From Vitrella brassicaformis CCMP3155 (taxonomy: Eukaryota > Protista > Chromerida): DNA of 64,000 nucleotides. A program made the position numbers and the translations under genes. Below the pieces are notes generated by a model. That model was not told the DNA's origin. It ran no database searches and saw only the letters and a list, made by a program, of their open reading frames with translations. Below are positions 1 to 64,000 of this stretch, piece after piece (within the stretch, counting starts at the first letter, position 1; the number at the start of each line of letters is the position of its first letter). The stretch lies in the NCBI GenBank assembly GCA_001179505.1, contig CDMY01000378.1, positions 30,403 to 94,402 of the forward strand, written 5' to 3'.

Positions 1-519
1 CTCACCCATCAGCGACACCAGCACACACAGCTTCTCCAGCTGCAGCAGAGTGTTCGTGTGTTGACGGAGGACGTAACAGCTGCAGAGAGATGACCACAGA
101 GAGGCCGAGGCCGAGGGTGGGGGCGGCTGGGGCTCTGCGGACTGCGGACTGCTCAAAGTAAAGCCTAGTGCCGCACACGCAGCAGCCCCAACCATCGACA
201 CAGCGGAACACACCAGCGAAAGAAGCCTCCCAGCGGCTGAGTCCGATAAGGTACACGATGTCGGCCTTGTGTTGGGATAGATCAGCCGCGCAAACAGGGC
301 TCCCGCAACGACGGCACACGCGAGGGAAGCCAGAGAGGCCAGCCCGCCCACTACAAAGCGCCAAAAGAGTGCGTCCCTGGCGAGTTGCTGACTGAATGAT
401 GCGATGATTGCCTCCTGCTCGTCCTCGTCGATAGGCGCAGTATCGGCATCAGCATTGGCATTGGCAGCGGCAGACGTCACCTTGTTCCTTCGCGCCTTCA
501 CTTCATCTGATGTCTGCAT
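1..519 (-). CDS. Hypothetical membrane protein, runs off the window edge
   Basis: Manual translation from ATG at 519 is open to base 1: MQTSDEVKARR...PIDEDEQEAIIASFSQQLARDALFWRFVVGGLASLASLACAVVAGALF...; an acidic helix followed by hydrophobic segments. Absent from the ORF track, probably because no stop lies in the window. Confidence 0.6.
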   Translation of the reverse strand, partial: MQTSDEVKARRNKVTSAAANANADADTAPIDEDEQEAIIASFSQQLARDALFWRFVVGGLASLASLACAVVAGALFARLIYPNTRPTSCTLSDSAAGRLLSLVCSAVSMVGAAACAALGFTLSSPQSAEPQPPPPSASASLWSSLCSCYVLRQHTNTLLQLEKLCVLVSLMGE

Positions 520-646
520 TCAGCCTCATATAATTCGATGAGTTACATATTCCCGATGTTTTCTGCAGAGCAGCACCAGCGGCCACGTGCAGTACGAGAG
601 GCCTCGCTCCTTGTTTCTTCCTCTTTCCGATGTGCAGATCTTTGCA

Positions 647-654
647 AGCTCGCA
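647..654. promoter_or_regulatory. Candidate promoter motif AGCTCGCA
   Basis: Between divergent starts 519 and 1011; the same 8-mer recurs in other divergent intergenic regions. Confidence 0.4.
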
Positions 655-1010
655 GGGAAGGAAAAGGAAGGCATCCGTGAAACCGCTCCTCCCCAGGAAA
701 AGGAAGGCCCGCTGGTTTCCCCCCTACAGGCGAAGAGCTAACGTCGAAGGTGAGTTGCACGCATTCTCATTGTCTTCATATCAGGAAGCACAAATATTGC
801 TGGCTGGCTCGTGCCGTGTTCTGTGATGTTCAGTCAGTGTGCCAGATCCACTCCACTCGTCTGCAAGTGCTCGTCGTCGACACGGTGACCATCTCTGCTT
901 TGACGGAGGTAGGTACATGGTTGCCAAACGACGAGTAGACAGGACGTCACGCAGAGAGGACGCAGAGATGTCTGCCTGTCTGTCCCCTGGGTGTAGGTGC
1001 AGACAAGCAG

Positions 1011-2828
1011 ATGGCGTCTACGTCGACTGTGGTGTTTGCTGCGACTGCGCCACCGCTGCTGCCGCGGGGATGGGTGAGACTGGATGCCGTGGAGACCCAG
1101 TTTGATGAGGGCACCAGCGATGTCACCCGTCGGCTTGCCATGGGCATCATCCACCGCACGCTCACCAGTGCCGCCGAGGTGACACAGCTCATACAGCAGG
1201 GGGCAAACCCAGATGTCCAGCTGCTGCTGACAAGAGGGCCGTACCAAGGACCCAGTCGCACGGGTTACCCTCTGCTGGCTCTTTCCATCGATGACATGAC
1301 CGACCACACCCTTGGCGCCATCGAGGCACTACGATCAGCGCAACAATGGTCAGTGACGTACACGCATCAGGGTGAAGTGAGTGCACGCATTCAATTTGCG
1401 TTCATGTGTGTCAGGTCTCCCGTCGCCATGCCTCGCTGGCTATCTACTGACCTCCAGGACGCCGTCATGAATGCCCTCATCGATGGCGGGGCTGACATGA
1501 ACGCGGCGGATATCCTTTCACAACACAGACCCCTCCAAGTCGCCGTGGCGGCGGGCAACCAGGCGGCACTCGGTCTTCTGATGGCGCGCAACGTACAGCT
1601 GCGAGGGTTCATGATAATGCAGCTGCCATTCGAGGCGGAAGTCACATTCCGTCCTACCCCTGCCCTCGAGAGCCAGCTGCTATGCATCTATCGCCGGCTT
1701 ATCCAACACGACAGCACACTGGCAGACGAAGGCAACGGATGGGGCTCATTCGACCATGTGATGCGTTCTGCAGCGATCAGAGGCAGAGAGTACTCGCCGG
1801 CCTTTCTCGATAGCTACCTGGATCTGCTGGTGGGCAACGGCGCGAACATTATGGCTGCGGACGGGGATGGCCAGACAGCATTCCATTGGGCGGCCTTCGC
1901 CGGGGCCCATCGCGTGATTCATTGGATGTCTCGGCACGTTTCGGCTGGGGAGATCAATAGACGGACGAATCAGGGTGCTGACGGATATACGGCCCTCGAC
2001 GGAGCTGCCTCTCAGCTCGACTGGTTCACCGAGTGGGTGCGGAGAGCCGACTTTGTGTCGGAAGAAGAGGAGGAGAACATTCGCAGGAGGATACCTGTCC
2101 AGAAGACTTGCATCCTTGTGCTGCTAAGAGGCGGTGCAGCCCCATCGATTGCCCACCTTCCTACAGCAACCGAGGCGGACCGCCGTCGCCGCCAGCTGGT
2201 GCTCACCGAGTACGCGACAGTGCTGAATGAGCTGCGTGATGTCGTCATGGAGGCGATCAACACCGCCCTCGCACCCCAGCGCGATTACTCGATGCTTCTC
2301 ACGCGTCTACTGCCCCTGGCGCCGCACCACGATGGCCACGCCACTCACCCATCCCCCTCCAACCTCTCATTCGGACCACAGGAGGCAGAGGCCATCGCAT
2401 GGCATGTCGAGTCATTCCTGTATCAGCCCTTAACAGCCATGGCGACCATCGATGAGTACCTGATTGGCGACTCGGTGCTGAGGCAGCATGTGCGGGCGGC
2501 CGTGGCGCAATTCGTCAGGCAGGCGGCCACACGTACGGCGAGCAATAGGGAGGTGGTGGGCGGGACGCGTCAAGAGGGCGGGCAGACGGTGCGCGTGCCT
2601 CCCTTGCAGTGCTTTGCCATTGGGAGCGGCAATGGGGCCCGTGCGGTGCGCATGGTGGGTGTGCGTGAGGTGGTGCATCGAGCCCGGCTGGACGAGGCGG
2701 ACCAACACGGCGTGGCGGGTGTGATCAAGGGCTTCAATGAGCATCTTGGGGATGGGGACTGCCAGTTTCAGTGGCAGCAGCTGGGGTACATGACCAGGGG
2801 CGTGTTCGTGTCGCTGGGCTTCACGTGA
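1011..2828 (+). CDS. Ankyrin-repeat protein, probably of a lineage-expanded family
   Basis: 605-aa ORF with ankyrin-like repeats (GADMNAAD...RPLQVAVAAGN; GANIMAADGDGQTAFHWAAFAG; GYTALDGAA). Contains a likely in-frame 66-nt intron at 1349-1414 (GTCAGT...TGTCAG). Confidence 0.85.
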   Translation: MASTSTVVFAATAPPLLPRGWVRLDAVETQFDEGTSDVTRRLAMGIIHRTLTSAAEVTQLIQQGANPDVQLLLTRGPYQGPSRTGYPLLALSIDDMTDHTLGAIEALRSAQQWSVTYTHQGEVSARIQFAFMCVRSPVAMPRWLSTDLQDAVMNALIDGGADMNAADILSQHRPLQVAVAAGNQAALGLLMARNVQLRGFMIMQLPFEAEVTFRPTPALESQLLCIYRRLIQHDSTLADEGNGWGSFDHVMRSAAIRGREYSPAFLDSYLDLLVGNGANIMAADGDGQTAFHWAAFAGAHRVIHWMSRHVSAGEINRRTNQGADGYTALDGAASQLDWFTEWVRRADFVSEEEEENIRRRIPVQKTCILVLLRGGAAPSIAHLPTATEADRRRRQLVLTEYATVLNELRDVVMEAINTALAPQRDYSMLLTRLLPLAPHHDGHATHPSPSNLSFGPQEAEAIAWHVESFLYQPLTAMATIDEYLIGDSVLRQHVRAAVAQFVRQAATRTASNREVVGGTRQEGGQTVRVPPLQCFAIGSGNGARAVRMVGVREVVHRARLDEADQHGVAGVIKGFNEHLGDGDCQFQWQQLGYMTRGVFVSLGFT

Positions 2829-3351
2829 AAAAAGGCTGAGTGGCTGTGGCTGACGGACGAGTGTTTTAATGCTGTCACTTTGCGTCACACAATAGAGGAT
2901 GGGTGCATGTGGTGGGGCTGAGGGGTTGACAGGGAGGGAGGCAGCCCGCTGCCTTGCTGTGGACCTGTGGCTGCATCGCTGCATGGCCGCTGATATGTCA
3001 TGGTATCTGTCTGTGAGCGTGTGCGTCTGTGTGTGTGTGCTTCGTGTGTGTATGTCATTCGTTCATTCATTCATTCATTCATTCGAGCGTCCTCATGAAC
3101 ACACTGCAGGTGACACACTTCGTCTTCACGTTGACTTGCCAATCAAATGTTTGCGTGGGCGCACCTCGATCTCATTGACAGATGACTGCTCGGCGATCAC
3201 GAGCCCGGAAAACCCCGAGGATCCATCGTAAACACAAACTAAGGCCGGAGGTCCCCGACGTGTGTTGCAGTTCACACAAGCTCTCTGCAAGCGACCTTCA
3301 GTGCAGAGGGCTTCCGCCGTAGATTGCCACCGTCCCGCCACCACACACGCC

Positions 3352-5069
3352 ATGGGGGAGAGGCGGTGCTTTGTGACGACTTGTTTCCATATCCAAGGCC
3401 ATGGATGTACGCGCAATGCATGTGGGAAGGGCGGTCCGGTAGTCATGGTGCATGGCGGGGCAATGCTGCCCATGCACAGCGCTGTTGTGACACGTGGGGG
3501 TTGTCGTGTCTCATGGTTTTCGTCGATGCGTCCATCTGTTTGTGTGGTGCAGGTTGGAAGGACGGCAAACCATACAACTACGTTAGCGGTGCGCACCAAG
3601 GTACACAACGCGCAGCGCACTGAAAGAGGCGGTGAGATACATAGCATTTCCGCCTCTTTCATCGTCTCCTGTGTGAACGTGCAGGAGCGCGACGCATTGC
3701 GGGCGGTGTGGGACGAAGTGCGGGAGGTAAAGACTTAATCAACACACACTGCATATTGGAGTGCGCGTGACATCGTGTTGTGTCCCTTTGTGTGGGTTTG
3801 CAATGCAGGTGTCGCTGATTTGTGCGGAGGCGGTCAAGAAGAGCTATGGGGAGGCGAAAGAGGCCATGTACAGGCCCTGGCTGCATGCCGCCTTCACCAA
3901 GTTGCACGCCCTCAACCTCACCCAGTTCGACAAGATCATGCTGCTCGATGCCGACACGCTCGTCAACCCATTCATGGTGATGAAGGAGTCGGCCGCCCGC
4001 ATCCAGGCGCGCGTCGAGAAGCTCTTCAGTGTGAGGACCCCTGCAGGTAGGTAGGTGGGGTGGATGTGCTGATTGATGACAATTTGATGTGGATGGCTTG
4101 TGATGTGATGCTCCTCTGCGTTGTATGTTGATCATGCAGGCTTGTGTTCGGACACGTTGGGTGGCGCTCAGGTGCACGGCACGCCGGTGTCAGAGGAGCA
4201 ACTGAAGGATGCCAAGGACAAAGGCTGGGGGATGAGGGGGTGTATCATGGCGCTCAAGTAAGACAGATCGGTGAGATGGGCAAGTGTGTGGTGGGTGGAT
4301 GCGCCTTGCAGGCCGTCGCGCGATTTGTTCGACAACTGCCTAGGAGAGCTCTCCAGCGTTAGATCATTAGTCAAGGGGCGCATCGGGCGATATGGAGACA
4401 AAGACAAATTCATAGGTGCGTCCACATCTATATCTAAGACTTGCTGCAGTGCGTGATGCCTGTCCATGTGTGTGTGGTTGGCAGGCCCGGACGAGTTGTT
4501 CTTCTCTACGGTGCTGCAGGACTGGCACCACCTGACCCCCAACGCGTGTGTCACCTCCTGGCACCTCAAAGAGGAAAGTGAGCGAAACGAGACACACATC
4601 TATATGGAGGGCTGTATATGTCTCCTCTCTTTGGTCTGGTGGTGTGCCCAGACGAGACCAAGGCCTTCTTTCTGCACATCGTGTCCGAGAAGGTGTTCAT
4701 GCCTCAGTTTGGCAAGAGGTGGCCCGATTATGGTAGGTTACGGTGGGCGGTGCGATGGTTGTTATGTGAGTGTGTGGGGGTTTGTTGCGGCCCTCAGACT
4801 TCTGGCTCAAGTGGGCCATTCAGTGCCGCGACGACCATCCTGAGACGCGCCTCTGGCTAGGCCACATCATCGAACGCACCATAAAGGTATGCTCGATATA
4901 CGAAACAAGAAAACCGGCCGACACACCAGATGGGGGATGACATCATTGCTCTGTTTTCCATTCTCAGGAGCCCATTACGTATCACCCCATGTACCGCTGG
5001 CCATTCGACCCTCTGGACAAGCCGATCAAACGGTTTCGCGAGGCCATCGCACAGGGGTACCCTCACTGA
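3352..5069 (+). CDS. GT8 family (glycogenin-like) glycosyltransferase, multi-exon
   Basis: Exon 3809-4047 encodes FTKLHALNLTQFDKIMLLDADTLV (GT8 signature with DxD). Later exons give GPDELFFS, FLHIVSEK and a terminal ...EAIAQGYPH-stop at 5067-5069. The 5' exons are uncertain. Confidence 0.75.
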
Positions 5070-5570
5070 TGGGCAGCGGCAGCAGGGAGGGAGACACTCA
5101 GACGCACAGACTATTGTGCGTGAGACAGACAGACAGATTGGTGTGGTGGGAGTGGGGTGCAGTCGTGTGGGTGCCGATTTCCAGTACATGCCCATGTAGA
5201 GATGGACGACACTCTGATGTGCACGCCACGCACGTGTGCATATACAAGACATGATTAAAAGGGTTCGACTACAAGCCACACACACATCGTCCAGTCCACC
5301 TGTCCATCCATCCATCAGCAACGTCTGTCTGACCGATGCCATCCATGAATGCACCATGGAAATCACGATCAGAACTGCACAACACACACATACCACCCCA
5401 CCCCACACATAGGGAGCCTAGCCTGCCCCTATCCACAGACAGACAGACAGACCGACAGACAGACATACCAGCGGGACAAAGGACAGGCTGGCCCGTCCGC
5501 GCCAAAAAAGAGGCGGGTGTGTTCGGTCAGCACACACCAAGAGCGACCCGTCCCGTCGGCACCCACCCCT

Positions 5571-7281
5571 TCACGCCCAGAGTGCCTTGCACTGCTCTTC
5601 CATGTCCTTGAAGGGCATCGTGGGCCGCTGCAGCCAATTGTCGCTGCACACATACACACAAAGGAGGACAGCAAACGATATGTAACAAGTGAGCCTCGGC
5701 CTCTGCTTGTGGTATCACCTGGACCACTGGCAGTCGTCCTGCTCCACAATGTGCAGCGTGTAGGCGTGCCTGCGAAGGGCAAAAACAGGGCAAACAGACG
5801 CCTTCCATTCATGTGGGCGCCCCTGCCTGGGTATGTCCCCAGCTACCTACCGTGATGTGTTGGAGTAGTTGTGTTCGCTGAAGTGCACGAGGGTGCCGTG
5901 CAGCAGGACCAGCGTCCCCTTGGGCACCTCCAACGGCACTGCATTCGTTCAGGAATGCATCACACATACGAGGCAATCGATCGCCAAAGGGCAAACCATC
6001 CTGCGATGAATCCTTGCCCTCTGCCTACCTGCATTGTCGATGTCGTATGTGCCAGGTCTGTCGTAAGCTGCGCACGCACACGCTCACATAGTGTACAGTA
6101 CAGTGCACCAGATAACCGATTGTGGCAGCCCACCTGCACTCGTTCTGTCCTCATTGAGGAGAAATCTCTTCAGGATGCCCTTCTTGTGAGAGCCCTACAC
6201 GGACAGGCAGCCACACATGCACACATGGACATGACAGATCGGCTGCCCAGCCCATGAGCCGGACGTCGACTCACTCACCGGCACAGCATAAAGGCAGCCG
6301 TTGGTCTTGTTTGCGTCCTCGAGCGCTATCCAAACACCTGCACACACACAGGCGGAAGGCAGACACCTCCATACATCACAGATCGCATAGAGAGTGCTCG
6401 ACTGTCTGTCTGTCTGTCTGTCTCACCGAGGCATGACGGTGGGTCGGTGTGGATGAAGGATGAGTCCTGGTGGGGCGTCACGCTGCCTCCTGCATACACG
6501 GGGATCATCCACCAGTGTGATGAGTGGATGGCCATGTGTGTGGGTGTGTGTGGCGTACCGACTGCAGGCTGCTTGAAGATGTACATTGACTGCACTACTG
6601 CTGGGCGCCGGTAGCCTGCAGGGATGGTATGCATACGAAGCACCCACCAACGAGCGAGTAAACGGGCAGATAGAGGTCAGAGTGCTCTCTCTCTCACCGA
6701 CCCAGCGCCTTGCAGGCATTCAGCAACACAGGATGGTAGCTGAACTTCCCTGACACACACACACACACACACAGACACACAGCAGGTAGACAGGAAGCAA
6801 CAAACACATCCATGTGTTGATCCACGCGCAGAGTACTGCCCTCTCTTGTCCATCCATTGACGGAGACTGACTGAATGTGTCGTCGAGGTCATGCATGGCA
6901 TGGCCCATCTTGTTGATGGCCAGCCTCTTGTCCACCCGCAGCCTCCCATCCTCGTCAAAGGCGTCCTTCTCAAAAAACATGCGGATCTTGTCGCCGGACG
7001 ACAGGAAGTACTCATCGCTCTGGTGTGACAGACGCTCTGATCCATCACACCCATACACAGACCGCAGATGAGATGCAATCTGCCGTGATGCTTCCATCGA
7101 TTCATGATCGTCCCGTACCTGTTTCGAAAGTTGATTTGTGCGAGTCCGCGTCGAAGCCACTCACGATCTGCCCCGTGCGGCTGACCAGTGAGTCGATTTC
7201 ATCGTCGGTGTATGCACCGGGAATGACCAAGTAGCCATCCCTATTGAACTTCTCCACATCCACAGCGCTGATCTGCGGCAT
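5571..7281 (-). CDS. Phytanoyl-CoA dioxygenase family (PHYHD1-like) Fe/2OG dioxygenase, multi-exon
   Basis: [22 protein letters not shown]; [19 protein letters not shown]...[13 protein letters not shown]; QSMYIFKQP; PHQD (HxD iron motif); C-terminal [10 protein letters not shown]. Confidence 0.9.
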
Positions 7282-7335
7282 TCTTCAGCCTCAGATCTTT
7301 GACATGTGTCCGTTCTGCTGTTCCTTCGGCTTCTG

Positions 7336-7360
7336 TGCGAGCTCAGCTCAGGTGCGAGCT
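7336..7360. promoter_or_regulatory. Two direct copies of TGCGAGCT in an 83-bp divergent intergenic region
   Basis: 7336-7343 and 7353-7360, between ATGs at 7281(-) and 7365(+). Confidence 0.5.
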
Positions 7361-7364
7361 CAAA

Positions 7365-10107
7365 ATGTCAGGGCTGTGGACGATGGCGACAAGGAAGGAG
7401 GTAGAGCAACAAGGCCCGAGCAGGGCCGCCGAAAAACGCACTTGTGCTGACCATGCTCTGCAGCAGTGCCTCGCCGGGCTCACGGCGAAGCTCTCGCGGC
7501 TGGCGGCGCTGCAGGAACGCATCAAAAAGCTGAACCACAAGGTCAGTGAAGCATTACATCGACATGAAAACTCCACCCGTTGCAATGCATGTGTTGGTTG
7601 TTTAATTTCCACCAGGCTGAGAGAGTATTTGAGGCGGCGCATGCAAAAGAAGAGTTCTCGGAGGAAAGTGACACAACAACACAGGTGAGGAGGGCGGCGC
7701 ACACCACCAACACCAAGGCATCATTTCAAGTCGCTTCCTGTCATCATCAGTCTGTTCGGGGTCAGTGTGAGGTCCTGCTCGCCGTCCTGACCGGCCTGCA
7801 GGATGACGGCAAGAATGTGCACGAGATGGAATCCCTCGTCTGCCTGGCAAACGCCAAATGCGACCTCATCACTGCCATGATACAACAGCCGGTATGCAGG
7901 CAGACAGAGGGAGTTCCACGGACTCTAGCCTGGCCTGGCACCTATCGTTTGTGTGCGCGCATGTTTGGTCAGTCATTCGCCCCTTCACCCCTCCTCACGC
8001 TCCCCGAGTGCTGCTTCACCAGCTACATCGGTCCCCTTCTCGGCACACGATCCATCATCGGCAGACTGGCCCTCTCAAACACGGCGCTGCACGCCCTCTC
8101 GCGCAAGCCAACCACGCACCAGACGCTGCACCTTCGCCCGCAGTCGAAACGGTTCGACTGGGACACACCGGTTGACCTGACCGACAAGCAGGTTGCTGCT
8201 TGGCGTGCCGCTTTCCGCAAGACAAAGCGGGCGGTGGTGGGGTGTGCGCCGAGGATGGGATTGGTTCACCTGCTCGAGCATGCGAGGGAGGCTCTGACGG
8301 AGCTGGAGGCGTGGTCAGATGCTCATTATGTGGACGACGGCAGGTCACTGGAGCGGCGGGAAGAGACAGAGGGGGACATCGCCTTCTCCCTGCTGGCTCG
8401 CGTCAAGGTGGCGGGCTGGTGGATCTGTGTGGCAAACCGTCGAAGATGGACAGCCATGTAGGTGACTTCGAGGTGATCAAGAGACAGCTGGCCATGCACA
8501 CACACACACACACACGAATGTGTGCTGCGGGTTTTTGTCAGGTCTTTGACTGACGTCCACCTTCGCAACCTGCTCATCCCACAACATCACCAGTCTGAGT
8601 GGATGCAGTCTCATCCCGCGTTTCAGTCGTGTGCCGGCTACGGCGGAATGGATTGCAATCGCTGGCTGATCGGGCCAGGGCCACATTCTGTCAACCTGGA
8701 GGATGCACGTTCCTCAGGTGGCTGGGTGGGCGGGGAGCCGAATGGGTGGCGTATGGACGATCTGACATCCTTCATCACGCCTTCCATCACGTGAGGGAGA
8801 AGACTACCTACCTATGCACTCACTGCACATTCATTCTCTGTTTGTCTGTCGGCCAGGCGGATCAGATATTCGAGGCTACACCCGACAGACACCTGGTGGC
8901 GGCCATTCCGAGACTGCAGCTCGAAGAGCTTGACGCGTGCATCGACCGAACCGATGGCCCTGTCATAGAGGTCAGGACAAACAGACAGACAGAGTGCTGC
9001 GCACGGGCATCAAGAGTGCCCTTGGTGCTTGTTTGGTGTTTGCAGGGCTTGGAGGTGCTGCGATCGATGTTCGTGGCTCCCACCGGCAAGCTGACCGTCG
9101 CCTGCCGGGCCTTCGTCATGTTCGACACATTGCGAGAACTGGGCCACCTGGAGCTCCACCCTCTCTGGAGCGACACCCTCACTCAGCTCGGATCTGCCGC
9201 CCGACGTGTCGCATTCCCTTCCGGGCTGCCGAAGGGAGCGGCTGTCCCATCCGCTGTCATGCGTCACGTGCCGCACATGATGTTTTCGCATGCTCAGCAG
9301 CTTCTGCTTCAGGGGGCAGGGGCCGACTCTATCACCCTTCCTAGCGTCTTTCTGTCACACATTTCTGACCGCAACTTTCCCCGTGTGTACACCATGGATC
9401 TGGGAGAGGCCAGGGGGGTGAGGCAGGAGGCAGTCAGCAAGGCCGTAGATCTCAAGCTACTGAGATTGATCCGTTTTGAGCGGAGGACGCCACAGCTTGG
9501 GTGGTTTCTCTTTCCTCTCTGTCTCGCCAGGTGCGGCAAGACAGGCCCGACTCTTACTCTATCAGCCCACTATGACAACCAGCAGGCCCCCAGTTTAAGT
9601 GTGCGTAGATGGTCGTTGTGGGAGCGCGGGGGCGCGCAGAAGAGAGGCATAGAGAAGCGCGTAGAGAGAATCGATGTCCATCTTCGTTGGTGCCACAAAG
9701 GGAATGCAGACGAGTCCCGTTTGTTGTCTGTCTGCCTGGAGGCGATCGACAAGTGCCCATTCCTCGACTGTATTTGCCTCCACGGCTTCTCTCTCGATCA
9801 GCTAGGCAGCGACATCCCCGGCAAGCACGCACTGTTTTCGCATGGCTTTGTCGCCGTGCAGAAAACGTACGATTGCCTTGAGCTTTGTCGCGTGTTTGGC
9901 TGCGTGTTTCCCCGATGTATGGCTGAGCACGTGTCTCCCCTCCCTGCCTCTGCCGTTTTGGCGCCCCCCCGATCATCGATGGACGACAGCGCGTCTCTGT
10001 CAGAGGCTGTGCTGTCGCACATTGGTGTGCGCTTCCCTCGTCTGGTAGCCAGGCACCTCAGGAAGGAGAGAGAGAAGGCCATCTTTAGAGAGGTGCGTGC
10101 CAACTGA
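7365..10107 (+). CDS. Hypothetical protein: N-terminal coiled coil, weak F-box-like segment, lineage-specific C-terminus; multi-exon
   Basis: Coding-like exons in ORFs 7299-7688, 7580-8461 and 8599-10107, separated by GT-AG introns. LLTLPECCFTSYIGPLL resembles an F-box start. No catalytic motif recognised. Confidence 0.55.
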
Positions 10108-10536
10108 TGTCTCAGGACATCTCAAAGTGCATCGGCAAGTTTGAGCATGCCGCGATGGAAAGTGACGCCCGCAGACTTTATCTGATGAGGCGTGATGTAG
10201 TCTGCGGGCGTCGTGGGGGTCGGGTGCCCTAGTGATGTGAGGGGGTGGATGTGTGAAGAGCGTGGGTGTCTTTTAATGAATGGGTTACACGATTGAATTG
10301 AAATGCACATCCGGAAAGAAAAGAAAATCATGCACTCTGCCTCGAGCTCCATAGGTCTCCTCGTGTGTCGCAAACAGGCCAACGTCGCATCACATCACAT
10401 CACATCCACACACACACACACACTTAAACAAACACACACACAAACGCCAGGCTTCACATGGACGAGACACACACAGGTCGTTAAGACCATCACCTACGCC
10501 AAAAACAACAAGTGTGGCTATCTATCAGACAGCCGC

Positions 10537-10841
10537 TCACCCCCTCTTGTCAGCGATCTCCTCGAGTATGCGACAGACGACCTCCAAACACGGCTGCACC
10601 GTGGATATCTGCACCCTCTCGTCGGGCGAGTGGGCACCAGTGATGGTGGGGCCAAACGACACCATATCCATCCCTGACACAGACAGCCACACACACATCC
10701 ACCCAACACACGACACACACGTGTATGGACGCGTTGAACAAGGGGTGTTCCTCCTCTTCTTGCCTGGCAGCTTCTCGCCGAGCACGCCACACTCAAGGCC
10801 GGCATGCAGTGCAACCACATGAGGCTCGCGGCCCAACACAG

Positions 10842-10877
<36 letters not shown>

Positions 10878-12651
10878 GCAAGGCAAGTCAGGTCAGGGCA
10901 TCACCCAGCGTGGCTGCTGTCCTTCCTTCTCTCTCCACATACCTTCATCTTGCTTTCTGTGATCTTGAGCAGCTCGCTGGCGTTGTTTGGCGGCCATCCG
11001 GGGTACATTGGTGGCTGATCGACCTCTATGGCGCCAAACTGCCTGGCCAGCACCGCTAGGTCGTCTCTGATGGCCTGGAGAGCGCACCCATGAAACGACC
11101 GCGAAGAGCAGCCGATCGTATAGGCTGAAAGCACGGCCAAGCAAGGACGACAATGACGTGCATGGGGTGGCAAGATCCTTAGCGATTCACCTGAGTCATC
11201 GGTCCTCTTGATGGACGCCACGTTGTTACTGGTCTCAGGCACTCCAGCCACACTGTGAGAGGTCTTCTGCACACCGTGTGGCAGCACACGCAGCAGATTG
11301 ACCAGGGTGAAGGCAGACGAGCTCGATAGACACGAAGACGGGTGGGCCTGCCCCCCACACACAAGCAGACGTCGTCATTTCTGCCAGGAATAGGGCTTGC
11401 TTGTTGGTTGTTTGCTCACCTCGGACGATGGCGTCACCTCGATCGTCATGTCTGGCTCCATCAGGCCATACTCCTGCGTCAGAGCCGTCATCGACGTCCG
11501 CACACTGGCATCCACAGCCTCGCTGGACGATGGACGAACGGCGATCACGGCTGACGCCTCCCGTGCGATTGCATTCCTCTTGTCGCCGCCACCGATGTCG
11601 ACAGCCTTGACGCCATGCATGCTGATCAAGGGGGCGAGGACTCTCGCCAGCAGCTTGACCGCATTGCCTCGATCCTCGTGGATGTTGATGCCTACAGGCA
11701 CACAGACAGACACCGGCCCATATGCAGATGGCGACATTTGAATGGCTTTGAATCACCTGAGTGTCCTCCTTTCAGCCCGGCGATCCGCAAAGTGCTGATC
11801 TGCCAGTCGCCATGCAGCCTCTCCAGCGTCACAGGCATGACGATTCGCGTGTCGCCGCCGCCAGCGCAGCCGACCGTGACCTCACCCCATGATTCAGAGT
11901 CGAGATTCAGCATGTACTTGCCCGTCAGAATGGCCGGATCCAAGTCACGCGCGCCATTCAAACCTGAGACAGATGTACACACACGACAAAGATGCATTAT
12001 ACCGATACTCTGGATGATGGGGACGGGTTGCACACACCTGTTTCCTCGTCCACGGTGAAGAGGCACTCGAGAGGCGGCAGTTTGGCGTCCGCAGGGGCAG
12101 CCAGAAGGGCCAATGCCATGGCGCACCCCACCCCGTTGTCAGCCCCAAGTGTCGTCCCATCGGCTCCCAGCCAGTCGTCACTGCTCTTGACGAGCTTGAT
12201 CGGATCATTGAAGAAATCGTGATCACGATCAGCATTCTTCTCGGTCACCTGACGAGTGGAAGGAAAGAGCCAGCGCGTCCCCGTTGCGTGAGCCATGATG
12301 GTGGGTCTGTGTATGGGGTTCACCATGTCGACGTGGCCCTGGATGACCACTGTGGGTGCGTTCTCGCCTCCCCCAGATCCTGCCCGCCTGATAACGACGT
12401 TGCCGGCCTTGTCCTGCACAAACGTCAGCTTGTGCTTCTCAGCATAAGACTTCAAAAACTGCAGTATGCGGCCTGAACATGACCCACAAGCACCAAGCAT
12501 CACTCACCTCACTGCAGATGTGTCCAGCTGTCTTTCTACCTTCATGTTTGCTCGGTCTGGGTATGTTTGCAATGATCTTGAAGTTCTTCCACACAGGCGT
12601 GGACTCCAGCAGACTCTCGAGCTCAAGGTTTGTCGCAGCATGCCCATTCAT
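10537..12651 (-). CDS. pepD: Aminoacyl-histidine dipeptidase / cytosol non-specific dipeptidase (peptidase M20C), multi-exon
   Basis: IPRPSKHE; VIQGHVDMV; TTLGADNGVG; FTVDEETG; LNLDSE; GGHSG.NIHEDRGNA; SFGPTITGAHSPDERV. All metal-ligand motifs are present. Confidence 0.93.
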
Positions 12652-12909
12652 CCTCACACGGGTCTGTGTGGCGAAAGGGACGCGTAATCGCTGGCCGAGG
12701 AATGCGGCTCGAGAAGAGCGCAGTGCGACGAACGCCAGGGGCAAGAGGAAGCAGCAGACGACAAACAGACAGACAGACAATCTCGGAAGGATGCAGCGTA
12801 AAGATGATACGAAGTGGAGATCTGAGCGTCCACGCTTGGAATTGTGCATACGAGGCTGTAGGAAAAGGAAAAGGAAAAGGAAAAGGCTCAAGTTTTCCTC
12901 AGGCTAGTA

Positions 12910-12933
12910 AGCTCGCAACCGATCGTGCGAGCT
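12910..12933. promoter_or_regulatory. Inverted pair AGCTCGCA-N8-TGCGAGCT in a divergent intergenic region
   Basis: Perfect 8-bp inverted repeat between the pepD start (12651) and 13017. Confidence 0.5.
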
Positions 12934-13016
12934 TTCGTTAACCTCACGGGGACCTTCCGGAGGCCAGGGATCTCACAGGACGTCAGCAGAGATCTCTAGC
13001 GAGTCTAAGTGCACCC

Positions 13017-13710
13017 ATGGTTGAGATCTACAAGGGAGGCAAAAAGTTCTCTGCATTGCTCGAGCACAATGCTGACCTTCCTGATGACATGGCCACCTTG
13101 GTGGAGCTGAAGCGTGAGATTGAAACGGCCATCTACCACCTCGGTAAGAAGATCCAAGCACAAACATCGTCGGTGCTCGCTCACATCGCTTTGATTCATG
13201 TATTTGTGCTGCCTGCTGCAGAGCGGTCCAACCGAGAGCTGGATGCCGCAGATCCGGTGAGTCTGAGAGAGCAGCAATCCTTCAGTCCCTTCCATCCATC
13301 AGCCAGTGCTTTGTCGTTTGCTTGTCTGTCAGAACGGTCGCGATGCCGACTTCCAAGAGGCAATCACGGAGAACATTGGTGCGCTGCGCACGAAGCGTGA
13401 GTTGTTGGAGAAAGTCAAGGACAAGATCGCCGAGCTGGAGGCCCACTGCTGCGACAAGACGCCCCACATCGTTCCCCCAGCCTCACTCATGGCCGCACCA
13501 CCGCCGGCCAGCGCATCGTCGGCTCGGAGGCAGCCTGAGGTGCTTCCCGACCCGCAGACGGATGACATTCAGTCGATGCAGGTGTATGCGGAGACCATGG
13601 CTGCCAGGCAGCAGCAGCAGCAGGAAGCTGTGAGAGATGAGAGGATGGTGGGCGATGAGACGGTGGAGCAGGAGCAGCGGGAGGGAGAGGACGACGGGCT
13701 GAGCTTATAG
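13017..13710 (+). CDS. Small coiled-coil hypothetical protein, about 3 exons
   Basis: Spliced: LKREIETAIYHL / ERSNRELDAADP / DADFQEAITENIGALRTKRELLEKVKDKIAELE ... DDGLSL-stop. The HL.RSN.EL...D..EAI.EN pattern resembles an uncharacterised eukaryotic family. Confidence 0.7.
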
Positions 13711-14208
13711 CATCGAGCAAGGCGCGACGACCAGCATGAATGAATCTTTTTCGTGTGCAGTGTGTGCGGGCATGAGTCTTTTTCGGCTGCGTGAGCGAAG
13801 ATGATGAGTTTTTTCGGATCATTTCAGTCAGGGATGCGTTTCGTTGGGTCGCTTGTCAGAACAGTCTTGAAAACAACAAGAGTGGTCGTGGCCTTACACA
13901 TAAACACGAATGCGACATATAAGCAGGCTGCATCTACATAATAAATCAACGACACACATGAGTGAGGACGACGACCCTCGCAGCAAAAATCATCCCATTG
14001 CCCGTCCACACACCGATGCCCCCACCCACACACAACACGATAGACAGACACATACAGAGCAAGTGGGATGAGTAGCCACGAGACAATACACCACCCGATC
14101 TACACTAACGTGACCGACCATCACACATATAGTAGCACAAACCACCACACACACAGTGGGCGAAAAAAGCTGCCCTCAGGACGAATGGACCATTTCACAC
14201 CATCACAT

Positions 14209-17200
14209 TTAAAGCAGGCCCCTTGCAAGCCGTGACAGGCGGCTCTCGATGACCGTGCCTGCACGGTCTGGGAAATTGAAGGCCGTCGCGATAGGGTTCT
14301 TCAATGAGCGCAGCACCGTCACCCGTTTGATGCGGGGACATCCGCCGCCCATCCCAGAGCTTGAAGGCCGCATGTGGAGTCCCAGCATCGCCACAAAATC
14401 GCTTTCAGTCTGCACAGGGAAGAGAAAGATTGGTCCTGTGGGTGCTGACTGGCTGCGCCTACCTTGCTGCTGAACTGTCCCCTGAGTCTGTGTCGTGCCC
14501 CGTCCTCGCGGATGTCCTCCAGGTCCAGCTGCGTGACCCTTTCTCGTCTGTCGTTCTCGATGGAGCCTTGCTGGCGTGTGACGAGGAGCTCACCACCTGT
14601 GTGACAACACAGTGGACGGAATGAAACAGCGCAAAAGGCGTATGAGACTGTGCCCGCGTACCGAGTGCGCCGGCGAGAATCGCCCCTGCCTTGTGAGGGC
14701 ACTCCATGGCGGACCAGGGCGCGCTGGGATACGGCTGCCCTCGCATTGGCTTGCCTGCATCCATCCATCCATCCATCACAGCAGAAACAAAAGGGGATGG
14801 ATCCCACATTGGCGTCGCCTCCCCTTCTGCTGGTCCGCCCACTGACCTACAGGGAGGACCGACACCAGGCGGCGCTGTGACTTGGCGCATTCCAACACTC
14901 TCTGAGTGTGCGAGACACACAAATGCGCATTGTGTCTGTCTGTCTGTCTATCTGTCCGTCTGTCTGTCTGTCTGATTACCTGCAACCCTTCCTTGGTGAC
15001 ATGTCCGTCGGCCATCAAATCGTTGGTGGGGTAGGCGATTTCAAAAATGCCATCTTCGTCTGCGGGACCCCCACCTGCAGAGCAGTGGATGTGTGGGGAT
15101 TTCATTCATCTCTCTCTCTCCAAAGCACCTGGGATGACACAGATGTCGCCGAAGTACTTCTTGATGGCAGGGATGACGCTCCCGTCCGTCAGGTCCCCAG
15201 GGACTCCGGACTCGGATTCTTCGTCCTCATCTGCAACAGAGCCATTAGAAACCAAATACAGTAGTGGCGGCTGTGCTGCGGACCGCATCTCGCTTCTTAA
15301 GTACCCGAGGCGATGCAGACAGCGTTGAGGAAGATCCTCGTGATCTCTTGAGCCATCGCTTGAAGAATGGAAGCTCGAGGACGAGTATGGCGCTGGATGT
15401 CGCTGAACCCTATCACCTGAAACAGCACCACCACCACCACCACAACCACAACCACAACACCAGAGCCTAGATTTCCCACGGTGCCATTGTCCTTTCACCC
15501 CTCACCAACACAATGGACAGCTCAGGGTTGCGCACGAGGACGTCCTTGATCTCACTGAAGCCACACACAATGGGCAGAAGAGCAGACACGGCACACGGAT
15601 CAGGACGGGTGTTCCTGTGAGCTCGACCTGGCAATGATGTTGAATTGGTTCCCTCTGAAGACGGAATCATCCCCTGATATGACCACCAGTCGCTTCGGAA
15701 GCGCTGTCGCCGATGCACTCGAGTTTCTGCTCGATAGATGCCGCTCTTGCTGCTCACCGACTCGCACCACCACGTCCTTGCCATCTGTCCTGTCGTCCGC
15801 AGCTCCATTCCCCTCCCACTTTGCGTCGCTCGTGAGCCCGATCAGGTCTTGCTGTTCCTTCTGGTCTTGCTGTTCCTTCTTGTCAGCCGCATTTTGGCGA
15901 GTGGCGGGACGGAGATGCAGGTGCGTGGGAGGCCACAGACGAGGCGGCCAGTCGTCGGCCATGTCGACCTTCGAGCGCTTGGTCTGGCCTCCTTCTCGGC
16001 TTGTGGGTTGGATGGGGCCTGTCTGCATGCTCTCCCCTCCCCTCTTGCGCGCGCCCTCGTGCATCTCATCATGCAGGCCCGGATGGTGGGCGGTCGGCCG
16101 TGAGCTGGCTCGCCGGTCGAAAAGAGGGCGTGGCTGTGCCTGAGTGGACGGCTGGTAGTGGCTGTTGTTCTGTGCATCCAGGTCCCTCAGGAAGATGGAT
16201 GTGTCGTTGAGCTCGTCAGGGGATGCACGTGTGGCCTGGAAGACGCCATGTGCGTCATCAGCCGCCTCTCGCCACTGCCGGAGGGATGAGCTCGACAGGC
16301 CACCGTAAGACCCACTGGTACCGGCGATGCACGAGGGCCGGAGGTACTGGCGGTAGGGCGACTTGTGCCACTCGATCTCGTTCTCGAGGTGGGCCACGAA
16401 GGGACGCACATAGCGACGGAAACCTGCAGGCAGAACAGGGAACAGCCAATGATGGGCAGCATGGCTGAGCAAGTGCGGGTGTGGCTGCTTACCGAGCACC
16501 GAGAGCGATGCCAGCACACGTCTGATGCGCAGGTGGTTGTGGGGGAAATGCAGGAAGGCGTCACGGTACCTGCACACCAACACAACCATCCACTCATGTC
16601 CTCCCTCCCTCTTGTCGTTCGCCGCACCTACCGATTGTTGAAGTTGCCATTTGTGTTTCGCCCCACCTGGCCTGTCCGCTCGTCCACCAGGTACATGCCG
16701 AGGAAGTCCAGCCATAGCTTGTACGACTTGACAACACGACGAGCGACCTGCAAACAATCAGTGCACAGACGTATGCTTGGATTGCTTCCACGCAGCTCCT
16801 CGGGTGACAGCGCGCACCTCTCTGTCCTGGCGGCATGCACCGGCCTCCTCCCGGGTCAGCGGCCGGGCGTCCGAGTTGAAGCTGCTCTGGAAGTAGCTGG
16901 GGAACAGCCACTGAATCCACGAGTGGTTGCTGTATCAAGGCAGAAGAGCAGCATAACAAGCCTTCCGTGCCGCGCCGTGTGTGTGGTCTTTGCCTACTCT
17001 TCGAGCTCAGCGTAGTCGCCGAATCCCCACTTATGAATGTCATCAATGGTCCTGTACCTTCCACTAAAATCAAGGGACACACTACAGCCATGCACCAGGT
17101 ACCCTAATGCGAAGCGTGACATGCTGACCCGAAGCTGACGGGGTGGTTGTTGCAGTAGAAGGACAGATTGGTGCCGCTCGAGGTGTGCCAGCGGCCTGCT

Positions 17201-17277
17201 GCTGCCCTGCCGGCGGCGCTGGCGCTGTCGTATACCTTCCTCCAGTGATGACCGGCGTACGGGTCCGGCGTGTACAT
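14209..17277 (-). CDS. Opioid growth factor receptor conserved-region (OGFr_N) protein with a long C-terminal extension, multi-exon
   Basis: NLSFYCN; IDDIHKWGFGDYAELE; NHSWIQWLFPSYFQSSFNSDARPLTREE; SYKLWLDFLG; HNHLRIRRVLASLSVLG. These are OGFr_N motifs. The 3' end is tentative. Confidence 0.8.
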
Positions 17278-17510
17278 CGCGAGGGACCAGATAGATTGAC
17301 AAGGGAAGCACGTTCAGCAGGGATCTGGGAGGACGTCGCCTTGGGTAGAACAATAGGCAGGCAGGGATAGGAGAAGAGATGCAGGAATACATCAGCAGTA
17401 GGTAAGGGTGCGAGGAATACAGCAGGAATAGAGCTGGAGAAAGACGGGGGAGCTGCGAACGCAGTGCTGTCCATGTCCATCTTCCTCCAGCACTTGTCTT
17501 TCAAATCCGC

Positions 17511-18140
17511 CATGGGTGCAAATCTCACCAAGAACAACCAAAGCGAGCTGCGCGGCGAGGTGATCGGTCGATTCCATCTCAGAGAGAGCATGATGGCGAA
17601 GAGTTATGACTACATCTATGAGGGCTCCACCTCAGACGCCAACAAGCAGGATGGCAAGCGAGGAGACGAGGATTTCTTCCCTCCAGCTGGGTGCTTCAAG
17701 TACGCCTTCAAGGTGCCTATTGGCACGTGGCTTGACCGGGACAATGGCTGGCCAGTTGCTTAGTAAGCGCACCACGTACGCACGCACTCCCATGGCCTCG
17801 CTTGCCAGCATCTCTCCCCGCGCATGTATATGTACGCAGCCACGGCACTGCGGAGGCGGCTGTGGAGGGCATCATCAAGAAGGGGCTGCTGATCAACGGA
17901 GGGGCGGCCACGCCTCCCCACGGTGCGGCATGCGGCCGAGGCATCTACGCATCGCAGACCCTGGACCGGGCTCTCGGCCACGCGGAGGCTTTCAAGCTCA
18001 GCTTCCACGGCAACGTCAAGGTCGTCTTCCTGGTCCGTGTGCGCCCTGGCAGCATGTCCAAGCACTGCGGCGGGAAGGTCTGGGTGGTCGACGATGAGGA
18101 GAATGTGCGTGTGGTGGCCATGCTTGTCGTGCCAGTGTGA
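17511..18140 (+). CDS. PARP-like (NEURL4-type) ADP-ribosyltransferase domain protein, 2 exons
   Basis: FFPPAGCFKYAFKV...WLDRDNGWPVAY|HGT (77-nt intron 17763-17839 splits TA|C); GRGIYASQ; VFLVRVRPGS; VWVVDDEENVR. These match the YHGT / G.GIY.S / RVRPG pattern of this ART clade. Confidence 0.8.
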
Positions 18141-18364
18141 CGGCAGACGCCCTTCTTTCGCTTGCTTGCATGTACACTAGAGTTCTGCTGTGCTTCTGCC
18201 CGACTCTGGTATCTTGGAAGACAGTAAGACGCCGACTTTTTCATGAGTCCATTCATTGACAGCCTCAATGACAGGTCAGGTGTCGATTGCATGTAACACA
18301 TGCACGAGTCAACAATGAATGGACTCATGAATTCTCTCCCACATGCAACCAGCCCCACACCCCT

Positions 18365-21300
18365 TCATGCCTTGACGAGCCCCCTTGCCTTGGGGAAGGC
18401 CTTGACGTCATCCGCAGCCCTCTCGTCCTCGCGCGGATCAAATCCGAGCATACCGCCTGTCAGTCAGGACACACAAACACATGCACACAGAGAGAGAGAG
18501 CATACTGTGGCTGGTGGCTGACGTACTGGCGGGGTCGGCCTCCTTCATGCCCCGCCCTTTGCGTGAGGCGGTGCCCGGCCGCTTGGACCCTGAACCTCCT
18601 GACACTACACGACGCTTCTCGCTACGCTTCTGAATCGACAATAGACCGACCGCACAGACGATATTGATCAGATGACGTGTGAGGTGCAAGATCTTGCCTA
18701 CCGCACTGCCGCTGCCGCCCGCGGCTGATGGCGGTCTGTCGTTGCGCACGGCCCCACCGTCATCCGTGTACGAGTAATAGACACTACGCTCGAAGTCACT
18801 GTATGGACAACGACACAACAAACACAGCCACCAACGGAGAGGATGCCCCAATCTCCATCGCTGGATGAATGGGGGGCATTTTCTGTGTGTGCGTACGTGA
18901 ATGGCAGCCCAGTGGCGTCATCTGCATCGTTAAGGGCCGCATCTAACGCCGCCTGGATGCTGATAAAGTCAGGCACAAGACAAGAGATCATTCCAGTACG
19001 TTTGGTCATTCGTGTGTGTGTGTGTGTGTGTGTGTGTATACTTTTCGGGCATGACTTGCTGCCCCTGGACGTCGGCCCAGTCAGATGTGGTGCGATCGGG
19101 GAGGTCCAAATCGTTAGCGATGATGTTGTCATAGCGATACCTAACACGCCAACACCGACACACACACGAGTGGCAGTGCAGTGCTCTAAGGTGTATGGTG
19201 CGCGCCACTTCTGTCATTTACTCTTTACCGTGGATTTGTGCCGGCAATGGCGAGTAGTCTCGCCTGCTCGCTCGTGGGACGCGGGAGGCCCAAGGCAGAC
19301 CCGGGACGCTTGGGACGCCTGACAAACACACACAGACAGACGTGCTGTATGTCTCCTGCATTACGTGGTGTGGTGGATGTGTAGTGGGTACATGTTGTTT
19401 CCGGCGAACTCGAGTCTGCTGATGACCCACTCGTCCTCCTCAGCGTCCCACTGGGCACGCTGCTCTATGCGCTGACACACACACACACACACACACACAT
19501 GGACAGGGATGCGTGTGTGGCTGTGCTGTGCTGTGCCAGCTCTTCATGTGTGTGGATGCCTACATGGTACTCTTCCTCCGGCACGAAGTGTGTGAGAATG
19601 ACGTTCTTGAGTTTGAGCTCCTTGGTGAGGTCGCGGATGCTCTCCAACATGTCCTCACGCTCCTGCTGAAACTCCTGCAAGGCGACACACATACACACAC
19701 ACACAGACGCAAAGATGTCGGCTGTGTTGTCGGCATGCCTGGGTTTGTTGACCTGCTGCAAGTCCTCTATCTCATTGGATGCGGCCTTGTACTTCTTCCA
19801 CAGCTTCTCCAGCTTGTTCGTCAGCTTCGATATGTGCTCCTCCTGACAGACAGACAGACACACACACACAAACAGAACGAGTGGACGGACATCAGCCAGC
19901 CAAGTGTGTGAGACGCATGTGTGTAGGTTACCTACCTGTGAGTTGTACTTCTCCACTAGTAGCAGTTTTTCCTCCTGCTCTGCCTCACGCTGACGATGCA
20001 GCTGAGACTCTGACCGAGAAATAAGCACCCACATACACACGCACCCAGAGTAGGCAGATCGTTGTCTTGATCTTTTCCGCGTTGGCGTACCCCTTTTCCT
20101 CCTCTCTTCGATTTCGATTTGCGCCTTTTTGAGTTCCTGCTCCTGCTGCAGGGCCTGCTGCATGACCTGTGTGCCCTGCAGCATCTTGGCCTCCATCGCC
20201 TTCAACTTGCCCAGCAACGCCTCCTGAGCCTGTCGCATGGCCGATCAGATTACACACACAGACAGGTCAGGAGATGATTGATGTGTGTGTATTGTATTGT
20301 GTGTCTGGGTGGTGCGTGGCGTGCATTGCATACCCTCTTGTGCTCCTCTTCCTGCTCTTCTCTGGACTTGAGTTCCTCCATCAGCCGACGGCGCTCCTCC
20401 TCTGCCAAGTTCTTCTGCTGCTCTATCGCCTGCACCAGGCAGGCAGGCACATCACAAACCACACAGACAGACAAATGACGAGTGCCCACTCCGTTCGTTG
20501 TTCTTGTTTGTTTCTTTTGTGTTGGTACGTACGTGTCTTTCGTCTTCGAATTGTTTCTGTATGGCCTCCCGCTCGAGGTGCAGGTTCTCCTGCATGCGCT
20601 TGATCTCGTCCTCAGACGGCCCCTCACGCACCACCTTCTCCACAACCTTCTCGACAACTACCTGCTTCTCTACCACACCTGCACGCATGGATATACACAT
20701 TCGGAGACAGAGACATTGATGTTGTCAGCGCGTGTTGGGGGGAGGGTTGTGTGTGAGAGAGTACCCCCTGCGCCGCCCCTAGATTCGAGTTCGGCTTTGA
20801 GCCTTGCGATTTCCTCCTGGAACTCGCGGATCATAGCGTCCTTGGGGTCCTCGTTGATGCGGGGCTTGTTCTTGATGCTCTTGGCGCGATACGCATACCT
20901 TATCGACCAAACACAGACAGAGAGACGACACAGAGAGGAATTCGCGTCCGGTGCACGACTGGCTGACGTCTGTTTTGACAAACCTGAGCGTGCTGAGCGT
21001 TTCGTCATAGTTGTAGTCGGCCGGTCCGATCTGTGCGATCATGACGGTCTTGGTGTTGCCGCCGAGTGAGTCCTGCAGCAGCCGGGTGAGCTTCGAGTCG
21101 CGGTAGGGCACAAACCCGTGGGGCGACTTGCTGTCAACCAACGCTGAGATGACGTGACCTGCACACACAGAGAGAGGCGACACAGATGACCAGACACGTG
21201 AGTGGTTGTGTGTGCGTCGGTCAGTTAGTGTGTCAAGGAATGGCACACCGAGTGCAGAGAGGGAGAGGTTGATCTTGGTGGCCTCCTTGAGTGTGTCGCC

Positions 21301-22973
21301 CGTCGACCCCGTCTTGCTCTGCCTGCACACACACACACACACACACGTGTATAGTCAGTCACGGCCTGTCTCTGTGTCTGTCTGTGTGTGCGTAGAGATG
21401 GATGGATGTACCTCTCCGAGCCGGCCAGGTCGACCATGTTAAGCTTGCCGGCCCGTATGTGGCTCTTGCCGTCGGGCCCCACCTCAAACGACTCTATCGT
21501 GATCGTGAAGATCGAATGAGACCTGCGAAGACACGACAGACGCACACAGGACGGCAGCCAGGAATTGTGTGGATGGAATGTGTGGAGGTGTGGCTGACAG
21601 CGCAGCTACCTGGATGACTCGATGTTCATGAGGGTGGCGCCGACGGACCTATTCTTCTGACCAGCCATCTGCACGCAGCAACACACAACACACAACACAC
21701 AACACACAACACACAACACACAAAGCAGGAAGACAACTGACTGACACGCGTGAAGAATGTAAGGTCTGTCTGTCTTGTCGCCATCTTACCATAACTTGCC
21801 GCATCTCAGATACGTCCTTGACGACAAACGTGGACAAATCCTGCAGGCAGACCAAGCACCAAAGCAGCACAAACAAATCCACACACATCCATCCATCCAT
21901 CCATCCATTGTTGTGTGAGCTATCCAGCCGCGCCGTCTGACCTTGACGTAGACGCCATGGTCTGTGTGGTCTTTGAGCTCCAGCTTCTCCTTCGGATTCT
22001 TGGACAGCAAATCGCGGATCTGACCACAGATAGACAGACCGAGGGAGGGAGGGAGGGAGGGATACAGACGTGATATGCCCAGGATTGTGTGCCCATTCAT
22101 TCTCACCCACCTCTTCATTGTATATCTCCAGGAAGGACGCCCGCACAAGAAATTTCTGCGCGTACGCATCGCATGCCAGAGGAGAGAAATGGTCAGTCAG
22201 TCAGTCAGTCAGTGGATCCGCCCCCCTCCTGTTTCTTTCTTTCTTTCTTTCTTTGGCTCACTGACTGACCTTGTCTGTGGTGACGTTGATGTCGTTGAAG
22301 ATGTGCTCAAAGGCACGGGGGATCACCCCACGGACCTCTGACCATCCAATCCAACACGTACACACGACACGCAACAGAAGGCAAGCAGACAGACAGGCGG
22401 GCAGCACCAATCCATCCATCAACCCATCCTCTCTATGATTAAACTATCCATCCATTCCCTTCACCTGGCGGTTTGTCGGGCCCGACCATGGTGTAGGTCT
22501 TGCCCGTCCCCGTCTGCCCGTAGGCGAAGATCGTCCCGTTGTACCCCTCCATGACGCTCTCCACTATGGAGAAGGCCGTCTCGTCGTATATCTGCTGCTG
22601 CGTGGAGCTGCACGGACGCACACACATACGCATACACATGACCGTCCCATGGTTTGTGGTGTGGGGCTCGCTCACTTCCAGTCGTAGACGGCGTCGTATG
22701 TGAAGTCCTTGGTGGCATCCCGCCCGCCGGACCCCTTGAACACCGTCACCATGGCGTTCTTGACGTCCATCTCCACCACACGCACACGCCCGTCCGCCAC
22801 CTCCTGCTCGCTCATCGGCCGACACCTGCACACATCAAAAACACGCCACAAACAAGGCCATTTCACACGATTTGGAGGGCATCGGAGTGTATTCTCCGCC
22901 AGAGCGTCGGTGTGTTGCCCTGTGTTCACCTGATGATGACCCGCACGCATTCGGCTTTGTTGGAGAGGGCCAT
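18365..22973 (-). CDS. Kinesin-2 (heterotrimeric kinesin-II) motor subunit, KIF3/FLA10-like, many exons
   Basis: [12 protein letters not shown]; [19 protein letters not shown] (P-loop); [12 protein letters not shown]; [10 protein letters not shown]; [22 protein letters not shown]; [19 protein letters not shown]; coiled-coil stalk; C-terminal [10 protein letters not shown] typical of kinesin-2 tails. Confidence 0.95.
21679..21723. repeat. Heptamer tandem repeat (CAACACA)x6 in a kinesin intron
   Basis: Read directly from the sequence. Confidence 0.9.
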
Positions 22974-23542
22974 TTCTGAATCTGCTGGCTATTCGACGGC
23001 AAAAGAGGAACTTTGATGGAGGGAAAACAGCCGACTACTGATCTATGGAGCGCTCCCGCGTAGTCGGCACCACAATCTCAGGTGCGCCTCGTAAACTTTT
23101 GATCAGCGATCTCTCCCTCCCCTCCCCTCTCCTTCCTGCGGGCTTTGCGCTCGGTGATAGATACGACGATGGATTGAATCAAAAGCAAATGCATCCCGGC
23201 CATGGAAGGCCGGAACGCGAAAGGCGCAGCAAGAGGTTTCGATCCTCTGACCTGTGGGTGTCCCTGCATATGAGCCCACCACTCTCCCACTGAGCTATGC
23301 TGCGTGTGCCTCTTTGCGGTGCGAGTCCTTCCACAGACAAGCTGGCGCTGCCACCATCACTTCGACCAGCATCACTGCGAGATCATCGCCGGTAGAGATG
23401 GATGCTGGCAGCGGGACGTCTGTGAGTAGCCGCCGGCGTTGAGAGATCCAACACCACGCTGGACCGCACGCGGCTTCTTGAGGCCGTCTTCCCATCTGTA
23501 CGAGAACTAAGCCCCTCCCTGGCCCTCCGCGTCCCCGGCAAC

Positions 23543-25726
23543 ATGGCGCATCGACAGTCGCCAGTGGCGTGGGCGGAGGAGGCCGTCTTCTACCACATCT
23601 ATCCGCTGGGACTCCTCGACGCCCCGCTGCGGAATGACCACAAGAGCGAGCCCGTCGAGCGGCTGCTCAAGCTCATTGACCCGCAGGAGGGATGGCTGGC
23701 GCACCTGCAGGAACTGGGCGTCACGGCCGTCTACTTTGGACCACTCTTCGAGTCCACCACGCACGGATACGACACCGTCGACTATGGCGTGGTACACACG
23801 TGTATATGTGTTCGCTCCCACCAGGCAGCACAACAGGCGATTCCTTCTGCTCTCTTGTCGGCATGGTGTGTGCGCTGTCAGGTTGACCGTCGTCTGGGCA
23901 CCAACGACACCCTGCGTCGTGTGGTTCGTGAGTTCAAGCGTCACCACATCCGTGTGGTCTTCGATGGCGTCTTCAACCACGTGGGCGAGAAGTTCTTCGC
24001 CATGCAGGACATCCTCGAGAAGCGCGAGAGCTCCCAGTACAAGACCTGGATCGACGGCCTCAAGTTCGGCCCCCACGGCAAGATCGACTACAACTGTTGG
24101 GGCGGCTTCAAATTCCTCCCGAAGCTCAATCTCAAGGAGCCTGCTGTCGCCAAACACCTACTCGACAAGGTGAGAAGAAAGAAGGGCATGGTGTGTTTGT
24201 TCGCTTGATGGCTGTGTCGGATGTGTGTGTGTCAGGTTCGGTATTGGATTGAGCATTTCGAGCTGGATGGGCTGCGTCTGGATGCGGCCGACTGTGTGGA
24301 CCTGGCCTTCCTGCGCACACTGCGGGAGCACTGCTACGCACTCAAACGGTCCTTCTGGCTCATGGGAGAGATCATCCACGGCGACTACAACCGGTACGTA
24401 CGTGCGGTGTGTACCCACACACAAAGGAACACGCCAGTGTGTGTGGCGGCGGGGCGGGGCATGTTTGTTGTGTGTGTGTGTTGGGTTGGATTTGATTGCA
24501 GGTGGGCCAACGCGTACACGCTTCATTCGGTGACGAACTACGAGGTGTACAAGGGCCTGTGGTCGAGCTGCAACGACAAGAACATGTTTGAACTCGGGCA
24601 CTCCATGCAGAGGCAGTTCCAGACAGAGTAAGCGTCAGATGGCCATGCAGGCGTCAACTAACACACTCACGGGCCAAGGTCCATCCCCCACTCCACTGCA
24701 TATATGTGTGTGTGTGTGTGTGTGTGCAGGGCCGGCAAGTACTACGGCTTATACTTGTACAACTTCGCTGACAACCATGACGTCAATCGGGTGGGGCGGA
24801 TACCACAATGCACTGCATACGAGAGCTGTATGTATTCTGACGTCCGTTGCCTCTCTGCGTGCCTGCAGGTCATCAGTACGCTCAAGAATCGTGTGCACGT
24901 CTTCCCCCTGCACATCCTGCTCTTCACCATTCCAGGAATTCCGTCCATCTACTACGGCAGGCAAGAACACACACAACACGACACAACACAATCACGCCCT
25001 CTGCCGTCTTCCATGAGGGAGTTTTTGGCCCTCTCCCTCTCTCTCTTTGTGGATGCAGTGAGTTCGGCATTGTGGGCAAGAAGGCCGAGGGCAGCAGTGA
25101 CGTCGACGGCCCCCTGCGGCCGGCCTTCTCCCTCCCCGCCGCCAAGAAGGGCCTCAGCACCACGGCATACCCATCCCTCGCACACCTCATCAAGAAGCTA
25201 TCGGCCATCCGGGAGGCATTTCCCGCCCTCAAGAGGGGCGACTATTGCGAAGTGGTCCTCAGAAACGAATACTACGCCCTGGGCAGAAAGGTGAGTGAGG
25301 GGAGGGGACGACAGACAGGGGAAGGAAGGCAATTTGCTGATGGAAGGATATGTTGTGTGCTGTGTTGTGCGTGTGTGCGTGCGTGTGATGGTCTGTGCGC
25401 AGCTGGGCGACCAGGTGGTGGTGGTTGTGGTGAATGTCGACGACAAGGACGCAACCGTCACCATACCACAACACGTACGTCACGTGTGTATGCAGCGCAG
25501 CGAGCAGCAACCCCTCTGGTGGACGCCTCTGTCCTCATGGCTGTTGCCTGCCTGCCTGCCTGCCTGCCTCTGTCTCGCTGTACAGGTGTTTGGTGCATCG
25601 AGCCGTCGCGTTATGGATGTGCTCAACAACAGCGAGGTGTTCGAGGCGGCCGGCCACGGTCATGGACAGCACCATGGCCATGGCGGCATCACCGTCACTG
25701 TTCAGCCTGCATGGGGGCGGATCCTG
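23543..25726 (+). CDS. GH13 alpha-amylase/cyclomaltodextrinase-like module 1, probably spliced in-frame to module 2
   Basis: FYHIYPLG; HGYDTVDY; FDGVFNHVG; DGLRLDAA (nucleophile D); MGEIIHGDY (acid/base E); ADNHDV; PGIPSIYYGSEFG; ends WGRIL. If unspliced, it would stop at 25792. Confidence 0.9.
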
Positions 25727-25835
25727 GTCAGAAGCCACCTCGCAATACATACACAGAGAGAGCCCTGGGGCCAGACAACAATGAATGAATGAAGAGTTTG
25801 TTGTGTGATTTATGTTGTGTGGTGGTGATATTCAG

Positions 25836-28195
25836 GCTCCCTTGGAGCAAGTGCCCCTGGACGGCGACGCGTCCCCGACCGACAATTCCCTGACGGCATC
25901 ATTCCACACCATGACCGTCACGCCACCAGAATACACACCACCACCAGGTGAGTCAAGATTGACCAACACACGGGCGAGGACACACAGGGGACACCAGTGA
26001 CCTGTCCGCCTGCCGCGTGTCTGTTCAGCAGCCGCGCCCCCCTCCCAGCCCCCGACCCGTGCGACCAAGCCGCAGCAGCAGCAGCAGCAGCAAGCCCAGG
26101 TGCCCCCACCGATGCCAGCTCCCCCCCAGCCGCAGGTGGCCCCCGCCCCCCCTCCACCGCGACAGCCACACGCACCAGACGTCCCCGCATGGGCAAGGGA
26201 CGGCTTCTTCTACCACATCTATCCGCTGGGCTTCTGCGGCGCGCCACACAACAACGACCTCACCGCTGCGCCGGAGGAGCGGCTGCTCAAGGTCATCGAC
26301 CCTGAGAAGGACGGGGGCACGTCCTGGCTGGACCACCTGGCCTCTCTGGGCGTGACGGCACTGTATATCGGTCCGCTGTTCGAGTCGTCGTTCCACGGCT
26401 ACGACACGGCCGACTACGGGAAGGTGGACCGGCGGCTGGGGACCGCCGCCACGCTCAAGAAGGTGGTAAAGGCGTGTCACGCCAAGGGCATCAAGGTGGT
26501 GGTCGACGGGGTCTTCAACCACGTGGGCCGGGACTTCTTCGCCATGAAAGACATCATCGAGAAGAAGGACAAGTCGGCGTACGTCAAGTGGATCTCTGGC
26601 GTCAAGTTCGGCAAGGCGGGCGAGGTGGAGTATGACTGCTGGCACGGGTACAAGGAGCTGCCGAAGCTCAACCTGGGCGAGAGGGAGGTGGTGGACCACC
26701 TGCTGGGCAAGGTGGGGGAGTGGATCGACGAGTACGAAATCGACGGGCTGCGGCTGGACGTGGCCTTCTGCCTCACCAAGGAGTTCCTCACCGAGCTGTC
26801 AACCGTCTGCAAGGGCAAGAAGACCGACTTCTTCCTCCTGTCCGAGGTCATCCACGACAACTACAATGAGTGAGCGAAGCGACCCGAGCCACTTAATTAG
26901 GGGGAGGACAGAGAGAGGGCGGGGAGAGGGGGGAGGCATCCAAATGAGCGCCATGTGTCTGTGCCTGTGTGTGTGTGTGTGTGTGTGTGTGGTCAGCTTT
27001 GCGTGTCAGGGCCGGACTGATTCGGTGACGAACTACGAGACGTGGAAGGGGTTTTGGTCGAGCTGCAACGACCGCAATCTGTTTGAGATTGCGCACTCAC
27101 TGCAGAGGCAATACGACCAACAGTGAGCTGACCGACCCACTGACGAAGGGAGGGAAGCTGTGACTTTGTGAACGGCTGTTGTTGGTCGTGTCTGCTGTGC
27201 AGGCATGGTTTGTTCAAGGACCTGGTCCTCTACAATTTTCTGGACAACCATGACGTCAACCGAGTGAGCACTCCACTCACTGCCCTGCCCAACACACACA
27301 CTCAACGCACACTTGAACCAACCGGTATGGACGGTTCACTGCAGATAGCGAGCCACCTGCGCGACCCGGCCCACCTGTACCCCCTTCACCTCCTGCTCTT
27401 CACCATGCCCGGCATACCCTCCATCTACTACGGCAGGCAAGACAAGACCATCGATGGCCCCACACACACGCACACACAGAGCAGCAGAGCCCTCCATCCG
27501 GCCATGCCACGTGTCTCGCCTCTCTTGCGTGGCTGCCTGCAGTGAGTTCGGTGTGCAAGGCAAGAAGGGTGTAGGGTCCCCTCCAGGCTACGACGACGCC
27601 CCCCTGCGGCCTGCCCTCACCATGGCCGAGTGTGTGGGCGGCAAGCCGCCCCGCTTCCACCCCGACCTCGTGCCCGTCATCCAGAAGGTGGCCAAGATCC
27701 GCAGCGAGAGCGCTGCACTCAAGCAGGGCAGCTACCACACCGTCCACATCGCCTCAGAGGTCTTCGCTTTCGCCAGAGTGGTCAGTTTGGCTTGTCGGCC
27801 GGCAGAGAGAGGAGGGAACGATCAACATGTGTGACGGCCACGTGTTGTCTGTCTGTGGATGGATGGAATGAAATGCAGCACGAGAGTGAGATGGTGGTTG
27901 TGGCCATCAACATATCGGGCTTCGAGAAGACCATCCCACTGCAGGCAAGTGACCTGACCCCATCTCACACACGAATTACATGACCTGCGCATAGCATACG
28001 GACTCATCGATCCGCATCTCACGCACTCCTGTGTGTCAGTTGAGCAAGGTGGCTGGCCTGACGTCGATCCCCATGGGCCCACAGAGCAAGCTGGTAGACG
28101 TGCTCAACAACGGTGACTCATTCGGGCTGCTCGACGCCGAGGAGGAGGTCACCATCTACCCCACTTGGGGCAGGATACTCAAGCTCACACTATGA
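25836..28195 (+). CDS. Pro/Gln-rich linker plus GH13 alpha-amylase/cyclomaltodextrinase-like module 2
   Basis: FFYHIYPLG; HGYDTADY; VDGVFNHVG; DGLRLDVA; SEVIHD; LDNHDV; PGIPSIYYGSEFG; WGRILKLTL-stop at 28193-28195. Confidence 0.9.
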
Positions 28196-28575
28196 GATGG
28201 AGTGGTGCGCTGTCCACTTTGGGGATGTCGCATCCACACCGCACCGCACGTCACTTCACACACATACTCGCTATTTAAGATGGCCAGCCGAGTTGGTGTG
28301 GTCTTTGCTCATGCTAGCGCTACTGAGTACCTACGGTGGGGACATGTTGGTCTGGATGGATGGATGGATGGTCGCTGTGTGGTGTGGTGTGGTGCACATT
28401 GGTGCAGCCACTAGCTAGCGAGGCAGACAGCCTTGTTGTACCTGTTTGTTTCTCCTTGTCTGATTCTGTAAGTTTTGCCGGCGAGTGTCCCTGTCCCCTG
28501 TCTGTATCAGTGAGTGCATCAACCCAATCGATGACTACTTACTTTAATGTGTATACACCTTCCTTACGCATCCGC

Positions 28576-28587
28576 CTCTCTCTCTCG

Positions 28588-28620
<33 letters not shown>

Positions 28621-28625
28621 TGTGT
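28576..28625. repeat. Compound (CT)n(TG)n microsatellite
   Basis: Read directly; representative of many intronic and intergenic microsatellites in the window. Confidence 0.85.
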
Positions 28626-29103
28626 TTACGCGTTCACTACGCCCGCACAGACGAACCGCATTGCAGTCAGTCTCCCTCACGTACTTATATCACGGTTTTG
28701 GCGTACGGTACGCAATTGATCCATCCCTCCATCCGTCTATGGACAGATCGGCAGGTAGGCAGATAGACAGATCAGCCTCGCTCGTTGCTCCGAGGTCGGT
28801 CAACGGCGCTGTCTCCTGGCCTGCCTGCATCATCCTGCTGCCCTCTGGCTGAGAGAAGGGAGACAACACCATTGACTGACGTACGAAAAGCCAGCGCCGG
28901 GGACACCATAGGGACGCCGCGGTGACGGACGGACACATACCACATTAATTTCATGCCGGTGTCCATCAATGTAATGTCAGTCAATGGATTCATCATTCAC
29001 AGTCACCCGTATCCACAGGGGCTACACACACACACTCCTTGACTGACCCCGGACGGAAAAACACACAGGGCAGCATATACAGGGTGGTCGAACAAAAATA
29101 CCT

Positions 29104-30467
29104 CTACACGACAAACGTCGTGATTGCGCGGGAAATGACAGCCTCGTCCAGGTCGTATTTCCCCAAGAAGCACCTCACCCGCGGCATTGTCACGGGGAAC
29201 CGGGCGTTGAATGGTGCGGACTTGCCGGCAGCAGGCGGCTCGGTCGTGAACAGCTCGATACCGCCCATCCCCATCATCAGATACACAGCGATGGTGTCGG
29301 TGTCTCTAAAGCCGCTGCACCCATGGAAAGACAAGCAGCACACGGACAAGGAATGGTGGCACAATCAGTCAGCAGAGAGAGGGGATCAGTTCCCCAGTGT
29401 ACCTGATGGCGATGAATCGGTAGCTGGTCTGCAAACAGTTCAGCAGGGTGAGCTGTCCTGGCAGCTCCCCAGGCAGCGCGCCCCCCATGCAGCACTCCGC
29501 CACGATGCCGTCCTCCTCCCCAACGCCATCCCGCAGCAACCTGCGATACCGATTGTCGCCTCGCTCGATCGCCGCGTGTAGCACCCTCGTCTCGGTCACA
29601 CCCTCAGCCCTGAAACGGCCCAAACAAATGAGAGGAAGGCAGTCCAAGTGCCTCATTATGTATGCGTCAGTATTCTTGTCTCTCTCACTTGTTCCAGTGC
29701 TCAAAAATGTTGCGGACTATGAAGGCCGAATAGCTGGGATACAGCGCGACGCCCTCCTGGACGGCAGGGTCTTCCGCATTGAGGCAACGGCGGTAGGGAT
29801 GCTCTGGCGGCAGTTCATCCACCACGCGCACCATTTTGAAGCGTAACGCATCGCCGATCCGAAACGCACCGCTCGTTTGCCTGCGCAACGCCTGACACAC
29901 GCAAACAGAGAGAACACACCCAAAGCCCTGTATGTCGGCGTCGGTCGGTCTGTCTGTCTGTCTGCGCATCCATACCAGGTTGGTCCCCTGATAGTTGAGC
30001 TGGTGGCCGATGATCTTCTTGTAGATGGCCATGGCGAGGGGCAGCTCGATGAAGGACGCTTTGGTGGGCAGGTAGGTCAGCACGCGGGCCGCCGTCACAA
30101 GGATGGGCATCTGCTCAGGCGTCAAGCGGTAGATGCGCGCCAGTCTGAGCGCCTTGCCCATCGCTCTCCACTCACGTCGCCCCATCCCCAGCAAGCAGGC
30201 GCACCGCAGCAGATAGCTGAACCGGCTGATGCCCTTGGGCATGGCAGGATGCCCGGCGGTGCCCCTCCGTCGCTCCACATCAATGAGGCCGACGAGACCG
30301 TTGCGACCCAGTGCGCGGTCGATGCGATGAAGGATGACATCGGCCGTGACGACGAGACTGCCGCTCCGCGAGGTGGCGCGGACGGCGAGAAGGTCCAGTA
30401 GGGCCGGCTCGTGAACGATTAGAAGAATGCGATTCAACCAAATGTCACTACCCAGCACGTGCGCCAT
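29104..30467 (-). CDS. Lineage-specific hypothetical protein, multi-exon
   Basis: ORFs 29685-30467 and 29104-29364 plus an intervening exon join via GT-AG introns, ending ...FNARFPVTMPRVRCFLGKYDLDEAVISRAITTFVV-stop. No known domain recognised. Confidence 0.65.
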
Positions 30468-30526
30468 CCCGGCCCAAGTTTTGCTTGACTGAGATCACGC
30501 TTTCCTTCGCACGTTCTGCTTTCCAA

Positions 30527-30534
30527 AGCTCGCA
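30527..30534. promoter_or_regulatory. Candidate promoter motif AGCTCGCA
   Basis: Between divergent starts 30467 and 30740. Confidence 0.4.
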
Positions 30535-30739
30535 AGAAGGCTTCTAGGGTGCTCCCTGAAACCGCTGTCGCAAAGTTTTCCAAGAGGCTTCCTTCCGCGC
30601 CCTTCAAGGTCAGAGAATGGTTCAAGACGATGAGAAGACGGCGTGGCTTGCGAGTCATCAACCGCCGAGCCTCGCGTGTGACTTCCTCTGACACCCCGGC
30701 ACTCTCTTTTTTTTGCCTGAAGCTCTCGTCACTATCCCG

Positions 30740-31066
30740 ATGGCGTCACTGGTGGACCTCGCCCATCTCTGCTGCATCCTTTCAGTATTTGGGTTCGTCC
30801 TGCTCACTCTGTGGGGCCTCCTGCTGGTGACACACTCCCCGCCCTTTGCTCTTGAGGTGGCACCGGAGCATCGCACGTCAGGCGGCATCAGCTGCATCCT
30901 GGCTGGCCTGGGGTACCTGGCGTGTCTGGTGTTGTCGTGGCGGTACATCCGGCGGTCTCGGCAGCGGCGTGGGTGGAATGGGGGCCGTGATGATGAGAGG
31001 GAGGTGGAGCTGCGGTCGCTGCTGGGGAGTGGGGGGAGGGAGAGGCCGCGCATGCCCAGCCTGTGA
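30740..31066 (+). CDS. Small two-TM protein resembling RNASEK / V-ATPase V0 subunit f
   Basis: CCILSVFGFVLLTLWGLLLVTHS...SCILAGLGY parallels the RNASEK pattern C..LS.WG...L..LG.....S...NCFIAA..Y; single exon of about 108 aa. Confidence 0.55.
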   Translation: MASLVDLAHLCCILSVFGFVLLTLWGLLLVTHSPPFALEVAPEHRTSGGISCILAGLGYLACLVLSWRYIRRSRQRRGWNGGRDDEREVELRSLLGSGGRERPRMPSL

Positions 31067-32150
31067 GTGATGAAGGAATGCCGTCGCCCGGCCAGACCAG
31101 CGTGCAGGAGGCGGCGAGCGACGGGCGGGATGGCGATGATTCATCAGGGAGTGGCGTGTCTGCCTATCCCTCCCTATGTTTATTTGTGGAGCCATCCCAT
31201 CAATCAATCGGTGCTGGTTGGGTGGGGTCGGGTCGGCTGGCTGCTTACGCGTGGCGGTGCTGATACATAGACTATAGGGATTAGCCATCCACTCTCTCTG
31301 CCGCCGCCATCTCTGTGTGCGGGTGCGGTTGGTTGGGTCAGCCCTCGTTGCTTGTCACCTGCTTCGATCTCTCGACCTTGCTGAGCATTATGCATTCCGC
31401 AATCCCATCTTATCTTGCCTTCCCTTCCCTTCCCTCCTGGCTCGCATGTGGTCTGGTTTCGACCTCGCCAATGACAGGTCGGTTGCAGCGGCAGCTTTGT
31501 GTGTGGACGGTCACAGCGTCGCACTGTCCTGCTACCTTGTCCTGTCAACTTGTGTGGTTGTAGGCTGTGAAACGAATGGCTGGCTGTGCTGCTGTCCATC
31601 TGCTGCTAGAAGAGTCAGCCAGGACAGCAATTGCTGTATGCGCAGGGCCGTGTTCTGTCTGTTGTCTTTGACACAAGCGGTGAGAGGGGGTGAGGGTGGG
31701 ATTGAATTGCATCTAATGTTGTGGGTGGCCATGAATGAGGACGCTAGCTAGCTGTATTATGAATCATCATCTCTCAATCCATCCATAGACTTGCTGAAGC
31801 CTGAATCGATCTCAACTCGTTTGAGACATTCTGACGAGCCTCTGTGTGTCCAGCCAGCCAGCCAGCCGTGTTCACAGTCACTAGCGATACACACACAACA
31901 CACGCCACTCAGTCCGGCCCACACCAGCCAGCCAGCCAAGCCCGTCTGTGTCAGCCATCCCTCCATCCCTCCATGCGCTCACCCTCTCTCTCTCACCACA
32001 ACACCTCCACTACAGCCGTAGTGTCCGCGCATACGGCTGCCTCTGTCTGTTGAGGGAGGGGTGGACGGCGAATCTGGCTTGATTTGTGCAGGCAGGTCGG
32101 TTGATTGAGAGAAGGGAGGGATGTGGATCGAAAGAGAGAAAGGGGTAGGT

Positions 32151-32182
<32 letters not shown>

Positions 32183-32491
32183 CGAGTGCATCGCGGGCAT
32201 GCCATACGAATCCATCCATCCATCCATTCATCCATCCATTCCACTTGGAAAACGGACAAGCGTTCATTCATTCGTTCGACAGCCAGCCAGCCAGCCAGCC
32301 GTTCACTGCCACTCCCCCTCTGCCCACTGCGGTCGGTATTCCCTCCCTCCCTCCCTCTCTCCCTCCCTCCCTCTCACTTTTCTCTCTTCCCTCCCTCACG
32401 TCAGTGTGTGTGTATGTAAGCCATGCGTGATGTGTGTGTGTCTCTAGAACGGTGTCTGGTGTGTATGGTGTGGTGTGGTGTGGTGTGTTGA

Positions 32492-35400
32492 TCAGTCGTC
32501 CTGGTCCTGTTCCTCCTCCTGGTCCTGCTGCTGCTGGTTGTTGCGGCGCTTGGAGGGGAAGGGCAGCAGCTCGTAGAGGCGCTCCACTATCGTCTGCTTG
32601 GTGTCCTTGCGCTTCACCTCCAACCCACGCTTCTGCACACATACACACACACACACACACACGGACGCACAGATGCACTCACTGCAGTTAAGAGGTATGT
32701 ATGATTTGTGAGAGAATAATGGTACCTACCTCCGCGAACTGGATGAGCGAGTCTTTCTTGTACATGCTGACCCAGTCCTTCATGTCCGCAGCGTGCAACG
32801 GCGTCTTCTGCACACACACAGACACAGCCACACACGCACACAACGGAGAGACGCATGCACACCTGCTTGCCCTTGTTCGTCTGTGGCTATCTCGGTGTCT
32901 GACCGGCTCGACGTCTAGTTTGGTCTTCTTCTTGGCCTGGATGGGAGGGGTGCGGTCGCCCTGCTCCTCCTGCGGCTGGGGCGAGGGGCCCTTCGCCTCG
33001 TCGTCGCTCTCCATCGGCCCCACACCAGCACCCGCCGCCGCCGCCGCCGCCGCAGCAGCAGCAGCCCCGCCCTCCTCCTGCTCATCGTCCTCATGACGAC
33101 GCTTGCCGGCACGCTTCTTGACCTATTAGATGGACAGCACCCCGCACAGACGGGGGAAATGAGTATCGTGTTCTGGTGTTGTGAATGGTTGGCTGGGCTG
33201 ATTGGTTGGTCGGAGGGTGGCTGGCCTGACCTTTTTGTCGTCCTTGTGTTGGTCGGTGCCCTTCTTGCCGCGCCTCTTGGCGGCCGCTCCGGCAACTCCA
33301 ATACCTACGCCTACGCCAGCGCCCCCCTCATGCACGCCCTCCGGCCCCGACTCCACCCCAAGCCCCTCGCCCTTCTCGCTATCCTTCTTGCCTCCACGGC
33401 CCCCCACACGACGGTCCCGCCCACGGCCGCCGCCCCTGGGCACCACGGCTGCAGCTGCCGCAGCTGCTGCGAGCGGCTCGCCGTCGTCGTCGAGTATGTC
33501 GTCCTGGCTGCCACTGGGCTTCTTGCCGACCCCCGGGGCCTTGGCCTGGTGGGGGTGGTGTTTGGGGTCGCCTCGGGCAGGTGCACCTGCCGCTGCCGCT
33601 GCCGCTGCTGCGCCAGACGGCTGTGGCATGGCACGCTCCAACTCAGCCAACTTGGTCTCCAACTGACACGACAGCACACACACATGCCCAGAGAGAGAGG
33701 GAGAGAGAGGGAGACATGGGTGTGTGGATGGATGTGTCGATGAATGCGGTGGGTTCAGGTCTTGTCTACCATAGCATGCATACCTCAGTACACTTTTTCT
33801 GCAGGTCGGTGAGATCCTTCGCTTTGCCCTCGAGCTCCCTGGCCGCCGTGTTGTACTTGTCCTCCATACGACGATACAGCTGAACAATCCAATCCAATCC
33901 ACACATACAAACAAGCATGGACGGACAGATTGCTCTGCGCATTTGTGTGTGTGTGTGTGTGTGTGTCGTATTGCCCACTGACGTCGTCGGCGGCCCTTTT
34001 CTGGTCCTCTGCCGCCTTTTTGTGCTGCTCGAGGGATTGTTTGTACTGCTCGGCCGTCCTCTGATGTGTCTCGACGGCATTGCGCAGTTCGGCACCGGCA
34101 CTCTCGACATTGCGAAGACGCTCCTGGAACTGATGAACACACAAACAAGCCTGAATGGGTGGATGGAGGGGTGGGGTGGGGTGGGTGAGAGGGGGGAGTC
34201 GGGACGTACCTCTGCGGCTTTCTTGTCTGCTTGGTGCTTAGCCTCCTGCTGCCCTTGCAGGGCCTTGCTGACCTGACCGAATGAATGGAATGGAATGGAC
34301 TACACCACACCATACATGGCAGGCCTCATGGCAGACCAGACCCGCCTTTGTTTGTTGTTTGTGTCCGCCTACATGTACCTCCTCTGCGCGTCTGTCGGCC
34401 TTGCTGAGGGCCTCTCGGAGAGCGCAGCTTTCCTTATGAACCTGGATGGACGGACACACACACACACACACATACAAGAAAAAGGTGGACACCGTTCCCC
34501 CCATTGCCCCCTGCCCACCTTCTGTGTGTCCTGGTCAGCTTTGGTCTTTGCATCGCGGGCCGCCTGCAGGTCCCTCTCCAATACGGCTACCTGGACACGC
34601 AGAGGTGGAGGGAAAAAGGCAGAGAAAACGATCAGATGAATCAGGTCTGTCGATGGCGATGAGATGCATTCATCCAGGTGTGTGTGTACCTTGTTGGTGT
34701 TGCTGCGGGCCTTCTCGAGTTGCTCGCGGAGGGCACGGCTCTGCTGCTCCAGCTGAAGAGCGACGTTAGTTAGCAACACAATGAATGGGGGCTTTCGTGG
34801 GTGTGTGACCTGTTTGGTCTCAGCCTGGGACTTCTGCGTCACCTCCGCCAATTTCAACTCGCTAGACTCGTGCAGCTGACGTACATACATACATACATAC
34901 ACACAGACAGACAGACAGACAGGAGAACGGAAATAATGTCTAGGTGTGTGCGGTGTTCTTCGTCTTCCTTCTCTCCGTTTCTTCTCACCGCTCGTATTTT
35001 GAGTTCTAGGTCCGCCTTGGCCTGGTCCATGGCCCGTGAGAGCTTCTGCTGACTCTCACGCTCAACCTGCAAAGTCACAAACACACATGGACACCCACAC
35101 AGTACCAATACCCAAATGGCGGTCCCCCTCCTCTCTGCGACAGCTAGCCTACCTGTTGGATGTGTTGTGTGTGTTGAGTCTGCAGGTCGCTGATGCGCCG
35201 CTCCAACTCGCCCTTCTCGCTAGACAGCTGCACGACAGCCACACCCACACATCCACACACACGGAGGGAGGGAGGGAGGGATGCATGCATGCATTCACCT
35301 GGGTGATCTGCTCCCGCATCTGTGTGACGGCCTCCTCCCCGACCATCTGGGCCTTGACGCGCACCAGCTCCTCCTGCAGTTCGTCGGTCTCAGCAGCCTT

Positions 35401-36375
35401 GGCACGCGCCTGACAACACACCAACACAACACGTACAGGCGTCCAGATGAATGGGGCATGAGTGAATGGATCGATGGATGGACTCATGTCGTGTTGCTTT
35501 GCTGATGTCGGCGCAGCGCGTTTTAACCTCATCGTGTTTGTGCTTGAGTTGCTCGAATTGTTTGGCGAGCTCCTCCTGCGTGGTGAGTTTGCGCTTTAGC
35601 TCACTGACCTCCTCAGCCAACACACGCGCCCGGTCGTTGGCGGCCCTCAACGCCTTCTCGTGCCTACACAAAGGAAGGATGCATGACACAACAACACATC
35701 TGTGCACGTAAAGCGGGGGGATGCTTACGCCTCCTGGATGCGGACGTTATCCGCAGCGATGATCTGGCGAATCTCGCGCTCACGATCCTTGAGGATCTTC
35801 TGCAGTGTCGCAAACAACCAACACCCCACCCCACCCCACACCACACCGCACACACATTTGATGATGGCGGGTCTAGCACTGGATGGGATGGTGCGGTGTG
35901 GTGGAGTGGCGTGCGTACGTCTTCGTATAGTTTGCGCGTTTCGTAGTCGGACCAGGCCATGACGTTGTTCCACTGCTGGTTCACCAGCCGCAGGTGGCCG
36001 TCGTAACCGTACTGCAAACACACCACAAAAGGACCCATCCATCCATCCATCCATCCATGAGACACATCATGCAGATGAATCCGACCATCCAATGGATGCA
36101 TCCCGTCCCCTCTGCCCCCTCACCTCGTCGTGGAGCTGCACGTGCCGTTTCGCCCACTCCGCAGGCGGCACGATGTCATCCTTGGGACGAGTGACGACCA
36201 TCCCCAGGATGCGGTCCGACTCGGTGGTGGCGCGGGCAGCCTGAGGCTGGCCCTGAGCCTGATTCTGAGAGATGAGCTGGCGGGCATCCTGCGTCGACGC
36301 CGACAGCGAAGCCTCCTGCGACTGTTGGCGTGGCCGGGCCAGGCTGGGTACTGCTCCCAAGGTGGAAGGCAACAT
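32492..36375 (-). CDS. Long coiled-coil protein with low-complexity basic/acidic tail and a SAP/HeH-like C-terminal motif, many exons
   Basis: Successive heptad-rich exons (HEKALRAANDRARVLAEEVSELKRKL..., LYRRMEDKYNTAARELEGKAKDL...); Ala runs; KRRGKK and KKKTK; end YKKDSLIQFAE/KRGLEVKRKDTKQTIVERLYELL. Confidence 0.7.
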
Positions 36376-36626
36376 AGCGATAGAAACGAGTTCAGCAGAA
36401 ACTTAACGCATCCTCCTCGCCCCCCTGGCTCGCACCGTTTTCCGGGGAGTTTACCAAGCAGGGCCTTGGGATTCATCGCACGGGCAGTCGTTTCGGTGTG
36501 TGGATGGAGGGTAAGGAGCCTGCTGTAATATGCGTCCACAGGCCCGGCGCATCTCTGTATTTTCTCTGTTGGTGTGTTGGTGGCGGCTGAGTGAGAGGTC
36601 CAGAGATCTCCGGCGTGCGAACAAAG

Positions 36627-36670
36627 ATGACGCGTGATCTGCTGCCGTACACGTGCCCGCCCCCCGGCGC

Positions 36671-36704
<34 letters not shown>

Positions 36705-38679
36705 AAGGAGGGGCAGAAACGCGCGGGGCTCAACCCAGATGCGCCGCCCTTTCTGTTCCCCAGCCACAGCCACACTGCAGCGACCACCAGCACCATCCCA
36801 GAAAAGGCCACACCGCCCGGCAAGCAGCCACAGGACCATTACTACCTGAGCCAACACGAGCTGCCCCTGTTCAGAACGGTCAGCAGGTCTTGTTTGCGTA
36901 TCGGGTGGATGGATGGACCGTATGTGTGCAATGTGTCTGTCATGTGTCAGTTGGTGTGCGAGGAGTATCGTATCTACGGCTGGTGTGCCCGTGGGGCTGA
37001 CCGGTGCCCACACAGCCACTGCCTGGCGTGGCAGCGACGCAACCCGCAGGTCGTTCCATACGGGTGGGTCAGCAGCACCAATGACGCACACACATACATG
37101 GAGTGATGAAATGGGAAACAGGGCGTGCGCATCCATCTCTAAGAGATGTGTGTGTGTGTGTGTGTGTGTGTGCGCAGGTTCGAGCTGTGTCCGTACATAT
37201 CGTTTGTGAAGAAGGATGGCAAGATGCGCCTCATCAACGACTGCAGACGCAAAAGATGGGTAGGCCATTGAGCGGGGGGAGGGGAGAGGGGGGGGCAGAG
37301 AGCAGAGCAAAGGCACGAACGTATACACACGTGCCGACTTGATATGTTGTGTCACTGCGGTCGATGGGCGTCTGTCTGTCTGTTTGCGTGTGCCTGTGCG
37401 TGTGCGGTGCAGTGCAAGTATTCGCACACCAAGGAGGAGCAGCTGTACCACCCCAGCACGTACAAGACCAAGTACTGCCAGGCATCGCCATGCACACGAT
37501 TCTTCTGCCCGTTCGGTCGGTACCACAAACAACACATATCACTCACGCATACAGACGACAACAAACAGCACAACACACAAACCTCCTTGCTTCTTCCCCT
37601 CCTGCATCAATCCATCAGCCCACAGTGAGGCGGAGTTGCGCAGCAGCGAAAACGACGCCTACCAGTCGCCAGAAGTGCCACTCCCTCCGCCACCCCCACC
37701 CCCACCACCCCCTCCCCCTCCCCCTCCCGTGACACAGATCGACAACACATACACCACCATAGACAGCCCGGCCATGGACGACAGCACGCCCTTCTCCTAC
37801 CCCTCCAGCATGCCGATGCGCGGTGGCGGGGTGTTCGGCATGCATGGTGCGGGCAACAATGTGGTCAGTGTGGGGGCGCGGGGGGGGACGGGTGTATCGG
37901 GGCTGGGGATGGGGGAAGGTCTGGGAGGGGGGTATGCATGCGGCTATGGGAATGATGGTTATCGCGGGTATCCTGACCCCCCTCCCCCCAAGTATGCCTT
38001 TGTGCACTTTCGCAAGCCGGGGGACGCAGTGCCGCCCCCCTATGAATACGATCCACGGAAGGTGCACACCAGGGGAGGGAGCACCAGGGGAGGGAGGGAG
38101 GGAAGAAACAGCGAGAGACAGACAGAGAAAAGAAAGAGCCGCAGGTTGGTTGCTATGCTATTCTGATTTTGTGTTGGTTGGTCTCTGATCTCTGCTCTGC
38201 AATGAGTGCAGGATCCAGCGATAGCTCAGAAGCCAGTAATGCGGATGGACAAGCGGACGGACAAGCGTGCCGCCGCACCACCCAAGCCACGGACCAGCAG
38301 CAACACCCCCCGCCCCCCGTCCACACACCGACCCATCACGACCACCAGCAGCACCAGCCATTACTCGGCCTACTCGACTGCGAGCCACACGCCCTTCCCC
38401 GAGATGCAGTTGCAGGTGCAGCAGGACCAGGACCACACCCACTCCCACCACAAGCACCTGCCGGCCATCAGAGAGACCGTCGGCACCACTGACGGCGGCA
38501 CAACAATGGCATTGGGGTGTGTGTCTCTGCCGTATGGGGCGCTCAAGGCCAACATGGTGGAGCCGGCAGGGGAGGAGGATAGCAACAGCAGCCATAGCAG
38601 CAATGAAGAGATAGACGAGCACATAGAAGCTGACGACGGCGAGTGGACCGATGTGGGCGGGGAGGAGGAGACACACTAG
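36627..38679 (+). CDS. Unkempt-like CCCH zinc-finger RNA-binding protein with a PAM2-like motif
   Basis: [65 protein letters not shown].EAELR (Unkempt-type fingers); poly-Q, poly-P and an acidic tail. Confidence 0.8.
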
Positions 38680-39359
38680 ACAGAGAGGGTGTGTGGGAGG
38701 CGCGGAGGTAGGGTGGTATTGTGTGCTGGTTGATGGAATGCTCATGCATGTCATTGACTGACTAGCTGGTCGGTGCAGCGTGTGTTAACTGATGGATGGA
38801 TGGATGAATGCCCCCTTTAGCATGCACGCCATGCATCAAGAAGGCAGCGAGGAGGCATTGCTCGGGCACCGCACGCAAGGCCGTCCATTCCATTCCTTCA
38901 TTGGCAAACCGAAACTCCATCCATCCGTCCAATGCCTGGTCTGTCATTCAGGCAGGGATGTCCATCAATTAACCTTCTCGCCAGACGCAAGCACAGACAC
39001 ATCGGCGGGCGGGCAAAATGGTCCTTATTAGCTGGAAGCACCCTTCTCTCTGTCTCGCTCACCATCGGTATATGACGCATCGACGCACTAAATCACCGGC
39101 CACTCACTCATGCCATGCACACAGCTGCACACACAGACACGAGAAAGAGGGGGCTGGCTCACTCAGTACACAGATGGCCTGTCACTTGAGCCCAAAAACG
39201 CCACACACATCACATCAGATGACACAACCCGGCCCACCCAGGCCAGGCAGGGGGCACGGCATATGCACATGGCAGGCAGACAGGCAGGGAATGCTGGCAA
39301 GCAGGTGGACAAATAGACCAGCTGCTCACCTCGGATCAATCTTGGCTGGCTGCCGTAGG

Positions 39360-42300
39360 CTAGGTGGTGTGCTGCACGTGGCTACCGTACTCATCCCTCC
39401 CTCCCTCGGCAACACCGCAGTACGTACGCACAGTGCAGTCAGTATAGTCTGTACGCATGGCATGCACTGCGCCGTCCGTGCAGTGTGTGTGTGTGTGTGT
39501 GTGGATCAGAACGGACTTGCCTGTCTCCTCGCCTTGCCCCCCCGCCCCGACCCCCATTTGCTCGGACTGCCTGGCGGATGCCCACTCGCCGATGTGTTGG
39601 CATCCGTGGCGATCTGCAGACCACCACCCACACCCCCCTGGCCCGACCCCGAACGCCCTTCGCCTATTCTCCCCCTGGACTTGTTGCTGCCGGGGCTTTC
39701 CCGCCGGCTGCCGGCCTCTGCAGCTGTGGAGGCCTGCTGGTGACTGCTGCTGATGGGGAGGGGGGCTGGCAGGGGCGCCTTTGCGGCCTTCTTGTCCTTC
39801 TCACGAGACAATTTGGCAGCAGGAGTGTAGAAGGCCATGCCACCTAACACCACACACACAGACAGAGACGGGGGGGGGAGGGGGGGAGGGACAGATGAGG
39901 TCAGCTGAGCTTGCCGGGTGTGACTTGACTTGGTGTGATGGGCTGTTTCGTTTCCCACCTGTTATGAATATGTTGTCTTTGTCGGACGTACTGACGGCCG
40001 TGTACTTGAGCCGATGACCCTCACGGTAAAAGACATAATGCTGGACAGACAGACAGACAGACACAGACAGGTGCAACGCGCTCTTCGTTGCCGCACATCA
40101 TGGCAGGTCAGGTAATACACACCTGGAGTATGAGCAGTATGTCGTAGGCCATAGACGCGCCACCGATCAGCATCTTGGGGATGTTCTCCAGGATGTAGTC
40201 GGCGTCACTGAATGCTATCGCATCGATGCAGTTCTGCAGCAGCGAAAAAATGCCTCCACTTATGTCCAGCAAGATCTGCTGGATCGCCATACCTATCCAA
40301 TCCACACACACACACACACACGTGGAGGTCGGCCAATGCAGCGATGGATAGGCTCACTCACCCTTGGTTGATTTGTTCCTGTAGTTCAAAAGGATCTGAG
40401 GAATATACTTGACTATCGTGATGAAGGCCTTCACCAAACCTGATTGATGATTTATCGACACACAGTGACATCCATGGTGTGGGTGTGTTGTTGGCCCCTC
40501 CATCCCTCCCTCCCTCCCCTCCCCCTTGCTCGGCTCGGCTCACCAAGATAGGAGACGACACTCCACCCCTGCAGGCTCCACAGAAGCGTCGACACCCCAG
40601 CCCCTCCCGATATAGAGCTCTCCACCGCACCAAGCTGCCGCCTCCTGTGGCCGTCGTCAGCTGCCAGGAAGCCATCCAGTGCCCTCCGCCAGTGCGTCGA
40701 GTCCCTCAACGACCCCTCAACATTGGCTGTGGCGGGCAGCGCGTGGTGGTGGTGGATGGTGTACCATGGGATGACCCCCATGCTGGCCATCCCCATCTGC
40801 ACTACCAGCAGCAGGATGAGAGCCCCTGAGAGGATCCGTGCGGGCCAGCCGATGGTCTGCCCGCCCTTCTCGTAGATGAGGATCTGGTAGCCGAGCACCG
40901 AGCAGATGAATAGGGCGTGCACCGAGAAGAAGACGTCGTGCAGCTCCACTGCAAAGGCCAGGTTGTGGCGGATCTGGATCACGTAGCGCACCACGGTGTA
41001 GGTGCTGTAGGCGGCGAACCCGACGATATTGAGCCAGGCCAAGTCAAAGGAGAAGCCGACACATGACTTCCTGGTGTAGTTGAGCCACACTTGGGGGTAG
41101 AAGGAGAAGGTCCAGCAGAAGACATAGATCACGCCGCACGCCGATGACAGGAACTCCAGAATCTGGAAGATCACGTGCTGCTCGTCCGCGGCTGCGAGTG
41201 GAGCCTCCTCCTGGTCCTCAATGAAGCTGTCGGCTGGCTTCCACTCCTCGTCTCTGCCCGCCCTGGCCATGTCCTTGACCATGTTGCCCCGCTTCCTGCC
41301 CTTGTTGGCACGCATGTCCTCCTGCCGGCTGACGTTGCGGTGGGTGGCGTTGGAGGTGCGGTTCGTGCCGCCGCTCCGCTGCTGCTGGTCGCCCTCAGTG
41401 ACCTCCATCTCATCTGGGTCGCTCTCCCTGTCCACCAAAGCACCCAGCGAGTCGCCCGCTGACGGGGTGTCGCAATCCGCACCGCTGGCGCTATCGCATT
41501 CGGACGGCGATGCAACCTGCCAAAGACAACCACCAGCCAAGAGATCCACATATCCATCGGAACAGCACTCGTTCGCTCAGTCGGTCTATCTATCGGCTCT
41601 CTGCCACCTCTCACTGACTGACCAGTGTGACGGGGTCGTCGGTGAGGAGTTCGTACATTTTGTCCCAGAGCTTGCCGGTGACGAGCAGCTTGTGTGTCCA
41701 GATGTTGTTCTTGAAGGCGATGCCGTTGAGGACGTCCCGCTTCCCGTTGCCGGCCGTGTTGCTCAGGTGCACCCCCTTCAGCCCCAGCTCCCCCAGGCAG
41801 TCGCCCGTCGTGGGGTCCACTCTGACGATGTACTCCTGGAACCACACGTTGGCGTACACGAACGGAGTCACGTACTCGATCTCATTGAGCTCTTCAGTCG
41901 GCACACCGTTGAAGCACGACACCTCCCGGGCCGCACGCACGTCGACAGACGAGGCGTCGGCCGGGATGCGCAGCTCCATGACGTAGGCTGACCCGTTGGT
42001 GGCGTAGAAGGTCCCCGGCTCCTCGGCGTCGTGTGCGTAGGCCAGGCCCCAGCCGTCGTAGGGATAGTCGAGCTCATTCAGCAGCTCCAGTGTGGTCAGG
42101 TTGTAGACGAGTATACGCTTCTCCCGCCAGGTGAGGACGAAGACGCGGCCGTTCCAGATGGCCGCCCCCTCGGCGAAGAACTTGTCGGGGATGTTGGTTT
42201 CCTTGAGGAGGGTCAGGTCGGGGTAGGTGTATTTCTTGATGCGCGACTTGCGGTAGAGGCCGCAAGTCTCAAGAACTGTCGTGTTGTCGATGAACAATAG

Positions 42301-42568
42301 ACCCTGCAGCGCAGCGCAGCAAGGACGGAAGGAAGGAAGGTTGACTCACAAAGGGCCAGTGAGGGACAGGCAAAGAGGGACGGAAGGCGCCACCTCAACA
42401 GTCATCGCATACGTACGTACGTACCTGTGTGAAGCACTCATGGTCGTGGTCCAGCACACGATTCACCTGATATGCCAAGTCACTCGGAGCGGCCACTGCT
42501 CCACTGCAGGCAAGGACGACCAAGACAACAGCTGTCCGCAAAAAGCGCCTCGCCATCACCGTCCTCAT
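39360..42568 (-). CDS. Fusion: signal peptide + plant/bacterial-type glutaminyl-peptide cyclotransferase + cystinosin (PQ-loop 7TM)
   Basis: QC: HDHECFTQGL, ETCGLY, FFAEG, LTWRE, GWGL, LNEIEY, ANVW, DVLNGIA, VTGKLW. Cystinosin: WTFSFYPQV, LNIVGF, HDVFFSVHA, VKYIPQ, LLDISGG, YDILLILQHY. Joined by a phase-0 intron at 41517-41622 (GTCAGT...GGCAG). The 3' tail is tentative. Confidence 0.85.
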
Positions 42569-42737
42569 CCGGTCGCAGCCTTCTTGCTGTGGCTTAGTCT
42601 TCATGCCCGTGTTGTCAAGGACGCGGCATCAAGCGAGATAGAGGACAGCCCTCTTTCAAGGTCTCTCGAGGCAAGAAGGTCTCTGGGGAGAGATGACCAA
42701 GCTCGAGGCGGCGAGAAGCCGTCTGCTTCCTGACCTT

Positions 42738-42752
42738 TGCGAGCTAGCTCGC
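42738..42752. promoter_or_regulatory. Palindrome (T)GCGAGCTAGCTCGC between the QC-cystinosin and PKS starts
   Basis: Two back-to-back half-sites forming a 14-bp perfect palindrome at 42739-42752. Confidence 0.5.
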
Positions 42753-42904
42753 GTTAACGGCTGTGGTTCGCTATGCGTATGTGGAGGTTGCTTCTGTGAC
42801 ATGCGCACGAGGCATCGGAGGAGTGGGCTGTGAGGCTGCAGTGAATCACAGCCCAGATCATCGTGGTTGATTGACTTATCTCTCTTCCCTCTGTGTGTTT
42901 GGCC

Positions 42905-45510
42905 ATGCCGAACACTCAGAGCTCATCGGGGAGCAGCTGGGAGGTGCCTGCCAGGCCAGTGCCTGAGGACCTCAAGCAGCTGCACAAGCTTTATGGCGAC
43001 TCGGCCTTCGGCAAGACGCTCGCCAAGTGGGCCAAGGAGATGCCTGACGCGCGTGCCATCACCTGGCTGGACCGCAACAAGGACGAGCGGCTGCAGGAGA
43101 GCAAGACCTTCACATACCGGGAGCTCTTGAGGGAGGTGCAGCGGCTGGGTGCCTATCTGACTGACGAGCTGGGACTCGAGCTGGGTGATCGGGTGATCCT
43201 GTGCTACCCGCCCGGCGCCGACTTCAACATCGCCTTCCTCGCCTGCCTCTACACGGGCATCGTTGCAGTGCCCGTCATCCCCCCTGACCCCAGCAAGCTC
43301 AAGGTCGATGTGCCACGGTTGTGTGACATCGCCGAGAGCAGTGAGGCACGCCATGCGCTCACCAACGCCTACTACTCAAGGATCAAGATGGCCTTCGCCG
43401 TGCGCGCCCTGTCGGTGGACACCCGGTGGAGATCCATTGAGTGGCAGGTCCCCGCCAAAGTGATCGAGCACAAGAAGGGCGACGACACAGAGGCCGAGGC
43501 CACCCCCCCATCGATTGGCCTGAGCGACATCGCCTTCCTGCAGTTCACGTCGGGGTCCACATCGACGCCGAAGGGCGTGATGGTGACGCACGGCTCGCTG
43601 CTGCACAACGTCCACTGCTGCATCACGGCCTACGGCTGGGACAGCAAGCTCGACGACCCCACCATCCCCAACATCACAGCGACGGGGCAGCCCTACACCA
43701 GGACGCGCGACATCCTGTTGCAGCGGTCAGAGGTCAGCCAGCGGGTGCGGGGGCACCGCTTGAGGTGCTTCTCATGGCTCCCCGTCTACCACGACATGGG
43801 GCTCATCGGGTTCCTGTGCACGCCCCTCTTCTTTGGATGCGAAATTTTTCAAATGTCACCTCTGGAGTTCATCAAGACGCCGCATCTGTGGCTGCAAGGT
43901 ACGTACGCTGAAGGATCCTCATGCATCAATCCAATCAATCCATTCATTCATTCATTGGTGCGGTGCCTGCCTGTCTGCCTACCTGACCTGCGTGCATCTT
44001 GGTCTGCTCAGGCATGAGTCGATTCAAGGCTGATGCGTGTGCGGCGCCCAACTTCGCCTTTGAGCTGGTGGTGCGCAAGATGCCCGAGGACGTGTTCGAG
44101 GAGCTGGACCTCAGTCACGTGGCGGGCTTCCTCTGCGGAGCAGAGCCAATCAGGGCGGCCACCGTAGACAAATTCGTCAAGGTACTCACGGGCGTGTTTG
44201 AAGAGGGAGGGCGGCGGGCAATCAATGCATGGATCGACCAACAAAAGAGAACACGATGGCTGTCTGTGTCTGTGTTGTTTGTTTATTCACCATCATCAGA
44301 AATTCGCGAGCAAGGGTGTGACTCCCAGCAAGTTTCTGCCGGCATTTGGGTTGGCCGAGAACACCCTGTTTGTGTCGGGCCGCAAAGACATCGACAGCGA
44401 GCCTCTCATCATCACCGTCAACGCAATGAAACTCAGGAGCCAAGTGAGCCAACACAAGCAAACAACACACAAGCAAGCAATCAATCAATCAATCAGTGCT
44501 GCGAGGAAGCAGACAGACAGACAGACAGACATGCATCATCAGCACGGCACGGCGGGCATTTGCAAGCCACACACGTTCGTCTGTCTGTCTGTGGTGTTGC
44601 GTCTTGTGTGTGCAGGGTGTGGTTGAGTTGGTGGATGGAGCCGACATGGATGGCGAGCACGAGGGGGAGTACCAGCGGCTCGTCGGATGTGGCGTACCCT
44701 TCTCTGGCATTGACGGTACGCAAACCATCACTGAGGTCGCTCATCAGAGATTCATCGGTTTGCTTTGTCCTCTGTCATTCATTGCTGCAGTCCGTATTGT
44801 TGATCCCGAGACGATGAAGGAGCTGCCAGAGGGCCACTGTGGCGAGGTGTGGATGATGTCAGGCAGCACGGCTCGTGGCTACTTCAACCAGCCAGAGAAG
44901 ACGCAGGAGTCGTTCAATGGGCAGTGCATCTACCTGACAGGCGACAAGTCGGAGCCCTTGTACCTGCGCACAGGCGACAAGGGCTTCATCTACAAGGGGG
45001 AGCTGTTCATCGCCGGCCGCATCAAAGACATGATCATCGTCTACGGCCGCAACTACTTCCCGCAGGACATCGAGGAGGCCGCCGAGAGGTGCGAGGCGGT
45101 CCGCGGGGGAGGCGTCGCGGCCTTCTCGCTGGAGGTGGATGACCACGAGCGGCTGGGCCTGGCCGTGGAGATCAAGGAGACCAAGGAGGAGAAAGGCATG
45201 TGGGGATGGCTGTCGCGGCTGGGGCAGGGGGACGCCGGCAAGCAGCAGTACAAGGAGCTGAGCCGCGAGATATGCAAGGCCGTCTCGGGCAAGATCGGCC
45301 TGGCCGTCTACCGCATTTGGCTAGTCAAACCAAAAACCATAAGCAAGCACAAGACAAGTTCGGGTGAGGGGATGCGCTGCACACACTCACACGTACACAA
45401 AGGCGTGCCCGTCAAATTGATTCGTGCACTCCTTCTCCCCCTTTCCCTGTCTGTGTGGTCAGGCAAGGTGCGTCGTTTCAAGGTGCGTGACCTTCTTCTC
45501 AAGAAGGAGC
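42905..45510 (+). other. PKS loading domain: fatty acyl-AMP ligase (FAAL)
   Basis: DRVILCYPPG.DF..AFLACLYTG.VAVP; FLQFTSGSTSTPKGV; SWLPVYHDMGLIG; APNFAFEL; FGLAENT; YLRTGDKGF; GRIKDMII; KTSSGKVRR. Confidence 0.93.
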
Positions 45511-48500
45511 TGCCGGGTATCATCTGGGACGAGGTCGTGGGCCACGACACCCACAAGAAGGAGGCAGCAGCACAGCAGCAACCCACAGACGAGGCGGCAG
45601 CAGCGGCCGAGCCCAAGCCTGCCGCAGGAGCAGACAAGGAGGAGTCCCCGAGCGCCGCTGCTCGCAGGCGGCCGCCCAGCGCCCCTGTCGCCACACAGGA
45701 GGCAGCGAGGCGTGGCGAGAGGAGCGCCACCAAGGACCTTTCCATCGCAGAGAGGAGGGAGATGGTCCAGTCGGCAGTGGTGGCGTCGGCGGGCAAGATC
45801 CTCGGTGACGCCGACACATTTGACTTCGACGCGCCCCTTCACGAACTGGGTGTGGACTCGATCGGTGCGGTGGAGTTTGCCGAGGACGTGTCCAAGGCGC
45901 TGTCGCTGACCATCGAGCCCACGCTCGTCTTCAACTACCCCACCATGAACGACATCATCGACTTTCTCGTCGGCGAGCTCGAGGGCCGCGCCGCCGAGGA
46001 GGCCGCACAGGAGGGCGGCACACTGGTGGGCGGCATCCGGGCAGACGAGCCCATCGCCATTGTGGGTGCGGCGTGCCGTCTGCCGGGCGGCAGCTCGTCT
46101 CTGGAGTCGCTGTGGGAGCTGCTGAGCACAGGCGGCGATGCGATAGTGGAGGTGCCGCGGTCGCGGTGGGACGTGGACGAGCACTACGACCCCGACCCCG
46201 ACCTGGAAGGCAAGATGTACATACGGGAGGGCGGCTTCATCGACGACGCCGAGATGTTCGACGCCGCCTTCTTCCGAATCGGCCCAGCGGAGGCCAAGGC
46301 CATGGACCCCCAGCAGCGCGTGCTGCTCGAGGTCTCATACGCAGCCCTCCACAACGCGGGCTACTCGCGTGAGATGCTCACGCGCAGCCAGATCGGCGTG
46401 TTCGTCGGGTGCTGCTCATTCGACTGGTACCACGTGCACAACCAGATGGGCCTCAGCGTGAGCAGCTACAGCGCCACCAGCGCCGCGGCATCGATCCTCG
46501 GCAACCGCATCTCCTACATCCTCGGCCTGCAGGGACCGTCCATGACGGTCGACACGGCGTGCTCGTCATCGCTCGTCGCCCTCGACATTGCCATCTCCAA
46601 CCTGCGACGAGGTGTGTGCAGCACGTGTGTGGGCGCGGGCATGAACCTGATGCTCAATCCACAAGTCACGGTGGCCTTCTGCAAAGCGCGCATGATGGCG
46701 CCGGACGCCCGGTGCAAGACATTCGATGCGTCGGCCAACGGCTATGTGCGGGGCGAGGGCGGCGCCGCCATTGTCCTGAAGCGACTCTCTGACGCTTCAC
46801 CCGACTCGGTGGGCGTGTTGGCCTGTCTGCGAGGCACAGCCGTCAACCATGGGGGCAGGGCAGCCAGCCTCACAGCTCCCAGCGGCCCGGCCCAGCAGCA
46901 GGTCATCAGGTCGGCGCTGCGGCAGGCCGGCCTCCGACCATCATCAATCGACTTCGTGGAGACGCACGGCACGGGCACTTCACTCGGCGACCCCATCGAG
47001 GTGGGTGCCCTCAAGGCCGTGTTTGCGGGAGGGCGGGACTCGGAGCACCCGCTGCTGCTCGGCGCCCTCAAGACCAACATGGGCCACTTGGAGGGTGCGG
47101 CGGGGATTGCCGGCGTGCTGAAGGCGGTGCTGGTACTGCAGATGAACGAGGCCCCGCCAAACCTCCACTTCAGCTCCCTCAACCCCCACATCGACATCGA
47201 CGGCTTCCCCGTCGGATTCCCCAGTGGCACGGAGACCCTCCCACTCAAACCACCGCCCGGCAGGCGGCTGCTGGCCGGCGTTAGCTCATTCGGCTTCGGC
47301 GGCACCAACGCCCACGTCATCCTCGAGGAGGCGCCGCCAGACCTGGCTAAGCGGAGCGAGTCAGAGGCCATCAAGGAGCTCACCCCGTCGACTGCATTCC
47401 TATTCACCGGTCAGGGATGCGAGTATGTTGGCATGGGGCGGCAGCTGTACGAGAGAGAGCCCGAGTTTCGCCATGCTTTGGATCGATGCAACGACGAGCT
47501 CAAGCCGTTCCTGCCGGTGCAGCTGCTGGACCTGCTCTACCCCACTGCCGACCGCGTCAGCGAGATGGAGCAGCTCATGCGGCAGACCAAGTACGCCCAG
47601 CCGGCCCTCTTCGCCTTCGAGTGGTCACTGGCGCAGCTGTGGAAGTCCAAGGGAGTCGCCCCGGAGGTGGTCATCGGCCAGGGGCTGGGCGAGACTGTCG
47701 CGGCCGTCGTTGCGGGCGTCTTCAGCCTCGAGGACGGTCTGCAGCTGACGGCGCAGCGAGCCAGTATGTTGTCGGAGCTTCACGCCGGCGAAACGGTCAT
47801 GGCGGCGTGCCGAGCGAGCGAGGAGGAGGTGGAAGTGGCCATGGCGGAGGTGGGACCGGGCAACTGCAGCTCCGTGGCCCTCGCTGTCATCAACGGGCCC
47901 AAGAGTGTGGTGCTGTCGGGCAAGAAGGACGAGGTGGAGCTGGTGCTGCGGGCAATCGGGCTGCTCGCACACTGCAAGTACCTCCCTATCGACCTCCCCT
48001 TCCACTCGCCACTCATGAACGAGGCGGTCGCGCCGCTCGCTCAGCTCATGACGGCCTTCGACATGAACATGCCTCAGATGAGGATGGTGTCGGCGAGGAC
48101 CGGCGACTTTGTCGGCCGCGAGGTGTCCACAGCACGCTTCTGGGCGGAGGGCGTGGCGCAGCCTATGCGCTTCAGTGACGGCATTCGCACAGTGGTGGCA
48201 TCTGGCGCACGAGTCATGATCGAGATCGGCCCGAGGGAGATCCTCAAGAAGATGGCGCAGCAGAATGTGTCGGGCGAGACGGGCGAGCTGACGTGGATCG
48301 CATCTCTCCAGCAGGGCGTGGACGAGGTCGAGGGACTCAAGGAGGCCGTGCAGACCTGCGTCATAGCCCGCGATGCTGTGCATCGGCAGCAGTCACGTGA
48401 GCGGCGGGCGACCGAGGCGGGCATCCTGGTGTACCACCGGCAGCCCTTCCCATGGGTGGAGATCCCTCACCCCCTGCTGGGGCGGAAGCGCAAGACGACA

Positions 48501-51500
48501 GATAGGGGAGCTGTCCTCTTCGAGACGCCCTTCCCGCGACGCGCATACCCCCTGTTTGCCGACCATGTTGTCAACGGGACCCCCATCATGCCAGCAGCGG
48601 GGTTCATCGAGCTCCTTGCGGCGGCATCAGCCACCATGGACCTCAAGAGCCCCTCGGGCATCGTCGCCATCGAGACGGTGGCATTCGAGCGGCCCATGCA
48701 GCTCGGATTCCAGAAGCTCATGTACGAGTTCACGCCAAAGGACGCCGCGCTCCCGCCCATCTCCAGGCGTGGCCGCAAGACGCCCAAGATGATGCGCACG
48801 CCACGACGGGTGGCCGACGCCAAGACGCCACTCATGCGGACCCCAGGCCGGTCGGGATCCTTCATCTCGCCGCGCACCATGCTCAAGCACGCCGCCTCGA
48901 CGGGGTCCAACGTCGATTTGGGCAGCGAGATGTCTGGTGCTTTGCCCAACGACATCGGCATCAACGTGTGCTGCGAGGTGGCGCCTGACCGGCAGGTGGT
49001 GGTGAGCAGCCACCAGAAGGGCAGCACGGACGAGGAGGTCATGCACGTCACCGGTCGCATCTCACTCCCAGACGAAAACCTGGTCGGACTCGAGCCACAG
49101 CCAGACCTCATCGAGGACCTTCGCGCGCGCCTTACCGACTACGTGGACGTCTCTCTGATGTACGACCAACTCAATGACCTGGGGCTGCAGTACGGGCCGC
49201 GGTTCCGCACCATCCAGGAGATCGTCAAGGGACCGTCCGAGGCCGTCGCCCTTCTCAAGACGGCCGGCAATTGGGAGGCCTTCGAGAGTGGTTTCTCCAC
49301 GGTTCATCCCGCAGTGCTCGATGGGGCGCTGCAGGTGGCTGCCGTGCTGCTGCAGGATGCCGGCCCCGGGGCAGCCACGACGCGCAAGGCGATGATCCCT
49401 TTCTCTGTCGAGAAGACCGTTATGACGGTGGGCAGGCAGCAGCCGGGGTCGGAGGTGTGGGCACACATCACAATGGTGTCCAAGGAGGCCAGGTCGGCCA
49501 TCGTCAACGTGCACCTCCTCGACGCACGCGGCAACTTCGTGGCACGACTTGAGAAGGTCACGCTGAGGCAGGTCGATGTGGCTCCCGCGGCAGACATCCC
49601 CCGCGAGTTGCTGTGGGAGGTGGGATGGGTCAAGCCCCAGGCGGCAACGGCCAAGGAGGCGGCAGGGACGTCCATTCTGGTCGTCGGTGGTGATGCTGCC
49701 CTCAGCGATGCGCTCGCAGCCCACAGTGGCGACTTCGTCCCCTACGTGCCGGCCGACTCGTCCAAGGACACACTGGAGCGTGACGTGGAGAAGCTGCTGA
49801 TGGAGAATAGCTGGGCCGCCGTCCTCTACGTCGCTGCCGTCTGCCAGGTGCCCGTCACCTCGGGCATTCCTGAGGGCACGCAGGTGGTGTCCATCGTCGA
49901 GGACGCCCTCAAGATCTCGCGCGCCATCGGGGCAGTCATGTCGCAGGGCAAACACACCCTGCCGCCCGTGTGGTTCCTCACGGGCAACACGCAGCCCGTC
50001 CGGTCTCTGCATGACATGCAGTCACTGCCGGCACACAGCGGCCTGTGGGGCTTCACCCGAACCGCCCGGCTGGAGCTGGAGACGTCTGTTGGGACGACCG
50101 TGCGGCTGGGCTGTGTGGACGTGGACAGCAAAGCCACCGCTGACCCATCATCGATCGCATCTGTGTTGATGCGGGTGAGCCGCATGGACGGGACCGAGTC
50201 TGAGCTGGCCCTTCGCGATGACGACTGGTATGCGTCACGACTCGTCCCAAGCGCCCTCAAGGTTCAAGGTGCGATGGAGCTGCACATGCCTGACCGGGGC
50301 GCCATCTCCAACCTCATCTTGCGGCCTCAGTCCTATGCATCACGCAACCCACCCGCTACGGGTACGTGTGTGTCAAGCACTGAATGATGTGAGACAACAA
50401 GACAACATAGCGCTGTGTGAATGTGTTTCGGTCAGGCCAAGTGGAGATTCGCGTGAGGGCTGTCGGTTTGAATTTCCGCGACGTGTTGAATGTGATGGGT
50501 TTGTATCCTGGCGACCCCGGCCCGCCGGGCGGCGACTGTGCAGGCACTGTGGTGGCGCTGGGCGAGGGCGTCGACCACCTCTCGGTGGGCGATGATGTGT
50601 ACGGCGTGGCACCGGGCTGCCTGCGGACGTACGTGACGACGGATGCCTTCTTGATGTGCCACAAGCCAACCAAGATGAGCTTCGAGCAGGCGGCCGCCCT
50701 CCCAGTGGTCTACGTGACGGTCGAGGTGGCCTTCCGAGAGCTCGCCAAGGTCAAAAAGAGCGATCGAGTGCTCATCCACGCGGCATCGGGCGGCGTCGGG
50801 CTCGCGGCCATCCAGTACTGCAAGTCCGTCGGGGCGACTGTGTATGGCACGGCCGGCAGTCATGCCAAGCAGGACTTCCTGAGACAGCAGGGCGTGCAGT
50901 ACATCACTAGCTCACGTGACGCCACCCAGTTCCACAGTGACATGGTCAAGTTCCTCGGGAGCGATTCCAAGATCAGCGTCGTGCTCAACTGCCTGATTGA
51001 GGACTTCATCACGCACTCGGTGGATTTCCTGGGCCCCAAGGGCCGCTTCATGGAGCTGGGCAAGCGCGGCATCTGGACCAAGGACGAGATGGCCGACAAG
51101 CGGCCGGATGTATTCTACGAGACCATCGCCGTCGACCACATGATGGAGGAGAAGCCCAAGTGGTTCGGCAGCATGCTCGATCGGGTGCGTCAGATGGCCG
51201 AGGACGGCAAGATCGACGGGCTCCCCCTGCACGTCTTCGACATGACCAACCCGGATGTGTCGGTTGGCGGCACAGCGGCGTTCCGCTTCATGCAGCGCGC
51301 CCACCACATCGGCAAAGTGGTGCTACAGATCCCCAGCATCCTCTCCCCTCCAACCAGCAATGCAGCGGGGCAGGCAGTGCCCGAGGCCAGCACCTACGTG
51401 CTGTCGGGCGGCCTGGGTGCGCTAGGTCTGGTGGTCGCCGCGTGGCTGGTGGAGGAGGGCGTCAAGGACATCGTGCTGCTGTCGCGTCGCGGCGAGCCGC

Positions 51501-54500
51501 CCCCCGCAGGCACCAACCCCCAGTGGGAGTGGCTATCGGGCCTGTCGGCAACGGTGCGGATGAAGAAGTGCGATGTGTCACAGAGGTCGAGTGTGGAGCA
51601 GCTGTTCAAGGAGGTGGCCAGGGGCATGCCGCGAGTAGGGGGCATATTCCACGCCGCGGGCCTCATCGATGACCGCCTGCTCGCATCACAAACACGCGAG
51701 AGCATCAACAAAGTCTTCCAGCCCAAGGTGATGGGTGCCTGGAATCTCCATGAAGTGTCCAAGGACATCACTCTGGGCGAGTTCGTCATGTTTTCGTCCA
51801 TCGCATCGCTGTGGGGCAACTTCGGCCAGTCCAACTACTCGGCGGCCAACTCGTGTCTGGACGCCCTCGCCCTCTACCGCAAGTCGCAGGGCCTGCCGTG
51901 TCAGAGCATTCAGTGGGGACCGTGGATCGAGCAGGGAATGGCTATGGATCTGAAGAAGCACCTCGACAAGGTCGGTCTGAAGGGCATCGACAACGAGCTC
52001 GGCCTGCGTGTGCTGGGCAGCGTCATGATGAAACGGGGCCCGACCCTCTCTCCATCCACCGAGGGCGCCCAGGCGGGTGTGGTGGTCGGCTGCCAGGCCC
52101 TCAAGTGGAAGACCTTCCTGCGGCGATACCCCAACCAGCCGCCGCCCTTCTTTAGCAACGTGCAGAAGACCGTCAAGTCAGACAGCCAGGACACCGACTC
52201 CCTACTCAAGCGTATGGCACCACAGGAGCGCCGCGACTTCATCAAGTCGACCGTCCAGTCTACCGCCCGACAGGTGCTGGGCACATCCTCCCTCCCGCCG
52301 CTGGACTCGCCTCTGCAGGAGCTGGGCATCGACTCACTCGGCGCTGTCGAGTTCAGAAACGCCCTTTCGCGCAAGCTGGGTGTGAAGCTGCCAGCCACGA
52401 CTCTGTTCGACTACCCCACTCTGTCGGCCATCATCGACCACATCAACGAGCAGATGTCCGATGGCGACAAGGAGGCTGCAAAGGGGGCGGTGACGGCGGG
52501 CATGCCTGGAGGTGGCGTGCGGTATGAGGAGGGGCTGGCAGTGGTGGGCATGGCCTGCAACCTTCCGGGCGAGAGCACGAACATCGATGCCTTCTGGGAT
52601 ATGCTCATGAACAAGACCGACTGTATCATTGAGGTCCCGGTGGGGCGATGGAATCCGGACGAGGTATACGACGTCGACCCAGACGCCCCCGGCAAGTGCT
52701 ATGTGCGTGAGGGCGGCTTCATCAGCGGGGCGGAGATGTTTGACAACACGTTCTTCAACATCCCAACCTTTGAAGTGAACTGCATGGACCCCCAGCAGCG
52801 CGTGCTGCTGGAGACGGGATACACGGCCTTCGTGACGGCGGGCTACAACCGCGAGAAGCTCCTCGGCTCCTTTACGGGTGTCTTTGTGGGCGTGTGCAAC
52901 ACCGACTGGAGCTATCTCAACACGACCGACAAGATCGTCGCCTACACGGGCACCGGCAGCGCCTCATCTATTGTGGCGAACCGCATCTCGTACTTCTTTG
53001 GCCTCCGGGGGCCCTCGGTGTCGGTCGACACGGCATGCTCGTCGTCACTCGTCGCCCTCGACGCTGCCTCGGAGAAGCTGAGGAGTGGGGCCTGCAGCCT
53101 GGCACTTGCTGCTGGCGTCAATCTGATGCTCACTCCCCACCTGTTCATTGCCTTCTGCAAGGCCAGGATGCTGGCCACCGACGCGCGGTGCAAGACCTTC
53201 GATGAGCAGGCCAATGGGTACGTTAGGGGCGAGGGGGCTGGTGCCATCGTGCTGCAGCCCCTCAGGCAGGCCCAGCAGGAGAACCGCCAGATGTTTGCCA
53301 TAGTGAGGGGCTCTTGCGTCAACCATGATGGCCGGAGTGCCAGTCTGACCGCCCCGAACGGACCGTCCCAGCAGGAGGCCATCAGAGGGTAAGAAAGACA
53401 ATACGGGGTGGAGCAACGAACCAGACGACCATCGTTCTGCCCTGTGTGTGTCTGTGCAGAGCTCTTGCCCAGGCTGGTCTTGAGCCTGATGCTGTGGACT
53501 ACATTGAGAGCCACGGCACGGGCACCTCCCTGGGCGATCCGATTGAGCTGGGCGCTATCCGCGCCGTGATCCTCGACAAGCGGACCACTGACAGGCCGCT
53601 CGTGCTGGGTGCACTCAAGACTAACATTGGCCACTTGGAGGGATCCGCTGGCATATCGGGCATCATCAAGGCCGTGCTGGTGCTGCAACACCGCGTATCG
53701 CCGCCCAATCTTAACTTCACGTGCCTCAACGAGCACATAGACTTCGACGGCATGAGCGAGACGGCCGTGGTGTTCCCCACGGAGCCATGCCCCCTCAAAC
53801 CCAAGAAGGGCAAGAACCTGGTGGCCGGCGTGAGCTCATTTGGCTTCGGCGGCGCAAATGCCCACGTCATTCTTGAGGAGGCGCCCGCGGTGGCAGCCAA
53901 GGAGAAGAAGGCAGACAAGGAGCCCGTCAAGGTGGAGAAGAAGAAAGTGGCGTTTCTGTTCACCGGCCAGGGGTCGCAACATCTGGACATGGGCAAGCAG
54001 CTCTACGAGAGCGAGGAGGTGTTCCAGGAGAGCCTCGACCAGTGCATCCGCATCCTCGACCGCTACCTCGCGCCCGTCAAAGCCCTGGATATCCTCTTCC
54101 CGGGTGACGATGAGGAGGAGCGCCAGAAGATGCAGAAGCTTATCGACCAGACTCGGTTCTCCCAGCCGCTGATCTTTGCGGTCGAGTACTCGTTGGCTCA
54201 GCTGCTGCGGAGCCGTGGCGTGACGCCCGATGTGGTCATGGGCCACAGCCTGGGCGAGTATGTGGCCGCCACTATCGCAGGCGTCATGAGCCTCGAGGAC
54301 GGACTCAGGCTCATCGCAGAACGAGCACGAATCATGAACGACGCACCGCCGCGGGACGGGGTGATGGCCGCGTGTCGTCTGAGCGAGCAGGACGTCGCCA
54401 AGGGCATCGAGATGGTGGGCGAGGACAAGTGCAAGTCCGTCTCTGTGGCTGCCGTCAACGGGCCGAGGAGCATCGTGGTGTCGGGGACCCGCAGTGAGGT

Positions 54501-57500
54501 CGACTCGGTGATGAGGGTTCTGAATGTGGATAAGAAGTATCGGCTGTTGGCGGTATCGCATGCCTTCCACTCGCCGCTGATGGAGGACACCGTCCAGCCC
54601 TTCAAGGAGGTGCTCGCGTCCGTCCAGCTGAACAAGCCCTCCATCCCCCTGGTATCCAACGTCACAGGCAAGGTGGCTGGCAACGAGGTGCTCACCAGTG
54701 ACTTCTGGGCCGACCACATCACGCTGCCCGTGCGCTTCATGGACGGCATCAGGACCACCGTTGCCGAGGGCTGCAGAATCCTCGTGGAGGTTGGCCCCCG
54801 TCCAACTCTCATCAACCTCGGGAAGCAGTGTGTGGGTCGCGGCACCGGGTCGCCCGACAGCCTTAACTGGCTGGCGGTGCTCGAGCCGGGCAAGAGTGAG
54901 CTGTCGACTGTGTCTGCCGTCTTCCAGGAGATCGAGGCCAACCTGGCGCGGCCCGCAGAGGGGATCGAGGGGCTCTTCGAGAACAGGCGGGCATTCCCTT
55001 GGAAGGAAGTAAGCCATCCGCTTATCGGCAAGCAGGGCATCGGCGCAGACCGGTCAGTGGTCTTCGAGACACAGCTGCGCAAGGACGTGCAGCACCTTCT
55101 CGCAGACCACGTCGTGACAGGTGTTGCTGTGATGCCGGGTGCGGGCTACGTGGACCTCTTCGGTGCCCTGTGGACATCCACAGTGAGCAACGCCAGCCCC
55201 AACCAGCCCGTCTTCTTCGAGCAGGTAGCCTTCGACCGGCCCATGAAGGTCTTCACCGAGTCAGGCGGGGCGCCACAGCTCAAGTGCACCGTCAAGGGTC
55301 GCGAGGCCACCATCGCCACGGTTGCGCAGGAGGGCGAAGAGGAGACTGTCCACGCCACCGCCCGGCTGTCGACTGCCAGCTCGTCAAGGGCCCTTCAGGT
55401 GGCCGAGGGCGGCCTCAGAGAGGCCCAGGACACATGCACCACCAGCTTCGACGTCAAGGAGCTTTACCAGAGTCTACACTCACGCGGCCTCACCTACGGC
55501 CCCGCCTTCCAGACGCTCGTGTCCGTCAGTGGGGCAGCCAACGGCACTCTGGCCCTTGGCAAGCTCAAGTACCCGCCCTCATCGTCATTCGATTCGGCGT
55601 TCCGCCTCAACCCATGCGTGCTGGACGGCGCCCTGCAGGTGGCAGCTGTGCTCGTGGGGGCTGGCGGCAGCGGTGCCCGAGCCGCCAAGACTGCCATGGT
55701 GCCTATAGCCATCGACGAGGTCACCCTCAGCCGCGTGGTCCCGGGGACGCCTTTGTGGGCGGTCGTGGCTCTGCTGAGCAGCGAGAACAGCACGGCCAAG
55801 ATCGACGTGACCCTGTTCGAGGAGTCGGGCAAGGCCGTGGGCAAACTGGAGCGTGTGACGCTCAAGCAGGTGGACTTCACGCCGCAGGCGGAGATCCCGC
55901 GTGACCTGATCTGGACGGTGGACTGGGTGTCGGACGAGGAGTGGAAAAAGCTCAAGCTGGTCGATGAGGAGGGCGATGAGCGGGAGCGCATCGAGGACCC
56001 CAACGTGCCAAAGAAGGAAGACGTCTTCGACAACATGCGCACGCTCGTCGTGTGCCCGAACGAGGGCGTCATGGAGTGGACCGCATCCAACCTCACCGCG
56101 GCCGTCAAGACGCTCAACGTCATCCGCAAGGCGAGTGTGCCTGACGTTGCGGAGCTGGAGAGCGCCATGGAGGGCAGCAACATCATGTACATCTTCTATG
56201 CAACATCTCTCGACTCGACTGTCGACCCCATTGAGGCCCTGGACGGTCTGCGGCAGCTGTGCGTCAACAGCGCTGAGATTTGCAAGGCCTCCAACGGCGT
56301 CAAGAGCATCCGCATCTGGGTGCTCACAACTGGCATCCACTCAGTCGACGAGAGCCGCCCGCCGCGCAACATGCCACCCCACTCTGGCGTGTGGGGCTTC
56401 GCACGCACGGCACGCGTCGAGAACGAGATGCTGGGTGTGCGCGACCTCATGGTTGCCGTCGCTGATGTGCCCAGCTCGGGGATCTCTCTTGTCGAGAGCG
56501 AGATGGAGCACCTGCTCGACTTCATTGCGGAGAAGGGCGACACAGAGCCCGAGGTGGTCATCCGCAGCGAGTCACGATTCGTCAGCCGACTCACCTACGG
56601 CAAGCTGGAGATCAGGGGGGCCGCGGAGCTGCACATGAGCTCGCGAGGCGCCATCTCCAACCTCAAGCTGAGACCCTTGTCAGCCGACGCCAGAGTGCCG
56701 CCAACCAACGAGCTCGTGGAGGTTCGTGTTCGAGCGATCGGTTTGAATTTCCGCGACGTGTTGAACGTGATGGGTCTTTATCCTGGCGACCCCGGCCCGC
56801 CGGGCGGCGACTGCTCGGGGACGGTAGTGGGTGTGGGGGAGGGCGTGAGTCACTTGTGTGTTGGGGATGACGTCTACGGCGTGGCGCCGGGCTGCCTGCG
56901 GACGTACGTGACGACGGACGCCAACCTGATGGCCATCAAGCCCGCATCGATGACCTTCGAAGAGGCGGCCGCCCTGCCGGTCGTCTTTGTGACGGTCGAG
57001 GTCGCATTCCGAGAGCTCGCCAAGGTCACCAAGGGAGACAACGTCCTCGTACACGCGGCATCGGGCGGCGTCGGGCTTGCGGCCATCCAGTACTGCAAGG
57101 CCGTCGGGGCCAATGTCTATGGCACGGCCGGCAGCCAGCACAAACAGGACTTCCTACGACAACAGGGCGTGCACTTGGTCACGAGCTCGCGCGACGCCAG
57201 CCAGTTCCATGCCGACATGCACAAGGCCAACAGCAAGATGAACGTCGTCCTCAACTGCCTCATCGAGGACTTCATTCCCTTCTCGCTCGACGCCATGGCA
57301 CCCAAGGGCCGCTTCATGGAGCTCGGCAAGCGCGGCATCTGGAGCAAAGAGGAGGTCCTCGCCAGGCGGCCCGACTTGGCCATGTACGAGGCCATCGCCG
57401 TCGATCACATGATGGAGCAAGATCCCAAGTGGTTCGGCGCCATGCTCGACCGCGTCCGGGGCCTGGTCGACAGCGGCAAGATCAAACCCATCCCCCTCCA

Positions 57501-60500
57501 CACATTCGACATGAGCACCGCAGACAACGTCACCGGCGGCATCGCGGCCTTCAGGTTTATGCAGAGGGCGCAGCACATCGGCAAGGTCATCATACAGATA
57601 CCCTCAGCCATCGCACCGCCCCACACAGACGACGCACAGCGCCACGAGGCGACACCGGCCGACCGCCAAACTGACGGATGCTATGTCATCACCGGAGGGC
57701 TCGGCGGACTCGGACTCCTCGTCGCAGACTGGCTCGTTGATGNNNNNNNNNNNNNNNNNNNNNNNNNNNNNNNNNNNNNNNNNNNNNNNNNNNNNNNNNN
57801 NNNNNNNNNNNNNNNNNNNNNNNNNNNNNNNNNNNNNNNNNNNNNNNNNNNNNNNNNNNNNNNNNNNNNNNNNNNNNNNNNNNNNNNNNNNNNNNNNNNN
57901 NNNNNNNNNNNNNNNNNNNNNNNNNNNNNNNNNNNNNNNNNNNNNNNNNNNNNNNNNNNNNNNNNNNNNNNNNNNNNNNNNNNNNNNNNNNNNNNNNNNN
58001 NNNNNNNNNNNNNNNNNNNNNNNNNNNNNNNNNNNNNNNNNNGTGCTATGCCGCTACCCCCTCCGACGTGATGTCAAGAAGCTGTTCCTTGACCACGTCG
58101 TGTCCAACCAGTGCCTGATGCCCGGAGCGGGCTTTGTCGACATGCTGGCGAGCCTGGCCGCCTCCCCCGAGCACCCCGCACGCATGTGGAGTGGCACTGT
58201 TGTGTTGCTGGAGGATGTAGCTATCGAGCAGCCCATGTTCATCGGTGAGCAGGCCATTCAGGTGACGGGTCGCCTCGAGCCCGGTGGCTCGGCGGAGATC
58301 TGCAGCCGTCTCATCGAGGGCGATCAACCACAAGGCGACGAGAGCTCCCATGCGTCAGCTCGTGTCAGGGTGGCCGGCCAGCCTATGAATGCCAATGGCG
58401 AGACCCTCGAGACGCTCAGCAACCGCTGCTCCCTCGAGCTGTCGACGCGGGCATTCTACCGCGAGCTCAGTGGCCTCGGTCTCAACTACGGCACACGGTT
58501 CAGGACTGTATCTGAGCTCTACAGTGGCCACAACGAGGTGCTGGCGAAGCTCTCCCTGGCTGACAGAGAGGGGTATGAGGACGGCTTCCTCACCCATCCC
58601 GCCATCCTCGACGGTGCCTTCCAGTCAATCGCAGTCCTGCTCCACCCCGACCCCCGGCAGCTCAAGTCAATGGGCCCCCGCGAGCCCACCAGGGGCACGT
58701 CGGGCTCGAGTCCCACCGCCAACAGCCGCGCCAACAGCCGCGCCAACAGCCGCGCCAACAGCCGCGCCAACAGCCCCGCTGCATCGCCCAGCCGCGGCAC
58801 CAAGCTCCAGCCGATGGTCCCTGTCGGGGCTCATCAGGCGACCCTCACGAAGATGCAGTTCAAGGACTGCTGGGCCCACGTGACGCTCGTGGCGAGGGAG
58901 GGGGCCACCGCCAAGGCCAACGTCACCCTCTACCAGGTCAAGGCGGACGCAGCACTTGCAGACGATGCAGCGTCGTCCGGCCAGACGCCCCTCATAAAGG
59001 TGGCAGACATCACGGAGCTCTCCCTTCGCAAGATCGAGCTGGCATCGGTAGTGGACATCCCTCGTGAGCTCATGTGGAAGGCCGAATGGAACAAGCGGGC
59101 CGAGCCAGATGCGGAGGCGCCACCCGTCCAGACCAAACCGGTCCTGGTGGTGAGCAGCAATGCTGCCTTTGCAGAGGCTGTGGCCAAGGCAATTGAGGTC
59201 GACGGCAACACTGGTGTGGTGGCCGACTCGCGAGACAAGGTTGTGTCGCTGCTCAAGGAAAGGGAGTTTGGCAGCCTCGTGTACCTCGCCCCCATGGAGA
59301 CGACTGGCAGTGCAGTGGATGTCATGTCCGGCCTGCTGGACATCTGCCAAGCCCTGCTGGTCCTCAAAGACACCAAGGCGCCCGTCGTGTGGACCGTGAC
59401 GCCCAAGACTGTCAAGGTGCTCGACGACGAGGCCTTCCTTGGCCCCCCTGTGCACGCCGGTGTGGTGGGATTTGCCAAAACAGCACGCCTGGAGATCGGC
59501 ATGGAGAAAGGCGAGGCCAACGGGCGCATCGGCTGCATCGATTTTGACATGCCGGTCGACCACAAGAACCCGCGGGCACTTGCGGACGCTGTCGTGAGTG
59601 TTGTGTCGAGGCAAGAAGAGCAGCCGTTTGAGAGTGAGATCGCCGTGCGGGGAGGAGAGCAGTATGTTGCCCGTCTGGCACGCGACAAGATCGCTGTAAA
59701 GGGGCCGATCGAGCTCAACATGAGCGAGAGGGGTGCAATCTCCAACCTGGCGCTGCGGCCTCAGTCACAGGAGCTGCGAGTCGACGCCATGGCTGCCGGC
59801 TCCAACTATGTCGAGGTTCGTGTTCGAGCGATCGGATTGAATTTCCGCGACGTGTTGAACGTGATGGGTCTTTATCCTGGCGACCCCGGCCCGCCGGGCG
59901 GCGACTGCTCGGGGACGGTAGTGGGTGTGGGGGAGGGCGTGAGTCACTTGTGTGTTGGGGATGACGTCTACGGCGTGGCGCCGGGCTGCCTGCGGACGTA
60001 CGTGACGACGGACGCCAACCTGATGGCCATCAAGCCCGCATCGATGACCTTCGAAGAGGCGGCCGCCCTGCCGGTCGTCTTTGTGACGGTCGAGGTCGCA
60101 TTCCGAGAGCTCGCCAAGGTCACCAAGGGAGACAACGTCCTCGTACACGCGGCATCGGGCGGCGTCGGGCTTGCGGCCATCCAGTACTGCAAGGCCGTCG
60201 GGGCCAATGTCTATGGCACGGCCGGCAGCCAGCACAAACAGGACTTCCTACGACAACAGGGCGTGCAGTATATCACCAGTTCACGTGACGCAAAGGTCTT
60301 CAAAACAGAGATGACGGGCTTCCTCGGCGGAGACGCCAAGGTCGACGTCGTCCTCAACTGTCTCATCGAGGATTTCATCCCCAATTCAGTTGACCTGATG
60401 GCACCGAACGGCCGCTTCATGGAGTTGGGCAAGCGGGGCATTTGGACCAAGGACGAGATGAGCAAGGAGAGGCCCGACATCATGTATGAGACCATCGCCG

Positions 60501-63500
60501 TCGACCACATGATGGAGGAGAATCCCAAATGGTTTGGTGGAATGCTCGATCGCGTGCGGCGCATGGTGGATGACGGCAAGATCAAAGCCATCCCCTTGCA
60601 TGTGTTCAACCTCCTCAGCAGCGACACGAAGGTCGGAGGCATCGCTGCATTTCGCTTCATGCAGCGTGCCCAGCACATCGGCAAAGTCATCATCCAGATC
60701 CCCTCGGCGTTGCGGTCTCCCTTCCTCGAGCCACATGTCGCTGCCACAACCAACAAGTCTGATGGTGTCTATCTCATCACTGGAGGGCTCGGTGGCCTCG
60801 GGCTGCTCGTGGCGAACTGGCTGGTCGATGAGGGTGCCAAACACATTGCCCTGGTGTCACGAAGGGGCCAGCCGACCGACGAGACGAAGAGCTCGGCTCT
60901 GTGGAAGAGGCTTACTGCCCCCGCTCCTCAAGGCAAGACATCAGCGACGGTGCGGTGCTTCGCCTGTGACGTGTCGAGCAAGCAGGAGTGCGAGAGGCTG
61001 CTAGGGGACGTAGAGAGTGTCTTCTCGGACAAGCACCCGCTGCTCGGTATCTTGCATGCAGCTGGTGTGCTGGATGATTCGGTGATGAGCAAGCAGACAA
61101 AGGAGAGCATCACCAAAGTCTATTTGCCAAAGGTAAAGAGTGGATGAAGAGGGAACATACGAGGATATTGATAGTTGGATACGCTTGTTGTGTCTTGTCG
61201 TCTGCTAGGTGCAAGGAGCTATGAATCTGCACGATCTCACTATCGCGCGCCACATGGAGCTGGACTATTTTGTGATGTACTCGTCCGTCGCATCTCTGTT
61301 TGGCAACTTCGGCCAGTCCAACTACTCGGCGGCCAACTCGTGTCTGGACGCCTTGACTGAGTACCGCCGCTCCAAGAAGCTCGCCGCCCAAAGCATCCAG
61401 TGGGGACCATGGACAGAACAGGGCATGGCGGCAGACCTCACACAATATTTGGACAAGGTCGGCATGCGCGGCATCACCAACGAGCTCGGCCTTCGGGTGC
61501 TCGGCGATGTCATGCGCAACAATTCCCTCACGTCGACGGTACGGACCGTCGGGTGCCAGGCCCTCGTGTGGCGCAAGTTCCTCGACCGGTACAACCGCGT
61601 GCCTAACTTCTTCAGCCGCATCGAGGTGGGCGGCAGCGGCATCGCCGGCGCATCAGCTCATCTTAAGGGCATGTCACCCGAGAAGCGCCGCGAGTTCATC
61701 TCCAAGACCGTCATTGACGCCTGCGCCAACGTGTTGGGTACCAACGAGCCTCCCCCCGTGGACCAGCCCCTGCAGGCCCTCGGCGTCGACTCACTGGGTG
61801 CTGTGGAGTTCCGCAACATGCTGTCCACCAAGCTGGGCGTCAAGCTGCCAGCGACAACCATGTTCGACTACCCCACTCTGTCGGCCATCATTGACTTCAT
61901 CGAGAGGGAGCTGTCGGGATCGGACAGTGAGACCGCCGACGAGACTCAGCTGGCCATGCAGAACCTGCCGCTGTCGGCTGACGCCAACCTGACGAATCTG
62001 GCGGTCATGGGGATGTCCTGCCGGCTGCCGGGCAACAGCAACACGCCTGTGGAGTTCTGGGAGATGCTCATGGATAAGACGGACTGCATGGTCGACACGC
62101 CGCTGACCCGGTGGGACTACATCGAGTTCTACTCGGCCGACCCTGACGAGGGCGGCAAGACCTACTCGACGCAGGGCGGGTTCATCAGCAACGGCGACCT
62201 CTTCGACCACAACTTCTTCACCATCAAGCCCATGGAGGTGTGGAGCATGGACCCCCAGCAGCGCCTCATCGCCGAGGTCGCTTACGAGGCCGTCTACTCG
62301 GCCAACGTCCGCAAGGACCAGCTCATGGGCAAGGCATACGGATGCTTCATCGGGTGCTGCAATGGAGATTGGAACTTCGTCGATCTCGACCAGAAGACAC
62401 AGGGGCTCGACTCATACAAGAGCAGCAGCTACTCGGGCACTGGAGGAGCCATGAGCCTCATGTCAAACAGAATCTCATACGTCTTCGGCCTCAGGGGTCC
62501 GTCCATGACCATCGACACCGCGTGCTCGTCCTCACTCGTCGCCATGGACGCCGCCGTCAAGAACACGCGTCTCGGCCTCTGCAAGGGCGCCATTGTGGGC
62601 GGTGTGAATCTGATGATGTCGCCCCACCTCTTCGTTGCATTCTCCAAGGCACGCATGCTTTCACCCGACTGTCGATGCAAGACCTTCGACGCCAAGGCCA
62701 ACGGCTATGTGAGGGGCGAGGGTGCTGGCGCGGCATTCCTACTGGCCACAAGTCAGCTGACTGAGAACGACCGGCCGCTGGCCACGGTCCTCGGCTCGTC
62801 AGTCAACCATGACGGGACAAGCGCCAGCCTGACGGCCCCCAATGGGCCAGCCCAGCAGGAGGTCCTTCGCGGCGCTCTCGCCATGGCCGGCCTCAAGTCG
62901 TCTGCGGTGTCGTACATCGAGGCACACGGAACTGGCACTTCTCTCGGGGACCCCATCGAGTTCGGTGCTCTCAAGGCTGTGTTCGGTCCGGGCCGCAGCG
63001 ACAACAATCCTCTTGTGCTGGGTGCACTCAAGACCAACATCGGCCACCTGGAGGGATCGGCTGGCATCTCCGGCTTCATCAAGCTTGTGATGACACTGAT
63101 CCATGGCAAGGCCGCGCCCAACCTGCACTTCACGGAGCTCAACCCCCACATTGACAGCGAGGGCTTCCCGTTCCAGTACGAGACAGCGGCGGTCGACTTC
63201 GCCGGCCGCACCGGCCAGAAGCAGATGGTCGGCGGCGTCAGCTCGTTCGGCTTCGGTGGTGCCAACGCACACATTCTGGTGGAGGCAAGCACGTCGACTC
63301 TGCCTGTGCTCGAGAGTATGCACGCCAAGAAGCCCGAATGGAAGCACCGTCGTTTCCCGTGGGTGCCCGTGCAGCACCCTGTCCTGGGCCAGAAGAGCAC
63401 CGAGGCACACGGCGGTGTGCTATGCCGCTACCCCCTCCGACGTGATGTCAAGAAGCTGTTCCTTGACCACGTCGTGTCCAACCAGTGCCTGATGCCCGGA

Positions 63501-64000
63501 GCGGGCTTTGTCGACATGCTGGCGAGCCTGGCCGCCTCCCCCGAGCACCCCGCACGCATGTGGAGTGGCACTGTTGTGTTGCTGGAGGATGTAGCTATCG
63601 AGCAGCCCATGTTCATCGGTGAGCAGGCCATTCAGGTGACGGGTCGCCTCGAGCCCGGTGGCTCGGCGGAGATCTGCAGCCGTCTCATCGAGGGCGATCA
63701 ACCACAAGGCGACGAGAGCTCCCATGCGTCAGCTCGTGTCAGGGTGGCCGGCCAGCCTATGAATGCCAATGGCGAGACCCTCGAGACGCTCAGCAACCGC
63801 TGCTCCCTCGAGCTGTCGACGCGGGCATTCTACCGCGAGCTCAGTGGCCTCGGTCTCAACTACGGCACACGGTTCAGGACTGTATCTGAGCTCTACAGTG
63901 GCCACAACGAGGTGCTGGCGAAACTCTCCCTGGCTGACAGAGAGGGGTATGAGGACGGCTTCCTCACCCATCCCGCCATCCTCGACGGTGCCTTCCAGTC
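42905..64000 (+). CDS. Giant modular type I PKS/FAS: FAAL-ACP-[KS-AT0-DH-ER-KR-ACP]-[KS-AT-DH-ER-KR..gap..]-[..DH-ER-KR-ACP]-[KS-DH..]; truncated by the window end
   Basis: Domain motifs read from ORFs 42893-44017, 44496-50387, 50417-53392, 53446-57742, 58043-61132, plus an unlisted open frame 61209-64000. Introns start at 43899, 44182, 44443, 44716, 45364, 50363, 53389 and 61133. Confidence 0.97.
45750..45985 (+). other. Loading ACP
   Basis: LHELGVDSIGAVEF (Ser at 45858-45860) ... LVFNYPT. Confidence 0.92.
46045..52450 (+). other. Module 1: KS, degenerate AT, DH, ER, KR, ACP
   Basis: KS DTACSSS / ETHGTGT / KTNMGH; AT GQGLGE; DH HVVNGTPIMP and LDGALQ; ER HAASGGVG; KR GGLGALG, HAAGLIDD, NYSAAN; ACP LGIDSLG. 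Confidence 0.92.
52530..57742 (+). other. Module 2: KS, active malonyl-type AT, DH, ER, start of KR
   Basis: KS DTACSSS / ESHGTGT / KTNIGH; AT GHSLGE (54241) and VSHAFHS; DH HVVTGVAVMP and LDGALQ; ER HAASGGVG; KR YVITGGLGGLG cut by the gap. Confidence 0.92.
56719..57173 (+). repeat. Direct repeat of 59813-60267 (ER domain, offset 3094 bp)
   Basis: 455 bp with one mismatch seen (GGT vs GGA, Gly). The antisense ORFs 56680-57141 and 59765-60235 in the track are also near-identical. Confidence 0.95.
57743..58042. other. Assembly gap (300 N) inside the PKS
   Basis: Run of N. The PKS reading frame differs on the two sides, so the gap size is nominal. Confidence 0.99.
58043..58626 (+). repeat. Direct repeat of 63417-64000 (DH domain, offset 5374 bp)
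   Basis: Manual alignment: 584 bp with one mismatch (58549 g vs 63923 a, synonymous Lys). The match is bounded by the gap and the window end, so it may be longer. Confidence 0.97.
58718..58776 (+). repeat. In-frame 12-bp tandem repeat (GCCAACAGCCGC)x4 plus a partial copy, encoding ANSR x4-ANSP
   Basis: Read directly, within DH of module 3. Confidence 0.95.
61995..64000 (+). other. Module 4 (partial): KS followed directly by DH, no AT
   Basis: KS DTACSSS / EAHGTGT / KTNIGH ending SFGFGGANAHILVE, then about 18 aa, then WKHRRFPW..HPVLG and DH HVVSNQCLMP. Confidence 0.92.

Follow-up and report, generated by a model that had tools for sequence, protein, structure and literature searches.

Does the glutaminyl cyclase (QC) encoded at this locus of Vitrella brassicaformis CCMP3155 belong to a gene of its own, or is it the N-terminal part of the cystinosin-type transporter that follows it? 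The window analyzed here is a stretch of 64,000 nucleotides (contig CDMY01000378.1, positions 30,403 to 94,402), and all coordinates refer to it. On the basis of sequence, Pfam matches and transcript contigs, the locus contains a minus-strand gene of seven exons, with a coding sequence spanning 39506-42604 and a product of 833 aa (Table 1). From the N- to the C-terminus, this product consists of a signal peptide, a QC domain of plant/bacterial type (PF05096), an acidic linker of 114 aa bearing N-glycosylation sites, and a seven-transmembrane (7-TM) cystinosin with two PQ-loops. One gene and one mRNA, giving most likely (with a probability of roughly 70%) one polytopic 833-aa membrane protein in which a luminal QC is tethered to cystinosin, is the reading that we prefer.

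Gene structure and transcripts

The QC frame reaches 41623 with ...DDPVTL and is followed by GTCAGT; if left unspliced, it would meet a stop after VSQ at 41611. Intron 2, read from 41622 to 41517, ends in ..GGCAG, and exon 3 begins at 41516 in phase 0, reading VASPSEC... Splicing out intron 2 eliminates the QC stop, and the last QC codon is joined in frame to the linker and to cystinosin. The original prediction had proposed exactly this passage from the QC frame through a 106-nt intron into the linker and the transporter, and both the sequence and the contigs agree with it. In fact, transcripts joined across 41517-41622 were found in four public runs from three studies (X1, X2, X6 and X7), whose intron-free contigs lack the 106 nt, the joint showing CT..AC on the plus strand. 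The contigs of the same four runs remove exactly the other five introns of the gene model, and record 9 of run X6 (3252 nt) carries all seven exons. No contig retaining intron 2 was present in these four runs, it being understood that assembled contigs are blind to transcript ends and to rare isoforms. In runs X3-X5, almost every sampled word was present, those from introns too; these runs may represent DNA, or RNA with retained introns.

These data bear on the possibility that QC and cystinosin are made from separate transcripts, either by intron retention with termination at 41611 or by initiation at the next in-frame ATG downstream, near 41400, the joined contigs being read-through products. 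An in-frame ATG does exist in the linker (..DEMEVTEG..), and the blindness of contigs to transcript ends, together with the intronic words present in some runs, would leave room for such transcripts. However, the in-frame GT..AG joint was found in 4/4 runs of three studies with no intron-retaining contig, the counterparts in Chromera and in a Colpodella transcriptome are single ORFs, and in a Vitrella paralogue the join lies inside one exon (see below). An arrangement in two genes is therefore extremely improbable.

The stop codon TGA of the fused coding sequence lies at 39506-39508. The public model starts from the ATG at 42604, with in-frame alternatives at 42568 and 42556, and a four-codon uORF (ATG 42629-42627, TGA 42617-42615) can be read from the sequence of the 5' UTR. 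Of the limits first proposed for the gene (39360-42568), the lower one falls within the 3' UTR, whereas the upper one is indeed an in-frame ATG, the public model starting upstream of it. This gene model corresponds to the V. brassicaformis entry CEM07827.1 / A0A0G4F621, labelled "Uncharacterized protein", and the predicted protein is identical to CEM07827.1 from residue 13 on.

Table 1. Features of the QC-cystinosin gene (positions in the window).
Feature	Positions	Strand	Evidence or remark
5' UTR	42605..42700	-	At least about 29 nt more past 42700 (X6 contig covers 42424-42700 + 29 nt)
Exon 1: start codon, signal peptide, first QC residues including CFTQ motif (papaya F22, Q24)	42425..42604	-	
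Intron 1, 121 nt, GT..AG	42304..42424	-	Joint in 4/4 runs
Exon 2: QC beta-propeller domain, 227 aa	41623..42303	-	PF05096 E 2.3e-47; PDB 3NOL, 3MBR, 2FAW; F103, E105, W119, W145, N200, W214, K271 of the active site
Intron 2, 106 nt, GT..AG, fusion-creating; contains QC stop 41611-41613	41517..41622	-	Joint in X1, X2, X6, X7
Exon 3: linker, TM1-TM4 with first PQ-loop, long TM4-TM5 loop, start of TM5	40544..41516	-	PF04193 E 2e-16; 8DYP 6e-21
Intron 3, 104 nt	40440..40543	-	Joint in 4/4 runs
Exon 4: TM5 and second PQ-loop (K273, K280, Y281, P283-Q284, N288 equivalents)	40362..40439	-	PF04193 E 4e-09; 8DKE 272-294
Intron 4, 69 nt	40293..40361	-	Contig pieces 40123-40290 and 40360-40437 contiguous (records 9, 10)
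Exon 5: TM6-TM7 (D305, K335, D346 equivalents)	40123..40292	-	Aligned to human cystinosin 299-352 and Arabidopsis 7ZK1
Intron 5, 82 nt	40041..40122	-	Contig pieces in records 6, 9, 10
Exon 6: TM7 end and cytosolic tail with YTAV	39959..40040	-	Contigs
Intron 6, 115 nt	39844..39958	-	Joint in 4/4 runs
Exon 7, coding part: low-complexity cytosolic C-terminal tail, stop TGA	39506..39843	-	Contigs; C-terminus identical to public protein
3' UTR	39300..39505	-	About 419 nt more beyond 39300 in X6 contig (record 9)

The QC and cystinosin parts

When the full protein was compared with Pfam, PF05096 matched with E 2.5e-53 (181.5 bits as compared to a cut-off of 22.3) over profile positions 19-247 of 249, and exon 2 by itself was sufficient to recover this family (Glu_cyclase_2). 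Full-length alignments to 3NOL (2e-26), 3MBR (3e-25) and 2FAW (1e-21) support a five-bladed beta-propeller fold, and the ESM Atlas model of the Vitrella protein gave TM-scores of 0.72-0.79 against QC clusters, measured on the cluster member. The nine active-site residues described for papaya QC (F22, Q24, F67, E69, W83, W110, N155, W169 and K225; PMC9436314) are all retained in the alignment, as F58, Q60, F103, E105, W119, W145, N200, W214 and K271, respectively, in keeping with the functional appearance first attributed to the QC motifs. They are invariant across the Vitrella, Chromera and Colpodella proteins, with the exception of W145 (papaya W110), which is Y in Colpodella; a Y at this position is also found in the active Plasmodium QC (PMC9436314). 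Considering that these residues are kept despite a QC-domain identity of only about 33-45% among the orthologues, the alignment points to purifying selection on QC catalysis.

The membrane part matched PF04193 in two stretches of the full protein (E 5.7e-33), located in exons 3 and 4. With exon 3 (E limit 0.001) and exon 5 (limit 1), the sole PDB matches were human cystinosin and its Arabidopsis homologue; with exon 4, cystinosins were the top matches and SemiSWEETs appeared at E 0.65 only. The alignment of exon 3 to human cystinosin 8DYP conserves N166 and D205. Altogether, human K273, K280, D305, D205, K335, D346 and N166 correspond to Vitrella K615, K622, D647, D481, K677, D688 and N450, so that each of the transporter residues listed in the original prediction has its equivalent by alignment. 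The equivalents of N166, D205, K273, K280, Y281, N288, D305, K335 and D346 are invariant in the three orthologues. In human cystinosin, K273, K280, D305, D205 and K335 are essential, and the roles of residues in cystine binding, proton coupling and gating have been described (PMC9385667). As a correction to the residue picture, human N301 is Q in Vitrella.

The Vitrella protein has an N-terminal hydrophobic signal at residues 21-39 followed by seven more hydrophobic segments, and such an N-terminal signal is present in 3/3 orthologues. Human cystinosin aligns only from its residue 123 onward, and for this reason QC and linker are placed where the human luminal N-domain sits, a domain that has no effect on transport kinetics (PMC9385667). 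Hydrophobic segments and alignment agree with the topology proposed at first, namely a signal peptide, a luminal QC and a membrane domain, with QC replacing the N-domain. The tail sequence YTAV, which had been suggested to act as a sorting motif, does follow TM7 and fits the YxxPhi pattern; however, the Chromera and Colpodella proteins have no Tyr motif there, and YTAV is therefore weak evidence of sorting.

The linker is acidic, polar and of low complexity, contains three N-glycosylation sequons and a basic cluster, GRKRG, and shows little conservation of sequence or length across the three orthologues. These features are relevant to a different fate of the chain, in which a luminal protease would cut the linker after synthesis. 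The traffic of cystinosin would then serve only to bring a soluble QC into the lumen of the endolysosome or vacuole, the two parts acting independently afterwards. A polar stretch of 114 aa with so little conservation and a basic cluster would suit such a precursor, and the cystinosin compartment is expected, from what is known of the family, to be rich in proteases. On the other hand, no cleavage motif is common to the three orthologues, and the three sequons of the Vitrella linker suggest shielding by glycans. A Vitrella paralogue that keeps a non-catalytic propeller attached is also hard to square with enzyme delivery alone. On balance, we consider this precursor rather unlikely.

Orthologues, paralogue and distribution

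The combination of QC and PQ-loops was found in other alveolates: both Chromera velia Cvel_17682 and the Colpodella angusta transcript GDKJ01014260 contain QC and two PQ-loops. Moreover, in a paralogue on another Vitrella contig (C986), both a QC-like domain and TM1-4 are encoded by one exon without interruption, which gives independent support to the view that the QC-cystinosin join is genomic. The QC-like identity of its N-domain rests on a Pfam match above the cut-off and on hhalign; phmmer against the PDB gave nothing relevant for this domain, and its single-sequence AlphaFold model (pLDDT 37.8) was of no use. According to hhalign, the domain is degenerate and has lost most of the QC catalytic residues, so it is apparently inactive. 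This shows that a propeller can persist at this position without catalysis.

Both cystinosin-type genes of the Vitrella genome bear a QC-type N-domain, no stand-alone cystinosin was found in this genome, and a separate intact QC gene is present on contig C780. It might then be asked whether the propeller is mainly a protease-resistant luminal domain, serving for protection, gating or partner binding, with cyclase activity irrelevant or absent. The degenerate paralogue is in line with this, as is the availability of the separate QC gene for general QC needs; in addition, the dispensability of the human N-domain for kinetics indicates that the position tolerates unrelated folds (PMC9385667). Nevertheless, at 33-45% identity, a purely structural role does not account well for active-site residues kept 9/9 in Vitrella and Chromera and 8/9 in Colpodella, where the W to Y change is that of the active PfQC, and such a role appears very unlikely.

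Word-index searches, whether started from the full protein or from the alignment of the three orthologues, returned QC-only or cystinosin-only proteins and no fused ones; since the known Chromera and Colpodella orthologues were missed as well, these blanks are uninformative on distribution. When metagenomes were scanned with this alignment, 19 loci were recovered; each was QC-only, with no cystinosin match nearby, and no large ESM Atlas cluster with both domains was found. The closest stand-alone relative is a metagenome fragment (P0003, 44% identity), which might continue into cystinosin exons. In a QC-domain tree, built without apicomplexan QCs, the three fused QCs fall within one clade of 11 (SH-aLRT 90), and their mutual closest kinship is not settled by this tree.

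Our literature searches found no description of a QC-cystinosin fusion, in line with the original prediction, in which no described case was known. The architecture itself is already public, as an unnamed protein with orthologues. Because the protein model and the Chromera and Colpodella orthologues are in public databases, the fusion is to be regarded as undescribed rather than unseen. In QC-cystinosin, two known families are combined into a domain architecture that is real, conserved and new, and whose function we infer.

Proposed function and comparison with known systems

In the preferred reading, a single tethered protein, a cleavable signal peptide would bring the N-terminus into the ER lumen, as the topology suggests, while the C-terminal tail would be cytosolic. 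The five-bladed QC propeller would sit in the lumen, tethered to TM1 by the flexible, acidic and probably N-glycosylated linker of about 114 aa, and would stand where animal cystinosin has its glycosylated luminal N-domain, which is dispensable for transport and absent in plants. From family knowledge, the membrane part is expected to carry cystine, together with H+, out of an acidic compartment of endolysosomal or vacuolar type; in the same compartment, the tethered QC would turn the N-terminal Gln (or Glu, at acid pH) of luminal or transiting proteins and peptides into pyroglutamate. A possible substrate is the new N-terminus arising from cleavage of a pro-protein. The transporter would thus be both membrane anchor and address label of the enzyme, and the compact propeller may double as its luminal cap. 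Pyroglutamate formation and cystine export are not known to be linked biochemically.

It can also be speculated that all chrompodellid cystinosins carry a QC-type propeller as their regular luminal module and that this propeller works with the transporter, perhaps by capturing or processing luminal substrates with an N-terminal Gln/Glu, or by controlling the gate on the luminal side. In this scenario, the endolysosome-anchored state was ancestral to the membrane-anchored QC of apicomplexans such as Plasmodium, which arose by loss of the transporter. We regard it as unlikely.

The retention of the fusion in three genera can be read as a "Rosetta stone" hint: in the closest free-living relatives of apicomplexans, the cystinosin compartment and the formation of pyroglutamate would belong together. 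It also predicts a site of action for such a QC, the acidic endolysosomal lumen. Apicomplexans have rebuilt the endolysosomal system into secretory organelles. The fusion shows the luminal N-position of cystinosin to be an evolutionary docking site able to take a whole enzyme, and the catalytically degenerate C986 paralogue offers a natural control. These observations solve no long-standing question; their value lies in the new architecture and in an improved annotation for two "uncharacterized" proteins.

Among known systems, the Plasmodium QC (PfQC PF3D7_1446900 / PbQC; Kolli et al., 2022, PMC9436314) is indeed involved in evasion of mosquito immunity, as stated in the original prediction, and is a stand-alone enzyme with an N-terminal TM anchor (PMC9436314). 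Like the Vitrella domain, it is an alveolate, membrane-tethered, five-bladed propeller of plant/bacterial type with a conserved catalytic site; unlike the Vitrella protein, it measures 352-384 aa, lacks a transporter and is anchored by one TM segment at its N-terminus, and three active-site Trp that are all kept in Vitrella are Y/Y/F in Plasmodium. Carica papaya QC (2FAW/2IWA) and the bacterial 3NOL, 3MBR and 3NOK belong to the same PF05096, with nine active-site residues identical in Vitrella, but these are soluble secreted or periplasmic single-domain enzymes, whereas in Vitrella the QC forms the luminal N-terminal part of a protein with seven TM segments. The human Golgi-anchored QC, isoQC (QPCTL), works alike in being held in the lumen of the secretory pathway by a membrane anchor; its fold is unrelated (zinc-dependent, aminopeptidase-like), its anchor is of the single-pass type II kind, and its family differs from that of the Vitrella QC.

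On the transporter side, human cystinosin (CTNS; 8DKE, 8DYP) shares with the Vitrella protein the seven TM segments, the two PQ-loops, the luminal N-terminus and the nine residues N166/D205/K273/K280/Y281/N288/D305/K335/D346. It carries an N-domain (about residues 23-120) where Vitrella has QC and linker, and its GYDQL is absent from the Vitrella fusion, in which YTAV is found, in Vitrella only; the long insert in the TM4-TM5 loop and the long low-complexity C-terminal tail are Vitrella features. For exons 4 and 5, the PDB entry that matches best is the Arabidopsis cystinosin homologue (7ZK1; Loebel et al., 2022, PMC9385667), which has the same binding and gating residues but, unlike the Vitrella fusion, no luminal N-domain.

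Reading frame and splicing of the fused gene

On the minus strand, as read from the window sequence, the first frame of the glutaminyl cyclase (QC)-cystinosin gene opens at the start codon, encodes a hydrophobic signal sequence and reaches ..ECFTQ, where a GT follows at 42424. After the AG at 42304 it reopens with GLLFIDN.. and continues for 227 codons up to ..DDPVTL at 41623, followed by GTCAGT. The 106-nt intron that begins here is followed downstream by four further introns, and the CDS comprises seven exons (2466 nt counted from ATG 42568, 833 codons counted from ATG 42604). Exon 2 matched Glu_cyclase_2 (PF05096) with an E value of 2.3e-47, and exons 3 and 4 matched the PQ-loop family (PF04193) with E values of 2e-16 and 4e-09, respectively. 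In the RNA-supported 5' UTR we observed a four-codon upstream ORF that ends 10 nt ahead of the annotated start codon, and about 290 nt upstream of this codon begins a divergent neighbour gene. The microsatellites present in the introns and 3' UTR were skipped as repeats when transcript contigs were compared.

Positions of the features described (window coordinates unless a locus or accession is named)
Feature	Position or accession	Strand	Length	Remarks
Start codon	42604 (public model); 42568, 42556 (in-frame alternatives)	minus		
GT..AG intron	41622-41517	minus	106 nt	phase 0 restored into VASPSEC..
Upstream ORF	42615-42629	minus		ATG CCG CGT CCT TGA
Neighbour gene	42893-44017	plus		resembles AMP-dependent synthetase/ligase (by eye)
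Microsatellites	39472-39512, 40293-40331, 40037-40074			(CA)n/(GT)n and GACA types
TM4-TM5 insert	40700-40770	minus	~55 aa	residues about 540-600
Second fused gene (contig C986)	L006:655-3254	minus		signal peptide, highly divergent QC-like domain, cystinosin
Stand-alone QC (contig C780)	L002:1489-3010	minus	410 aa (modelled)	four exons, own stop codon
Chromera velia fusion (P0002)	Cvel_17682		816 aa	PF05096, two PQ-loops
Colpodella angusta fusion (P0066)	GDKJ01014260 (transcript, complete ORF)		692 aa	PF05096, two PQ-loops

The stretch holding the gene is contained in eight public sequencing runs, several of them with about 0.7 of the sampled words, in agreement with its exonic fraction. Intron-free contigs were found in four of the four runs compared, which come from three studies, and the joint across 41517-41622 omits exactly 106 nt, CT..AC on the plus strand and therefore GT..AG on the gene strand. 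The phase-0 passage from the QC frame into linker and cystinosin, as put forward in the original prediction, is thus borne out by both the sequence and the contigs. In the same runs the remaining five introns were spliced out at the modelled positions, and run X7 spans the gene in two pieces (records 10 and 11). Since bin depths across the 106-nt intron agree with exon-only coverage, no contig of the four runs retains it. Runs X3-X5 contained nearly all sampled words, the intronic ones included; a minor unspliced form may accompany the spliced transcript, and contigs of this kind do not reveal transcript ends or rare isoforms. Left unspliced, the QC frame terminates three codons past DDPVTL, at 41611. 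A single 3252-nt contig (run X6, record 9) includes all seven exons and both UTRs. That QC and transporter are two separate gene products is very unlikely.

Active sites and topology

Papaya QC has nine active-site residues, F22, Q24, F67, E69, W83, W110, N155, W169 and K225 (PMC9436314). Their Vitrella counterparts in the HMMER alignment to 2FAW are F58, Q60, F103, E105, W119, W145, N200, W214 and K271, so that the catalytic motifs are as intact as they had appeared. Eight of the nine are invariant across the Vitrella, Chromera and Colpodella orthologues, the exception being W145, which is Y in Colpodella; the same Y is found in Plasmodium PfQC, which is enzymatically active (PMC9436314). The predicted transporter residues N166, D205, K273, K280, D305, K335 and D346 (human numbering) all have equivalents in the alignments to human cystinosin, and these, together with those of Y281 and N288, do not vary among the three orthologues. 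Human N301 is replaced by Q in Vitrella. K273, K280, D305, D205 and K335 are essential in cystinosin (Loebel et al., 2022, PMC9385667).

A simple hydropathy scan gave a signal-like N-terminal segment in all three orthologues and, in Vitrella, seven more hydrophobic segments positioned as TM1-7 of human cystinosin. The alignment to the human protein begins at residue 123, so that QC and linker stand where human cystinosin has its luminal N-domain, and the C-terminal tail is predicted to be cytosolic, in keeping with the topology proposed earlier. The Vitrella linker (114 aa) is acidic, of low complexity and contains three N-x-S/T sequons. It is poorly conserved, as might suit the main alternative to a tethered enzyme, namely that the linker is cleaved and a soluble QC set free. 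The YTAV motif of the tail does fit the YxxPhi pattern, but it is weak evidence for sorting because Chromera and Colpodella do not keep it. An insert absent from human cystinosin was observed in the expected luminal TM4-TM5 loop; it starts with HHHH in Vitrella, and is long in Chromera too and short in Colpodella.

Distribution and paralogues

Exon 2, used as the query of an exhaustive HMMER search, retrieved an 833-aa protein of Vitrella brassicaformis CCMP3155 at 100% identity (P0001; CEM07827.1, UniProt A0A0G4F621), labelled "unnamed protein product / Uncharacterized protein", with which the RNA-supported model coincides from residue 13 on. Among the best 150 QC representatives of 4816 matches, two others carry a cystinosin part, those of Chromera and Colpodella; all three species belong to the NCBI clade Colpodellida, Alveolata. 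The architecture is therefore conserved and already in databases. The claim that no such fusion had been described holds for the full-text literature searched by domain names, protein accessions and species, but unnamed entries exist in three genera; the join of these two well-known families is so far confined to three chrompodellids.

A quick maximum-likelihood analysis put the QC domains of the three fusions into one clade of 11 (SH-aLRT 90), together with protist-like secreted QCs. Among the latter, Cvel_27435 (P0031) of Chromera is sister to the QC domain of the fusion from that species (SH-aLRT 96). It is a 420-aa QC-only model that has a signal peptide and ends in an acidic C-terminal tail, and it may be a duplicate from which the transporter was lost, or a gene model cut short. 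The stand-alone Vitrella QC was placed outside this clade; it has intact catalytic motifs, a hydrophobic and basic N-terminal extension and a propeller insert of ~45 aa.

Searched in six frames, the assembly yielded two cystinosin-type loci and no more, the window fusion and the C986 gene; other PQ-loop loci are present, none matching the cystinosin part. The C986 cystinosin is 45% identical to that of the window across TM1-4 and has Cys for D346. Its N-domain (~320 aa) shares a single uninterrupted exon with TM1-4, so the join is genomic there, independent of splicing. This domain exceeds the curated cut-off of PF05096 (26.2 bits, E 6.5e-6) and could be aligned from end to end to a profile of the QC family (219 columns; hhalign probability 80.5%, E 1.3e-5). 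It looks catalytically dead, since the positions of F22, F67, E69, W83, N155, W169 and K225 are all substituted. Two intron positions (..YLG|LVKA.. and ..ST.G|MAIQ..) are common to both genes, as one would expect if the fusion preceded the duplication.

Proposed role of the fusion

The single spliced ORF, its conservation in three genera, the functional residues kept in both halves and the second fused paralogue with its degenerate propeller lead us to infer a protein that would be bifunctional and reside in an endolysosomal or vacuolar membrane. A cystinosin-type H+/cystine exporter would have its dispensable luminal N-position taken up by a tethered, putatively active QC, and would serve the enzyme as anchor and address; the protease-resistant propeller might in turn cap the transporter on its luminal side. 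A purely structural propeller is suggested by the degenerate C986 domain, but the strictly conserved active site of the window gene speaks against such a role there. A wider reading is also possible, in which the propeller would be integral to how chrompodellid cystinosins work and a fusion of this kind would have given rise to apicomplexan QC.

Human cystinosin carries a luminal N-domain where the Vitrella protein has QC and linker; deletion of the human domain does not alter the Km for cystine, and the Arabidopsis protein is without it (Loebel et al., 2022, PMC9385667).

What the first reader, a model, noticed from the sequence alone, without database searches (positions are those of the whole stretch)
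42905..64000. Giant FAAL-initiated megasynthase with one catalytic AT for at least four modules (hybrid cis/trans-AT logic)
Seen: module 1 AT has GQGLGE instead of GHSLGE, module 2 AT is intact and malonyl-type (GHSLG, HAFH), and module 4 has no AT. Module 3's DH is near-identical to module 4's, suggesting the same AT-less design. All three visible KS triads and ACP serines are intact. Established: FAAL-ACP loading followed by KS-AT-DH-ER-KR-ACP modules is the architecture of Cryptosporidium CpFAS1-type synthases, and AT-less modules need an AT acting in trans. Inference: the single embedded AT may load every ACP on the same polypeptide, or a discrete AT does, as in trans-AT systems.
Basis: partly seen in the sequence, partly recalled or inferred. 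Interest (0 to 1): 0.88.

Follow-up and report, generated by a model that had tools for sequence, protein, structure and literature searches.

The report
Algal giant fatty-acid synthase missing acyltransferases
This is the front 21 kb of an expressed giant fatty-acid/polyketide synthase gene of the alga Vitrella brassicaformis in which one acyltransferase is dead, one is intact and one has been cleanly deleted; such acyltransferase-poor synthases are already catalogued in chromerid algae, so it is a well-documented example and not a new kind of enzyme.

Summary
The gene starts at ATG 42905 with a FAAL-like adenylation domain and ACP. AT1 reads GQGLGE and AT2 reads GHSLGE with HAFH. The last visible KS joins DH through about 25-30 residues with no AT. 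All three visible KS triads and all three visible ACP serines are intact.

The gap at 57743-58042 is not continuous. Its left edge is the start of KR2, its right edge is the start of a DH, and at least 2.6 kb is missing. N=300 is a placeholder. The DH segment right of the gap is a multi-copy family, so the module and AT count cannot be fixed from this window.

"One catalytic AT for at least four modules" is therefore only partly supported. Visible modules that have a dead AT or no AT must be loaded in trans. The Chromera velia relative has one AT for three KS. That AT sits in its last module, and a Vitrella paralogue also carries intact ATs, so further ATs downstream are plausible. The only candidate stand-alone AT found was a fragment of another synthase.

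AT-less modules in chromerid FAS-I/PKS and algal trans-AT logic are published (PMC7464705, PMC4661987). The scan also noted similar architectures on other DNA of this genome (s1-201694, s1-248730; unchecked).

New detail: intact, dead and deleted ATs occur in one polypeptide. Interest is moderate to low.

The parts
42905..45770 (+). FAAL-like adenylation (loading) domain, split by at least 3 GT-AG introns (about 43.9-44.0, 44.18-44.30 and 44.45-44.6 kb)
   Evidence: Pfam AMP-binding 1.9e-41. Best PDB and NCBIfam matches are fatty acyl-AMP ligases, including a PKS FAAL domain (7r7e), 3kxw, FadD23/28/32 and PRK05850. Exon reading.
45774..45968 (+). Loading ACP (ACP0), GVDS serine intact
   Evidence: PP-binding 7.5e-12; motif at nt 45849
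46047..47171 (+). KS1, Cys-His-His intact
47397..48341 (+). AT1, full-length but dead. It reads GQGLGE instead of GHSLGE, GQGCE instead of GQGSQ (the TgPKS2 on/off position) and LPFH instead of HAFH. The oxyanion Gln, the Arg and the catalytic His are kept.
   Evidence: Acyl_transf_1 156.7 bits over profile positions 2-306 of 319; alignment with AT2; codons; PMC9301873 for the on/off residue
48468..49583 (+). DH1 (HxxxGxxxxP and DGALQ present)
50362..50435 (+). Intron (GT..AG, 74 nt) between DH1 and ER1
   Evidence: Removing it together with 53389-53459 gives a stop-free 4383-aa product from 44448 to 57742
50436..52444 (+). ER1-KR1-ACP1 (NADPH motifs, KR Ser/Tyr/Asn and ACP GIDS intact)
52535..53718 (+). 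KS2, Cys-His-His intact, interrupted by a 71-nt GT-AG intron at 53389-53459
53953..54834 (+). AT2, intact malonyl-type (GQGSQ, GHSLGE, Arg, HAFH)
   Evidence: Acyl_transf_1 176.7 bits; motifs; FabD and PKS AT models
55015..57742 (+). DH2-ER2 and the first ~15-20 residues of KR2, cut by the gap
57743..58042 (.). Assembly gap, a 300-N placeholder. It hides at least 2.6 kb: the rest of KR2, an ACP, a KS, possibly an AT and possibly whole extra modules.
   Evidence: The flanks are different domains in different frames. The two gaps in paralogue L001 are also exactly 300 N. A variant contig runs 444 nt into the gap.
58043..61901 (+). DH3-ER3-KR3-ACP3 of a later module. The first 584 nt are 99.83% identical to DH4. 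KR3 holds a 76-nt intron at 61133-61208.
   Evidence: A spliced contig with joint 61130->61207, GT..AG, is seen only in run X1, so the gene is expressed.
61998..63131 (+). KS4, Cys-His-His intact
63132..63374 (+). Short KS-to-DH linker with the AT cleanly absent. The boundaries match those of the two AT-less modules of the Chromera velia relative.
   Evidence: Alignments. Words of this stretch are held by several runs, including independent sediment metagenomes.
63375..64000 (+). DH4 N-terminal part; the gene runs off the window

Best explanation
The stretch is the 5' part of an expressed, intron-containing nuclear gene of Vitrella brassicaformis. The gene encodes a FAAL-primed, fully reducing type I megasynthase, a CpFAS1-like fatty-acyl elongase. 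Shown: the FAAL activates a fatty acid onto the loading ACP, and each KS-(AT)-DH-ER-KR-ACP module has the residues needed to add one fully reduced C2 unit. Shown: AT1 is kept as a folded domain but lacks its nucleophile, AT2 is an intact malonyl-type AT, and a later module has no AT at all. Inferred: the ACPs of the modules with a dead AT or no AT receive malonyl in trans from an AT embedded in the same, probably dimeric, synthase. That donor would be AT2 plus any ATs in the unseen gap and 3' part. This mirrors the Chromera relative, where one AT serves three KS. Inferred from relatives only: the chain is released by a terminal reductase, with a sulfotransferase following, to give a very-long-chain alcohol or sulfated lipid.
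For: Canonical GT-AG introns and a spliced contig show a real, expressed eukaryotic gene. AT excision is clean and falls at the same boundaries as in Chromera velia P0001. P0001 reads ACP-KS-DH-ER-KR-ACP-KS-DH-ER-KR-ACP-KS-AT-DH-ER-KR-ACP-R-ST, with 3 KS and 1 GHSLGE AT. The only short AT-like protein of Vitrella among the best 120 hits (P0262, 68% identical to AT2) is a fragment of another synthase with a KS tail and a DH start, not a discrete AT. No AT, PPTase or TE gene was seen upstream in the window. Ser-less ATs are rare: 3 of 309 ATs in the giant synthases fetched. CpFAS1 architecture and its elongase role are given in PMC2995488.
Against: No biochemical evidence exists for any protist that an embedded AT loads foreign ACPs. 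The gap and the 3' part are unseen, so other cis-ATs may serve some of these modules. The search for discrete ATs was limited: 8000 word-sharing candidates were scored, 120 were listed, and only annotated proteins were covered. A cytosolic FabD-like enzyme could have been missed.
Confidence: 0.6

Rival explanations
1. A separate enzyme loads the AT-less modules, as in classical trans-AT systems. It could be a stand-alone cytosolic AT, a FabD-like MCAT, or the AT of a paralogous synthase such as the one at L001.
For: Algal multimodular PKSs are generally read as depending on free-standing ATs (PMC4661987). Vitrella has many AT-bearing paralogues, and L001 carries at least two intact ATs.
Against: The one short AT protein of Vitrella found is a gene-model fragment. 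The only stand-alone AT listed for Vitrella in PMC7464705 is the plastid-targeted FabD (Vbra_21812). The Chromera relative keeps exactly one AT inside the polypeptide, which would be unnecessary if a discrete AT did the job.
Confidence: 0.25
2. The modules with a dead AT or no AT do not elongate. Module 1 is skipped or acts only as a relay, as proposed for bacterial modules with Ser-less ATs.
For: PMC9301873 notes module skipping or early termination in bacterial lines with Ser-less ATs (bengamide, desertomycin, conglobatin, gephyronic acid).
Against: The KS, DH, ER, KR and ACP residues of these modules are all intact. The AT-less design is kept in Chromera with intact KS domains.
Confidence: 0.08
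3. The AT-poor picture is an assembly artefact of collapsed, near-identical modules.
For: The gap is a placeholder and DH segments are multi-copy. Variant unitigs stand at 3-4 times the flank depth. The first 584 nt after the gap repeat 5.4 kb downstream.
Against: AT1, AT2 and the KS4-DH4 junction all lie in uninterrupted sequence with open frames. The same junction exists in an independent Chromera assembly. Words of the junction occur in several runs and in sediment metagenomes.
Confidence: 0.04

Closest known systems
Cryptosporidium parvum CpFAS1 (PMC2995488)
   Same: Acyl ligase plus ACP loading unit, followed by fully reducing KS-AT-DH-ER-KR-ACP modules on one polypeptide. It acts as a fatty-acyl elongase. 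Relatives of the Vitrella gene end in a reductase, as CpFAS1 does.
   Different: CpFAS1 has an AT in each of its three modules and no introns. Here one AT is dead and one module has none. The C-terminus is not in the window.
Chromera velia A0A0G4G... protein (P0001, 6729 aa; same species and length as 'Type I FAS' Cvel_19857.t1 of PMC7464705)
   Same: Closest representative, with 51% identity over KS4-DH4. It has the same AT-less KS-DH linker boundaries, fully reducing modules and one GHSLGE/HAFH AT for three KS.
   Different: Its AT sits in the last module. The model holds no dead AT and no FAAL. It ends in R plus sulfotransferase, which cannot be checked here.
Algal multimodular AT-less (trans-AT) type I PKSs (Shelest et al. 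2015, PMC4661987)
   Same: Multimodular, most modules without an integrated AT, and near-identical duplicated modules. EhuPKS9 is noted there as a multimodular PKS with a single cis AT.
   Different: Those are mostly chlorophyte and haptophyte enzymes read as fully AT-less. Here intact, dead and deleted ATs coexist, and all modules are FAS-like fully reducing.
Toxoplasma gondii TgPKS2, inactive AT3 (PMC9301873)
   Same: An apicomplexan-lineage synthase carrying an AT that is folded but inactive. AT1 here also deviates at the same on/off position: Glu where active ATs have Gln.
   Different: TgPKS2 AT3 keeps GHSLG and is switched off by Gln to His alone. AT1 here has also lost the nucleophile Ser and the preceding His.
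Bacterial trans-AT PKSs and mixed cis/trans lines such as kirromycin (the latter from my own knowledge, not tested)
   Same: AT-less modules must be acylated in trans.
   Different: The KS domains here do not group with the KSs of the one bacterial trans-AT synthase included, Roseibium P0008. No discrete AT gene was found. The KS-DH linker is much shorter than the flanking subdomain usually kept after bacterial trans-AT KSs (my knowledge).

Membership tests
CpFAS1-type alveolate type I FAS | N-terminal acyl ligase (FAAL-like) plus ACP loading unit | tested here: met
   AMP-binding followed by PP-binding; best matches are FAALs
CpFAS1-type alveolate type I FAS | Every module holds a complete KS-AT-DH-ER-KR-ACP set | tested here: not met
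   AT1 lacks Ser. The module of KS4 has no AT.
CpFAS1-type alveolate type I FAS | C-terminal reductase release domain | not testable with these tools
   The gene runs off the window at 64000. R is present in Chromera P0001 and Vitrella L001.
Chromerid FAS-I/PKS megasynthases (PMC7464705) | Giant multimodular enzyme with at least one AT-less module, with KS in the chromerid/apicomplexan clade | tested here: met
   KS2 and KS4 fall in a starred (95) clade with Chromera KSs. All three window KSs lie in a eukaryotic clade (99) with Besnoitia and a choanoflagellate.
Bacterial-type trans-AT PKS | No integrated AT in elongation modules | tested here: not met
   Two integrated AT domains, one of them intact
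Bacterial-type trans-AT PKS | Discrete AT encoded separately | tested here: inconclusive
   The only short Vitrella AT hit is a PKS fragment, and there is none in the window. The whole genome could not be searched.
Bacterial-type trans-AT PKS | KS domains belong to the trans-AT KS clade | tested here: not met
   The window KSs are separated from the trans-AT KSs of Roseibium P0008 (97) and sit in a eukaryotic clade. AT presence changes at least 6 times on the tree.
Fatty acyl-AMP ligase (FAAL) | FAAL-specific insertion that blocks CoA ligation | not tested
   Only overall similarity to FAALs was shown. The exons of the C-terminal part were not assembled.

The most novel reading that the evidence does not exclude
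The complete protein has a single catalytic AT (AT2). That AT acts repeatedly, as an intramolecular trans-AT, on all ACPs of its own polypeptide, with no discrete AT in the cell. The gene would then be a living intermediate of the cis-to-trans AT displacement proposed for algal PKSs, showing intact, dead and deleted ATs side by side.
Probability: 0.2. Interest if true: 0.6.

Novelty: new member of a known kind. Interest (0 to 1): 0.35.

Why it matters
How AT-less modules of protist megasynthases get their malonyl units has never been tested biochemically. PMC4661987 states that the order of AT displacement and module duplication is unknown. This gene offers a compact test case: an intact AT, a retained dead AT and a cleanly excised AT, all in one expressed polypeptide and next to FAS-like modules whose product length is easy to predict. 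It also shows that short-read chromerid assemblies cannot be trusted for module or AT counts. The gaps are placeholders, and module segments are multi-copy. Beyond that, the architecture matches what is already catalogued for chromerids.

Tried and rejected
- a protein search with the 369 residues right of the gap, meant to recover read-contig fragments running into the gap, scored nothing. The upstream 444 nt of the variant contig stayed unreadable, because only 30 letters of loose end are shown.
- a search with the Chromera protein, to recover the full-length Vitrella gene model, listed no Vitrella protein. The Vbra gene id and the 3' end remain unknown.
- P0262, named 'Malonyl-CoA:ACP transacylase' of Vitrella, looked like a discrete trans-AT. 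I rejected it because it starts with a KS tail, ends in a DH start and lies inside a gapped PKS locus.
- I guessed from lengths that P0029 and P0069 were chromerid proteins. One search shows they are metagenomic and unnamed, so I dropped them.
- The metagenome scan gave only relatives at 52-53% identity (KR-ACP-KS-AT-DH-ER-KR). Neither is a copy of this gene, so the gap could not be bridged.
- Depth is summed unitig word depth. I use it only as a hint of 3-4 extra DH copies, not as a copy number.
- Looking beyond 64000 through earlier notes failed.
- The supplements of PMC7464705 hold no domain tables.
Full report
**What is in the sequence**

On the + strand from 42.9 kb to the window's end there is one long coding region. 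It is broken into stop-free pieces in changing frames. The breaks are canonical GT-AG introns:
- 50362-50435 and 53389-53459. Removing these two gives a stop-free 4383-residue product from 44448 to 57742.
- 61133-61208.
- At least three introns in the adenylation domain.

A contig of run X1 carries the joint 61130->61207 (76 nt, GT..AG). The DNA-type runs lack it, so the gene is spliced and expressed.

Pfam gives this order:
- AMP-binding, ACP
- KS1-AT1-DH1-ER1-KR1-ACP1
- KS2-AT2-DH2-ER2-KR2 (first ~15-20 residues only)
- gap
- DH3-ER3-KR3-ACP3
- KS4-DH4 (cut by the window end)

The ATG at 42905 opens the first exon. The adenylation domain matches fatty acyl-AMP ligases best, including a PKS FAAL domain, 3kxw and FadD23/28/32.

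**Catalytic residues**

- KS1, KS2 and KS4 keep Cys-His-His.
- The three visible ACPs keep GxDS.
- All four DHs keep the His motif and DGA(L/F)Q. The ERs keep the NADPH motif. KR1 and KR3 keep the Ser, Tyr and Asn residues.
- The modules are therefore FAS-like and fully reducing.
- AT2 has GQGSQ, GHSLGE, the Arg and HAFH. This is the malonyl fingerprint described in PMC9301873.
- AT1 is full-length (157 bits, profile 2-306 of 319) and 44% identical to AT2 by tblastn.
- AT1 reads GQGLGE (ggc cag ggg against ggc cac agc, three base changes).
- AT1 has LPFH for HAFH, and Glu at the position three residues after the oxyanion Gln. That is the 'on/off' position of TgPKS2 ATs, where the 263 ATs surveyed had only Gln or His (PMC9301873).
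- Among 309 AT domains in the giant synthases fetched here, 306 keep the Ser and 3 have Gly. A Ser-less AT is real but rare.

**The AT-less module**

KS4 ends at 63131 and DH4 starts at 63375 in one open frame. Aligned with modules 1 and 2, the KS-AT linker, the AT and the post-AT linker (about 340 residues) are cleanly absent. tblastn finds no third AT anywhere in the window.

The same junction, with the same boundaries, occurs twice in a Chromera velia protein from an independent assembly. Words of the 341-nt junction stretch are held by several runs, including marine sediment metagenomes. I therefore reject an assembly artefact for this junction.

**The gap (the test asked for)**

The two sides are not continuous.
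- The left edge is just inside KR2 (GGLGGLG at 57697).
- The right edge is position 28 of the DH N-terminal profile.
- The frames differ.

Using KR3 to DH4 as a ruler (60785 to 63417), at least 2586 nt are missing. About 3.6 kb are missing if the hidden module has an AT, and more if whole modules are hidden. The two gaps in paralogue L001 are also exactly 300 N, so 300 is a placeholder.

The 584 nt after the gap are 99.83% identical to 63417-64000, a period of 5374 nt. Public unitigs over 58043-59150 are mostly a variant about 3% divergent, with a 48-nt in-frame deletion. They stand at roughly 3-4 times the word depth of the unique flank, while the KR3 stretch is near 1x. One such contig runs 444 nt into the gap. 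Its last 30 letters match the DH4 N-terminus at 28 of 30. This does not say whether an AT lies further upstream.

The depth is summed word depth and only a hint. Even so, the DH segment is clearly a multi-copy family, and the module count cannot be read from this window.

**Organism and relatives**

Earlier notes name Vitrella brassicaformis. Two results agree with that:
- The best short AT hit is a V. brassicaformis CCMP3155 protein.
- Its locus L001 (CDMY01000231.1) shares an ER-KR stretch 93.5% identical in DNA with the window.

That protein, P0262, is named malonyl-CoA:ACP transacylase but is not a discrete AT. It begins with a KS tail and ends in a DH start. It lies in a gapped synthase locus that reads [KS tail]-AT-DH..gap..AT-DH-ER-KR-ACP..gap..KR-ACP-R-sulfotransferase.

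The closest representative of KS4-DH4 is Chromera velia P0001 (51% identity, 6729 aa). It reads ACP-KS-DH-ER-KR-ACP-KS-DH-ER-KR-ACP-KS-AT-DH-ER-KR-ACP-R-sulfotransferase, with three KS and one GHSLGE/HAFH AT in the last module. A second Chromera protein, P0024, also has a single AT for several KS.

In a KS tree, KS domains group by protein, and AT presence changes at least six times on well-supported branches. KS4 is sister (99) to an AT-bearing environmental KS. All window KSs sit in a eukaryotic clade, apart from the KSs of the one bacterial trans-AT synthase included, Roseibium P0008. This looks like repeated AT loss, or concerted evolution, inside a cis-AT-type lineage. It does not show membership of the bacterial trans-AT family.

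**Mechanism**

Shown: there is a FAAL-ACP loader, there are fully reducing modules, and two visible condensing modules lack a working cis-AT.

Inferred: their ACPs are malonylated in trans. I favour an embedded AT (0.6) for three reasons:
- The Chromera relative keeps exactly one AT inside the polypeptide.
- No discrete PKS-type AT of Vitrella appeared among the best hits.
- The window holds no accessory AT gene.

The rivals are a discrete or paralogous AT (0.25), module skipping (0.08) and assembly artefact (0.04).

The statement 'one catalytic AT' for the whole protein is not established. Relatives carry ATs in terminal modules, so I put it at about 0.2.

**Comparison with the literature**

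- PMC7464705 lists giant FAS-I/PKS enzymes of both chromerids. It states that all contain at least one module lacking an AT, and calls this a hallmark of algal type I PKS.
- PMC4661987 describes algal multimodular PKSs as AT-less, with near-identical duplicated modules, and one haptophyte enzyme with a single cis AT.
- PMC2995488 gives the CpFAS1 architecture.
- PMC9301873 shows an inactive AT in TgPKS2 and calls Ser-less ATs rare.
- The scan's own notes report similar 'one AT for several modules' genes elsewhere in this genome (s1-201694, s1-248730; not checked by me).

**Verdict**

This is a new member of a known kind.

The new detail is the coexistence of intact, dead and deleted ATs in one expressed polypeptide, with AT1 altered at four active-site positions. 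Interest is 0.35.

Noticed in passing
L001:10001-11386 (CDMY01000231.1, Vitrella brassicaformis): The public gene model named 'Malonyl-CoA:ACP transacylase' (461 aa) is a fragment of a gapped megasynthase. It has a KS tail, an AT and a DH start. The locus continues to KR-ACP-reductase-sulfotransferase and has two 300-N gaps.
   Followed up: yes
window 58717-58764: Unitigs from the DNA-type runs X5 and X7 and from X1 carry a variant of the DH3/DH4 segment with a 48-nt in-frame deletion and about 3% substitutions. Their word depth is 3-4 times that of the unique flank, so further near-identical DH copies exist somewhere in the genome.
   Followed up: partly
window 56800-57600 and 59800-60200: The ER core stretches reach word depths 10-40 times the flank in all four runs. 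ER2 is 93.5% identical in DNA to the ER of paralogue L001. ER sequences seem to be homogenised across many modules and genes.
   Followed up: partly
window 55200-57742 and 63080-63420: Marine sediment and microbial-mat metagenome runs hold up to 0.57 of the sampled 31-mers of this gene. Near-identical Vitrella-like DNA therefore occurs in environmental samples.
   Followed up: no
L002 and L003 (JAAUYM010019160.1, JAAUYK010154909.1): Metagenome contigs at 63% GC encode a 52-53% identical KR-ACP-KS-AT-DH-ER-KR module. Its KS is the sister of the AT-less KS4 in the tree.
   Followed up: partly
P0001 residues 5882-6655 (Chromera velia); L001:17074-21337: Relatives end in a reductase followed by a sulfotransferase domain. 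This suggests release as an alcohol and sulfation, a terminus not described for CpFAS1.
   Followed up: no
P0060: A 3920-aa, four-module cis-AT PKS is recorded as an uncharacterised protein of the sperm whale (Physeter catodon). It is probably a contaminant in that assembly.
   Followed up: no
window 40455-41576 (- strand): A PQ-loop (cystinosin-type) gene lies just upstream on the opposite strand. No lipid or PKS accessory genes were seen in the 42 kb upstream.
   Followed up: partly
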